Source: Rhodosorus marinus CCMP1338 (Eukaryota > Plantae > Rhodophyta). From it: 64,000 bases of DNA. The stretch spans positions 3,348,001 to 3,412,000 of the forward strand of contig JAMWBK010000002.1 in NCBI GenBank assembly GCA_029953675.1. Direction: 5' to 3'. Below the pieces are notes generated by a model. The model saw only the letters and a program-made list of their open reading frames with translations, was not told the DNA's origin and searched no databases. A program made the translations under genes and the position numbers. Every line of letters begins with the position of its first letter. Position 1 is the first letter of the stretch. This document shows positions 1-64,000 of this stretch, piece after piece.

Positions 1-1
1 C

Positions 2-94
2 TCAATTGTCACAGAGATAAACTCTGCGTCTACCGTGAAAAGCTCCAGCGCATATGTGTTGTTCTATCGCCGTCGACAACGGGACACTATGTGA
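2..94 (+). CDS. C-terminal end of a ubiquitin-specific protease (USP/UBP family), truncated by window edge
   Basis: Frame 2 reads SIVTEINSASTVKSSSAYVLFYRRRQRDTM*. AYVLFYRR is the characteristic terminal motif of USP catalytic domains. Only 30 codons are visible. Confidence 0.6.
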   Translation, partial: SIVTEINSASTVKSSSAYVLFYRRRQRDTM

Positions 95-1381
95 GACCAC
101 AGCCAAGGAACGCGAAGGCCGTGTGAAATTCGAAGTCCTGATGCTAGACTTAGCGGGTCTTAGCGGCTCTTGGTTTATAGTTGACAGCAACGCAAGTGCT
201 TGGGTAGGAATCTTAACCACAAAACTGAACATGTATATAAGTTATACGCGACTCACTGAGGCAGCGGTCAAGAAGAGGGCAGAACCTACTGGCAGAGAAA
301 ACCAAGGCACCATCGCATCACCTGTTGACCCGAAGGGTGGAGGTGCACTGACTGTCAATGGTAAACGGTCCCACGCCTCTGGCAATTCTGAGGAAGAGCG
401 CTTTGACCGGTTTTGGCGTACATTGAGTTCGACGCTCGCTTTTCGAGAGGTGCAAGGACCTCACCGGCCAAGAGGATCTTAAACGGTAGATCCTGATGAA
501 TTTCTAGAGGGGGACACCAGATCGATCGACCAGAGTCTGACCATTTAAGGGCCCATCGAACACCAAGTCGGGAGTTCTGCTTTCCCCTGAATCAAAGCTT
601 GAAGGAGCCCCTCATTGCCAGGGTATCGGCAAGGGCAGCTAAGCAAACTCGTGTCAGAACTTTAGTCTGCCATTAAAACAATGAGCCTTGAGAGGTAGTA
701 CCGCCACTCCAACACGATTTCTGCAGAAAAGAGCTCTACTCGGACCGCGATATTTCTGCCCAAGCTCGACGAAGGAAGGAAAGGAACCTTGGAGCAGATC
801 CAGGGCAGATCCAAATCCAGGACTACTCTCCGATCACGGGTCCACCATAGAATCAAATTTTACAATTCTCGTTCGTAACGAAACGGATTCGGTCCAAGCC
901 ATAGAAACCAACGCCGGACCGCCCCCCCCCCCGACAAAGACCCTCAAGAACCCATGGCTTCTTAAAACCACCTTTAAAAGTCATCATCTAGAAGACACTA
1001 TTTCTTAGTATAATATTAAAATATTGAATATTTATTAGATATAAATTTGTTCAGTATCTGTGACACTTAAGACCTACTGTTAGGTTTCAACTGTTCAAAA
1101 AGCAGTTGTCCTTTGCGCACTTGTCAGTACCAGGGGGCTGTGAAGAGGTTGGCAGGAGAGAAGGGCGAGAGAGACCTGCTGAATGTGGGGAAGGATAGTA
1201 TGAAAGCGTTTACGATAGAAGCTACTTTTGAGATGTCTAGGGGAGGTATTGCAGAGGAAGGTTAGAGAGTTGTTCTCTCTATCTCTTCATTCTGTCTGGT
1301 GGTGGCGTGTGTTCGTTTTGCAGAACTGGGTTGGTGAGACTTTGGGAGAGTGGAGGTGGTAGTTTTTCTGGGTGAGTCCAT

Positions 1382-4300
1382 ATGGATTCGCTTTTCAATC
1401 AGAGTTTGCAGGGTCTCGTGAAAGGGATTCGATCGAACAGACGGGATGAAGAGAGCTTTCTTAGGGCCAAGTATGCGGAGTGCACAGAGGAGGCGCGAAA
1501 TCCAGATCCGCAGACGAAGGGGAATGCCCTTCTGAAGCTCACCTATGTACGGCCACCTAACACCATTCTTTGCATTTTAACTTGGGGACCATTGGTTTCT
1601 GGAAACAGCGACCTAAAGCAATGTTTTTTCATGGTTTGCTACAATGTAGTTGCAGCTGTTTGGTTTCAACTTTGGATCTTCTTCATTCGAAGTGACCGTG
1701 GTCATGAGCCGTCCGGACTTTCAGCTGAAGAGAATCGGATATTTTGCTGCAGCGCAGTCGTTCTCTCCGAGGACTGATGTTCTTCTTCTAACTACAAATC
1801 AGTTCAAAAAGGTGAGGAAAGCACGGCGCCCTATTATCGGAAAGTCTTAGTTCTTGACACGCGTGCGCGTCCTGAATACAACATCTGGAAAACTTCTTAC
1901 AGGACCTAGTTCGGGGGCGTAATGCCGACTGCTCGTTGGCGCTCTCATGCCTTGCAAAGATAAGTACAGAGGAGTTCGGCCGAGACATTGGAGAGGATGT
2001 AGTTGGCCTTTTGAACAGTTCCCGACCATACATTAGGAAAAAGGCCACCCTCGTTGCGTACAGATTGGCGATGGTGAGTCCTCATCTTTTGGACACGCTG
2101 ATTCCAAAACTACACGAGAAATTCGACGACAATGATCCATCAGTAGTATGTGCTGCAGTTACTGTCCTTTGTGAGCTCGCCGGAAGATACCCCCGCGAGG
2201 TCTTGCAGTTTAGTGCAGAGCTCTATGGGCTGTTGAGCACCTCTAGAAACAACTGGGTGAAGATCAAAGTGGTCAAGCTGATGGGAAGGTTGTGCCAAGT
2301 AGAGCCAAAGTTTGCCAAGAAGCTCGTTTCACCGATGTCCGAGTTGATACGGACCACGGAGGCAAAAGCGCTGCTCTATGAGTGCTGCAGCACGGTAACA
2401 ACTGGCATGCTAGAGTTTGATTCAATTGTCGCGGTTGTCGCGGAGAAGCTTGGCAGTTTCATTGACGAAAAGGATCAAAATCTGAAATATCTTGGACTTT
2501 CAGCCATGACGAAGCTTGCGCGAAAGCACCCGAAGGTTATAAGAGACCATCGCGATCTGATTTTGGACTGTTTCCATGATGAGGATGTATGTATAAGGCT
2601 CTGTGCACTCGACCTGATCACCAGTATGATCACGAAGAAAAACCTCAGGGAAGTTTGCAAGATGCTGTTGAAGAGTCTTGCAAGCGGTATCGAGGTACGA
2701 CTACGCATTTTAGGCGTTGTTTAGAGGATTGAGGGAGCTGCTTGTGACTCACGCCCGCTTTCTGTTTCATTTCTGGGTTCTCGCCGAAAGGCGTCAAGAG
2801 ATACAAACTCAGGTCTTGCAGCGACTGAGGACGATTTCCTGATTGCCGTTGCGAATCGGTTAATGGAAACTGGGAATCCATCCTTGGCGAGCGAAGGGAG
2901 TCCGGCCGGATTCAAGTACTTAATCACCGAGGACGATTTCTCGTGGTACATATGCTCTGTCTTGTTTGAGCTTGCGCAGCTGTCTGTAAGAGCAGTTTCA
3001 ATAGATCCCTCTCGTCGACTTCCGTACTCCATCGCCGGAAGAATTGCGAATCAGTTCGTAGAAATCCCAGCTCGAGTTGATGCTATACGGAAGGAAGCTG
3101 TGGAGAGGGCCTTGCGTATTCTCGATATTGTCAGGGACCACGATGTCACAGGCTTGAATGAGCTAGTATCTTCTGCAGCTTTCGTTGTAGGGGAGAACCC
3201 GGATATGCTTGAACTCATGGGACTTGACGAGGCCAATGTCATCACCGCGCTTCTAAACGCTGATGTAGGGAACAAATCAGGACCGCAAGCCCAGCTTCGA
3301 ATCGTCTATGCTTGCTTGAAACTTTTCGCCAGGTCGAGCCCTGTGAAGCGAGAATCGCTGAGCCTTTTAGTGGGAGAAGGCTTCTCCCCTTACCTGAATA
3401 ACCCGGATCCGGAAGTGCAGGAAAGAGCAACGGAAGTTCAGCACCTACTTAAGAGCCGACTCACTCTCTCCTCCTTGTTCAAAGGTGGGTCCTATCCAAT
3501 TCATCACCATTGCTTTCCAGCAGATTGGTCAACAGCTTCTCATGTTGTACCCCCCAACCTCAATCTTTGGATTTGATCTTGAACAGATCGCTTGAGGCCG
3601 CGAAATGGATCTGTCCAGGCACTGGTAACAGTTCCAGTTGGTCTGGATATCGACGAGCCCCTTGCAGACATCTCAGATATTGAAGAACCCACTTCTGCGG
3701 GTCTGTTTGGTGGGGGAGCCGACGGATCCGGTGGATCCCTGAAATCCAAATCTGTGGACTTGTTGGGTATGAGCCGTGGAGAAGGCGGAGAAGATTCTTC
3801 TCTATACGGAAACAGTTTAAGCGAACCTGGAGGACGAGTTGAACGGGATGAGGAAAGGCAAAATAAGGACATCTTCTACCTTGCAACGACAAAATCCCAG
3901 CCCCAAGATGTGAGCTCCCAAAACAGCTGGGCCGCACACCTCATAACCGCGAGTGGCTTAGTTATGGTTTCATGCTCTATGCCTTTGCACAGGTGATTGA
4001 GGGTATTCTACTTAACCTAGATGGTGGACAAGAGGCCGACAGTCCAAGCAAAATTGCCGAAGTTTTTTTCTCAGCTGACGAGCTGAAACCCTCGACGTTC
4101 CATAAGGAAGACTACTCCGTCTTGAAGACCCCAACGGGATCATCACTCCGAGAATCGGCACTTCGAAAAGGCGACGAGCAGCTTCCATCGTTTGACCTGC
4201 TCGACGAACCTCATATAACAGCTAAGAAGAAGACGAAGAAGAAGAAGAAGAAGAAGAAGAAGAAGAAGAAGGATGCTGAAGATTCTAAAAATCAGGATTC

Positions 4301-4424
4301 CAAGACTGAAGAGGCCGCAGATGGCGGTTCGCGGGGAGACCTCCTGATTGACTTCAACGACGGGACGACTTCCACAAAACCCCAACCTACCAGCCCTGAC
4401 CAGATTCTTGACCTCCTTTCCTGA
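1382..4424 (+). CDS. AP3D1: AP-3 adaptor complex subunit delta, 6 exons, ~855 aa
   Basis: Exons 1382-1546, 1650-1811, 1903-2694, 2791-3484, 3587-3909 and 3993-4424 join in frame at GT-AG sites. Motifs: MDSLFNQSLQGLVKGIR, LLKLTYLQLFG, KRIGYFAAAQSF, PYIRKKA, DQNLKYLGL, DPEVQERA, VPVGLD and a Lys-rich hinge. Confidence 0.93.
4224..4271 (+). repeat. (AAG)n microsatellite encoding the poly-Lys tract of the AP-3 delta hinge
   Basis: AAG x3, ACG, AAG x12, translating to KKKTKKKKKKKKKKKK. Confidence 0.95.
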
Positions 4425-4743
4425 TATTAACAACCAGTGTGCTTAGCCTAGGGAATCCGTTCTTTTGCTAACTGTGAAAACGACGTACTAACGTAAAAAG
4501 CGAAAACTTTTCAACTAGACACAGTGGGATGGAAGATTTAGCTCCCCCTTGAGTTCGTTATCCTATTCATAACGCGGACGTCATCAACTTCTGCCGTAGG
4601 AGAAGGCGAGAATCGACCTCCTCCGATTATTTGGGGGTCTGATCCTGGGTCCATGAAGCGACGGTGCGACCCTCCAAATACGTGCTATTGGTCTATCGGG
4701 TATGGTCGTAGTGTGTGGTTCTTTACAATTGTTTCTTGATCGA

Positions 4744-6521
4744 TTAGAAAGGCGATTGGAGGTCAAAACTAGTTGCTTCTCCTGCTTTGCTGTTAAAGTT
4801 GGCCTCCTGGTGCGCATACATTCTTCCGCGCTCTGCTTTCAGTGATCTGTCGCGGCGAGCCTTTTGCGGGACGGTAATCATCCGTTCCGGTCGGTCTCCA
4901 ATCAGGTTTGTTATAGTGAAGTCCTCGGGGCGCACGTTGGGGTTGAGATAGTGAACTGTGAAGTTCACCGGCGCCCGCAGTCCCGGAATGTACGAGCCTT
5001 CCAGACGAGCGATCTGTACCCTCTCCGTCGACACTTCCTTTAAGGACATCACGAACCTATGCTTGGATCCAGCATAGCGCCATTTTGATGCTTTGCATCT
5101 CATCTCCTCCGCCCTTCGCACGAATGTTTTCTCAACTTCCCTAACATTACTGTCAATAACCTTTTCGAGTTGGTTCGTCACCTAGTGCAAGATAAAAGCA
5201 AGCGATTGTCACATGAGCCAACGGAGTGCTAAGTTTTCAAGAGATGAGCATATCTTACATGAAGACGATTAAGGTTCGAACAGAAGGTCTCAAACAACAC
5301 TTCCATGATTAGCTCTAGCTGCTTTGCGTAGATTAATCCTAGTTCGTTGAGCATCGTCTCCTTCAGCTCCATATTCTTCCGATCGTACGCCTTCGTTCCT
5401 CGGAAGTCGCTGGCAAGGTGGCTGTATTCTTCGAGGGTATTTTCCACAAGCGCATCGGATTCCCTGCCAAAGTTGCTGTAATCGAAAAGGTGGGGTGTGT
5501 CAACATTAAGCTTAGAATCTACTGAATTGATTCACGCAAACCATGCTTACGCGATAACTCTCTCCTCGCGCTGTGCTCGATCCGACCAAGCCTTTGCCTT
5601 GAGGTTATACTGTTTATAAGCCTCCTTGTAGCTTTGGTCGCATTTGAAGTTCGCTGACACCTCTTCATCTGGCAGTGGTCTGGATTTCGCGTTCTCGGAA
5701 AGCACCCTCCAAAGTCTCGAAGCTTCCTCCGGGAATTTGGAAGCCTCCAATGCGTTCTGGAAGTCAGAGTTTTCAAAGAGGTATTCTTCCTCCATCGGGT
5801 TGACCAGCCTCGCGCGGAGAGCTGACGCTTCCGAGTCAAATTTCTCCCGGAAAAGGTTCTTATTCGAGAGAGTGACAAACTCAAACTCGAATAAATCAGT
5901 GAGGCGTGTCGCAACGTAGCCAGTGGGTCTAGATATAGTGTTCAGCGCGCTCCTGAAATCTGTCATCACCGCTGCGATTGCGTTCTGTCGTGAAATTTCT
6001 TCCTCATCGAAGTCCCGAATAACAGTCACCAGCAGCTGCTTCTTGGGCGAAATGACGCGCTCTGAACGAAGTTGGAGATTTTCCTCGACGGCTTGGAACA
6101 AATAAGAAATTCCTGAGGATTCCAATCGCCCGATGTCCCGCATATTGAATGAAACAAGCACGACATCGGCAATTGTGATCGCGAAACTTGCGGCGAGCTT
6201 TTGTGGCATTTTTCTTCCCAGATCTTTTGAATCCGCTCCTTCAACATCCAGAACCAACAATCCCCTCGGCGGAGAAGACAGAATCATCAAGTCCTTTCCT
6301 GTAACCCCTACTCCATTGATCCCGAGGGTGGTCTGAGAGCGCGAGACGCTCCCGACGGGAAAATCGCTCAAAATCAGATCGTTAAGCACCGAAGACTTTC
6401 CACTGGAACAAGGTCCAAGCGCAGAGATCACACTGAACTTCTTCGGAAGTCCTTTCATCAATCCCTTCAACCGACCCTCATTGAGCCTACCGCTCTTACT
6501 CACAACCTCGGACCAACCCAT
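4744..6521 (-). CDS. Sey1/RHD3 (atlastin-like) GTPase homolog, 3 exons, ~541 aa, no transmembrane segment seen
   Basis: Exons 6521-5551, 5475-5259 and 5181-4744 join in frame (GTAAGC/GTAAGA donors). G1 GPCSSGKS, G2 RSQTTLG, G3 DVEG and G4 VIRDF are followed by a helical stalk, as in RHD3/Sey1. Confidence 0.82.
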
Positions 6522-7591
6522 CTCTCAACCCCACCCTCCACAACCCCAAGATCACCCACCCAACAAACCAACCACCAAACTCAATCTCCTCCCTCACAAA
6601 AGCTCAATCACTCAACAGTTAACCTTCCCAACTGCTCCAAATAAATTCCTACTGATCTCTCCACACAAATCCATCCTAATATACTCAAATCCCATTTACA
6701 TAATCCCCTCTTTACCTCCCCATCGAGAATACAAAAGCAATCTCCCTATCCACGTCCCCCCCTTCCTACCCACCCCGGTTCTTCTCCCGTGCCGTTACCC
6801 ACCCACCCCCCCCTTTCCCTCCGCCTTAATCCGTCAAAAAAATCAAATTTACTCTTTTCTTCATTGCCGCATTACCTCGACGTCACCCGTCATGAAAACA
6901 AGCGCCCTTTTAAATCCCCATTTGTTACTTAAAACTACAACACTCCAATATTTATCATATATTTGATACATGTGACTAATTTTCGATGAAATATATCGTT
7001 TATATTGTCCTTAAATCGTTTATCATGTATGACTTAGCCTGCTCTTGAAATGGTCGTCGTCAAAGAAGTGGACGCAGTTTGTTGATTGTTTTTAAAAAAC
7101 AGAAAGACAGCTGTCCAATCCGAACCCAAAAAAAAATATTGTTCGCAAGAGATTGACGTGATGAGGTCCGGAGAGGGGTTTTGGGCAGGTGGATGGACTA
7201 ATTTCAAATGATACTGTAAAGTCAAAGTTTTTGATGGATTTTCTTGTTTTATGAGTAACGTTACGAAAGGATCCGTTAGGTTCTTACTCTGCGCCAGCTG
7301 AAGATTGAAGTTCTGATTGTGGTGTGATTTGATGATTGGAGCTGACACAACAAGAGGGAAGAGTAGCATGGTGCTGCTTTTAAATGCATGTCATCCTTGT
7401 TCCTGACTGGGGGAGAAAAACCATCTTCTCCAAGATTATTGGTTGCGGGGCAAGGTTGCGAAATGTTTGACTGCCAGATTCGGTTATCGCGTTGGAGAAC
7501 TGCGATGTTTGACGTGTGTATCTTGCTTGAAATGGTTGAGCACCGTAGTTTACCGTTTCGCTTTTGAGTCTTTGCACCCGGGTTGTTCGCC

Positions 7592-8323
7592 CTACTTCTC
7601 TTGGGAGGGGCTCTTGGCTTGATTATAGGCTTGTGTTTCAAGTTCGCCTTCCTGAGCATTCATCGATGCTGGAGTATCAACATGCTCCGAACCGGTATGC
7701 CCTCCATCGAGCGCCTGGCGAGCCGAAATGAGCAAGTCGTTCATAAAGGCAATTTGGCCACCTAGGCGAGCACTCTCCGTTTCGTGAACCTGATCGAGGC
7801 GCCGTACTTCCTCCATGAGCTCATTTTCCGCCTCACTGTAGTAATGTGCGGGGGGGGGTTTTGGGGAAGCGAGTGCATGTTAAAATATGGCTGCCAGAGG
7901 TCACTGGATAATCAATACCCAGATGAGCCCGGGTACGAGCGCCGGAAGAACCTACCTCAAAAGAGCCTTTGCAGGAGTTATAATATGCTCAATCACGCAA
8001 GTGTTATAAACTTGCATGACGATGTTCATAACAACCAGCACACAGAAAATGCTCCCACTATATCAGCGGAGCTAGATACCCCTAGATAGGAGGGCCGTTA
8101 ATTCGGTGGTCCGGAAGATACCTGTCAAGACCTCATCGATGCTTAGAAGACCTTGACGCTCCATCGCTTCCTCACTGTGGTGACAAGGCAAGCGATGCGA
8201 AGTTGGACCTTGCTCGCTCGAGGGTAGTTTCGAAAGCCACTTCGTACTGTTTCCGTTCCCTTCTAACTCTAGCAGTGCACCGCCGCTATCCACGTCCTCC
8301 GGATAAGCTAGGCTATTCCTCAT
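7592..8323 (-). CDS. Possible hypothetical protein; exon structure unresolved
   Basis: ORF 8323-8072 and a coiled-coil-like ORF (EAENELMEEVRRLDQVHETESARL...) starting after a CAG acceptor near 7835. No recognisable motif. Confidence 0.3.
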
Positions 8324-9049
8324 CTTCTACTTTGTCCTAAGACTATGAGCAAGAGCTACGCAAACTGGAAACAGTCCTAACCCTCCTGCCCTGTGCTTCA
8401 CCATGCTGCTGGCACCCCCGAGACCTGGCCGATCTAAGCCAGGACATGGCCAAGCCTTACCAAACAGGCCGAAAAGGAACATTCGCCAACTAATCGCACA
8501 TGTCGCGGACCCAAGTTTTTTTCAAAGTTTAATCCTTTTGAAAAGCAGATTTGGAGCACGCAATAGCTGTCTCGCCGGTGGGCATCGAAAGTCTGGAGTT
8601 ACGGTTGGACAAGGAGTTGAGTTTTGGTTTGCTAGCCGCTCAACTTTTGTTTTTTCTGGGATAAAAAGGTTTTCTGCATCCTTACGACGCGCAATGGTTT
8701 CAATCCGCGGGTTCCGAAGTCATAGTCGGGGCTGTAGTCGTGGTCTGCGACTGATGAATCATCAGTATGCGACGGCGGTCTATGGAAACTACGTATAGTG
8801 GCGCGTGTTTCTGACCCTTTGGACCGCGCTGAGTGTGCGATGGGCCGGAAATGCCACAGTATTTTCCAAGCTGTTTCAGAAGAATCTTCATTGTTCACTC
8901 GGCCACAGCATGGGGTATCACCTGAAAACGACCTATGGATCGTTTGACGTGGTAGTTTAATACAATCTTGGCGACGGAATTACTAATGCCAGCGAGCTTC
9001 TAATCGCTTCAACGAACACGCGAGTATCATGCAGATGGGACGAAGAAGT

Positions 9050-10135
9050 CTAGTAGGTTTCAACCTCCCACCTCTTTTCCTTCTTCATCTGCCTGCGGTA
9101 CTCCTTCCAGTCAAGCCCGTCCGCCTCAAAGAGACTGGCCATACAATCATCGATTCCGGGCTCCATTCCCTTGAGGCCGCACATGTACACGTACGTGTTC
9201 GGCTTCTTAAAGAGCTCATAGATCTGCTCAGCATATTCACTCATGCGGTTCTGAATGTACATCTTGTTTCCGTCCTTATCCGTCTGCTCGCGGGAGATAC
9301 ACCAGTCGACCTTGAAGTTGTCGGGTCTCTTGTGCGCGAACTCCTCAAACTCCTCCTGGTAAAGAAGGGAGGACGAAGTCGGCACTCCAAGGAACAACCA
9401 CATGAGACCGTTGAACTTGTAGTCGGGGTTGTCCTCGGCGAAAGCCCTGCGAATGAACCCACGGAAGGGGGCGATTCCAGTGCCAGTTCCCAGCATGATA
9501 ATTGTGGCATCCGGATCTGCAGGCATCAGCATGGCAGTTCCCACGGGTCCGGAGATCTTGACCTTGTCTCCAGGTGCCAGATCGCAGATGTGGTTGGAGC
9601 AGACGCCCTTGACCTCATTGCCGTCCTCATCATTGTAGACCAGCCTCTTCACGCAGAGAGACACAGTCTTGGAATCCCCGAAATCTCCGAGCGCGGTTGA
9701 GGCGATGGAATACAAGCGGACCCTCTGTGGCTTGCCCTTGGCGTCGACACCTGGAGGGATCACTCCGATGGATTGTCCCTCTAAGTACGGGACGTTGCCT
9801 GTGTTACGATGACAAAAAATTCGGGTGCCTCAGTGCGAGTTTCAAGTCGCAAACGATTCCCATCCAGATGACTTACCATCGTGCTGGAAAACGAGGTGGC
9901 GAGTGTCTCCTGGTGCATCTTCACCGACGATCTTGTTGTTGTACAACACGGTGGCCTCATAGGGCGCATTGGGCCGGAACAGATTCAGCGGAATCTGAGA
10001 CTTATCAAGGCCATGTGCCATCATCACTGGAGCGACGCGAGACTTGAGGACACCAACATTCGAGGACCTCGTCCTCACATTTTGACCGGTAAAGCTGGTC
10101 TTGGACCCAAGAGCAAAACCTCCAACGAACGCCAT
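9050..10135 (-). CDS. petH: Ferredoxin-NADP+ reductase, plastid-targeted, 2 exons, 335 aa
   Basis: Exons 10135-9877 and 9798-9050. Transit peptide [10 protein letters not shown]... Motifs [49 protein letters not shown] and terminal WEVETY*. Confidence 0.98.
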
Positions 10136-10553
10136 TCTTCAACAGTACCCTCTTCAAAATCAAACAACTCCCAACTCCAGTCGCAAAGATTGCCTACCCA
10201 CATACCGCCCTAGCCCAGCCTTCCATGTTCCATGGAAACCCTCCTTTAAACTTCGAAATCAGCTTACGTTGATTAATCAGAAAAGCAGGAGGATCAGACG
10301 ATGTAATTCTTCGCTGTAAAACGTCCCCCTAGCAATCCAACAGTACAAAAGCCTTCAAATATCACTTGGAAAAAGAGAAACGCGTTAGGTCTTTTCATCA
10401 AGAGGGGGGGGGGGCCGAGAGAAACTTCTAGTAAACATGCGGATCATGGCGATTGCACTCGAAACCCCGAGTCTCCCGAGACAGAAACTTTTGCCCCCGT
10501 GTGGACACCCAAAAAAATAGAAAGGCGTCCGACGCCACAAGATCAATAAATCA

Positions 10554-10686
10554 GACACGTGTCGTCTATCCATTAGAAAATCAACAATATCTCCATGACG
10601 GAGAAAACGGGCCAGTCTTCACTTTGCATGGACATACGCCAAGTGTCCTCTTCTTCGACAATAAACAAATCAAACTTTGGCACGTG
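10554..10686. promoter_or_regulatory. Two G-box (CACGTG) elements in the petH/rpiA divergent intergenic region
   Basis: 10-bp palindrome GACACGTGTC at 10554-10563 and CACGTG at 10681-10686. Function is inferred only. Confidence 0.35.
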
Positions 10687-11193
10687 TGATATTTACCGGT
10701 TTCCTCTATTCTGTTGGCCTCTCATTTCTGGTCACCAATGACAACCCTCGATCTTTTTCTGGCGTATCTTTCAGTCACACCGGTCGAGTCGTCTTCGAAA
10801 AACTATAGAATTACAAGCGTAAATGACTGAAGAGATGGTCGATCTCGGTATCGTTGGTTGATGGGTATATATAGATTGATATACAGTCATTTTACTTGGC
10901 TGGGTTTGGTTTGGGTGGTGCGAGATCGGTTGGATTGGTAAGGATGATTCGAGCTTGGCTTTCTTAGATCCTTCATATCGAAAACCCCTGTAATAAAGTT
11001 AGTCTGGAAGAGCAGTTGGGTGGTGAAGGTGTTGGTGGATGCCTTTCTTTTGCTTTGCCCTTTTAGCAAGAAAAGATTGCTGAGGAAGTAGGCGGAGGGC
11101 GCGATTTGCGTGGAGGCTTTTTCTCAGTGGTTGGATTTTGTTTTTATCTAAGTCGGGCCTTTTTTCGCAACCGTGTTTCGGCTGCTGTTTAGA

Positions 11194-12143
11194 ATGAACT
11201 TCCAGACTGGATTTGTGGCAAACTTTGGCTCTAGAATTGGATCGTTCCAGAGGAGTTCCAACTTGGGCACTTCGAGGAGGGTAACTAGGTCTGCGGGTCG
11301 AGTGAGGATGGCGGCTTCGGTTGATGAACTGAAGAAGGTCGTGGGGTACAAGTCTGTTGATGACTATGTTACCAGCGGTATGGTGGTCGGATTGGGAACT
11401 GGTTCCACTGCTTACTTTGCTGTTGAGAGGCTCGGAGAGAAGCTGAAGTCTGGCGAACTCAAGGACATTGTTGCGATCCCCACGTCCATTAGAACAAAGG
11501 AGCAAGCTGAAGGTCTTGGCATCCCTCTGGTCACCTTGGACACTCACCCCGTCCTTGATGTAGCAATTGACGGGGCTGATGAGTACGACGACGATCTCAA
11601 CTTGGTGAAGGGCCGCGGAGGAGCCCTTCTTCGTGAGAAAATGGTCGAAGTTCAGGTGAGCGATCAGAAAGTGGATCTCGGTGCAACAGCTTTTTCTGCC
11701 TCGAAACTTCTTTTCCTGGACAGCGCAGTTGCCCGTTTGGAAAGGACTCACGCTTGTGGACTTCTCCGTTTTGGATTCAACAGGCTAAGAAGTTCATCGT
11801 TATCGTAGATGATTCCAAGAAGGTCCCAGGACTTGGGGTTAGCGGAGCCATGCCGGTCGAAGTCACTCCATTCTGCTGGGAGTACACTTTGAACAAGCTC
11901 AAGGGAGCAGCCTCTGTCGCTGGATGCGATGCGAAGCTGAGAATGGAGGGTGACGAACCCTACGTTACTGACAATGACAACTACATTGTCGATCTGTACT
12001 TTGAGGAACCGATCAAGGACGCGAATGCGGCTGCAAAAGAAATTCTTGAGATGGTTGGAGTAGTTGAGCACGGCCTCTTTCTTGATATGACCACGGCAGT
12101 TATCGTCGCTGGCAAGGAGGGCGTCGAGGTCATTGAGAAGTAA
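11194..12143 (+). CDS. rpiA: Ribose-5-phosphate isomerase A, plastid-targeted, 2 exons, 273 aa
   Basis: Exons 11194-11655 and 11784-12143. Motifs VGLGTGSTA, DVAIDGADE, KGRGGALLREK, MPVEV, YVTDNDNYIVD and GVVEHGLF. Ser/Arg-rich transit peptide. Confidence 0.97.
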
Positions 12144-12767
12144 CTTCGAAGAGAACAGAACGACTGCGAAATGCGGCATACAACGTGTGCATGGGGAGCT
12201 GTCAAGTATGTTCAACTCGGTCTTACTCTTCTCCGGCCCTAACGTTCTATCCTGCAAGAGTATTAACATAACGTGCGCGATTGGATCTCTATTCACGCAG
12301 CTGGATCTACTCGCACTGCAGTCTTTTCTACCTTTCAAGCAATCGTGTCATTTAATAAATGGAGCTTTCTGCAGAGGAAAGGCTCTTTGCAAACAGCGCA
12401 CACCTGGATTTTGAGAGAATTAATTGCAAGAATAAATCCGATGATTCACGAGAGGACAAGGCCACAGCATCCCCGGGCAACTCCACTAGCTCAAGGAGTC
12501 ACCCTACAAACGCCGCGACTAAGCCGATGCCAATGAGGTCGGGGACCGGTCCTGGGAAAATCGTCTTTGGATGCCTGTCCTTCAGGGAGCTGGGTCAAAC
12601 AGGGACCAAAAGAGCTTTGGAAAAGCCCATTAGGCAGCCAGAGTAAATATCAACAGTGTCTCAATCCGGATGAGTTCCATCCACGCCAACCGGGTTAAGG
12701 TATTCAGGTTCGTTGAGAGTTCAGGCGCGGCGACCCCTCAAGACTGTTTTCGTGATCACGATGAGAA

Positions 12768-13452
12768 TCACTCGCATATCCTCGCTTGGCAGAGTTTCAT
12801 AATCTTGTTTTCCAAAGCCACCTTAGTTTCAGAGACTCGTTTGTTTGTCTGCTGGCGAAGTTTTTCCTGCTCTCTCAAGGTTGTTTTCTCGGAATAAACG
12901 ATCGTGGTGAAACTGATTGCTAAAACGGAAGGCTGCGTTCTGACGTGTTGGGGCTCGCGTGCCAGCTCGTCTCTTGGCTCCTTTTCAGTCCACTGTATTG
13001 CTTTCTGTTTCCGTTACGCTTCAATCCTTGGATCAGCCGTCCATGGGTTGTAAACTCAAAGGACACGATCAGGAAAGATCCAGGGGATGTGGTGGCATGC
13101 GAGTCCCAAAACAACTCCTTCCGAAAGGCACCATTTGTTGTGAAGCGGGCATACCCTCCGGGTGAATCATTAGGGCACTAGCTAACGCAGTAAAACACCA
13201 GGCAACCGGCAAACGCATGGCTCAATATGGATATGATCGAAAGGGACGAAATGGTAGCAAACACGTTGTTCCTCGAGGTTGAGTATCCCATTAACTTTTT
13301 TGTGTCACTGGCCTCTGCGTTCCGTTTGAATCATCACCGACCTCCATCAAGATTGCAGCCCGGTAAACAAACGGCATGAACAGTACATTACGCGAACGTA
13401 AGCTCGATCCCAACCTGCACGGATCAAACGGTCCTGCTCCGCTGATCATCAT
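12768..13452 (-). CDS. Possible small multi-exon hypothetical protein
   Basis: Segments ...GGYARFTTNGAFRKELFWDSH...GLK and PISFTTIVYSEKTTLREQEKLRQQ...ICE* join in frame across a ~98-bp GT-AG intron. The start is uncertain and a plus-strand model is also possible. Confidence 0.25.
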
Positions 13453-13511
13453 GCATTAACTCCAGCAAGCCAGCGACGCGAGATTGGCTCGCAATTTTCA
13501 GTAAGCAGTTC

Positions 13512-13542
13512 TCTCATCTAGATCTCATCTAGATCTCATCTA
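13512..13542. repeat. Short tandem repeat, TCTCATCTAGA x ~3
   Basis: tctcatctaga tctcatctaga tctcatcta, read directly. Confidence 0.85.
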
Positions 13543-13865
13543 CAATCGTTTCTAGCACCAAGCCCGACAGTTGGTCACAGTGGCAGAGAGGCTAGTCCCT
13601 CAACTCTCAATACCTACGTTTTCAAGTTTGCGAGACCTTTCTGCATTTATGAGTAGGAGCCTTTGTGGTGACCTGAAAAGGGGTATCAGAGGCGAAATCC
13701 GTTAAAAATCTCAGTGGGAGTTGGAGAAAGGGTTTGTCTGTGTTTCGTGAAGGTCAGGCAGTCAGTGGAATTTTGGAACAAGTCTTGTGGGATAGTAGGA
13801 GAAAGTTGTTGTTTGACTTGTGAACTTTTTGGGGGCTTTGGGGGGTATGAGAGGTTAGCAAAAAG

Positions 13866-15335
13866 ATGGATGGGCTTGGATGGATTGGCCCTTGTGGGCT
13901 AGGGTTGTTGCGAAATGATGTATGGTGGAGGAAGAAATTACTAGCGAATGAGGGGCGGCGTCTGGCTTGGAGATGTGCGACTAGGTCTGTGCAGCGGATG
14001 TCAGTTAGGAGTATTGAAGATCCTGGCATTGTTTATGAACGGGAGAGGGTAGGTGTGCTTGTGGGACTTGGCGTAACTGCGATTGTATGCTTTGCGTCTG
14101 TCGTCGTTAGGAGGTTTGTCGCCTTTGGGTTTTTGGCTGTTGCTATTGATGTGGCTGTGTATGTCTATGTTAGCGTATTATCGGACAGGGAACGGCAACA
14201 GACGAAAATGCAGCAGCCTAGTCCAACGAAGCAGACCGTTAATACAATAAGTGACTGGGAAGACTGGGAGGACGTTGACCTGCCAAAGGACAGAGGGACG
14301 CTGTACGGTTCATTTCGTGAGGAATGGGGAAATGAGAACTTAGACCAAACACGACCTACCATTACGACAGACGAATTTGACCGAAGCACTCCACCAGTAG
14401 AGGCCCAGTACCAATCTCCAGTAAAGAGTGTAAGACAAGGAAGTAGTTACTCAATGTCGTACATGAGAGACGAAGATAACACAGACACTGATGATGGGGA
14501 GAGCGGAGCTGGGGTTTACGAAGAGGCTGAGCTCGTCTCCAGGTCAATGGACGATGATGAGAACGAAGTTCTAACGTATGAAGTCAAGTCCGTATCAACC
14601 CCGGTAAGTACCCAACAATAATGACGACGCAATGTTATACTCAGCTTTTTTTGCTTAGCTCCCAGATCTCTTACTGCCTGAGTGTTGTAGGCAGGTGGCG
14701 AGCGGGTAGAGCAACGGGAGACGAAGAAGCGATCGAGTTCTACAGCGTCTGGATCGATATTGAATGTATTTAATCTAGTCCGTGTACTTGGCACGTCACT
14801 TTATCGTGATTGCCTGGCACCCATGGTGCTGATCGCGAGTATCGCATGGAAGGATATTGAGGTAAGGCTAGTTGATGCTTTTCCTACGGTATCCCCTCGG
14901 GATTAGTAGTCGAAGGATTCACAGTGGTCCTCTCTTGATAGAAAGTCTTGAGCAGAGTTTGAAAAGCTGCATCTTGTGTTTTCTTTTTTTTATATCTGCT
15001 TTCTCCTTGGGTACTAGATCCTATTGCTCAGAGATAGTTCGGAGGAATCTATTCGCAGGGAGGTGCAGTTTGAGGAAGGACAGGGTTGGTCGGATTGGTC
15101 AGATGTAGCTGATGGGAATAAGGACGTGTCAGATGTCCTTCAAGACCTTGGCGATGGTATTAAGAACTATACAACGGACGATCTTGCGGAGAGCGTGGAC
15201 CGCGGGATTGAGGTGGCTCAGGAAGGCTTCTCCTCTGCTAGAAGTGGACTGGAGGATTTTATGAAGAGAGCGCTTGGGGAGGACGAGAATTCTTCCAAGA
15301 ATCAATCAAATCCCAAAGATAAAAAGCCAGACTGA
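13866..15335 (+). CDS. Hypothetical multi-exon protein with a possible organellar transit peptide and an acidic disordered middle
   Basis: ORFs 13866-14621 and 15024-15335 are linked by an exon at ~14690-14861 (AGGERVEQ...WKDIE) with GT-AG boundaries. Acidic WEDWED / WSDWSD motifs. No family recognised. Confidence 0.55.
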
Positions 15336-15547
15336 TCTGGACCGGCTGTCAGCAACATCTCTATGCCGGGCGCGTCCGAACTTGAATGCGAAAATATCAT
15401 TTACCATAGGTTGTTTGAGTGTCCTCAATTCTCCAGCCTGGTCGCCGAAACTAAGATAAAATTGCGTTTTGACTGTTTACAAAAAGCGACGGCAACTGTA
15501 CTGCCATCGTGAACGCCTCGGCAGTTGTCAGACTTTCCAAATCATGC

Positions 15548-17142
15548 TTAGATCTTGGCTTGAACTCCGTTGAGACCGCGGAGAGGTACGCCAGTAGATT
15601 GCAGGTACTCCGACGCGGCAGCCACTCCAGAGCCTAGCTTAACTGGGATTCCCACGTCCCTCAATGTCATCTCAACTCCGGCGAGAGTTCCAAGTAAAGT
15701 CAACTCGTTGATATCACCAATATGACCAATTCTGAACACCTTGCCCTTAACCTGATGGGTGGAGAGCGATACGCCCCTTTAGTCAACCGCATTCCGGAGA
15801 AGCGAAATTTGCGTGCTAGGCTATGGCGTTTCCCGCTCACCTTCATCAAACCACCGCCAAGGGATAGGTTGTACTTCTGATAAGCTGTCGCAACAATTTC
15901 CTGTCCATCGAACCCGGCAGGAACTAGAACAGCTGTGATGGCATCGGACTGCTCCGATTCTTTCTTCGCGATCGGCTTCAATCCCCAGGCCTTGACCGCG
16001 AGTCTGGTAGCAGTTGCCTATCAAAACAACAACCATCGAGAATATCGACTTATCAGAGATGCTGTGTTGAATCCCAGGACATTGTAGCAACCAATTGCGG
16101 AAGTCATTACCAGTCTGTGGTGCCTTTCCCAGACGTTCTCAATTCCCTCCTCAAGAAGCATGTCCAAGGCCTCCCTAAGTCCGTGCAAGAAAGGAGTCGA
16201 GGGAGTGTAGGGGAAGTACCCCACGTCGTTGTTCACGATCATGTCGCGCCACGAGAAGAAGCACCTAGGATATGTGGACTGCAAGAGTCGTTCGAAATGG
16301 AAAAAGCTGGTGAGATTTCGCGCACTCACGAACAAAACATATTCTTAGCGGAGGGAAGGCGGAGACCCGTTTCCGGTGTGGGTGGTGAGCTTACAGTTTC
16401 GCTCATCTTCAGAGCTTTCTGCGAGGCAGCAAGGAGTCCTAAGCCAGCTGGAAGCATGAAGCCCTTCTGCGAGCCAGTGATGGACACATCAACACCCCAT
16501 GCGTCCATCTTGAACGGAAGTGACGCGATTGAGGAAACTCCGTCCACCATGAGAAGAGCCGGGTGGCGGGTCTCGTCAAGAACCCTCCTCATTGCGGGGA
16601 TATCGGTGTAGACTCCAACCGTCGTCTCATTCTGAACAACGCACAGGGACTTGATTTTGTGGGCTCGGTCGGCCATCAAATGCGCCTTGATCTTGTCAAC
16701 GGGCAGGCCTTCACCCTGATTTTTGGGAAGCGATGCACACGCGAGTTCTTATTAGAGTCGATTAAGTGGGGGTTTAGATTAGATGTAAACTTCATACCCA
16801 TTCCACATCCAGTACGATTGGGTTGAATCCCAGCCTCTCCATCATATCGATCCAGAGGAGGGAAAACTGTCCAAGGCGCACAGTCAGGATGGTGTCTCCT
16901 GGGTTGAGGCAGTTCGTTAGCCCAGACTCCCACATTCCAGTTCCGGTTGCCGAGAAGACGAACGCCCTTCCTGTTTCAGTGCAGAAAATCTTTTTCAGGT
17001 CCTTCAGCACGGAGTGCGTAATCTCGGGAAAATCAGGAGCTCTGTGATCAGTGCTGTTCCTATGCATCGCACGCTGCACCCGGTCCGGGACGTTAGTTGG
17101 TCCCGGCACCATCAAAAAGTTCTGACCGTGAATCACAGACAT
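15548..17142 (-). CDS. AGT1: Serine/alanine:glyoxylate aminotransferase (class V PLP enzyme), peroxisomal, 5 exons
   Basis: Motifs [30 protein letters not shown]-lysine TGSQKG, PYTPS and FRIGHIG. Ends in the PTS1-like tripeptide AKI*. Confidence 0.95.
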
Positions 17143-20033
17143 TCTGAATGACAAAAGAGCACACCGACTACAACAACTTCTACCTTCTCACAAAATCCCA
17201 ACCACCTTTCCACCACTTCACTACCCAACCCCCCTACCACCTCCAGAAAATCAAAAGAGTCCAGTGCTAGGCAGAGGCCGCCCCGACTCTTTCACTCCTG
17301 CTTTTATACCGCAGAAAAACAACCTAATGGCCTCCGACCAGTCAGCCCGCTGGTGCACCAGTTGCAAAATTTTAACAGTCAGTAAGGGTTCAAAGCCCAA
17401 AACATTCATTGCAGATGAAAAACATATGGAGCACGTTCTTTGGTGTGGGGAAACCAAACAACACAGGAAATTTTTCCTCTCTTTTGCATGTATGTTTCTG
17501 CTATTGTATTCTATCTATCTATCTTAGCTCACAAACCTCAATTCTCCCCTTCTGTTTTCATTGGACATAGAAACCCTGGCAGGCAATTCTCCTATATGTA
17601 AATTGTTTTTAAAAAACACTATCCAAGTCATGGAACGAGTATCCTAAAACGAAAAAAAAAAGGAGAAGAATTTTGTTTGGGGTTTTTTTCTGGCTTTCAA
17701 GAGCAATCTGGACGATTAAGATTGATTGGAAACAATGACATGTTTGTTGAATAAAAATAATGTTTTTTTGTTATCCTGATTAAGAACCTGTTTCGAATGC
17801 CCTTGGAAAGTTTAGGCTGCTTTTTTTTTTGGGGGGGGCATGGGGGAGCTTTTTGGGGGCCTGGAAGTATTGAGAATCAAAAATAAATTAGATTATTTGG
17901 GATGAATATATTCATATTGACTGGTACGAGGGGTTGGAGAGTGGGCTAATTTTGTCACTGGTTTCCTATTAGAAATGGTTTATGGGGGGGGAAGAAAGGG
18001 GGAACACACCAAAAAGTATGGTCGTTGTGACGACCTGAATGAAATCCAGTTTTCTGTTAATTTCCGATGCAATGCAGATCAAACTTTCTTTGGTTTTTCA
18101 AGTAGCTTCGAATTCGAAATTTATTTAATTTCTAGATTTTGCTTAGTGCATTCTAGCCTCAGGATTTTTTTGTGGGGGTTTCTTGTTCGTAAGAAGCCTT
18201 TTTGGTGGATGGGTTCTTTACGGAGAATACATCGTAATTTTACATGGGCGAGCTGACGTACTAAGAAGATTATGGACGAGTTGGTTCTTTTATTTCCTTT
18301 GTTTTACAGAGGATCTCTTATCGATAATATGCTTCCCTCGAACTAATTTATTGTGTCCGTCTGATAAAAGCCGTTTCAGTCAGTGCTGGATGATTGCACA
18401 GAGGTGGTTTTGGCAAGAAGTAGGACAAACTGCGCGCTCCATAAGCTGTACTAAAAGTGGAGAGCTTGGATCAACTCAAGACGATCTGTGTATGCTACCT
18501 GATCAACAATTCCACCACGCTCTTGTTTGAAATTTGGTCTCGAGGATTTTTGTGATTGTTCCACCCGCGTGTTTGCGTTCCACCCTATATCAGCTGATAT
18601 TCTCTTTGATGGCACGGCATCACGCGCGGCATCATCCTTTTTTTCTTTGCATAAACGCTTGCCTTCACTTCCATCGTCCAAGTCGGTTGTGCACGTCGCC
18701 CGATCAGCACGCTAATGCTTTGGAAGGCTTCGGTGCCGCTTTTCCTAATGATGGACAAGTTTGCTCGCCCTCGCAGATTTGGAGGATCCGGCTTTTTGTC
18801 AAAGACCCTGGCCTTCACGGTAAAACTCTCCGCGCCGGTTCTGGGGCTTCACAGGTTTCCCATGATGAGGTGGATAGCTGCGGAGTTTTCAGTGGCTTCA
18901 ACCTGAGGCACACGGAGGATGCGGGGGGGACCTTGCGACTCAGCTTAAGAGTTGCCTGGCATGGGAAGGTACTGGGTTGCAACTGGCTACTCACTACTAA
19001 ACCCTTCGTCAGCGCGCTTCACGCCTAACGCAGAGCTTGCCTTACTCAGCCCAAGAAAAGAGAAGCGTCGCCTTTCGCCCGTAGTAGTTTACCACTTTTC
19101 CGTCGCAACCTCCTTTTTTTTTTTGCGACAGGAACAAAACAAAAATAGTAGGAAACGCGCTCGCGGAATTCCTACGTGAAAGATCCAAATCGGCTAGAAT
19201 ACGTACCAAATAGTACCCATCAGGAAAAGCATGAATGCTACGCATTTACTCATCCATATGTGCAAACTTCTATTAACAAAAGCATATCCTATCCCAAATC
19301 CTATGAAAACCATTCATTTGGAATGCTTTCCACTGACTTTGCATCCACCATGCCTTCTCAGTCATTTTCTGATCACATCTAATATTTTCTTTCGAATAAT
19401 CAGAATACGAGATTCTCTTTGATTGATTCCATCGATTATCCTCCAGACTAGTTTGACCCCCTGGAATTCAGTGTCGAAGGCCACTACACATCCAGTTAAA
19501 CATTAGAAATATTTTGATTTTGCAGTTATTACTTACCAATTTTTACCTCCAGGATGAAAGACATCAGCTTAACAACCCAAAAAAAAAAAGCAGCCGAGTT
19601 TGCATGGAATCGATTGACGAGAAGTTGTTAATGGATGTTTTAATTGGGAAACATGTTTTGGATGGATTCCCAAAACGAAAAAATTTGGCTGTCAGATCGG
19701 CCTGATGGTCAGCTGACTTTACGTTTTAATGGTGAAAGAGTTGGGTGGAAGGAACGAAGGAGGTAGGTGGGTAGATGTGGGCCATGGTTGGGTTAAATTG
19801 AAAGTAGATTCATTGAGCGAAGTGCTTCTAAGTGAGAAATTGTACGCGTAGTGGAATTTTTTGATCTGCGCAAGGAACAGGTTTTTGAGAAATGGACTGG
19901 TGTGTGTGAGGAGAGTATCGATAACAATAACTAGTATCCTTCTTCGTTTTCCGAGCATGTGTAGAGTTGCATTCGTCCCTGGAACGGAATTTTTGTAGTT
20001 TTTCTTGCCTTGTTAAAGTTTGGTGGTGTTAAA

Positions 20034-21163
20034 ATGGCCAGCTTGAGTAGGAGCCCGAGAAGCTGGATGATGCTGGCGCGTCCACAGATCCATCAGAAGC
20101 GTCTGACGTCATCTAGGAGTTTTGAAGCTGGCTTGAACACTTACCGGAAGTCGACGCTGAATTTGGTGGATGATATGATTGAGTCTGGCAGCGGGTTCGT
20201 TAGCTCTAGTAGTATAGAGTCGGAACTGAACATCCTATCCGAGCGACAAGGAGCAACCCCATCCAGGCTTGGAACGTCGATGAGCATTGAGGATGGTATG
20301 AGCTCACTGAAGGGCATGAGCACTCCCGACAAATACGAGAGAAGCGCGGTAGAGGACATTCCCCTTTTGGAGTCGCTGTCACCTTCTGCTTCTCATGAGG
20401 AGATCGTCCTCGATGCAAAGCGTTGCATGCAGACTGGGGCGCTAGTCCCAGATTCAATTGTTTTCCGCTTGCTCAAGGATAGGATGTCCAAAGTAGATTG
20501 CAAGCAGCATGGATGGCTCCTTGATGGTTTTCCTAGGACGTTGCTTCAAGTAGATGCTCTCGAGGAAGCCGGTCTAGTCCCCGACGTTGTGGTATTCTTG
20601 AAGGTCTCCGATGCAGATGTACTCGACCGACTCTCATACCGCAGAAGTGACCCAAAGACGGGGAAGATTTATAACCTTAAACATAAAGCGCCGAGTTGTC
20701 CAATTGTCACGGACCGCCTCGTTCGGAGGGACGACGATTGTGAACCTGTGATTAAGTCGAGGCTGGGCAGTTTCTACAAGAGCACAGCTTCTGTACTTGC
20801 CAAGTTTCGCGAAAAGGACGTCGCAGTGCTGGACGTTGAAGCAGGTAAGACACTTCGCCCTCGGCACGAAGATGGCCGTTCGAGGATATTCTTTTCTCAC
20901 ATGGCATCTCCGTGTGAAAATCTGCAGGCAACGAATTCAGTCAGGAGGAGATTTTCCGAAAAGTGCGGGGAGCGATCATCGGACACTTCATTTCAAGACG
21001 CACAGTAGAATCTGCGTATTCAGCAAGACCGGTCAGGATTGCTTTAATGGGACCGCCTGGATGTGGGAAGGGGACTCAAGCTGAGCAGCTGCGCTCTAGC
21101 TTTGGCGTAGTACATATATCTATTGGAGACCTTCTTCGCGATATGGTCGCTAGAGGTTCATAA
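20034..21163 (+). CDS. Adenylate kinase family protein, circularly permuted, 2 exons, 348 aa
   Basis: Exons 20034-20844 and 20928-21163 (83-bp GTAAGA...CTGCAG intron). Motif order: [38 protein letters not shown], then [10 protein letters not shown] and HISIGDLLR at the C-terminus. Confidence 0.92.
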
Positions 21164-21567
21164 AGTTTTTAACCAACCGCAACCGTTTCCGGTATTTCCT
21201 TAAAGTTCCCTGGGGCTGCCACTATGTCAACTGATTCCACCCCCCGCAAGCTGTTTTTCACTGAACATTGCAATTTTGGCCTCGCGCTTACTTCAAACTC
21301 GTTTATATCAGAATAAGAGTCAAATGCCGCTTTGCATCAAGAGTCAATAGAACGACTTCACATCGAATAGATTCTAATTTGCCTAAGTTGAATCCGCTCG
21401 ATGGTACGATCAGTTGGTTATCTACAGTTTGGGATATATTTAAGACCGATGCGCTTTCAGGGTGCACTTGTCGATTATCCGCGTTACCCACACCTGTTCA
21501 GGCCCAGAGACTCGAAGCATTCTGAAAGATGCTCGCTAGAGCCCTTAACATTTCCGCTTCGTCGGTC

Positions 21568-22781
21568 TCACTTCTTCTGTTGGAGCTCCTTTTGAGCTCC
21601 TTGCTTTGCAAACTTGCTCCGCATGGTACTGTCGGAGTAGTTTTGACCTAGTTGCTCGACCTCATTGCCGAGGTCGCCAACTGCTGCCTTGGAACCTAGC
21701 GATTCATCACAGACAACGAGTTCGTAAGGTCAGCGACAGTGCAGCTAGCAAGGGCTTACAGTGGTTCGTCCAGGGCACCAGTCTCACCGTTCTTGTCGCC
21801 AATGCCTGGCGTCAGGCTCGGCTGCGGTGCCCTGTACATCGTGTCATAGGCGTATCGGTTGAAGTCAATTGGACCAGGCATGTAGTATGCGACTGGAGAA
21901 GAGGGCATGTGATGAGAAATGGGATATGCTGTCCATTGGTTGTAAACGGGAGAAAAGTGGTGTGAGAACAGCTGCGGAGGGATTGGAACATATGCTCCCG
22001 GGCTGTATCCCATGTGCACATAAGCCTCAGCCTCGCCGGCCGCTTGCTTGTTCTCGCGCGATCTTCTGGACTCCAAACTTTGTTTCGGTTCGGCCTTCTT
22101 CACTTCCACAACCTTTCCCAGGATGTCGTGATGTGCACTACCATCGGAACTCCCAAACAGCTCAGCGATTGCCGCTTCGTCTTCAAAAGTAACAAACCCA
22201 AAACCTCGTGAGTTTCCAGTCTTGTGGTCAATCAGAACTTGTGCGTCGGCTACTTCGCCAAAGGCAGAAAAATGCTCCTCGAGCTGACCGTTTCTACAGT
22301 GGGATGGAAGGCCGCCTACGAAAATCTTCTTACTAAGCGCGGGATCTGAGGCCGGCGTAAGGTCCTTTGCAGGTCCCAAAGCTTCCTCTTCCTCTGGTAC
22401 TTGCTTTTCCGGGAAATTTATAGACTTCTTGCTAGTTGTACCGCTCGGGCTGCTTGAGACAATACTCAGATCTGACCTTGGTACTGCATGCTTGGCATCA
22501 ACCTGGCGTCCGTCAAGAACGTGCTTCGTGGTGGTTACCTTGTTCGCGTCCACAGCATTTTCATATGATACGAAACCAAACCCTCGCGGATGCTTTGTGT
22601 GCCTATCTCTCATTATGAGGCAGTCGTGCACCTTGCCAAACTGTTCAAAGTAGTTCCTCATGGACTCCTCGTCAGTCTCCCAAGACAAGCCCCCTACGAA
22701 GACCTTGAAGCTTGACCCAGCGTCCTCATCATTTATGTGGGAGATATGGGAACTGTCGTCCCCATCACTGCTCGAACTCAT
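21568..22781 (-). CDS. Two-RRM RNA-binding protein (Musashi/Hrp1/hnRNP A-like)
   Basis: RNP2 VFVGGL and IFVGGL, RNP1 RGFGFVSY and RGFGFVTF, followed by a Tyr/Pro-rich tail. A probable final intron (GTGAGA...CTAG) extends the CDS to the TGA at 21568. Confidence 0.9.
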
Positions 22782-24595
22782 CGACACCAAAGAGCTCCCC
22801 CAAGCCGCCCCAACCTCGAGATCCTTAGGACCCTCCAGGATCGCTAACTCAAGATTCTCCCTGCTAAGATTCAACCCTGCCAAAGCCCGCCACAAGCCTC
22901 AAAAATTCAAGCAGTTCTCGCACGGAACTTCCCCAAGAAGCCTTACTCTCTTCAGCACGTACCGATTTCCCTCTACTCCTTTCTGAAGCTATATACCAGA
23001 AAACCCTCCTTACTCTACAACTCCAAAGAGATACGCCTCCTTCTCGAAACAATCCGAATTTGATATCGACTGGATACAGACAATCGTTTCCAAAGCTCTC
23101 AACGCCCAACTTAGATACCCTCTCCTCATAGCATGGCACCTTGCTCCTTTTTCTCCAGGCTCAAAAACTCATCACCAACGATGCAAATCAGCTCCCCTTC
23201 TCACTGAGCCATCTAAATTTCCATTTCGGGGGAAAAAAACTAAACGGGGTCAGCATGAAATGATTAGCTATTGAAAGAAAAAAGAAGCTTGCCATGATGA
23301 AAGTACAAGAAAACAATATCATCGCAAAGTTTTCTCCAAAAAAAATCACTGAATAGCTTTCTTCTAGTGGAAATATTTACCCATACACCAGATAATTCTA
23401 CAGATAAAAGGATAGAATCTTTAACCAAAATACTTAAAACGGACTCGCTTTCGTATCCATCCGCTCGGAAACGGATCATTCTGCAATGAAAAGTTGTCAA
23501 AAAATATCAAAACATATCATTCCTACCGAGCCACAATCTCAGTGGGGGTAGATCCAACCTCTTCCGAAAGAATGTTCTGATCGAGCATGAATTGAGACAT
23601 GATCATTCACAGCTGCACAAAAACAAAGGATATTTAGATATAGTTCCCCAAATAATAGAACAAAACTTTTTAGTTCGTATTTTTAACTATTTTCATGAAG
23701 ATTTACGGTGTCGGGATTTCATTTAGATGGACGGAAAATCTGCGAAAATATTTGTGTTTTTCTGTAGTACGGTTTGGCCCACCAAGCCCGGCTGATGAAG
23801 GCGGTTATTTGACTAGGTGCCAATCAATTTCAGTTAACCCTGTCCACCAAATTGGCTGCCAGTGGACCGGTGGAACACAAACTCCCTAAGTCTTTGAAAA
23901 ACGATAATACGCTAACCAATAATAAACGTACACAAGAAAACGAATGTCCAATTAAATCACCGTACGTTAACAATTTCGGATATGTTTTTTGATTTTTGGG
24001 AAAGTTCATTGGCCAAAGAACCATGTTGATTCTCTTTATTTCTGAATTTTTCAAGAGTACGAAAGCTTCCCCCTTTTTTTTTACCTGCTTTTAACAGTTT
24101 GGCAGATTTTTCCAAGACGAATCGGGCCATTTGTCTTTTTAGTCAGCGGATGCAGTCGCAATGTCGTCTGCCCCGCTTTAGGCTTTTAGCCCGCGCGTAC
24201 TCAAACAATACCTTCCCAATTTTTTTTCACTTTTTTTTCTTTCTCTCTCTTGCTTGCGCGTGTTTTCATGCGTCTGGCTTTTGAGTGTATATTATCTTTA
24301 GAACGAGAGCGGAACTCATACTGGTGCGGATAGAGTGTTATGGGAGCCGAGCAGCACTCAAACATCTCAAGAAACAGTCACTAGGAGTGAGCTAACTTTT
24401 GTTGGCGAATGAATAGTTTGCTACGGGCTTGGAATTTCCACGCTGCCCCCTTCAAGATATGGTTTATTTTTATTTCACTGGACCACAAAACAATTTATTC
24501 GCGATGCTGTGCGATCTCAGCGGGCAGCTGGTTAAGGGACAGCGCGGTTTGTACTGTCGTGGGGGCAATCTGCAAGACCCTTTCCGGTAGACCTG

Positions 24596-25174
24596 TCATG
24601 CGCAGTGCACAGGTTGGGTCGCTGAGGGTTTTAACCTGCCAGACATAGATAATGACAGTCTAGTCTGCCCATCTGGATTTCTGCACTCCTGAACGGTATC
24701 AACCTCTCCTCTCCAAACGAAGCCTTTTTGTCGGGTTTCCAACAGCGTCACCACCGCGTCGTGGAAATCTGTACTAGGATATCTGTGGGCACGATAGTAG
24801 CTCATATACGGAACGGTAAACAGTTGCCCCGGAGCCGCAGGCTTTTGGATTTCGCGTTCGTGGTTCAGCTTTTCTCGACCGGTAGGAGCGAATGCATGCG
24901 AACGTTCGAGTTTTGCACAAGGCATGCTTGGGGTCCGACGGAGATCCGAACTCATCTTTCCCATCTGGGGAAGTGAAACACGCGTTTGTGTTTGTGTGTT
25001 GTTCACTTGTTGCACACGGTTTTGACGCAGTGGGTGGAACCCTGTTGTTCCCGCAGGGTTGTAGCGCCTGTATTGCGCACGGACTGCTACTTGTTCTAGC
25101 GAGGGCTCCCTCCCCTTAAGACCCGAACCGAACCCAAAAGGTCCCAATGCTTGCAATTCGTTTTCGAACTGCAA
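24596..25174 (-). CDS. Hypothetical protein, probably a terminal exon
   Basis: 192-codon ORF starting right after a CAG acceptor. Upstream exon(s) unresolved; no motif recognised. Confidence 0.4.
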   Translation of the reverse strand: MQFENELQALGPFGFGSGLKGREPSLEQVAVRAQYRRYNPAGTTGFHPLRQNRVQQVNNTQTQTRVSLPQMGKMSSDLRRTPSMPCAKLERSHAFAPTGREKLNHEREIQKPAAPGQLFTVPYMSYYRAHRYPSTDFHDAVVTLLETRQKGFVWRGEVDTVQECRNPDGQTRLSLSMSGRLKPSATQPVHCA

Positions 25175-25973
25175 CTGTGAGGGTTGCTCAACGCTACCAT
25201 AAGTCTCGGGAACCGAACAGCGGGCAAACCTAAACTAGAGCGGCCGAATGCAACCGGGTCGTACCATTCAGTTGAGAAATCTAGAGCTTTTCAGTTTCAA
25301 CACCTTGTATTACGGGTATTCTTACTACCTATTACTATGTTCTTTTACCAGGTTTGCACAAATGCTACCCAAACCTACCCGTCCATGACGAGATCCGACT
25401 ACGCGCTTAACTGCAAAATAAATATGTCGTCCTCATCACTCAAGGTTTCGAATCTGCTCCATTATCCAAATTTATCGAAATTACTGAAAATATAGCCAAT
25501 CAATGACACATGATCCAGTTTCTTCCCTGAGAATTGATATCTCGGCCCCGCGTGATTAGGAATTAAACTAGGGTATCCAAGCAACAAGTATTATTTCTAA
25601 AATATTGATTTATAAGCCAATTACTCTTAAGAACCACACCGTCACTAAAAACTCTTTTGAAAATCTTTTCTTTCAAAGGAGCAGGGCAGCAACAAAAATT
25701 GCTCGGATTGACTCGACAAAGTTTCAGTGCTTCGTTAGTCAGGTCTCGGTGAAGTCGATGGGGGTGGGGATGGGTAGAGTTATGCCAGAAGCAGGCTTGA
25801 GGGCAAAGGTGGTGTATTTTTTTTGTTTTTGGATGAGCTGTGATTTCGATGTGGGGAGCTGAATTGCTTGGCCGGAGGTACAGCAGTGGGGAAAGGAGGA
25901 GATAGGGTTGAAAAGGGTGGGCCTGATTCGAACTCGCGTTTGCTTTGTGTACTGAGTGAGGCGCGTAATCGGT

Positions 25974-26870
25974 ATGGATGATGATGTCGAGATGGCTCGG
26001 GAAAACCGAGTGCGTGAGGGGGATGATTTAGAAGCGGACGTTGACGACGTTGATGATGAGGGAGTTAGGGCTGTGAGGGAGAAGCATCAGAGGTTGTTCA
26101 CGAGAGAGATGAGTGAAGTGGACAACCCCGCGAGAACCGTATTCAAGAAGTTGGGTTTCACATCCTTGTCGGTAACGGGTGAACTGGCTGCGGAGTTTGG
26201 CATGGGTGAAGGTCTTACCTCCAGGCGGGATGAGCTGAAAAAGTATCTTGAAAATCGTATTTATGAGAGAATGATGCAGCTGTACAGGAAGGGAGAGGAT
26301 CCACTTGGAATTGTGCTGGGGTTTGGGTTCTCGGCGGAACATGGTAAGGAGTGGTTGACTAAGGAGGGTTTTGAGGTCAACCTATGGGAGGGAGACATGA
26401 TTGGCATATGCTCGGCGCTCAAGGCTTTTTTGAAGCTGCGAATTCAGAGGTCACTCAGTTTAGACAGGCGACGACGAATACATAGACGACTACGTCGAGA
26501 GAAGGCCCGGAGGCCTCTCTCTGACATGAACTCGAGCGCCAGTCGTAACGACTGGAAAATTCTCAAGACCGGCACTAATCGAGAAATCAGCGATCATTTC
26601 CAAAAGTCATTCTCTCGATTGGTCTCTAGGCTTCCGGAGGGCAAACTAGCCACCGAGGAGTTTGCTTGGCTCGCAGATCCGTCGTCCTTTTCGATAGAAG
26701 TCAGCAGAGAACCTAACGACCAGCTCCGTATCCACGTAACTTGCAAATGTGGCACAAAGTTGCGGCTCTTCGTCACTCACACGACCGCCAACATCGGAGC
26801 TTTAAGGCGCCACCTTTTCGGTGCAGGCAAAGAGGCGGCAACATGCAAGTTGATGAAGGTAGTCGAATAG
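25974..26870 (+). CDS. Intronless hypothetical protein, ~298 aa, with an acidic N-terminus, a basic NLS-like stretch and a C-terminal Cys/His motif
   Basis: Long uninterrupted ORF. Contains RRRRIHRRLRREKARR and a C-terminal VTCKCG...NIGALRRHL...C. Confidence 0.62.
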   Translation: MDDDVEMARENRVREGDDLEADVDDVDDEGVRAVREKHQRLFTREMSEVDNPARTVFKKLGFTSLSVTGELAAEFGMGEGLTSRRDELKKYLENRIYERMMQLYRKGEDPLGIVLGFGFSAEHGKEWLTKEGFEVNLWEGDMIGICSALKAFLKLRIQRSLSLDRRRRIHRRLRREKARRPLSDMNSSASRNDWKILKTGTNREISDHFQKSFSRLVSRLPEGKLATEEFAWLADPSSFSIEVSREPNDQLRIHVTCKCGTKLRLFVTHTTANIGALRRHLFGAGKEAATCKLMKVVE

Positions 26871-27014
26871 AGCCCACAAGGGACAAGCCTATGACGGATC
26901 AATTCTGGTCCAGGACCGCCCTATATATATATACGTGGAGGTGTTCTCCCAGTCCGGCAGCGTAGCTCGGTTAGAGCCGAGGTTGTTGAGCTATATTTGG
27001 CTTTGGCTATAGTA

Positions 27015-28054
27015 TTAAATTTCGCCTCGCTGGTGTCTTACTTCCCGTCCACGGTGAACCACGCTTTCTGGAATTGGCCATATCTTTTTGTGCGAGAGTT
27101 GAACCATCTGCAAATGTCGGGGTACAAAGAGAGCGGTGCGCACAATTCACAGAAGCTCACGTTCAACAGGATGGTGACTATATCTTTTGTGACGATCAAA
27201 ACGAGGGAGTAGACTAACTTGTTGCGTTCGTACCCGATCTGCACATGTCAATAGAATTCCAGGATCGTGTGTAACGATTACCACGGCCATTTGATTCTTG
27301 AGGTTTTCAATCAGTTCTACGATGCCCCGGTGGCCACGGCGGTCAATCCCAGCAAGCGGTTCATCCATGATAAGCACTTCGGGCATCGGTTGCCTCATTA
27401 ACTGGGAGGCTAAGGAAAGCCGTCTCTTTTGACCACCGGACAACTGTCTCGGGTTCTGCAGCAGCGAAACATCGTAAAGTCCAACCTGCGGGGACAAAAA
27501 AGTCTGTTTGAACAAACTTTGTCGATGCTCCTCATAACTGCTCCGTTTTTTCGTTTGTGATTCAGTACCTGTTTCATGACTTCACGCACGAGATCGGGTG
27601 TTGCATAGTCACGACCAACGATCAGTTCGTCTAGTATTGTGGAACCTAAGAAGTAGTTCCCCGGGAATTGGAAAACCGAACCAACAGCCTTTCCGAGATT
27701 GTTTGAGTTGCTCCTCTTTCCGTTTAGGAGCAGTTTTCCTTTGGAAGGCGTATTATACCCCGCCAATAAATCCATAAGAGTGGTCTTGCCGGTACCATTC
27801 TCTCCGACCACCACAACCACTTCATTCCTCTCAACGCGCAAATTGATTTCTTCGAATAAGTAGTATCCCCATCTCGTCCCAGGCTCCTTCAACCAGCAGT
27901 CAATCAGCTCTAAAACCGGCGTTGGTTTCTTTACCCCGGCGTCCCTCCCTTGGTCGCACAATCTCAGCGTGCGTTTTCTCCGCGCGCGGGGAGAGAAACC
28001 CACCGAGATGTACGACAGTTCAGGACTTAATCTGCTACAAACCAACTCCGCCAT
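27015..28054 (-). CDS. Solo ABC ATPase of the ABCI/ECF-A (CbiO-like, plant ABCI10/11-like) type, probably plastid-targeted, 3 exons
   Basis: Walker A GENGTGKTT, Q-loop VFQFP, signature LSGGQKRR, Walker B IMDEP and H-loop VTHD. No transmembrane domain; N-terminal extension present. Confidence 0.9.
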
Positions 28055-28662
28055 TTCTGCAGCGTGAAAGTGCCTACTCTCTTAAGTTGACGATGGCCTT
28101 TTCCCCCCAATGCGAGCCCAAGCAGCATGCACACCCCATGATGAGGACATGAGCACTCCAAACCGTGGAGTCGCGGATGTGTTCGGACCTAGCTTTAAGA
28201 CCGCGCTCGTGATCTTGGAAGATGACGAGGAAGTCTGACAAATGGGATTCTCTTTAAACCGGCAACGCTCAAGGCTGCGATTCAGAGTTTGACCTTATCA
28301 ACTGGCCCGTTGGAGCGGCGGCTCGGATTGAGGGGATCAAGTTTGCTATCGACCATGACAGAGATGATGTCAGGGCTGACAGTGCATGTTATGATCTCAA
28401 CGGTCTCTACGAGACTAGATGAGAACTAGGGTCTGATTTCAAAACAAATCTCGCTTGGAAAGAACTTTTCGCGTCTCCGAAACGCTCAGATGGACGAGTC
28501 GTAGGAATTTCGCCTATATTTGAGTTCTCCTGCATGCGGGTTTGCACGGCTTCCGCACTGTCCACGTTTCTTGTTATTTTTTTTGGCGGCGAGGGAAGGG
28601 GGGGTTGAAGGAGCCTGTGCATTCAAGTTTTTGGATACGTCGTCTCTATATTCCACTTCTTT

Positions 28663-29748
<1,086 letters not shown>

Positions 29749-29765
29749 CTAAACAATTCACAATG

Positions 29766-29831
29766 AACCCAAACAACCCAAACAACCCAAACAACCCAAG
29801 ACAACCCAAGACAACCCAAGACAACCCAAAC
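29766..29831. repeat. Tandem repeat of AACCCAAAC / AACCCAAGAC units, 7 copies, just upstream of the PSMA5 ATG
   Basis: AACCCAAAC x3, AACCCAAGAC x3, AACCCAAAC, read directly. Confidence 0.9.
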
Positions 29832-30995
29832 AAACAAACTCACAAACCAAGGAAACCAAACGAATCCAAAATCCTTTCTCCTCAAATTCACTCTCCTCCT
29901 TCACCAAACCCTATTCCCACAGATCCACTCCAATCACCAACAAGAAAAAAAGCCCAACAGCAGTTAGTGACATGTACCCAATCCCCGTCTACCTCGCTGA
30001 CCCTAATGAAACGTAGATCAATTCTTGCCCACCCTCCCCAATCCTTCAAGAACATCCTATTTTCACAATACGTCAATCGACAGCACGCGACAGAGGCAAC
30101 CCTTTAAAAAGCCCCACAACAATCCCAAAAACGATTAAACAACCCTGAAGCGGATATTGCAACTATTTTGATCGGTCCTATTGGCTGGTAGTATAAATAT
30201 TGATTGTATTCAATCTGTTTTGTTCTCAGTTGAAGCTAAAATGGCTTTAGGAGCAGAGATGCAATCGGGTGGGGGACTGGTTTTGGATGTTCGTGAGCTA
30301 AGTGTATAAGGATGTTTTGCTGGTGAACCTTTTCTTGGATTCAGAAGCAGAAGGGACAGAGATCTCGTCGCTGTACTGAGTCTGTTTTTTGTTTGTTTTT
30401 GTTTGGTTGTGGATTGATTAAATAATCGGGTTCTGAGAGGTTTTTTTGCTCCAGCCGAGATTGCTTGTGATGACGAAAGGCAGACGTTTTAAATCCGACG
30501 GGCTTTTAGTTCACGAAATAAGTTTTAGGCAACTAAGCATGTACTGGTCTCTTTCGGACCGAAGAGTCTTCAGTTGTCCTGCCAAAAGGCAGTGATTTAA
30601 GGGAGGAGTGATCCTCGCCCTTTGCGCTACTTCACCTTGATGCTCGAAGAGATGATATGAAACAACTCCTCAGTATCCAAGTCACGCTCAATCCCTGACC
30701 TTGGATGCTCGATCCCCGAGTTGGATACTGAGTGGTTTGCGGCCGCGCGTCCCTTGCCACTCGGAACGCTTTCAGAGGAGGTATGGTTGGGTTCGATTCG
30801 CGGGACCAACCTTTATCGACTTCCAGCAAGAGTTCTTCTCCGGGTGTGACTCCTCCGAACAGAGGCCATCCCATCACAGAACTCAGTTCATATTCGAGGT
30901 CTTCCGAATGAATTGTCGTACGATTTTCGGCAAGCTAACCGACATGAACTTGTGAATCACGCACTCTTCCGATGCGCAGACTCTTTGCTTTGGTT

Positions 30996-31682
30996 CTATC
31001 TGATTACAAACATTGCCAAAACTACCAGTACCCAGACGATTACGGCAATCGCAAGTAGGATGTAGGATCTGAAGGAATGAAACCACGAGGCTCTCGAATA
31101 TTTGCCTAGTCCTCCACGAAGCTTGCCTACTTGTTCCAGGTTCGAATCCACAAGCCTGTCGACATCTTCCACTGCATCGCTGCTTTCTTTGATCTTTTTG
31201 CTCAGGTTCTCCGCACCATGCTTCATGTCGCCGACTCGTACAAGCAGCAAGTTCATGAGTTCTTCCTGTATTTCCCGTTGCTGCTCAACCTCTTCGAGAC
31301 CCTTGCCTTTTCCACCAGAGCCGGATGCTCCGGAGCCATGGGAAGCTCCTTGATTTCCTCGATGCCGTAATCCCAGGAGCTCTTGTCTCTCAGGTACCCT
31401 ACCGGAATCTATACTCCTTATGCCTTCAAAAGCGGCTTCAACTTCCTTTATCCTCCGCTCATACTCCGTCAAAGTTGATGCCCCTGGATTTCCTAGACAT
31501 TCTTTCCAACCCCGATTTCCTCGTTTCAATACGTCTAACCTTGTACGGCATCCATGAACCACCTCCCTCAATACCTCAACACCACCCCTCCCACTCCGGA
31601 CGTCATCGAACAATCCCTGCGCCGAAGTCAAAAGTCTTCGAAGCTCCAGCTCCTCCCAGAATAGCTCCCCACGAATCACCAT
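30996..31682 (-). CDS. USE1: USE1-like Qc-SNARE, tail-anchored
   Basis: N-terminal ELELRRLL, SNARE helix QQREIQEELMNLL...DRLVDSNLEQV and a C-terminal transmembrane helix ILLAIAVIVWVLVVLAMFVIR*. Confidence 0.7.
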   Translation of the reverse strand: MVIRGELFWEELELRRLLTSAQGLFDDVRSGRGGVEVLREVVHGCRTRLDVLKRGNRGWKECLGNPGASTLTEYERRIKEVEAAFEGIRSIDSGRVPERQELLGLRHRGNQGASHGSGASGSGGKGKGLEEVEQQREIQEELMNLLLVRVGDMKHGAENLSKKIKESSDAVEDVDRLVDSNLEQVGKLRGGLGKYSRASWFHSFRSYILLAIAVIVWVLVVLAMFVIR

Positions 31683-32840
31683 ATGTCTATCTTTTTTAAC
31701 AAGGGCCTCAGCAAGCAACTTACTTCACCCTCGAGTAAAGAACCTATCGCTCTTCGCATGGACCATCAATTTCCTATCCCATCCCCCGTTGTTATCCTGG
31801 AGGTTTAGGCTACTACGACCAGCCCAATCTTGCAGACGGCTATTGTTGCCTAGCGCGTCCTTGACAGCGGTCAGAGCAGAACGTGCGCCTATTGTGTCTG
31901 CCTCCACTGATCACGTCGGCGGGGAAGATCTGCTTCTACATTGGCAGATCTATCGATCTCATTACGTGCCGCGAATAACACTGTGATCGCCGATGGGAGA
32001 TTTTGGACTTTTCCCCCTTTTTTTTTACGAGGCGGACATGTACAGCTTTGCTAGCACCACTCCGCTGTAACACGTGGGCAGACAATATGGCCAGCGGGAC
32101 AAACTGTCCCAATCTGAGGAGGTCTCGATTATGACGAGGTTGGTTGGTACTAGACAGTCGACGGTCTAGAGCTAGTGACTTATTCGAGTCGAATAGGTTC
32201 CAGGCTCCGAAGATGTTGGGGCCTATTTCTCATGCCTAAAGTCCCGGGTCCAACCCCTTCGTTGCGGAATTGTGTGGCTCTGCAATCACACGTTGCGAAG
32301 AGAATCTGTGCTTATCCTCAGCTCTCCAAAGCTGATTATTTCGCCTAAGTCAACCTTCGTGATCCACCCCATCCTCTCCCCACGCCTCCTCGGTTCTCAT
32401 CCGCTGTGTCCGCTGACGTTGAACTTCGGACTCGAAAGCCTTCCAGGCTAGAAACTACTCTGGCCACCACCAACCAATAGCTTCATCGTTCCGTATTTGT
32501 GGAGGTCTACAAGCCAGTGCTGTTCATTGATTGTCTAACTATCCGCACTCGACTGAACTGGCGGTAGTTCTCGATGGCGGTCCCATGGGTGTGCACGTGC
32601 CCGCTTGACACGAAGTGGCGACCATAACGTTTACACTTTTGACTTGGACACGGGGCACTGCGTGATCTGGGTGTAAGGACTCTTGTCCTCTCGCGTTGAG
32701 TGCAGGATTAGGAGGAGAAGTGTTTCTAAGAGACCTATGTTGGGTAAAGGCTAATGATAATAGCCCTCTGGACAGTGCTCGTTTGGGCTTGGGTGGTTGG
32801 TTTATGTTTATTGGTTTTGGATGCTTTTCCTTATTAGAAG

Positions 32841-35825
32841 ATGCTAGGCGGGAGGTTTTCAAAGTTCAAGGAGCGAGCTAGTGAGCTCTACCAAGTAGCT
32901 TTGGAGACTGCGGCAGCTGAGGAGGAGAATGAGAAGTGTGAAGCTGAGCTCGCTAGGAAGAAGGCGGCTGAGGTGTTTGGAAGAGGAACGGAGAATGTCA
33001 CTCAGGAGAGCGGGCTTGAGAGGGACGAGGGGCTCCACCGGAGCGCCGACGAGATTGATTCTGATGTCGTTGTACATTCTCCAGTGGATTCAGATAGACT
33101 TACTGTGGTTTCCCTGACTGGCGGGAGCGATTCGGAGTTGCTTCGGAAAAGAGTTGAACGACTAGAGTCTGAGCTGGCGTTGAAAGCTGACGAACTTCTG
33201 GAGGTTGAGAAGAAGCTGAAAAGGGCAGAACAAAATGGCATTAACTCCAACAGAATTCCTACTTCAAAAGATCCGGATGGAAACTTGCAAGCGATGCAAG
33301 CGCTCCTCAGCCAAAAAGAGTCCGAGCTCCACATGCTAGACGTGGAGAGAAAAAACTTCAAAAGGGAGGTCAATTCACTTGAGAAGCTCGTCGAATCGAA
33401 GGACAAGGAGGTAAAAGCTGCGAGAAGCGATCTTGAAGAACTCACCGATGAGTTCGTGGGTATGCAGAACAAGCTTGAAGACGCCGAAGCCAGGCTGCTG
33501 AGAGCAGGTGGGGCTCTGTCCGACCAGTCATCGCCCCCTCAGTTTTTGAGCGGGGCTGAGCTCAGCCCTCGACTGGCCTCACTCCAGAAGGAAGTTCGTA
33601 TTTTGGAGAAGGAGCGGGACGATGCCAAAGAACGAGCATCGAAGGCTTCAGAGCTTGCGCAAATAACGTCCGAAGAATCTGACTCAATATTGAAGGAGAG
33701 GGATGTTGCCCTAGCAAAGCTCCGAGAGGCGCAGATCCGAGCTGAGGAGTCGTACGTGATTGCTGAAAATGCGAGGGAGGGCCTTTTGCAGGCTGAGAAA
33801 CTCATTGAAGAGAAAACCCAGGAGGTTGAGCTCGCCCAAGCGGCGTTGAAATCAGTACAAAGCGGAGTTATCCCTGGAGAGGAGTCCCGCGCAGTAGATG
33901 AAAATTCTCTCATGGAGAAAGAGGCCGAAATTCAGGATCTCCATAGAAAACTCGGCGAAGCCGAAGGCAAAATTGAAACGCTGAGCAACGACAAGAAAGA
34001 CGTAACGGCATACCTTCAAACTGCGAGAAGGGACCGTGACAGAATAGCAAACGAACTGGAAGTTACACAAGCCCAAATTGAAGATTTTGGGACTGAGTTG
34101 AGAGGACGAGAGAGTGAAATAGGCAAGCACAAGATGCTTATCGAGGAAATTCAACAGGAGAAAAATCATTTGATGCAGAAAGAAGCAGAGTTGATGGATC
34201 AGGTTTCCTCGTTGAGGGCAGCCGCAGAGGAGCTTGAAGCGACCAAAGCTCGCGCTTCGAAGTCAGAAGAAAGGCTGAAAGCTGACCTCGAAAGCTCGTA
34301 TGAGGAGGTAGAAAGGGTCAAGCAAAACCTTTTGGAGAGCTCAACAAGGGCTGGGGTCCAGCTGCGTGAGCTTGAATCATCGGGTCGAGAGAACTTGGAG
34401 CTCAAGGATGAGCTGCTAAAGCTGAAGATGAGTGGCAAAGACATGACAAGGCGGTTGGAGGAGGAGATTGCTTCAGCGGCGGAGGCGGAAGAGAAGGTCA
34501 AAACTCAGTCGCGGATGGTTGAATCATCCGCGCAGGAGATAAAGGAGCTCAAGGAACAAATAATCAAGCTGAGGAGCGAAGTCGAGGACTTGGGGAAGAG
34601 ATTACAAGCAGAAACTTCGATTTCAGATCAGCTAAAGGATAAGCTGTATAATTCGGATCAAGAGCTTGCGGAAGCATCGCTGGAATTGCAGAGAATGCGG
34701 GCCCAGATGTCGGAGGGCGCCGACGCGAAGGCGGAGGAGGAACGCCTACTGAAGGAGCTGGAATCATCTAAAGCTATGGTGAGCGCCCTGGAGAATCAGG
34801 CAACCGAAAGTCTCGCTGATTCTCAAAGGGCAGCGGGGGATCTTGAAATGGAAAAGAGCATGGCAGCGGAGTTGGAGCTCCAGCTGAAGACTGCTAGGGA
34901 CCAAATTCTCGACCTCGGCAAGGAGCTAGAAATCGCAAGAAGTAGGACGGATAGCAAGAGCGCAGATCTTGTAGCCAAGCTGCGGAATGATCTAGAAACT
35001 GAGAAGAAAATCGCCGAAGCGAAACATTTGGCCCTAGCGCGTGCAATGGACGACGTACTTGAGCTAAAGAATCAGCTCGAGCGTGGAGGATCAATTTCAC
35101 AAGAGCAATCCGGTGAGATGAACAACGAAGCCAGTCAAGATGAGAGCGAAAGATTAGCTGCAGAATTAGAAGTGGAACGTCAACGGAGCGAGCAACTCGC
35201 GATTGAAGTAGAATCGAGGAAGTCGGAACTCTTGGAAGTGGGATTAGAGCTCAACAACAGTAGGACTGCCCGCAACGTACTAGATGACAAGCTTCACGAA
35301 GCTGAGAGTAGATTCTCGGCACTGGTGCTCGAGTCCGAAAAGCAAACTGCGGCAGTTGCTGCGTCCAGAGCAGAACGGGACTCGCACATATCTGCCCTTC
35401 AACAGCAAATCCAAGAGCTCGAAGGACATCTGTTAGATGAACGAGAACGGCGTGATGTTCTCCGGGAAGGGCCAGGAGAAACTGAACAAGATCGAGTCGC
35501 AGATCTTAACCTTCGACTGGAAGAGGCAGACCATTCTCGAAAGCGAATGGAAGCAAGAATCCAATTTTTGGGGGAGGAGCTCCATCGGACCCAGGCGACA
35601 CTAGATCAAGAGAGAGTAAGGGGAGATGAGAACGAGTTGGCTGCGGCTAGAGCTCGACGCTCGCTTCAGGAGAACGTCGTGGTTACTCCATCGCCTAGGC
35701 GAGCAACATCTACGCCGGATGATAGCAAGAGCTTGACCCTTGGCCAGATGCTACGCAGGCTCGTGCAGGAGGATCGAGGAAGCAACGTGGATGAAGAATC
35801 CCTAGTTTTTGAGAGGTTAATTTGA
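32841..35825 (+). CDS. Intronless 994-aa coiled-coil protein, golgin-like; family not recognised
   Basis: Single long ORF, E/K/L/A-rich with heptad character. No transmembrane or GRIP motif seen. Confidence 0.8.
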   Translation: MLGGRFSKFKERASELYQVALETAAAEEENEKCEAELARKKAAEVFGRGTENVTQESGLERDEGLHRSADEIDSDVVVHSPVDSDRLTVVSLTGGSDSELLRKRVERLESELALKADELLEVEKKLKRAEQNGINSNRIPTSKDPDGNLQAMQALLSQKESELHMLDVERKNFKREVNSLEKLVESKDKEVKAARSDLEELTDEFVGMQNKLEDAEARLLRAGGALSDQSSPPQFLSGAELSPRLASLQKEVRILEKERDDAKERASKASELAQITSEESDSILKERDVALAKLREAQIRAEESYVIAENAREGLLQAEKLIEEKTQEVELAQAALKSVQSGVIPGEESRAVDENSLMEKEAEIQDLHRKLGEAEGKIETLSNDKKDVTAYLQTARRDRDRIANELEVTQAQIEDFGTELRGRESEIGKHKMLIEEIQQEKNHLMQKEAELMDQVSSLRAAAEELEATKARASKSEERLKADLESSYEEVERVKQNLLESSTRAGVQLRELESSGRENLELKDELLKLKMSGKDMTRRLEEEIASAAEAEEKVKTQSRMVESSAQEIKELKEQIIKLRSEVEDLGKRLQAETSISDQLKDKLYNSDQELAEASLELQRMRAQMSEGADAKAEEERLLKELESSKAMVSALENQATESLADSQRAAGDLEMEKSMAAELELQLKTARDQILDLGKELEIARSRTDSKSADLVAKLRNDLETEKKIAEAKHLALARAMDDVLELKNQLERGGSISQEQSGEMNNEASQDESERLAAELEVERQRSEQLAIEVESRKSELLEVGLELNNSRTARNVLDDKLHEAESRFSALVLESEKQTAAVAASRAERDSHISALQQQIQELEGHLLDERERRDVLREGPGETEQDRVADLNLRLEEADHSRKRMEARIQFLGEELHRTQATLDQERVRGDENELAAARARRSLQENVVVTPSPRRATSTPDDSKSLTLGQMLRRLVQEDRGSNVDEESLVFERLI

Positions 35826-36202
35826 TGCGCTTAAGGTGTCCACCTTGGGACCTACACGCAAACTTTAAATAACTGTACATAGTGATGCCCATATATGCAT
35901 GGGAATGTTTATAAGAAAAGAAACGTGTTTCATTTTACCTTGTCGGTGGACCCAGAATGCGCAGGGGGTAGAGGACCCTAATCAACAGTGGAAAGCTGTA
36001 TTCACGGCCTTGCGCTGGTTCGCCCTTCTGGCAGCGCTCGACAAGCGATTGGCAGTTCTCCGTGGGAGGAAAGGAAGGCCTCAGGAAGGACCATCCAGTT
36101 GCGGAAACGCGTCGGGCGTGTACGCTATGCTGCGTATCGGGATGCGGGAAGAGCTTCAACGATTCATCCAGCGCCAACCGTCTGACGTCGGTGCTCATTA
36201 AA

Positions 36203-36294
36203 GGCAATCCATCTAATGGGGTTGGTACGCTAAGCCAAGACAATCCGGGGCAATCCATCTAATGGGGTTGGTATGCTAAGCCAAGACAATCCGG
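36203..36294. repeat. 46-bp tandem duplication, 2 copies, 1 mismatch
   Basis: ggcaatccatctaatggggttggta(c/t)gctaagccaagacaatccgg at 36203-36248 and 36249-36294. Confidence 0.92.
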
Positions 36295-37000
36295 GGGCAA
36301 TATTCACAGAACTCTTGAAGAGAGCCTAAAAAAGCCTTTACATATTGACACCATCCCCATATCAGGTAAGTCCCCAAATAAAACAAAGACACTGCAGGGG
36401 CAGAGCAGCTTCGCTTGATGAAGAAGCTTGTTAAGCTAGCTTTCCAATTCCAAGCGGCTCAGGAAAACCCCTCAACTGAAGAGCAAAAAGTTCAAAGTTC
36501 GGATGAAAGAAAAGAACACAAAATCACAACGTCCCCGGCGTTGTTGCTCGTTGTCACTGCCTTCGTGAGTTTCTCGCCGGCAAAACCATGGCTCACCGTG
36601 AAACGAAAACGATGGCAGTCGCTCACGGCTTCCAGCATTTCTATCGTCTGATATCCCTTGCGTTTATCCCCTATGCCTTTCCCCCGCCCCCCCCCTTCCT
36701 TCCTCATGGCGCCACACAAACCGGTACCCCGGCGGGGAACTGCCAGCCATCTTTCACCGGATGATATAGTTCTCTCCCAAACGGAAACCCAACGATCGCT
36801 CCTTATGCGGACGATCTCAACGTGAAGAAAACGAGTTCTCCTTCGACATATTGCTCCCTTCCTGGTCAGTCTTTCCAGTGGGAGGGCTCACTCCATTTGC
36901 CTCAAAATTGTAGTCGGAGGCCTGGTGGACCCCGTTCGAGGGGGTGGGTACACCTGCAAAAGGGACGTAGACATAAATGTTCAGCTCAGGGTATAAACAA

Positions 37001-40000
37001 TTACTCTCGTTCTGGGGTTGGCGCAAGCCGCTCACCGTTAGATTGTACGGATTCCGCGACTGTCTCGGATGTTCCATTGCCCAGTGCACGGTTCTGCTTC
37101 CCTTTCGATGCCTTCGATTCTCTGGAAAACCTGGAGCCATTCCGCTGATTTTTAGCTATCCCATCAGAGGCCCCAAACGAGGAGCTTTCTTCTGCTCTTG
37201 GACTCGAATTGAAAGGGAAGGTGGAGGTTCCAGAATTTGTTGGATTCGGTGCCGTTGCACTGGAATTACTCCCACTAGAGCGCTTGCCGTTTGGAGATGG
37301 TTCCGCGGTAGCTGCTCTGTTGCTGTTGCCCCGCACAATCTGCATTCCAATGTAGAGTACGTCCCGTAGCATCCGCGCGAATAAACGCGAAACGATGTTG
37401 GCGATAATTATTCCGGTGTACAAGAGGATAAGCGGCGTTAGGCGCAATATCGTCGGTACGTTGAGCCGGAGCAGCTTTCTGAGTAGCTGCAGCAACCTTT
37501 TTCGGTTCTCCTTCAGTTTGATCATGTAGACTGCGTCGGTACATGCTCCAATACACCTTGCGGGAGGTCTCAGCCTAGACGGCAGGACCATAGATTCAAT
37601 CCCATCCAGCACTCTGGTCACAATGATTTAAAAAGCGCTCGGAGGTGAGCACTTGCACTCCAGGAGTTCGTGTCCCTGATCATCGAGATCGGAAGAGCTT
37701 ACCTTTGAAATCTGAAATTAAGGTCATCCAAAAGCTGTGACTTCAGCATTTGTCGAAACTGTCTGCCACCAGGAGACGTTATGAAGTCCACGACCGTGTG
37801 GGGTTTGGATATGGTGTTGATCGGCGTCCCTACGCCTTCATCTTCAAGTATGTGCACATCCTCGTCAGCATCATTGACCATGTCCGTCAGCCGGTTCCAT
37901 CGAATGGATCCCTCCCGGTCAACAACCATTTCGGTCAACGCCGCCTTCAAGGTCGGGTTTTCTCCGTACAGAACTCTGTTGACCACGTAAGGATATATCA
38001 GGCGGAAAATACGAAAATCAGGGTCCGCAGTGAGGGCTAAGCCTTCTAGAGTGGCCAAGGCCCTCATGTTACTGACAAAGTACGAAGGTAGTACTAGTGG
38101 AAATTGGTTCGCGAGGGAAAGCAGCTTTTCGGTGATACCGATAAACGTGAAATTCTGGGTCCCTCCACTAACAAGCGGCTCAAACTCGTCCATCAGCGCT
38201 TTGGAGAACTCTGCGAGTTCCAAATCCATTTCGTACGCCTGGATGATCGACATACTTGCGAAGTCCTCGGCGAGAAGTTCGTATTCCCTGTTGATCAGAT
38301 GCAGGATCGTAATTAGGAAGGAATCCCGGACGTTGTCCGGTATCGTTGACATCAGTCCAAAATCGAGATACGCCAGCTGGCCATCTTGGGTCCGAATGAG
38401 ATTGCCAGCGTGGGGATCCGCATGCAGGAAACCAACGTCCAGCATCTGCGTCAGACAGCAGCGAATTCCCGCCTCGACTAGGGGAACATCTTGAAGCTTG
38501 ACCGAAGCACTGTCGGTGATCAATCGCTGCCCCTCAACCCACTCCATCGTAAGCACATGCGCTGTCGAGTACTTGGTGAACACCTTGCAATTCCACCAAG
38601 CCAAAGAAAAAGGCTAAACAATCCTTCCTCACACGTTTGGACAGACAACTCGGCCCTACCTTTGGAACGTAGATTCCCTTAATATTTCCATAAAGGAGTT
38701 TGAATTGGGCCATATTCTTGCTTTCGCGGACATAGTCAAGCTCCTCGAATAGTCGAAGTCCGAAATCGTCAACTAGCAAAGCAGGATCCGATTTACTCCT
38801 CGTGTACGTCCGAACAAGCTTGGCCATGGCACGAAGTAGGAAAAAGTCAAGTGCAATTACATCGGCCATGCCCGGTCGCTGCACCTTCACAGCTATTGGG
38901 ACTCCTTCGAGTTCCGCTTTGTACACCTTATCGGGGGGGACGAATTACGAATTCACACGTCAACCTCACTAGATCGCTCGTCTTATTGTGAGGCTCCACC
39001 ACGGTCGTTACTGCATAGGCTCGTACTGAGGCAAGAAAATAAAATCCCTACCTGGCCCAAGCTCGCTGCGCAAATTGGCGTCTTGGTGAGGTTTTGAAAT
39101 ATTCGGTCTGGATCAGCTCCCAACTCCTCTCGAACGAACTGAAAGGCTGCATCATTTCCGAAGAATGGTATATCGTCTTGCAGCCGCTGAAACTCTCTCA
39201 TCAGTCGCGGGCCAACGATATCTGGACGGCTCGCAAGAAGTTGTCCAAACTTAACGAAAGCAGGACCCAGCCTACTAAGTGCGGTTCGCATCATTGCAGC
39301 GCGTCTTTGATACCTCCAGTCCCAGTACTCCTTTTCCTTCCTAAGCCTTTCTTCCAAGGTTTCTCGTTGTTGTACCTTATGGGTGCAATGCGTTGGTTAG
39401 TGTGAGCTGCTTTGTCTATGAAGCGCGGACTTGTCAAATGGTAAAATCTGCAAAGAAGTTTGAAATGATACTTACAGGCAGCTGGATTCCAACTTTTCGC
39501 ATAACCTTTCTCGCTCTGTGTTGATAAGCCCTTAGATCCTTCGACAAATTGAAGTTGAAATTGTCCCAGAAAGCCCCGACGCCTAGTTGAAGTGCTTCGA
39601 ACCCAATTTGAAATGATCGGAAGGCGACCTGAAGCAAATGGTATACGAAGTTAGTTTGAGTATTCTAGGCTTGGCCGAAAAGGTATGGATCAAGAGATAA
39701 GATTGACTCAACAACAGATTCTATAAAGCAGAAACTTCTTCTCGGGAGCGAAGAGGAGTAGAATACCGTTTCTGGGCGCAGCTTGAAGTACTGTTCTATT
39801 TTCTCCGGGTCATATATCGTTGGTAGCTTCACTTTTCCCGATACACGGTCCGACCATCGGTTGGCGAAGATCACGTACAGGGCGACGAACGTCCCAACAC
39901 CAAGGCGACGGAAGAAAAACGTGATTTCGTCAACTTCTCTGACTGCCCAGTCCTCGTCATAAATGGCTTCCTTATAGGCTTCCTCATCAACCTTTATCTG

Positions 40001-40445
40001 GAACTTCCATCCCTAAGAGAGGAAACAAAGCCAGCATTGATCGTGAGCTAGGATCAGACCCAGGGGCATCCCAATCGTAATCAACCAATACGGTGGCGAA
40101 ATAGGCTGCATACCTCTTCGCCAAGGATTGAGTCTTGGACGTAAGCATCAATATCTCTCTGAATATCTCTGATCGGCTCATCATATGACTGCCTCGATTT
40201 CTCGATATTGTCCATGAAGGGTACTACTGCAAAGTCACCATTGATGAGCATCGATACCTGCTCAGTTAATAGGATAGCACAGTATGGTCTCAGCGTTTCT
40301 ATGAATCAGCGAGTTGCACAACCAGTCCTTGGGAAGGTTGAAATCGGCTTACCCTTTGCCGGTACCCGCGCCTGTGGGTTCCGACATTCTGGGCGCGTAA
40401 TTTTGAGCCGACTCCCGCCACAAATCCGAGGCTTGCACAACCCAT
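37001..40445 (-). CDS. ABC1/UbiB atypical protein kinase (ABC1K), probably plastid/plastoglobule, multi-exon
   Basis: Transit peptide MGCASLGFVAGVG. Motifs GPAFVKFGQLLASRPD, AASLGQVYKA, VAVKVQRP, EELDY, FLHADPHAGN and YLDFGL. The final exon boundary is uncertain (36817 or 37001). Confidence 0.9.
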
Positions 40446-41920
40446 TTCCCTATCCAGTTTATAACGTATACTGTAACGGAAAGAGAAATTGATCACGCCA
40501 TTGCTCGCTCCACATCACCAGCTCCTACATTCCCATCCCTGCAATCTAACAGGACCATTCGCTCGCTGCTAACAACCTTCAAACAACGCTGACCACCCGA
40601 ACTCCAAACACACGAAACCCTCGCATCTAATAAAGATCGGCGTCTAGTATCTTTGCCGAACAGCAGATTCAGATCTTCCCTAAGCGAGTCCGCCCCGCCC
40701 CCGGCGCCCCCCCCCCCACAATAAGCGCGAACCGACTCGTTCTCTATCTTTCACTACTGGAACACTCCAGGAAGAGCGATGTATGCAGAGAGAGAGAGAC
40801 CAGCTGACACGAACACGTCCACACCACACTGGAGCTCAACAGTAAAGCCTGAAAGCCCTACCAAAGGTCAAGCCAACCTCAACTTGTCGCACCTTGTTAG
40901 TCCCTGCAGAACTTTCCAGCAAAAATCAGACAAGACGAAAACTATGTCACCAAGCTCATGGAAGCCTCGCCAACCCTATCCCTTCTTCCCGACCACATTT
41001 GCTCATGTGCGTAACATCTCCACAACCGATTCCAGAAACCCAGATAAAATAATCTGGTTTTCTACATCCCAATCCACATCTCGCCAGTGAAAAACTTTCA
41101 TTTAAGGAAACCGCCCCGTCTCTGCGCCAAATACTAACCCCTATATTTTTGACATATCGAATATCTGCTATATAGAGTCTAACCCCTCTGGGTTGAGTGT
41201 ATTAAGTTTGTGTGATTTGGGGTCGGGTCAACTTGTTATTTGATTGCCCCAGAAGTTTTAGAACGGAAAATCGTAAGACCCTTGAAATCGAATTCCCCGC
41301 GTCTTCTTCGTGTCTAAAGGTGTGTTTTGCCAACAATACTGTTCTCCTTAATCGAAACTCAAACGGGGCACATATTCCGTAGCAATATATTTGGCCAGGC
41401 GGAGAGGGGCTTGGGAATTGCAATTGAGCCGTTTTGTTCTAAATGTTGAAAATAGGGAATGGGTGCTGGTAATGGAGAAATGTGACTTTGATTCTCAATG
41501 AGACACTGCGTACGGAAGAACAGTCCATTTTGAAGGTAACCCTGAACAATCTCTTGTTGGTGTTTTTTTGCTTTCGCAATTGTGCAGATCATTTTTCGGT
41601 GCCGGAGAAAACGGAAATTATAGTTTCCTGGCAAGTTGGCAAACCCTCATGATCACCAGTGAAGGGGATGAAATGTGCTCCGCTAAGTGGGCTAGGAAGA
41701 AGGCTGCTTAAGCGTTTCGAATCGAGACTCCAATTCTGACGATCGAGTTGTGCACGGGATTGGAAACACCGTCTGGTGAGATATTGCGCTTAGCGAGTTC
41801 TGGGTTAGTGTCTGAAGTGTGCCTAAGGTAGTAAAAATCCCCGTTGTCCCTGGAACCGTCATGGTTCTTGGGCGGGATCGCGAGACCTTTTTTTGAGCCA
41901 GGAAGCTTCTACGATAGGGT

Positions 41921-42580
41921 TTGGGGTTTCCTCCTGTGGTGAAGGCATGGCGATCTAACGTATCCAGACCCTTTGGTCGCGCAGGCCGAGCAGGAGCAGG
42001 TCATTGCTACAAAATGAGCTGCAGTTTCAACCGGAACGTGATAGTTCTTCTTGTGATGCTTGTGGAGTTCCACGGATCGGAAGCATGCCTAGCAAGATAC
42101 TACACACCTGAAAAGTTCGGGCGTGGGTCATTTCTCCTAAGTTTTCCTTATGCTGTTGCCATGGCATGCAGCGCTCTAGAATTTGCGTACTTCTGCTGGT
42201 CAAGAAGGATACAGTGGACATTCTGGATCGGCCTTACGATGTGTACCATCGGGGAAGCGATACGCAAGCTGGCTTGGGTAACCGCGCGAAACTCCTTCAC
42301 ACATCAAATCCAGAGGAAGCGAAGTGAGCACCATACCCTGGTGACCACAGGCATCTACGCCACGATGCGCCATCCAGGCTACTTGGGATGGTACGTATTC
42401 TTCGTTGGGACTCAGGTCATGATCTGCAATCCAATCTGTACTGTACTTTTCGTGGCACTTGGGCATAGGTTCTTCGTGTTGAGGATACCAATCGAAGAAC
42501 GGCATCTCATTGCCATGTTCGGGAATGGATATTCGAACTACAGAAAGCGGACGCCGACTTGGCTTCCCGGAATTCCTTGA
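41921..42580 (+). CDS. ICMT: Isoprenylcysteine carboxyl methyltransferase (STE14/ICMT); start uncertain
   Basis: GEAIRKLA..TA..SFTH, HTLVTTGIYATMRHPGYLGW, NPIC and RIPIEERHLIAMFG..Y..Y. Confidence 0.9.
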   Translation: MGFPPVVKAWRSNVSRPFGRAGRAGAGHCYKMSCSFNRNVIVLLVMLVEFHGSEACLARYYTPEKFGRGSFLLSFPYAVAMACSALEFAYFCWSRRIQWTFWIGLTMCTIGEAIRKLAWVTARNSFTHQIQRKRSEHHTLVTTGIYATMRHPGYLGWYVFFVGTQVMICNPICTVLFVALGHRFFVLRIPIEERHLIAMFGNGYSNYRKRTPTWLPGIP

Positions 42581-42698
42581 CCGAATACACACCCGTTCAG
42601 CTTCGCCAGCATTATCAATATCGCTCGGGTGGATCTTCATTGTGGACTCATCCGTGGCCTAACGACCGACCTCCAATCACGTGCAACCCTGCTCATTT

Positions 42699-44051
42699 TC
42701 ACGCGGCTTTTGGCTTCATGGGAAGCTCCGTGTTCCGCAGAATCGCATGATATTCGATCTTGTCAAAATAGGTACTCGGGGAAAGCTTGAGCTTGGCCGC
42801 TTTTGCCATATAGTCCCTATCAAGACATTGGTTCAAGAGATAAAGAGTTTGCAAAATTGCATCAGCACGGCTGCGAGGAGTTGGACTTTCAGGACCGCTA
42901 TCAACCCCGGACATACCTCACGTTTCTGCTGTAGAGCACTGGGTCTGTCTTTTCGTTCTCGGAAGGGACGTACAGAGGATGCAATTCGTACTCGACGTGG
43001 TTTTGCCATTGAGAAAGTAGCGAGATAATAAATGGAACCGCAAAAGGGCTCTCATAGGCAGGTGAGAAGCTTTCAAACGGATATCCTGGACAAAAAAGGT
43101 GAGGATTTAGCAAGATTGGAGTGGATGGGGTAGACTGAATCTATCATCCACTGGGAGAGTCCTGAAAACCACTGTGGTGAGCCATCGTACTTATTATTAC
43201 TGGCTGAACGGGAGTACCAGATACAAATCCACCAGTTTTGAAGGGCAACAGAAACTCGCCGTTCGACGTTGTGCCTTCCGGGAAGAGGTGGAGAGGTAGA
43301 ACCCTCTCTCCTCTCGCCAGGCATTCCTGGCGAGCTTGCACGAGCGATGTAGCATTGCCGCGTTCGTTTTTCAATCTGTCCACAAAAATCCCTTGTATGC
43401 CGGCTAGAATACGACCAACAAGCGGGATGGACCTCACAGCCTCCTTCGCAACAAAAGTCGGCATGTAGACGCTCATCATCAAGAAGATGTCAACAAGCGA
43501 GATGTGGTTTGACACAATTGTGCTATGCCGAGCCTTTTCCTCGTCATAACCGGGGATAACGATGCGCTTAACTTTATGGAAGCCGAGGCAGAAGAGAACC
43601 ATTCGCGCGAGAACCTGTCCGCTCTTCACGACGATCGCTTCCCTCCATACGGGGAGGATCGCCACTTCCAGGTCCTCATCGGAGAGCGGGGGACCAAAGA
43701 TCAGGACCACGAAATAGTATAGCAAGGAGAACCATAGAGCCCCTAGAAACCTGATGGTGATGACGGGTAGGAGAAGTGGATTCTGTTTTGTTGTTGTTGA
43801 ATAGCCGGAGAAATACCAGGTCAACAAATTGAACTACAAAAAGCAGCCCGCGTCGCGCATGGGCCATGCTTGCAGGTCCGAACGCACACGGCCTGAGAAA
43901 CCCCCAGCCTTGATTTTGCATGTTCGCTTACCAGGAACAGCTTTCTAGGATCTCTGCCATGGTCGTCCGATCTCCGAAAGGCGTCAAAGGCCGGGTCCAT
44001 CTCCTTCCTGGGTTCATAGTCTCGAGTCATGTTCTGTTCCGTTTTTCTCAT
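42699..44051 (-). CDS. Lysophospholipid acyltransferase (LPEAT/LPCAT-like, PlsC domain), multi-exon
   Basis: NHISLVD (HxxxxD), FVAK and FPEGTTSNG..LLPFKTGGF..G.PVQPV, with an N-terminal transmembrane helix. Confidence 0.87.
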
Positions 44052-44344
44052 CCTTACAGCTACAGGCGCTACTCATACTCCCCACAGTAAACGAGGAATA
44101 AAAAGAGTGTTATGAAGTCGTCCTCCCAAGTCCTGTCTACAAGTATAAGCTTTCTTGCTTATCTAATTTGGTTTGCACCGAACTGCGTTGGAATTTGCTC
44201 GACCTCTCCGTCCAACGGGCCCAAATAAACGAAATTCATAATCTGCACGTAAACTTCTGTGAATACAATACTGTTAGGGTTGTGCCAGGTGGGTTGAGGT
44301 TTTTTTGCTGTTTACGACCCAGAAGTGGTTAAACCCGCGAAAAC

Positions 44345-44664
44345 GGGGGGGTTTAAGGGGGGTGGGGGTGGGGTAAACAGCGAAAAACCACTTGGCACGA
44401 AATACTGCTGCCTAAATGGGGGGAGAGGTGATTTTGGGCTACTGGATAGGGTCCCCAAGTTCAGTCATTATTCTCCATGAACTCGATTCCATTCTTGGCA
44501 CCAGGTTTTGAATCTTGGACTTCGCATTGTTTAGAACTGCTCATAGGGAAGTTTCTGGCTTTTTTCACGGGCCTGTTTTCTTGGCTGATGGCATGCGTGT
44601 AATGGCTAGTGTTGTCGATGTCGTCTAAGGCCGGTGGGGAGGTGGGTAAGGGGGGTGAAGGGGG
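44345..44664 (+). other. Two G-quadruplex-forming motifs in the intergenic region upstream of the acyltransferase gene
   Basis: G7-TTTAA-G6-T-G5-T-G4 at 44345-44373 and four G-runs of 3 or more at 44636-44664. Confidence 0.45.
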
Positions 44665-44760
44665 CTTGCCTAAGTATGGAGAGATAGCTGGTCTTGTGAG
44701 AGCTGATATTTAACGTCAACCGGGGGGGGCAGGGATAGAAGCACTAACCAAGAAACAGTC

Positions 44761-46016
44761 CTAGTATACAAAGGGTAGAATCCTGTACGGGACTAGCTTG
44801 CAATATTCCTTCCACATCAAGCCGTACTTTTCATCGCAACGGTGCTCATCCCTTCGCTCACGGTGAAGAAGAAGTAGCAGGAGGTACAAGAAATAGAAAT
44901 AAGCTCTGCCGGAAATGAGGCCACACGGCAGACACAAACTGAGAGCAACGACTAAGTCGCCAAGGTAGTTTATGTGCCTCGCTTGTCCCCAGTAGCCAGA
45001 TGCAAGAAGTCTCCCTGCTACTGTAATCGGAGGCTTTCCCCATATTGGTTTGCTTGCATCCAGTTTAAACTGATGCTTCTGGGAGTTTGTCCCGCGGAAG
45101 ATGGTATATCCCACCAGAAAGAGGAAGACAATTGAAATCGCCGCGGCGATCGAGATATCCTCTGCGTTATTGTACAAGAAAACGTTTTGCACGCTAAAGG
45201 CCAGCGGGATGAAACAGTAGTCCGCCCACACTAGCATGAAGCCAAAATTCTCTGCAATGATATCCCAAGTTGTTATCATACGATCTTCGTAGACGAAGTA
45301 ATCCACGATATAGAAGTTGGCGACCAGTTGGTACGCTATCATGCGATTTGTGAACAAGGAGAGTGTCTGAAACTGCTTAAAAAGAAAGCTCAGGTTCACC
45401 AGGAGCCATCCGCACATCCTGAAAATCGTGCAATCGTCCGCTTCTGAGCAAACCAGTTTCTAGCTTTGTGCAGAGTTTGGAAGGATACTTACGCGGGGCG
45501 GTACGAAAAGAACTTCAAATTCACTCCAAGAAGATGGGGATTCAATTCGCTCCCGAGCACAAAATCTCTGATGAGGGAACGGATTGTGTGCACCGGTTGC
45601 TGCTCTCCCAGGTATCCTGCTGAGATGAACAGGTACAAAGAGAGTACAATAGCGAACAGACTCCCCGACGCCCAGAGATCAACTACATGATCGGCGATGT
45701 ACGAACCATCTATTGCACCGCTGTATGAAGCCAAGGAAAGGCCCAGAACAGTTACCCCGGAAACCAATAAGCCGTTGGGCTTGTAGATAAGGCTCGTTCC
45801 ATCTTCGAGCTTTGTACCTTGGACTTTTTTGCCGGGCAGAATTTCCGACAGAAACGCCGTTAACAGGACGAAAGAACAGATTGCGGAAAAGCTCGAAACG
45901 GTCGGTTTTGGAATCGCGTCGATCACATCACGAGCAGTTCCGGGAAGGCTCACGTCTGCAAAGAACAAGCTCAAACACAACGCCCAGATCAGGGAATAAA
46001 TCACAGCAAAAGACAT
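44761..46016 (-). CDS. ERG24: Delta-14 sterol reductase (ERG24/FACKEL type), 2 exons
   Basis: EILPGKKVQG..L.DG..L.YK.NGL, LNPHLLGVNLKFF, TTWDIIAENFGFMLV, LLASGYWG.ARH.NYLGD and RERRDE.RC..KYG..W..YC..VPYRILP. Confidence 0.92.
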
Positions 46017-47629
46017 CTCGAGCAGAGACCTTTCACACCGCCCTCTATCCTTGTTGTTCCCACTCAAAGCAGCCCGTCCCCGCCCGAATTTTCCCACCGA
46101 CAATCAGCGATTGCTCCCACCCGCCTGAATCAAGGAATTGTACTTGTTGATCTTTTTGAGTTCAATAGACCCGAACGACATTGGTCATTCTGCCATAATG
46201 ACCAGCCCATCGCAATGAATTCATCTTCTTGTGTATCAAACGCCATTCCAGGTTCTCGCTCGCTCGATTGGTAGATTACACATGCCTTCCCTTTGAGATT
46301 ATTTCTTCGGAAAAAGGCTCCGGGAGCCCCGTGTTCCACAGAGTGAGAAATTTACTCAAAATCGGCAAGTACCGTCCTGTATTCAATTTTTCCAAAAGCC
46401 TAATCGCGAGTCTCAGAAAAATTTGACGAGGAGTGAACCAAGTCCCTCAACTGGAAAATCCCAGCCAGGCTGACGACTAGATAGAGGACTGACAAGAGTT
46501 GTAGGTCCCTACCCTTGTGCTCAGGGATTCCTTGGCGTTTTTGAACGACTTCGCTGCCTTTTCGAGGATGGGGGTGATTTACTCGCAGTGGGTGTGGTCG
46601 CAGGCGGGGGCAGTCTATGAAACTATGAATCAGCTATCGATGCTCAACTGATTCATTGAATGAGATGATCCGCTAATCATCCTAACTGACAATCCTTTCC
46701 GGCCCAATACGTCTCCTATGATTCGATAGCGGTAAGAATCACAGTCCCTGCTAATGCGCGGCTCAGACGGACACACGGCACCTAACCTGCCCTCCAAGCA
46801 TTCCTTCCCTCGCTGAAAGCATCCAGAGTAGAGTTGAAAGGGGCCAACGATCGGAGCAATTACTATTGATATCTCCAACGGCTCATTGACTCTGTCGCAC
46901 GAAGATTATAGAGCTTGTCAGACTATCACTCGCATAGTTGATCCACCGGACAGTGTATGCACAAAACTAACGGAGTGGCTAATCTCCGAATTAGAGAGTC
47001 GGGGAGTTTATAAACCCTCGCTTTCCGAGTAGGTTAAACGGGGGACAAAATCTCACCCAAATTCCCGAAATTCCGAAATCTGGGTTTGATCCATGCGCTC
47101 TCCTATGACGTAAAATGTGGTCATCAGCCCTTGCACCCCCGTTTCTCTACCATCTCAGCTCCAGTTGATAGATGGTCAGCTCAGAGGCACACAGCTTTGG
47201 CTTTTACTTATGGGTGTCGCTCCAGCACTTTTAGCATGGCGTTGGATTGATGTGATTGGCGAGAATACATGGATTCAACGCGTTTTATAGGTTAAATAAT
47301 GTGGTTTTATATTATAATTTGCAATAAAGTTTTCGGAAACACCTAAATTTCAGAACTGTAATAGGATACGAGAAGATGAATATACGTAAAATTCTACGAG
47401 AAGGATAATTTTACTTTTTGCAGAGGATCGATGAACTAATTTCCTTTTACTTACCCATGAGGAAGGGACTGTGGGGACATCTTTCTTGGCGATGAGAACG
47501 GAGCAGTCGTGGAGGCAGGCTGCCAAGGCGAAAGAGTGTTGGTTCGATGCTTCTATTGGTCGATTTTGAATTGGATTTAGATTAGAGTTAACGGCTTAGC
47601 TGTGTGTGGTTGACTTGATCCAATATTGT

Positions 47630-48391
47630 ATGAAGTTGGAAGATCTCCCAAGCCATGTGCTCTCTCGGATTTTTCTGTGCTTGGATGCTGAGAGCCTGGC
47701 GAAACTGCAGTTGCTGGATAGCAGATGGAACGAGTTGGCAGGTAGCAACGAGCTCTGGAGGATGATGTTAAAAAAACGGTTTCATGTGCAATCCGTCAAT
47801 AACAAGCATTTGATGAATACGGGCGCGGTTGAATGGAAGAATGTCTTCAGCAACTGGGTATCAATTCGGAGGATGCCCTCTTCTCCTTTTTCTGGCCAGC
47901 GATTTCCCGTGCTAGGCCGGAACGCGGATACTGATGTGTATATCTGGCTTACAATACGCCCTTCTGAAGACTGTCACGTTTCAAGCGGGCATCTGAATCT
48001 GCGGCTGATTATTCAAAATGTAATGGCCGCACCGTTGACATTTGAATCTTCTGGGATATCTTTCACTCTGAAAGACGGACAGCCGCCTGCAGAACGATCG
48101 ATCTCAGACCTCGGGCTTTACAAATCCAGCTGTACCGGAGATGTGAATCCACCGGAGCTAACGAAGTACCCTCTTCTGGAAGAGTACGACTTCATTATAT
48201 ACAATTGTCAAGTGAGGGCCCCTCCTGACGCCGTTATTGAACCCGATGCACTTGAGAGATTCTCAGAGGTGCAGATACCAGCGAGAGAGCACAAGACCAA
48301 GTCCCATCGATTGTACAGATGTGAATTTGTGGAAAGCGAAATATGGAAGCACTACGAATGTCTCCCAGGCGGGTTTTGGGTCTTCACCTAG
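47630..48391 (+). CDS. F-box protein, intronless, 253 aa
   Basis: N-terminal LEDLPSHVLSRIFLCLDAESLAKLQLLDSRW...LWR is an F-box pattern. The C-terminal domain is not recognised. Confidence 0.8.
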   Translation: MKLEDLPSHVLSRIFLCLDAESLAKLQLLDSRWNELAGSNELWRMMLKKRFHVQSVNNKHLMNTGAVEWKNVFSNWVSIRRMPSSPFSGQRFPVLGRNADTDVYIWLTIRPSEDCHVSSGHLNLRLIIQNVMAAPLTFESSGISFTLKDGQPPAERSISDLGLYKSSCTGDVNPPELTKYPLLEEYDFIIYNCQVRAPPDAVIEPDALERFSEVQIPAREHKTKSHRLYRCEFVESEIWKHYECLPGGFWVFT

Positions 48392-48510
48392 GCGATAAAG
48401 AGGCTGCTGAAACCGTATGGAAGAGGATTTCGGCAAAGAAATTCAGAAGCCTGCGGTTCCTGTATATGCGGAACCAGTTTTCAAACGGGAAGAGAATCGT
48501 CTACCATTTC

Positions 48511-48894
48511 TTAAAATGCTAATGTAGATAGCCTCCCACCTTTTGTGCATAAACATGAGTCACATGCAAATCTTGATCTGCTTTTGGGACGACCAAAACC
48601 CTGAAGCCAGCGTTTTGCAATACATCGGCAGGTTCATCGGAATCGGTTTGGTCAGTGCCAGTGATATGAACAGATGTCCCATCCGTAGAAGCAAGAGGGT
48701 ATCTCTCTTACTTCAAATGCTCTTTCAGGTCTTAAGCGGTCACATAATCCACAGCTGGGAGCATCAGTCGCGTCCTCCGCAACCACTAAATACTGCATAG
48801 CGTAGGCGAAACAAAACCATAAGCGCAGTACCTACAAACTACCGCTCACTCCTCGGAGATCGTCCCCACCAACTCCCTCCAGTTGAAGTCCCAT
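48511..48894 (-). CDS. Putative 3-exon 71-aa Cys-rich microprotein (CxxC-x22-CxxC)
   Basis: Exons 48894-48850, 48792-48712 and 48600-48511, with GTGAGC and GTAAGA donors and CAG acceptors, all phase 0. Not in the ORF track. Confidence 0.35.
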
Positions 48895-49744
48895 TTTTCC
48901 TATTCCTTGGAGGTAAAATTGTATATGTATATACTCTGTTATATATATATTTTTGGTATCAATTAAACAAATGAGTACAGAACTAATTTGTTTAATTGAT
49001 ACAATATATAACTCAAAAAACAATATTCACTCTGTTATTTTGATAAAATAATCAATATCAGAGGTTGTTTTTCTTTTATTTTTGACATTTGCGGGCTCGG
49101 GTGTTCGGATTTGGGGTTACTTTCCGTGCTGGTGTTGCATATACTACATGTATCCTGGACGGAGGCAGGAAGCTGCTATATAGAAGGCAGATGTTTCGAA
49201 TTGACCCGAGCTTGTGTTCATTTTCCTCCCATTTTGTGCTTTTATTATTTATCTTCGTTGAAGCTTTGGTTCTGCTGGAGGAGAGCTTCTTCTGAGAGGG
49301 ATTTGAAAGTGACTATCTATAGATAAGCGCTGGTTGTTGGTTGTAGAGCTGGCGGGGTTTAGTGGTTGACTCTTTTTGGGTGAGTGTTGTTCTCAATTTG
49401 AGGTTGTTATTTGTATCGAGGGGAACAGGCTTGAAGGAGCTTCAGGAATCGGTTGGAGTGTATTGTGCCCGACGTAGCCAGATTCTTTTTTAAGGCCGAA
49501 TAGGAAATATTGGCCCTCCGTCGGATGTCGTGCTGTTTTGTACTGGGCCTTTTCCAGTTCAATTTCTGTTGAGATTCTTATCCGGACGCTTTCCTTGCCT
49601 GCCAGGCTTTGCCAGGGTTGGATCATGGGCTCACCTTCTTGATTTCATACTCCGGACTACGAACTATTCGTTTGAATGCCTTAGATTCAGTGCCGGGAGC
49701 GACCTCAGCATTGGTCAGGAGCAAGCTTCTTTGGATAGGGAAGG

Positions 49745-52700
49745 ATGAATGTCTTGTCGGGCGCTTTGAATTACATTGCCGGCAATGACCGAGTTGAAGG
49801 GATTAGTCCTGTGCGCAGGCTCGTTGAAAGGATAAAAACTAGCTCGCTCCCTCAAGATCGCAGAAAGTCAATCAGGGATTTGAACAGAGCTGTACAAGAG
49901 GTGTGCTTGCGGCTTTTCGTTTCTTGTAGCAGTTTCAGTACGTTCGCACTGTTTCTGATAAGTCTGTTTCACCGCACAAACAGGGCCCACATCGGCAGGA
50001 GGAAATCGGATCTGATGGACTCAGAGTTATTTTCGCTGTCTTGGAGCAGGACAGGCAGATGCAAGACACAATTGTGGCCTCCTTGGAACTCCTGAACAAT
50101 GCTTGCTGTGCTCTAGACCCGTGAGCAAATCCCGAAATGCTGTGATTAGACGTGAATGCCTTGCGTGAACTTTCTGAGTTCGCTCATGATCAATAATTCT
50201 TACTTGAAAATGGCTCTAGTCCTACGTCGGCGGAGGAGGACGAAAACCTTGATACGTCAGAGTTTAAGCGAAGGTCTGCGGCAGCAGCGAGCAGAAACAC
50301 TCAGCTTTTTGCAAGGATTAATAACGCAGTGTCATTACTAATAGAGCTTCTCGAAGAGGAGGAGTTTTATGTGCGCTTCAACACGGTGGAGTTGCTAACT
50401 GCCATGGTTGGCAATGAAACGGATCTGCTCGTGTCGGAAATACTTGCGTCCTCGATGGGATTGTCACGTCTCGTGGACCTCCTCAACGATTCAAGGGACG
50501 TAATAAGAAACGAAGGGCTGCTGCTGCTAATTGCATTGTCAGGGAACAGTGAGGAGCTCTCGAAGATCCTCACGTTCGAAAGTGTTTTCGACAAGCTCTT
50601 CTCGATAATCAATACGGTCAAGGCACCTGTGGATCGCTCGGAGGAGGACCTGGTTGATGCAAAAGAGGGTGCGATCCTCGTGCACGACTGTCTGCATTTG
50701 ATTCAGAACATTTTGCGACATAGTGGAAGCAACGTGGCGTTATTTCGGGAGGCAGAGGGCATTGAGAAGATTGCGAAACTGATACGGATCGTAGACGTGA
50801 CAATGAGAACGATAGTAGCTGAGGACGTTGACAACCTGGTCGCTGCCATTGATATTGTCAGCCTCTTGTGTGACGGCGCTGATTCAGATGCAGGAGCCAA
50901 CCGATCCTCTTGCGCCGGTGCAGGAATCGTGGAGAGACTGTGGGACGTGCTTGACGATCGGAGCTCTTCAGTACACGTCAAAGCGTCAACTGTCAACTGT
51001 TTGGCCCTGGTGGTACGGAAAACTCAAGCTGGTATGAGCAGGCTCTTGGGGCGGTCCAGGAACCCCTACCAGTTCGTGCTCGATGAGTTATATAGTAGCG
51101 AATCGGCCGGGATGCGAGGAGCTTGCTGTCTGCTAGCCTGGGAGCTCATTGCAGACAGAAACGGGAGCACTCGGGGGGATTTTATGAATTCCGTGTTCTC
51201 CGATACTAGCGATGGAAACCCCTCCCTAGTGGAAATGTCTAGCCGGATCAAGGCTGCCGCTGTTAGCTCACCTAGTGACGACGTAGATGCTGCCAGTGTT
51301 TTTTATTCGTGCACTCTTCTTAGCTGGGCAGTCCAGAGGAGCAAAGCGCCCAAACTCTCGAGAACCCAGCTGCTTTCCGCCACTGCGGGTTCGAAGCGCG
51401 AGAACTTGCTCACCAAAAGCGTTCGCTCCCTGAGTAGAGCGTCAGTAGAGGGCTCTGCACCCGAAGTTCGCGTTGGCATTCTGCGTTTGCTTTGTACTTG
51501 GCTTCACAACTCCAACGATGCAATGTCTGAATTCCAGTCCTCCGTCATGCATCTGCCGCTTCTCGTGGAGTTGATGACCAGGGAAAGTGTTCGTGGTGAT
51601 ACTGCCGAAGTGTATATTCGAGGACTAGCGGCCGTTATTATTGCCAGTGGCTTACTGCTTGGTGACCAGCAACCGAACATTAAGTCAACGCTTGCTGATA
51701 TTGTTAGGAAGAGGATCGGGGTTGCGGCGTTCACAGCGAGGTATAGTGATTCGCTCAACTTGATGCTGTTCTTTCTAGCCTGTCGCGCTGGGTTGCTTGA
51801 GTGGCTGAGATTCGAACTTTGGTCCCGCAAGGTACCGTGTATAGCTCTTCGAGTCCGGTTCTAATATCCACGTTCGTGAATTTTTCGTTTCCTGTACTTT
51901 TCTGCCTTACCATGGCTAGGCTGGATGACTTGCTAGCTTCAGAAGCTTTTACCAGCGCTCAATCCGGGGAGCTGATACTGGAGGATCCTCTGAGACTTTT
52001 AAAGCTGGAGCAGCAGAAGGGTCCGCGGAGTGGGAAAGGCTTGTGCGGGTACTCGAAGTACTTCGACCCGGACTTCACTAAGCTTGTTGGGGAGGTCTAT
52101 GAGAAATCGCGGTCAACCATGATGGAGCTAATGATTGATGCTGAGGGGTCGACACTGCCTCAAGCTCCCAGTTTCGATAGGCCGCCTTCACTCAACGTAA
52201 ACGGTGGAGGCGATGAGGAGATTATACTACACTACAAGGAGATAATCAGAAGCCAGGATGCAGCCCTAGCAGAATCTAGGGAGGAAGGGGAGCTGCTAAA
52301 ACAGTCGTTGAACAGTTTGCAAGCCGACGTGGACAACAATATGCACTTCGTTCAGGATGGTTGCGTGAAGAACAGGAGTGGGGCAGAAGACGATGAGCAA
52401 ATGCTAGCTAGGTCTGAAAAGATTGCCGCGCTAGAACGTGCTCTGCAAACGAAAGGCCAAGAAATGGAAGCTCTGGCCGGTGCCTACTCGCAGCTGGAAG
52501 AGGAGCTGGTGAGTGGAGCAAGCGCCCGTACACCGTCAGCGAGCTACGACTCTCGCGCAGATGAGCTGAATAAACTCGTAGAAGCGGAGAAGCGCAATGC
52601 CTTTAAGCTTGAAACTCGGCTGATGCAACTGGAGCTATCTGAGAAGACCGCAAAGGCCGAGGCTGAAGCTTTCAGAGGACAGCTGAAGGAGCTCAGTGCT

Positions 52701-55700
52701 CGAATAAATTCGACAACAGACGGGAGCATCTCACAGAACGATGTCGAGGTATTGGAAGAAAGAAAAAGGCGGGAGATTGCGGAGGAGAAACTGAATTTTA
52801 TTGAGGAACAGGGAGAGGCCAGGGAGACGTCTGAGCGCGAGCTCAAGGAGAGAGTTTTGGAAGCAGAGCGCATGTTGGCTGAAGCAACGTCCAAGACTAG
52901 CCGATTGCAGAACAAGGTGCAATCTCAAGAGCACGATATTGAAACCCTTAAAACGAAACATATGCGGGAAGTTGAACTGTCCAGGGCAGCGAGCGTAACG
53001 CTAGAGACAAGTCTACAAGAAGAGATTGCAAGACTCGAGCAAGAACTGGCCGAAGCGGAGAGCAAAGACTCTGAGCGCGAAATACAAAAGCTGCAAGAAG
53101 AAAAGGATGAGCTCGGAGAGGATATTGTCAGATTCACAGCCCAGATAGCAGGCTTGAAATCCGAATCGGAGGACCTTAGGACAAGGAGGAGAAACTTAGA
53201 ACAAGAACTTGACGAAGTTTCAACAGCTCATTTGGAACTCAAAACACAGTTTGAACAGGTCAACAAGGAGCACGTGCGGGAAAGCGCAGAAAACCAGCGT
53301 CTGGCATCACTCGTTCGCGAGCTGCAGGACTCCGAGGCCGCTGCTCAGAAAGACCTCACTTTGAAGTCGGAAGAGGTTAACGGGAAGGAGGAAAAGTTGC
53401 GGACTCTGCAGTCCAGGATTGCGGAGTTGGAATCGACAACCAAAGCGGTTGAAAAGGCGCTCGCAGGCTCTAAAACAGACTCAGCGGACCTCACCGATCA
53501 GATTGTCAGACTCAGCGAGCGTCTGGTGGCTACTGAGGACTCGCGCCAAGGGCTTGAGAGGGAGCTCCAGCTCGCCCAAGAGGATATCACTCGCCTGAAG
53601 GAAATAAAACCACCTCCAGATAGCACAGATCCCCACGTTGTTGCGAGCAGCTCTGTCCCTGACGCATCTGAGGTGTCGGACCTTCGAGCGATGCTCGCAG
53701 GTACCCAGGAGGCACTTCGGGAAGCAGAGAACGACATAGAGGTACTGAGAGCAAAGGATACCGATGCACGGGAAGTCGTAGCGCGTGAAATGGAGCTCAG
53801 AGATATCCTGGATAGGTCAAGGGAACGCTATGAGCTAACAGAAAAGCGTTGTGCAGACCTGGAGGCCGAAATAGAAGATTCCCGCGAGCAGCACTCCGCC
53901 GCAAGCTTGGCCATGCAATCGAGATTACAGGAACAGGACTTAGAGCTGAAAATGGCGCTCTCGCAGGTTGAAACCGAAAGGCAACTTAGACTGGAAGGAG
54001 AGCGCAAGCTGGATGAGTGCGCTGATGACCAACATACCTCGAGCATTATGGAAACATCCAGCAGAATACCAGAGCTTGAGTCCGAAGTTGCGAATTTGAG
54101 TACTAAGCTCACCAAGTTTGAAGAGGATAGGCTCATGCTCGCCTCCCAGGTAGACAGGCTGGAGTCGCAGCTCTCTATGCAGACTGCAAGTATTCGAGAT
54201 GTTCTGATTGAGCTAAACGTTTCGACGTCGGAGATTGAATCAGATAGGGCAACAGTCGACACGTATGAAGAGGAAGCTATTGCCCAGCTGGAAGAGATTC
54301 AGAAGGCCTTGAAAGGTCTCCGCGAAGATCGCGATTCGGCCGAGAAAAAGTCCCGTCTTCTAGAGGGAAGGAACTCAGAGCTCATTGAGGCTCTAGCGCG
54401 CAGCGAAGAAGTGGCACAAGATCAGACTCTGAAACTAGACGATTACCGTTTAAAGACCGAGGAACTGGAAGGTCACCTGCGAGACGAGCGAGAAAGTCGT
54501 TCCCTTACTGAAGATGAAATTCAGCAGAAAGAGAAAGATCTGGCCATGTTCAAAGAAAGAGTGGTTTCAGCGGAGCTCCAGATCAAAGTGCTCGAGTCGA
54601 CCGTGCAGGAGAACGAAGAAATGATGGAGAAGCTTGATCAAGAGCTTACCGTTGCGAACAAATGCGCTGAGGAGGCCGAGGAGCGGGTGAAAAAGTTGGT
54701 AGAGAAAGAGGATAGCTCATCCAAAGCTCTGCAGAAGGGGAAAGCTGCGCTGGAGTCTGATCTAGAGGCTCTAGAGTCGCAGCTTCGTGGGGAACGGAAG
54801 GAGAAAGCTGCGCTGGAGTCTGATCTAGAGGCTCTAGAGTCGCAGCTTCGTGGGGAACGGAAGGAGAACGCTGCGCTGGAGTCTGATCGAGCGGCTCTAG
54901 AGTCGCAGCTTCGTGTGGAACAGAAGGAGAAAGCTGCGTTGGAGTCTGATCAAGCGGCTCTAGAGTCGCAGCTTCGTAGGGAACAGAAGGAGAAAGCGGC
55001 ACTAGAGTCTGATCGAGAGGCTCTAGAGTCGCAGCTTCGTGGGGAGTTGGATATCTTGCAGTCCGAGAGATCAGCGCTCGAAAACCAACTCGAAAAGCAG
55101 AACCAAGTGCTCGAGGTAGCAGAGGTGCGCAGTTCCGAGAGAGTGGAGAAAGTCAAATTGTTGGAGGACCAACTAAACGAGACCAGATCAGAAATTGTCC
55201 AACTGCGGGACTTGAAATCGACAATATCCGACCAAGAATCTGAAAATTCCCGAATCTCGAAACTGCTCGATGAAGTTACGAGTGAGATGCGAGATCTTGA
55301 AGCTGACCTGGAGACTCTGAGATCCGAAAACACGGAGAAAGCGGAAGCGTTAGTTCTTCTGACCACAGCCAAAGAAACAGCTGAGAAGGCCGCTCTGAAC
55401 GCAATGGCCGCGTGGCGTTCGGCTGCGGCTGTGCCTGAAGGCCTGAAAGCGGACGAAGGAATCACTATAGATTTCGTCGTGAACAGCTTAATTGAAGAGC
55501 TGAAGACAAGCGCAGATCGGAACGCGGAGTTTCGGCGTGAGAAGGAGGAGGCTGACCTTGTGGTGAGTCATTGGATGGACGAGATTGAAAAGCTCGAGTC
55601 GAAGACGTTGAGGATGGAAGCTTCCGCGCAAGATTGGCATCAAGAGAAAGAAGCTTTGCAGGAATCTGTTCGTCGTCTTGAAGGTGTCTGCCGCGAGCTG

Positions 55701-58700
55701 CGTGCAGAGCGAGATGAAAGTGACATGAAGGCTAGAACATCTGAGGAGAAACTTGCAGAAACGATTATCGCCCTGGCAGAGTCCAGAGAACTGCTTGACG
55801 CAGAGAGTCTCAAAGCCAAACGAAGAGTGCTTGCAGACGAGAAGCTCAATCGAGGCCTTTTGGAATTGGAAAGCAATATCCTACGAGTGGAGAAAGTTCT
55901 CGAAGAGAAGAACAAAACGCTGGAGGTCAAAGAGAAGGAATTTCAAGGTCTGCTTTCCGGAAAGGAGGAAACCATTGATAGGCTTACCAACAGCTTAAAA
56001 TCATCAGAAGAGGTCATCCATGGGAAGGACCTACAATTGAACAAAGCTGCAAAACTCGCTGAGCGAGCAGAAACCGAGCGCGACAACCTTGCACAGGAGC
56101 TGGCAATTGCAAGCAAGACTGCCACCTCGCGCGTGGAGGAGCTTGACAAAGAGATTAAATTGAGGGACGTCCGCATCGAGGAGCAGTACGCTGCCTTTTC
56201 GTCAACAGAGAAGCAGCTCCGGTCTGATTTATCAGCAGCCGGAGACGAGCTACATTCTGCTCTCGAGAATGTCAAGGAGGTTGAAGCGCTCGAAAAGCAT
56301 GCACGCGACAAGGCCTCGAAGAATGAGGAGGAACGAGATTTGTTGTCTTCTAAACTGGACGACTTGAGAACGCGTCTTGCTGACGCCGACTTGACAGCTC
56401 AACAAATTCAAAAGTCAGCAGAAGAGAAGGAGGCTGAGCTGGAAAGGTCGTCAAAAAGGTTTGAGGGAGAAATTGACGCTGTGCAGAAATTGCTTGAAAA
56501 TGAAACTGAGGCGAGGGTCATAATCGAGGGGGAGCTGGAAGAGTCAAAAAGCTCACTAATTTTAGAGCAAGGTCTTCGAAAGGAAAGGGATAAGGAGCTT
56601 GGAAAAATTTCCGCTGCGCTGGACACGACCTCCGAGAAACTCGAGGAAGTTCAAAAGGAGAAACTCGTGTTGACGGAGTCATTGAAGCAGAAGCAAACCG
56701 AAACTACAGGAATGGAGGAGGACCTGATCACTTTGCGAGCTGAGAATGCCGAACTCTCCAAGAAAACGAATGATCTCTCGTCGGCTCTGGAAGACGTCGG
56801 TTCGCAGCTGAATAGTGCAATCGAAACATCGGATTCACGCTCACAGCGCATTGACAGTCTCACTGAGCAGCTGAATAACCTGCATGTCGAGAACACTGGT
56901 CTCATTGAAACGAGGAAGCAGCTGGAATTGGAGCTCGATAAGCTCACAGCGGAACTGGATAGTGCCCATGAGACCTCCGATTCCAGGCTAAAACAGATCG
57001 ATATCCTGGAGGAGCAACTGGGTGACAAGAGGAATCTGATTGAAATCCTGAAAACCAGAAGCGAAGACTCAGAGAGCCGCATCGCTAGCTTGGAAAAGGA
57101 GTCATTGGAGAAAAAGGTATCCGAAGAAGAAGCCGGGGTTGTCGCTGGAGTTCTAAGGGAGACCATCGAACAACTTGAAGCTAACTTACTGGTGTTGGAG
57201 GAAAAATCTAAAGCCTCTCAGCAATCGGTGATTTTCCTGCAGGAGCAGGTACTGCGCTTTGCCAGTGGCTTTCCAACATTAAAAGGTGGGCCACTCGCGA
57301 GTTTGAATGAGGCACCAACGGACTACGTAGAAGTTCTGTCGCGTGTCGAAGCCGAAGGACAGAACTTGAGATCCGAACTCTTGAAGTTTGCCAGGAGGTT
57401 TGGTATTTCACTAGAAGACGAAAACTGGGATAGTTTAAGCGATTCTGTTATTAGAAGCGACCCTGGAACCTTATCTTCCGCGGAGAACACGTTTAATGAA
57501 CGAATAGCATCTCTCAGGGTTGAGCTCTCTGCTGAAGTTTCGAGAAGAAAGGCCCTAGCAGAAAGAGTTGCTGAACTGGAGCGGGAGTTAAAGACCAGCT
57601 ACATGGAAGCCTCTCGAACCAGCTATCAATTAGAGGAAAACTCGAGGGCGCTTGAAGCAATCGAGGCCAGAAGTTCCCAGCTTGAGGAACAGTCGCGGGA
57701 AGCTTCCCGGAGGCATGCTGAGGAACGAAAATCATATCGTGCAGAGGTTGATTCGAAGGTCAAGGAACTGGAAGATGCCAAAGCAGATCTTTCTACAACG
57801 CATGCCACGCTGAAGTCCCTGCAGCGGAAGCTGGGACAAAACGAACTGGATTTGAAAAGCGCAAGCAAGGAAGCGAGTGACCTCAGAAAGGAACTAACCA
57901 ACATAGACAGTCTCAAGTCTGACTACGCTAGCGCCAGGACTCGTAATCTTGAGCTTGTCGAGAAGCTGCGCTCGTTAGAGGAGGCAAGAAGAATGGTCGA
58001 GTCGGAATCGAGGGAGAATCTCGCTAGGGTCAAGACGGAGATTGCAGAGTACTCTTCACAGCTGTCGGAATCTGCCTCGAAAATCACTAGTTTGGAAGAT
58101 GAGACAAACCTGCTGAGAGGCACTGTGGACAGGATGAGGAGGACTAGAGATGCTCTAGAGGACGAGAACGCCCGGCTTCGTTCGCAAGTTGATAAACTGT
58201 CTTCGTCCAAATCCGCCCAGGCTTACGAACGGGAAATGCAAGACCTCACAGAGGAGAATAGCCAACTTGAGGAAAGGATACGGTCTCTCGAGAGCGACCT
58301 ATACTCTGCAACCGCCACAAAACAGCGGATACATTTGGCTGAACAAGAGAAAGCAGCGGTGGAACAGCGTCTAAGGAAATCCTCTGAAGAGCTGCAGGAG
58401 AGTCGAGAAGCCGCGCGCAAAGCTGAGAAAATGGTCGGAGATTCCATGCATCGAAAGGATTCTCTGGAATCGGAACTGTGGGAAACCCAGCGGAAGTTAC
58501 TAGAGGCTGAGGAGGAGCTTGCCGCAACCCTGGAAGATAGGATGGTAATGGAGGAGACTCTGGCCGTTCTTCACCAGGAGCAATCGGCGATAGCTGCAAA
58601 GTCTCAGCAAGTGGAGGATCTGGAAATGAGGGTGGACGATCTGATGTTGCAAGCTGCTGAAGCCCGTGGTCAGGCCGCGGATGCGAACAATTTGATAGAG

Positions 58701-59261
58701 GAACTTGAAGAAAAGCTGAGACAGGCCAAACGGAAATCTGCGTCTGCTGAAAGTGTAAGCAATCTGGGGCAAAGAATACGCCTCCTTGAGGGTACAGTCC
58801 GCGAAAAAGACCAGAGAATCTACGAGCTTGAGAACTCCTTCCGGGCCAACGACCACGCGGAGTTTGAATTGATGAACGCAAGAGCTGCAGAGAGGGAGGC
58901 CAGGGATCACGCTGCTGACGTGGAAAAGCGATTGGAGCTTGCCACAGAAGAACTATCTCATCTGGTCGACCAGACCCTGAATCCTGATGAGCAAGGGGTG
59001 GCAGATTACGATGTCCTTGAACGCGAGCGGCAGATAGTTGATCTTGAGCAAGAGAGGGACAATCTACTGCGCGCTAATGAGAACCTGGAAGCTAGACTGC
59101 AAACTTTGGGCCGAGACCTTCAGAGCTCTTTCAGGCCTCACCACGAGCCTGGAGACGAGAAAACCAACGTCGACTGGGAATCCAAGTACCATCGACTTCA
59201 AGAGGAACATGATGAGGTCCTGCAATGTCTCGCTGACCTCGAACTCAATAGAGAAGATTAA
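49745..59261 (+). CDS. USO1: Uso1/p115 vesicle tethering factor, 4 exons, ~3,051 aa
   Basis: Exons 49745-49900, 49984-50120, 50220-51740 and 51920-59261 total 9,156 nt in frame. Head-domain motifs LPQDRRKSI, EFYVRFNTV.LL, GLSRLVDLL.DSR..IRNEGLLLL, FESVFDKLF and LCTWL; long coiled coil; C-terminal EHDEVLQCLADLE. Confidence 0.9.
54741..55046 (+). repeat. 63-bp (21-aa) tandem repeat, ~5 copies, inside the USO1 coiled coil
   Basis: Units start at 54741, 54804, 54867, 54930 and 54993. Consensus KAALESDLEALESQLRGERKE; copies 1 and 2 are identical at the DNA level. Confidence 0.95.
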
Positions 59262-59649
59262 CATTTCTAATTGTGTAGAACTCAACGTTTTCTGTGAAAA
59301 GGCTACTCACAGCTGCCATGCGTCGGCGTGAACCGAATGGTGGCGATGGAGTGACTGCAAGTCTGTAATTAAATCATAATCCTAATCATGCCACACCTGA
59401 TCTGCCGTGCTCGAGCTCGCTCGCCTAACTCAAAACCCACTCCTTCATACGCGGATGTGATAAGCAAAATATTATACGTACGTTAAAAACCAGGTAGGAG
59501 AGAACCCTATCTGCGTCGTCCTGCATCCAATAGTCCTGCATCCAATACGAAAGGAGTTAGCCTTTCGACCCTGGTACGCGTGTGGAGATCGCGCACGTGT
59601 GCTCCGGGTATTTTGAGAGGCAGCTTAAGGGCCACCTTCTCAAGTAAGA

Positions 59650-60619
59650 TTAGCTTTCTCGACCGGATACGAACGAGAGGACGATGTCGTTGAACTCCTT
59701 GATATTTTCTAAGTTCGGCAGCATGCCGGACGTTTTGATTTCGTGCAGGGTGAGGTTCGTCATCATGGTCGACAGGTAGGACGATATTCTGCGGTAGTCC
59801 TCTCCGCAAAATTCTCCATTCAAAATAAGGGTCCGAGTCTCGATTGCACCGTACGCATCCAATCCGTTGCCTTTCCATGTCATGTAGTCATCGCAAAGAA
59901 AGTGGTAGCCTTGATACTCTGCCATGACCTGCTCCACGAACCAGAAGACTGGCTTTAGGGTCCGCGTGAAGTCATAGTCCGACCGGGCCAGCCATCTGGA
60001 GCGTGCTTCAGTGACCCCCCCAGCTTCCAACGCTTCTGTCACGTTGAAGAAGCTCGTCGCTGGAAACGCGTACAGAAAGGCTGATGGATTCACGAGAATC
60101 ATGCTGTCAACGCGAGCAGGAAAGCATTCAGCAAAGTCGAGCGCAACCGCAGCACCCATCTCGACGCCTATTTTCATCGTTCTTAAAGGGTTAGCTTCTA
60201 GTTCATAGTAGTCATTACGAAAAAATTATTCAATCCTGGTCCTCATTACCTAATATGTGAACAACGGGGTGTCCCCCCTCGTCGAGAAATTTGCGAAGAT
60301 CTTCAGCATGCGAGTACCGCTCCCCTTCTGCAGGTACGGATGACCTTCCGTACCCCCGCAAGTCGACAGCGATGACTTCCAAGAATTTGGAAAGTTGATC
60401 TAGTTGTGGCGTGAAGATCTCTGAGTGTAAGTAGGTAGGATGAAGGAGGACTAGAGGTCGACCCGAAATTGGCTCCTTCCCGCTCGGTTGCTGCTTCCGG
60501 AAAAACAACTCCGTTGAATCAAATCTAGCTGTACATAAATTTACAGTACGTTTTCTACCTTTCCGTGCATACCGATCGACTGAAACGGTAAACGATAAAC
60601 CGCGAATCATCCCGCCCAT
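59650..60619 (-). CDS. Alpha/beta hydrolase fold protein, apparently lacking the catalytic triad, 2 exons, 295 aa
   Basis: Exons 60619-60250 and 60167-59650. LVLLHP, AVDLRGYGRS, elbow GVEMG, TLILNGE and GMLPNLE. Arg/Ser-rich N-terminal extension. Confidence 0.85.
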
Positions 60620-61411
60620 AACCCCACGAACAACTCCGCCAGAGGGACAAGATCGAACAATATCTCTCTTTGATATCCACGATATAGCGCACCTAGCATC
60701 CTCACTATCTCGTAACGAAGTGACTAGTCCAGAGCTTAAATTCCAAATCTATACAACTCAAAATTCATCCCACAGGAATAGTGGCACGTCGTGGTCACGT
60801 CGCCCGCCGACACCGACACCATCAACGCGTGCACTTTCGGAATGGTTAAAACCTCTTCAGCAAAATGCGGCACCAACCCTGAATAGGAAGCAGTCAGAAT
60901 GCGTTTCGATGATGTAGTTCTTCAGGGTTGTTCACCTTTCACCTGTGATTTTGTATTAGTCCCAAACCTGTGACTGTATCTTCGTACGCCTTGATACTGA
61001 TTTCCCTTTTTTGTTCTGGTTTTGTTTAGTCTCACTGGCCATAATAGTGTGTTTAGACCATGTGCTAATCCTTCAAGGAGGTCGCTGCTGACCTTAGTAA
61101 CAAGTGAAGCTTCTGGAGCGCGCGCGGTCCAGATGTTAACTTGAAGTGTGCAGAAGTTTTCGAGTTTTAATTTTGCCTGCAGTCAACCCTCTCGTCTTGC
61201 TTTTGGAAGAGTGTTTTTATCCGTGCAACCAGTTGAAGACCTAAAACCACTCGGCGGACCTACTCAGATAGTCCAAGGGAGAATCTTCGCAGACCAACTC
61301 ACAAGTTTTAGTCAAGGTTATGGTGATGAGGAGAGGAGGTTGATGGGGGCTGCAGATGAGGAAATATTTGACGGATTATTTTTTAGATTTAGATTGAGCA
61401 AATTTCAACGC

Positions 61412-63945
61412 ATGGGCAGCAACGAATCGAGTGAGACGAAGCGTCGGAAGCTTGGCAAGGCCGACGGTTTGTTATGAAGTCCCTGTCATTTGCTTACCAC
61501 AACATGTTCGCCTAGATGCTTCCGTTCTGCTACGTTTTTGATTAATTTCTGCCGGTTATCACGTTCGTACGGGGAATCAAGGAGGGCAGTGGTCTTCCAC
61601 TGCCGTGGATATTTCCTCCATACCTGAAACATCCCCTGCACCCTCAGAGATAGTTGCGGTGGTCGATGACAGGAAGCTTCCATGGGAAGTTGCTGCGTCA
61701 GTATCCGCAGCCTTGTCCATGCGCGCCATTGCTGGGGTGACGACTCAAGACCAGACAAATCCGAGTTCAAAAATGGACACTTTAATGCTGCCCGTTGAAG
61801 ATTACCGTAAAACTCCAGAAGATGAGGTAGTACTCACAAATCTGGCTGCTAACTTCCAGTGTTTCTGAAACCAGAGTTTCCGTTCAGCTCGTTTATCTCA
61901 AGAAGCAAGTGCTCGCTTTGAAGCTGGAGCTTCTGAGACGAACTGCGCATGATCAGGGCTCAAAGTCGATTGGTATCCGTGGGGAGCGAGCAGCTGGTCA
62001 CGCATTTATGAAGAATAATTTCACCCTGACTTGCTTCTCATGTATGTTTTAGCCCAGCCCAAGCCGAACAGGATATGCCCTGGGGCGCTGCGACTGAGAA
62101 ACATCGAAAGGTGGAGCGTGGATGAAATCCCATCCGACGACTCTACGGAGGCGGCGGACTGGCTATTCTCAGCCGTCCTGCAACTGATTGCGGAGAACTC
62201 ACTGAATGGAGTTGAAAAGTCATGTGCTCATCGGGACAATCTTGCGCTTCTATCCGAGCACATCACAAATCTCGGGGAGACCGATTCCCCAGAAGTCCGA
62301 ACCTTGATATGTGAGAGAACGGTTCGAAAGTCCTGCCCCCGCTCCTATTCTCTTCACTGGACAGAGTTGAGGCGCTCAAGCTCGGTCTCGTCTGCTAGGT
62401 GCAACTTGCTGCTTCGCTTGCGGACTCTGGGCTTCCAGTCTTGCAGGTTCCTCATGTTGTCATGTGCTGCTCGAGTCTGTCCCGGTGTGTCTCAGGTTAC
62501 CAGGGAGTGTGCAAAGGAGCCATGAGCGCAGCGGAGCGCTTGTTCGCTAAGTTAGAAACACGGAAATCTGGAAGTGATGTCCTCCGTCCCCAAACTCTCG
62601 ACTGTGTTGAGCGCTTGTGTGGAGCTTTGCAGGTTCTTGAGAGCATGTGCACAAGCCCAGGGTTCAAGCTCGAACGTGAAACCCGAGCTCTCCAACAGCG
62701 AGTGATCGCGCTCTATCCGTTGTATCCGCTCCCTTCGCTTCTGCATATGCACATCATTGCGAAACTTGATCGGGCTGTCACAGACCATGGGGACGGGCAA
62801 GAGGATTACGAGTACTCTCTGCCATCTACAAGTAGGTAGTAAACAAAGTCAGCACGACGAACACATAAGGAAATCTCGAGGGTTATGCATCTGCGCGGTC
62901 CTCGAGCGATGCATGTGTGGCACACTTGTCAAATTGGGAAGCCTCGGATAGCCGAGTTCTGTACTAGCTGGGTTTGCTGGCTAGAGCTGCATTCACCGGC
63001 CTCGACCTTCGAAAGGGTTATCGACGCTTGCTTGACAATCGATTTTCAGACAGTAACGGCGTTCTGCGCTCCCGGTGGTCTCCATGGCATGCTCTTTGGA
63101 CAGGAACAGGCGCCAACCGCATTGTTCACGACATAAGGGGTGTGCTTTCCGTGTTCATCCCAAGTTCGAGCCCGAACAAGTGAACTTTTTAACCTCCTCC
63201 TAGACGCCGAATGATAGGTCGCCCATCCACGCCCCGGTCCTCAAGCTGGCTCTTTTCTCAGGCGACGACGTGTCCAAGGAAGCTTTTTCCGTGGTGACAA
63301 CCAACCACGGAAAAAACTCCCTTGGACAAGTCTCCCCCCTCCTCCACGATTCCACGGAGACTCGTGAATAGTGGGCCACAGAATACGAAGACATGTCGTG
63401 TTTGCTGAATGCTGTCTAGCCATTCTAGAAGTCCAAAGTCAAGCGTTGCACGACTATGCCATCGTCGACCACTGGCCCAAGCACCAGGACTTCTGCTATG
63501 CGTCGGGCCTCGTGCTCCCTATTGCCATCCAAGAAAAGTTCAGATCTGACATCAGGGGCTCGAGGCAATTTTTTGGCTTCTGGCACTGCAGCGGTCCTCG
63601 TGACTCCCAATTCATGCTTTTAAGTAGAATTCGGATCTGGCGAATGGGTGGGGTCCGAGGTATTTTTAGATCTGCAGCCGGTTGAGATGAGATGAATTGA
63701 GTACGGAGGCCAAGGTTGCTTACCTACTGTGGCAAGAGTGGCATTTCTTTTCACGGGTTTTGTGTACTGGGAGTTCTGGGAAGAATTGTATGCTGTTTGG
63801 CTGGCATGCGATGGCAAGTGAATCTCAGGTCGGCCCTGATTACGGTTCAAGGTGGAAAGATGAAAGCGAGCAGTCTGATTGGCCTGATGGGAATTATTAT
63901 AGCACCGTGACGAATTGGGAGAGATTTGTCAATAGTTTTGAGTAA
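61412..63945 (+). CDS. Large multi-exon hypothetical protein; exon boundaries only partly resolved
   Basis: Chain of same-strand ORFs (61605, 62031, 62399, 62974, 63371, 63697) separated by intron-sized gaps. N-terminal KRRKL NLS-like motif; Cys/His/Trp-rich C-terminal part. Confidence 0.5.
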
Positions 63946-64000
63946 GTTTGGGCAGGGTGGTTCGCTTGGTTTCTGATCCAGCACTGTGATCATTGAGCTT

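What the first reader, a model, noticed from the sequence alone, without database searches (positions are those of the whole stretch)
20034..21163. Naturally circularly permuted adenylate kinase: P-loop moved to the C-terminus
Seen in sequence: after removing the 83-bp intron (20845-20927) the 348-aa protein reads ~120 aa extension, then [55 protein letters not shown] and the normal C-terminal helix [14 protein letters not shown] ~14-aa linker follows, then [43 protein letters not shown]. There is no P-loop in the N-terminal part. Established knowledge: AK normally starts with beta1/P-loop (E. coli MRIILLGAPGAGKGTQ...GDMLRAAVKSGS43-E44LGKQAKDIMDAGKLV). Aligned by eye, the C-terminal piece ends at the S43 equivalent and the N-terminal piece resumes at the E44 equivalent, with no gap or overlap. 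The break lies in the loop between the two helices of the mobile NMP-binding domain. Equivalents of K13, R36, R88, Q92, R123, R156, D158/D159 and R167 are all present. Inference: this is an intact, probably active permutant, plausibly formed by tandem AK duplication and trimming of both ends. Cutting the NMP-binding domain could change nucleotide specificity, dynamics or allow domain-swapped oligomers. I do not know of a description of this arrangement but cannot search.
Basis: partly seen in the sequence, partly recalled or inferred. Interest (0 to 1): 0.92.

Follow-up and report, generated by a model that had tools for sequence, protein, structure and literature searches.

The report
Naturally circularly permuted red-algal adenylate kinase
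This red-alga gene encodes an adenylate kinase whose first 42 residues, including the ATP-binding P-loop, sit at the end of the chain; red algae from at least three classes keep the same rearrangement, and I found no published description of it.

Summary

- **Gene model.** Removing the 83-nt GT..AG intron (20845-20927) gives a 348-aa protein. It is identical to the NCBI model NDN08_008356 of Rhodosorus marinus.
- **Swapped order.** Against a profile of 80 canonical adenylate kinases (AKs), residues 122-286 match positions 43-211 and residues 307-347 match positions 2-42. There is no gap or overlap. The 64-kb window holds no other AK-like sequence.
- **Catalytic residues.** The equivalents of K13, R36, R88, Q92, R119, R123, R156, D158, D159 and R167 are all present.
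- **Conservation.** At least 15 distinct proteins share the order. They come from Purpureofilum, Compsopogon, four Galdieria species and unnamed samples. Several are complete transcripts. One shares the intron position and one shares the neighbouring gene.
- **Fold.** AlphaFold2 predicts the AK part, including the C-terminal P-loop piece, at pLDDT above 90. The N-terminal ~115 residues are predicted disordered and carry 2-3 copies of a conserved SxS[FYIM][DE]xG[LM] motif.
- **Context.** The break matches the engineered cp45 permutants, which retain activity. Six literature searches found no natural permuted AK.
- **Untested.** Enzyme activity, cellular location and the role of the extension.

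I rate it a new variant of a known kind, interest about 0.65.

The parts
20034..20844 (+). Exon 1: codons 1-270 plus the first base of codon 271. The start Met opens the conserved N-terminus MASLSRS.
   Evidence: The N-terminus MASL(S/G)R(S/T) is shared with orthologues P0004, P0006, P0008, P0009 and P0151.
20034..20393 (+). N-terminal extension, aa 1-120. A basic, Ser/Arg-rich leader with no acidic residue before E31 is followed by a Ser-rich region that is predicted disordered.
   Evidence: pLDDT is below 50 for residues 1-110/117 in both AlphaFold2 runs. Positions R6, R16, S27, S29 and S60 are conserved.
20109..20135 (+). Motif copy 1, SSRSFEAGL (aa 26-34).
   Evidence: Motif scan. Aligned with [16 protein letters not shown] and STSLDEGL in the orthologues.
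20202..20228 (+). Motif copy 2, SSSSIESEL (aa 57-65).
20274..20300 (+). Motif copy 3, TSMSIEDGM (aa 81-89).
20397..20974 (+). AK piece A, aa 122-286, interrupted by the intron. It equals canonical positions 43-211: NMP-domain helix 3, the core, the LID and the C-terminal helix. It carries R168, Q172, R199, R203, R232, D234, D235 and R243.
   Evidence: tblastn match at 20400-20810.
20845..20927 (+). 83-nt phase-1 intron, GTAAGA...CTGCAG, inside the Gly271 codon.
   Evidence: Left unspliced, the frame runs to a stop at 21006-21008 with no P-loop. Homology is continuous across the junction with intron-free orthologues. An intron with the same position and phase occurs in L001.
20928..21163 (+). 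Exon 2, including the TAA stop at 21161-21163.
20975..21034 (+). Linker, aa 287-306, joining the old C-terminal helix to the old N-terminal strand beta-1.
   Evidence: It lies between the two profile matches. pLDDT dips to 67-75 here. Length and sequence vary among orthologues.
21035..21160 (+). AK piece B, aa 307-348. It equals canonical positions 2-42 plus one residue: strand beta-1, the P-loop GPPGCGKGT (21050-21076), helix 1, strand beta-2 and NMP-domain helix 2 with R341 (21137-21139).
   Evidence: tblastn match at 21023-21160. pLDDT is 93-97.

Best explanation
The locus is a nuclear gene of the red alga Rhodosorus marinus. It encodes a natural circular permutant of a long-type adenylate kinase. 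The chain begins with a ~115-aa disordered extension. It enters the fold at the second helix of the AMP-binding (NMP) domain and runs through the core, the LID and the usual C-terminal helix. A ~10-20-aa linker then leads into strand beta-1, the P-loop, helix 1, strand beta-2 and the first NMP-domain helix. The chain stops at the equivalent of E. coli S43. All phosphoryl-transfer and nucleotide-binding residues are retained. The most likely function is therefore the ordinary reaction ATP + AMP <-> 2 ADP in the ordinary fold, with the AMP-binding domain assembled from the two chain ends. The arrangement is an old, conserved family trait of red algae, found in Stylonematophyceae, Compsopogonophyceae and Cyanidiophyceae. 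It most plausibly arose once, by tandem duplication or fusion of an AK gene and loss of the outer parts. The new N-terminus carries a conserved disordered arm: a basic leader that looks like an organelle-targeting peptide, then 2-3 copies of an SxS[FYIM][DE]xG[LM] motif. Shown: the sequence order, conservation, expression in relatives and a confident fold prediction. Inferred: catalytic activity, the origin mechanism, targeting and any role of the motifs.
For: - **Swapped, non-overlapping matches to canonical AK.**. The de-permuted sequence gives one contiguous 193-bit match.
- **No other AK-like sequence in the window.**
- **Catalytic residues.** K13, R88, Q92, R119, R123, R156, D158, D159 and R167 equivalents are invariant across 13 aligned family members. 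R36 is present in 12 of 13.
- **Same architecture in at least 15 distinct proteins and in no other.** Among 453 fetched AK homologues only this family has it. Members are P0004, P0006, P0008 (Purpureofilum), P0009, P0151, P0171 (Compsopogon caeruleus), P0039/P0271/P0272/P0339 (Galdieria phlegrea, sulphuraria, partita, yellowstonensis), P0045, P0230, P0344 and P0345.
- **Complete reading frames in relatives.** Transcript-derived orthologues are marked complete. All four orthologue contigs have an in-frame stop before the ATG and 114-625 nt after the stop with no AK similarity.
- **Conserved intron.** L001 has an intron at the same position and phase.
- **Conserved neighbour.** L007 has the same convergent RRM-protein gene.
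- **Fold prediction.** AlphaFold2 gives pLDDT above 90 for residues ~120-348, including the C-terminal piece. This holds with a 29-sequence alignment and with a family-only 13-sequence alignment. The best PDB match is maize AK 1zak.
- **Engineered precedent.** AKs permuted at residue 45, the same loop, keep cellular function and in-vitro activity (10.1101/840603; 10.1101/2023.10.25.564053).
Against: - No enzyme assay exists, and no transcript of the Rhodosorus gene itself was on record; only the genome assembly carries this exact protein.
- The coordinates of the model were not available, so closure of the sheet by the C-terminal strand rests on pLDDT and pTM, not on inspected contacts.
- Sequential structure search aligns only the 44-214 piece.
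- One orthologue (P0151/P0336, L007) lacks the R36 equivalent as assembled.
- Bootstrap support for a single clade of de-permuted domains is only 28/100, and the sister group is unresolved.
- The engineered cp45 enzymes are less stable and bind substrate less tightly. Full activity cannot be assumed.
Confidence: 0.8

Rival explanations
1. The gene model or assembly is wrong. On this view the true gene is a normal or tandem AK whose P-loop exon or second domain was missed, or the locus is misassembled around 20850-21050.
For: The P-loop depends on removing one predicted intron. No Rhodosorus transcript with this exact product is on record.
Against: No other AK-like sequence lies in the 64 kb. 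Only 590 nt separate the stop from the convergent RRM gene. The same order appears in independent genomes and transcriptomes of at least 8 organisms, with in-frame upstream stops. The intron position is conserved in L001. The NCBI annotation gives the same model.
Confidence: 0.02
2. It is a decaying remnant of a tandem AK, either a pseudogene or a non-catalytic pseudo-enzyme kept for another role such as scaffolding or nucleotide sensing.
For: Activity is untested. One orthologue lacks R36 as assembled. The long conserved disordered arm suggests interactions beyond catalysis.
Against: Open frames and all catalytic and substrate-binding residues are kept between lineages as distant as Galdieria and Rhodosorus, at only 30-32% overall identity. 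This is the pattern expected for an active enzyme under selection. Engineered permutants at the same site are active.
Confidence: 0.1
3. It works only as a domain-swapped oligomer. The C-terminal P-loop segment of one chain would complete the core of another, so the active unit is a dimer or chain rather than a monomer.
For: The P-loop piece is joined by a flexible, poorly conserved linker with lower pLDDT (67-75). Such a linker could permit swapping. Only a monomer could be modelled.
Against: The monomer model is confident for both pieces, with pTM 0.64-0.66 although a third of the chain is disordered. The papers on engineered cp45 AKs with a 3-residue linker report activity and make no mention of obligate swapping.
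Confidence: 0.08

Closest known systems
Canonical long-type adenylate kinase (Pfam ADK PF00406; e.g. maize chloroplast AK 1ZAK, E. coli AK 1AKE)
   Same: It has the same sequence family (122 bits against a cut-off of 26.8). It has the same P-loop, NMP-binding, LID and catalytic residues. The predicted fold is the same. The de-permuted sequence is 42-47% identical to eukaryotic AK domains.
   Different: The first 42 residues follow the last residue instead of preceding residue 43. The AMP-binding domain is therefore built from the two chain termini. A conserved ~115-aa disordered arm is attached at the new N-terminus.
Engineered cp45 circular permutants of Bacillus/Geobacillus AK (Silberg, Atkinson and co-workers; 10.1101/840603, 10.1101/2023.10.25.564053, PMC6061844)
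   Same: The new termini lie in the same loop at the centre of the AMP-binding domain, and the old termini are joined by a short linker. Those enzymes fold, bind Ap5A and are active.
   Different: Those are laboratory constructs with a 3-residue linker and no extension. The proteins here are natural, old, conserved across red-algal classes, have a 10-20-aa linker and carry a conserved N-terminal arm. The papers mention no natural counterpart.
Tandem multi-domain AKs (e.g. AK8, AK9, Chlamydomonas FAP42, Guillardia theta P0270, bacterial two-domain AKs)
   Same: The window protein aligns colinearly with 'rest of domain n + linker + start of domain n+1' of these proteins. They are the best-scoring non-permuted hits. 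This is the intermediate form expected for permutation by duplication.
   Different: Those proteins contain complete domains. The permutant has exactly one domain's worth of sequence and ends 5-9 residues after R36 in the Rhodosorus group. No special phylogenetic affinity to tandem AKs was resolved.
Circularly permuted GTPases (YlqF/YawG/RsgA/YqeH family; cpRAS; PMC2430557)
   Same: They are natural, conserved circular permutations of a P-loop NTPase fold that remain functional.
   Different: They belong to a different P-loop class (TRAFAC GTPases against the kinase-type AK fold), have a different break point and a different biology (ribosome assembly). There is no homology beyond the P-loop fold.
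Chlamydomonas ADK3 with a CP12-like disordered tail (reviewed in PMC9406205)
   Same: It is an algal AK that carries a conserved disordered extension used for partner binding and regulation.
   Different: The ADK3 tail is C-terminal, contains CxxxPxxxxC and sits on a canonical-order AK. The extension here is N-terminal, has a different motif and sits on a permuted AK.

Membership tests
Adenylate kinase (ADK, PF00406) | Significant match to the family profile | tested here: met
   122.3 bits against a gathering score of 26.8. My own canonical profile gives 126 + 52 bits.
Adenylate kinase (ADK, PF00406) | P-loop GxPGxGKGT with the catalytic Lys (K13) | tested here: met
   GPPGCGKGT at aa 312-320 with K318. 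It is invariant in 13 family members.
Adenylate kinase (ADK, PF00406) | AMP-site residues R36, R88 and Q92 | tested here: met
   R341, R168 and Q172 are present. R168 and Q172 are invariant. R341 is present in 12 of 13.
Adenylate kinase (ADK, PF00406) | LID and core residues R119, R123, R156, D158, D159 and R167 | tested here: met
   R199, R203, R232, D234, D235 and R243 are all invariant.
Adenylate kinase (ADK, PF00406) | Canonical N-to-C order of segments, with the P-loop first | tested here: not met
   Profile positions 43-211 precede positions 2-42. This is the point of the finding. It is a permuted member, not a canonical one.
Adenylate kinase (ADK, PF00406) | ATP:AMP phosphotransferase activity | not testable with these tools
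   This needs a recombinant enzyme assay or complementation.
Natural circular permutant (general definition) | Two segments colinear with the reference in swapped order, with no overlap or loss | tested here: met
   Break at profile positions 42|43. The de-permuted sequence matches positions 2-211 in one piece.
Natural circular permutant (general definition) | It is not simply a fragment of a tandem repeat protein | tested here: met
   The stop follows 7 residues after R341, and no AK sequence lies up- or downstream. The start Met and N-terminus are conserved.
Natural circular permutant (general definition) | Same three-dimensional fold as the reference | tested here: inconclusive
   AlphaFold2 is confident for both pieces and AK structures are the best matches. 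Coordinates could not be inspected, and the sequential search aligns only the larger piece.
Natural circular permutant (general definition) | Conserved in independent lineages, so not a one-off artefact | tested here: met
   At least 15 distinct proteins from Rhodosorus, Purpureofilum, Compsopogon, four Galdieria species and unnamed samples.

The most novel reading that the evidence does not exclude
The permutation may not be a neutral accident. It may have been kept because it frees the tip of the mobile AMP-binding domain to carry a regulatory arm. The conserved disordered N-terminal extension, with its 2-3 Ser-rich acidic motifs, could then control domain closure or product release, and so AK activity or location. 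It could act through phosphorylation or partner binding. This would be a switchable adenylate kinase with no counterpart among canonical AKs. It would also be a natural test of the laboratory result that the AMP-binding domain is the permutation-tolerant part of the enzyme.
Probability: 0.2. Interest if true: 0.8.

Novelty: new variant of a known kind. Interest (0 to 1): 0.65.

Why it matters
Adenylate kinase is a standard model for how domain motion limits enzyme turnover. Laboratory permutation profiling predicted that its AMP-binding domain tolerates new chain ends. A natural family permuted in that same loop would show that evolution used this solution. The family is conserved between Galdieria and Rhodosorus, which by general knowledge diverged about a billion years ago. 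It gives ready-made proteins for comparing the dynamics, stability and regulation of permuted and canonical AKs from the same organisms. It would be a natural permutation in the nucleoside-monophosphate-kinase branch of the P-loop fold, alongside the well-known permuted GTPases. There is also a practical point for annotation. These proteins are labelled simply 'adenylate kinase' or 'hypothetical protein', and domain-order-blind pipelines hide the rearrangement.

Tried and rejected
1. **The N-terminal extension as a decayed relic of the first AK copy.** MAFFT placed the SxDDGLxxxLKG motif under 'YGVVHISTGD' of tandem AKs. However, the motif is a repeat present 2-3 times per protein. Shuffle tests show no profile signal before helix 3 in Rhodosorus, Purpureofilum, Compsopogon, P0004 or P0151 (110-262 of 300 shuffles score as well). 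Only the Galdieria proteins give a weak hint: 'KLSYDETLRSNLN' against profile positions 28-42 adds about 2 bits, and 4-18 of 300 shuffles reach that score. The Galdieria sequences are not independent of each other. I keep this as a hint only.
2. **P-loop Cys (GPPGCGK) as a family hallmark.** It is invariant in the family, but 36 of about 167 other AK domains also have Cys there.
3. **Tree of de-permuted domains, to find the parent lineage and test for a single origin.** The family is monophyletic in neighbour-joining, but with 28/100 bootstrap support and no stable sister. Identity to single AKs and to tandem AK domains is similar, 42-47%.
4. **Direct transcript evidence for the Rhodosorus splice.** Only the genome assembly carries the exact protein.
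5. **An intron that would restore R36 in the L007 orthologue.** A GTGAAA donor follows GDLL, but no acceptor gives an in-frame Arg. This is unresolved.
6. **tRNA and Rfam scans of the window.** Nothing was found.
7. **Profile search with the 10-sequence family alignment.** It failed to list some of its own query members, so it is not a complete census. Absence from Bangiophyceae and Florideophyceae cannot be claimed.

Full report
**What is in the sequence.**
The + strand between 20034 and 21163 holds two exons, 20034-20844 and 20928-21163. They are separated by an 83-nt intron, GTAAGA...CTGCAG. Joined, they give 1047 nt in frame, ending at TAA 21161-21163. Left unspliced, the frame runs into a stop at 21006-21008 and the product has no P-loop. 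The spliced 348-aa protein is identical to the NCBI model 'hypothetical protein NDN08_008356 [Rhodosorus marinus]'. That model lies on contig JAMWBK010000002.1 of assembly GCA_029953675.1. The window is therefore nuclear DNA of a unicellular red alga.

**The order of segments is swapped.**
- Pfam ADK matches at 122 bits against a cut-off of 26.8. Residues 123-262 cover profile positions 40-150. The P-loop region 308-347 matches only the first 37 positions of generic P-loop kinase profiles.
- I built a profile from 80 canonical single-domain AKs (217 positions). Residues 122-286 match positions 43-211 (E 2.6e-40). Residues 307-347 match positions 2-42 (E 2e-17). There is no gap or overlap.
- Against E. 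coli AK (1ake), query 122-260 aligns to chain 43-184.
- Joining 306-348 to 121-300 in silico gives a single uninterrupted match to positions 2-211 at 193 bits.
- The only P-loop motif in the protein is at residue 312.
- tblastn of canonical and tandem AKs against the whole window finds only two pieces, 20400-20810 and 21023-21160. No upstream P-loop exon and no downstream second domain exist.
- Only 590 nt separate the stop from the 3' end of a convergent RRM-protein gene.
- K318, R341, R168, Q172, R199, R203, R232, D234, D235 and R243 correspond to E. coli K13, R36, R88, Q92, R119, R123, R156, D158, D159 and R167.

**It is a conserved family, not a one-off.**
- The first homology search returned four full-length relatives at 38-43% identity and 98-99% coverage. 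All have the same order, the same MASL(S/G)R N-terminus and a stop 6-9 residues after the GDLLR motif. They are P0004 and P0006 (Logan assemblies), P0008 (Purpureofilum apyrenoidigerum transcript) and P0009 (MMETSP transcript marked complete).
- A profile search of 1.84 billion representative proteins and two further searches added more members. These are P0151/P0336 (MMETSP), P0171 (Compsopogon caeruleus, MMETSP0312), P0039, P0271, P0272 and P0339 (Galdieria phlegrea, sulphuraria, partita and yellowstonensis), P0045, P0230, P0344 and P0345.
- I scanned all 453 fetched AK homologues with the canonical profile. Only these proteins have the swapped order with nothing following. The two other hits are fragments of tandem proteins.
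- All four orthologue contigs that I could read have an in-frame stop before the ATG. They have 114-625 nt after the stop with no AK similarity.
- L001 (P0004) carries an in-frame 93-nt GTAAG..ATAG intron in the same Gly codon and phase as the window's intron. This explains the 31-aa 'insert' in P0004 and shows a conserved intron position.
- L007 (P0336) has the same convergent RRM-protein neighbour, 48% identical, as the window.
- Across 13 aligned members that are only 30-48% identical to the window protein, the P-loop and all catalytic residues are invariant. R36 is present in 12 of 13.
- The family spans Stylonematophyceae, Compsopogonophyceae and Cyanidiophyceae. By established red-algal phylogeny, this places the rearrangement near the base of the phylum.

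**Predicted structure.**
- AlphaFold2 with a 29-sequence alignment (five permutants plus tandem AKs, which align colinearly across the junction) gave pLDDT above 90 for about residues 120-348. The C-terminal strand, P-loop and helices scored 95-97. pTM was 0.66. Residues 1-110 scored below 50.
- A second run used only the 13 permuted proteins and gave the same picture.
- Secondary structure follows AK exactly. Helix 121-134 is NMP helix 3. The core and LID follow, then the long C-terminal helix 276-294. Next come strand 307-311, helix 318-329 and strand 332-335. Helix 336-346 is NMP helix 2.
- Foldseek against the PDB gives AKs as the best matches (maize 1zak, E 1.6e-10, TM 0.65 on the target). 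About 175 columns align, which is the larger piece only, as expected from a sequential aligner.
- No solved structure of a permuted AK turned up by sequence.
- I could not inspect coordinates. Closure of the sheet by the C-terminal strand is therefore inferred from the confidence scores.

**The N-terminal extension.**
- It is predicted disordered but is not random. The first ~30 residues are basic and Ser/Arg-rich with no acidic residue. That is typical of organelle-targeting leaders; this is an inference.
- Each family member with a full N-terminus then has 2-3 copies of a motif. In Rhodosorus the copies read [16 protein letters not shown] and SMSIEDGM. Other members read SRSYDSGL and SMEDGL, and Galdieria has STSLDEGL and SQSFEGGL.
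- The function of the motif is unknown. Its serines in an acidic context look like phosphorylation or binding sites.
- The Chlamydomonas ADK3 CP12-like tail is a precedent for disordered regulatory tails on algal AKs (PMC9406205). The motif here is different.
- Galdieria proteins also carry a conserved ~55-aa C-terminal tail after the NMP helix.

**Origin.**
The best-scoring non-permuted relatives are tandem multi-AK proteins. The permutant aligns colinearly with 'end of domain n + linker + start of domain n+1' of these proteins. This is what the duplication-and-trimming model expects. It does not prove the model.
- De-permuted domains are about equally similar (42-47%) to single AK domains and to tandem AK domains.
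- The family is monophyletic in a neighbour-joining tree, but with only 28/100 bootstrap support and no stable sister.
- A possible relic of the first copy's beta-2/helix-2 segment is seen only weakly, and only in Galdieria.
- The shared break point, the shared N-terminal motifs and the shared intron are better arguments for a single origin than the tree.

**Comparison with what is known.**
- Engineered AK permutants have been studied in depth. The AMP-binding domain is the region most tolerant of new termini in three homologues. The cp45 variants of Bacillus and Geobacillus AK keep cellular function and in-vitro activity, with lower stability and weaker binding (10.1101/840603; 10.1101/2023.10.25.564053).
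- The natural break, at the S43/E44 equivalent, falls in the same loop. Those papers mention no natural example.
- Six full-text searches on permuted AK, red algae, Galdieria and related terms found none.
- Natural permutation of a P-loop fold is known for GTPases (PMC2430557). I found no report of one for nucleoside-monophosphate kinases.
- The proteins themselves are already in public databases as 'adenylate kinase' or 'hypothetical protein'. What is new is the recognition of the rearrangement and its conservation, not the sequences.

**Verdict.**
The most likely reading is an active adenylate kinase in a naturally permuted chain order, conserved across red algae and carrying a conserved disordered arm at its new N-terminus (confidence about 0.8). 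Rival readings are a gene-model artefact (about 0.02), a non-catalytic remnant (about 0.1) and an obligate domain-swapped oligomer (about 0.08). I rate it a new variant of a known kind and score interest at 0.65. It is a clear surprise for people who work on AK dynamics and protein topology, and it is directly testable. The chemistry, however, is expected to be ordinary.

Noticed in passing
window 21756-22895 (-); L007 1769-3052 (-): A convergent gene for a two-RRM RNA-binding protein lies 590 nt downstream of the AK stop. The same neighbour in the same orientation, 48% identical, follows the AK orthologue on L007. This is conserved microsynteny between distant relatives.
   Followed up: partly
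L007 58-1230 (P0336/P0151): As assembled, this orthologue ends ...HISTGDLLVKISADERPKNKENL... and lacks the R36 equivalent. GTGAAA follows GDLL, which suggests a retained intron. No acceptor that restores an in-frame Arg was found.
   Followed up: partly
L001/L002 (sample SRR22824290); L004/L007 (JGI 3300016877): The Rhodosorus-like permutants fall into two subgroups: a (P0001, P0004, P0151) and b (P0006, P0008, P0009, P0345). Two samples each contain one member of each subgroup. This suggests two paralogous permuted AKs per organism. No subgroup-b copy was seen for R. marinus itself.
   Followed up: partly
P0039, P0045, P0271, P0272, P0339 (Galdieria proteins): Galdieria permutants have a conserved ~55-aa C-terminal tail (TDLRSVG..FGR...C.H(E/D)TSF..S.LP) after the NMP helix. 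They also have a segment 'KLSYDETLRSNLN' before helix 3 that weakly resembles the canonical HISTGDLLRAAV. It may be a relic of the first gene copy.
   Followed up: partly
window 20010-21008 (+): If the intron were retained, the message would encode a 332-aa product that ends before the P-loop. Intron retention would therefore give a kinase-dead form. There is no evidence either way.
   Followed up: no
window 51801-59261 (+) and 32841-35825 (+): These are very long uninterrupted ORFs of 2486 aa and 994 aa with no Pfam match at E <= 1e-5. The first directly follows, and overlaps by 64 nt, an ORF with a Uso1/p115 head domain (50329-51864). It may be the coiled-coil part of the same tethering protein.
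   Followed up: no
window 5547-6521 (-), 37699-38604 (-): Ordinary eukaryotic neighbours: an RHD3/Sey1-type GTPase domain and an ABC1 atypical kinase domain. No tRNA gene or Rfam family lies anywhere in the 64 kb.
   Followed up: no
The search for homologous proteins: The profile search with the 10-sequence family alignment did not return several of its own query members (P0008, P0009, P0151, P0171, P0230). The word-based candidate step can evidently miss true members. Absences in these searches are not evidence of absence.
   Followed up: no
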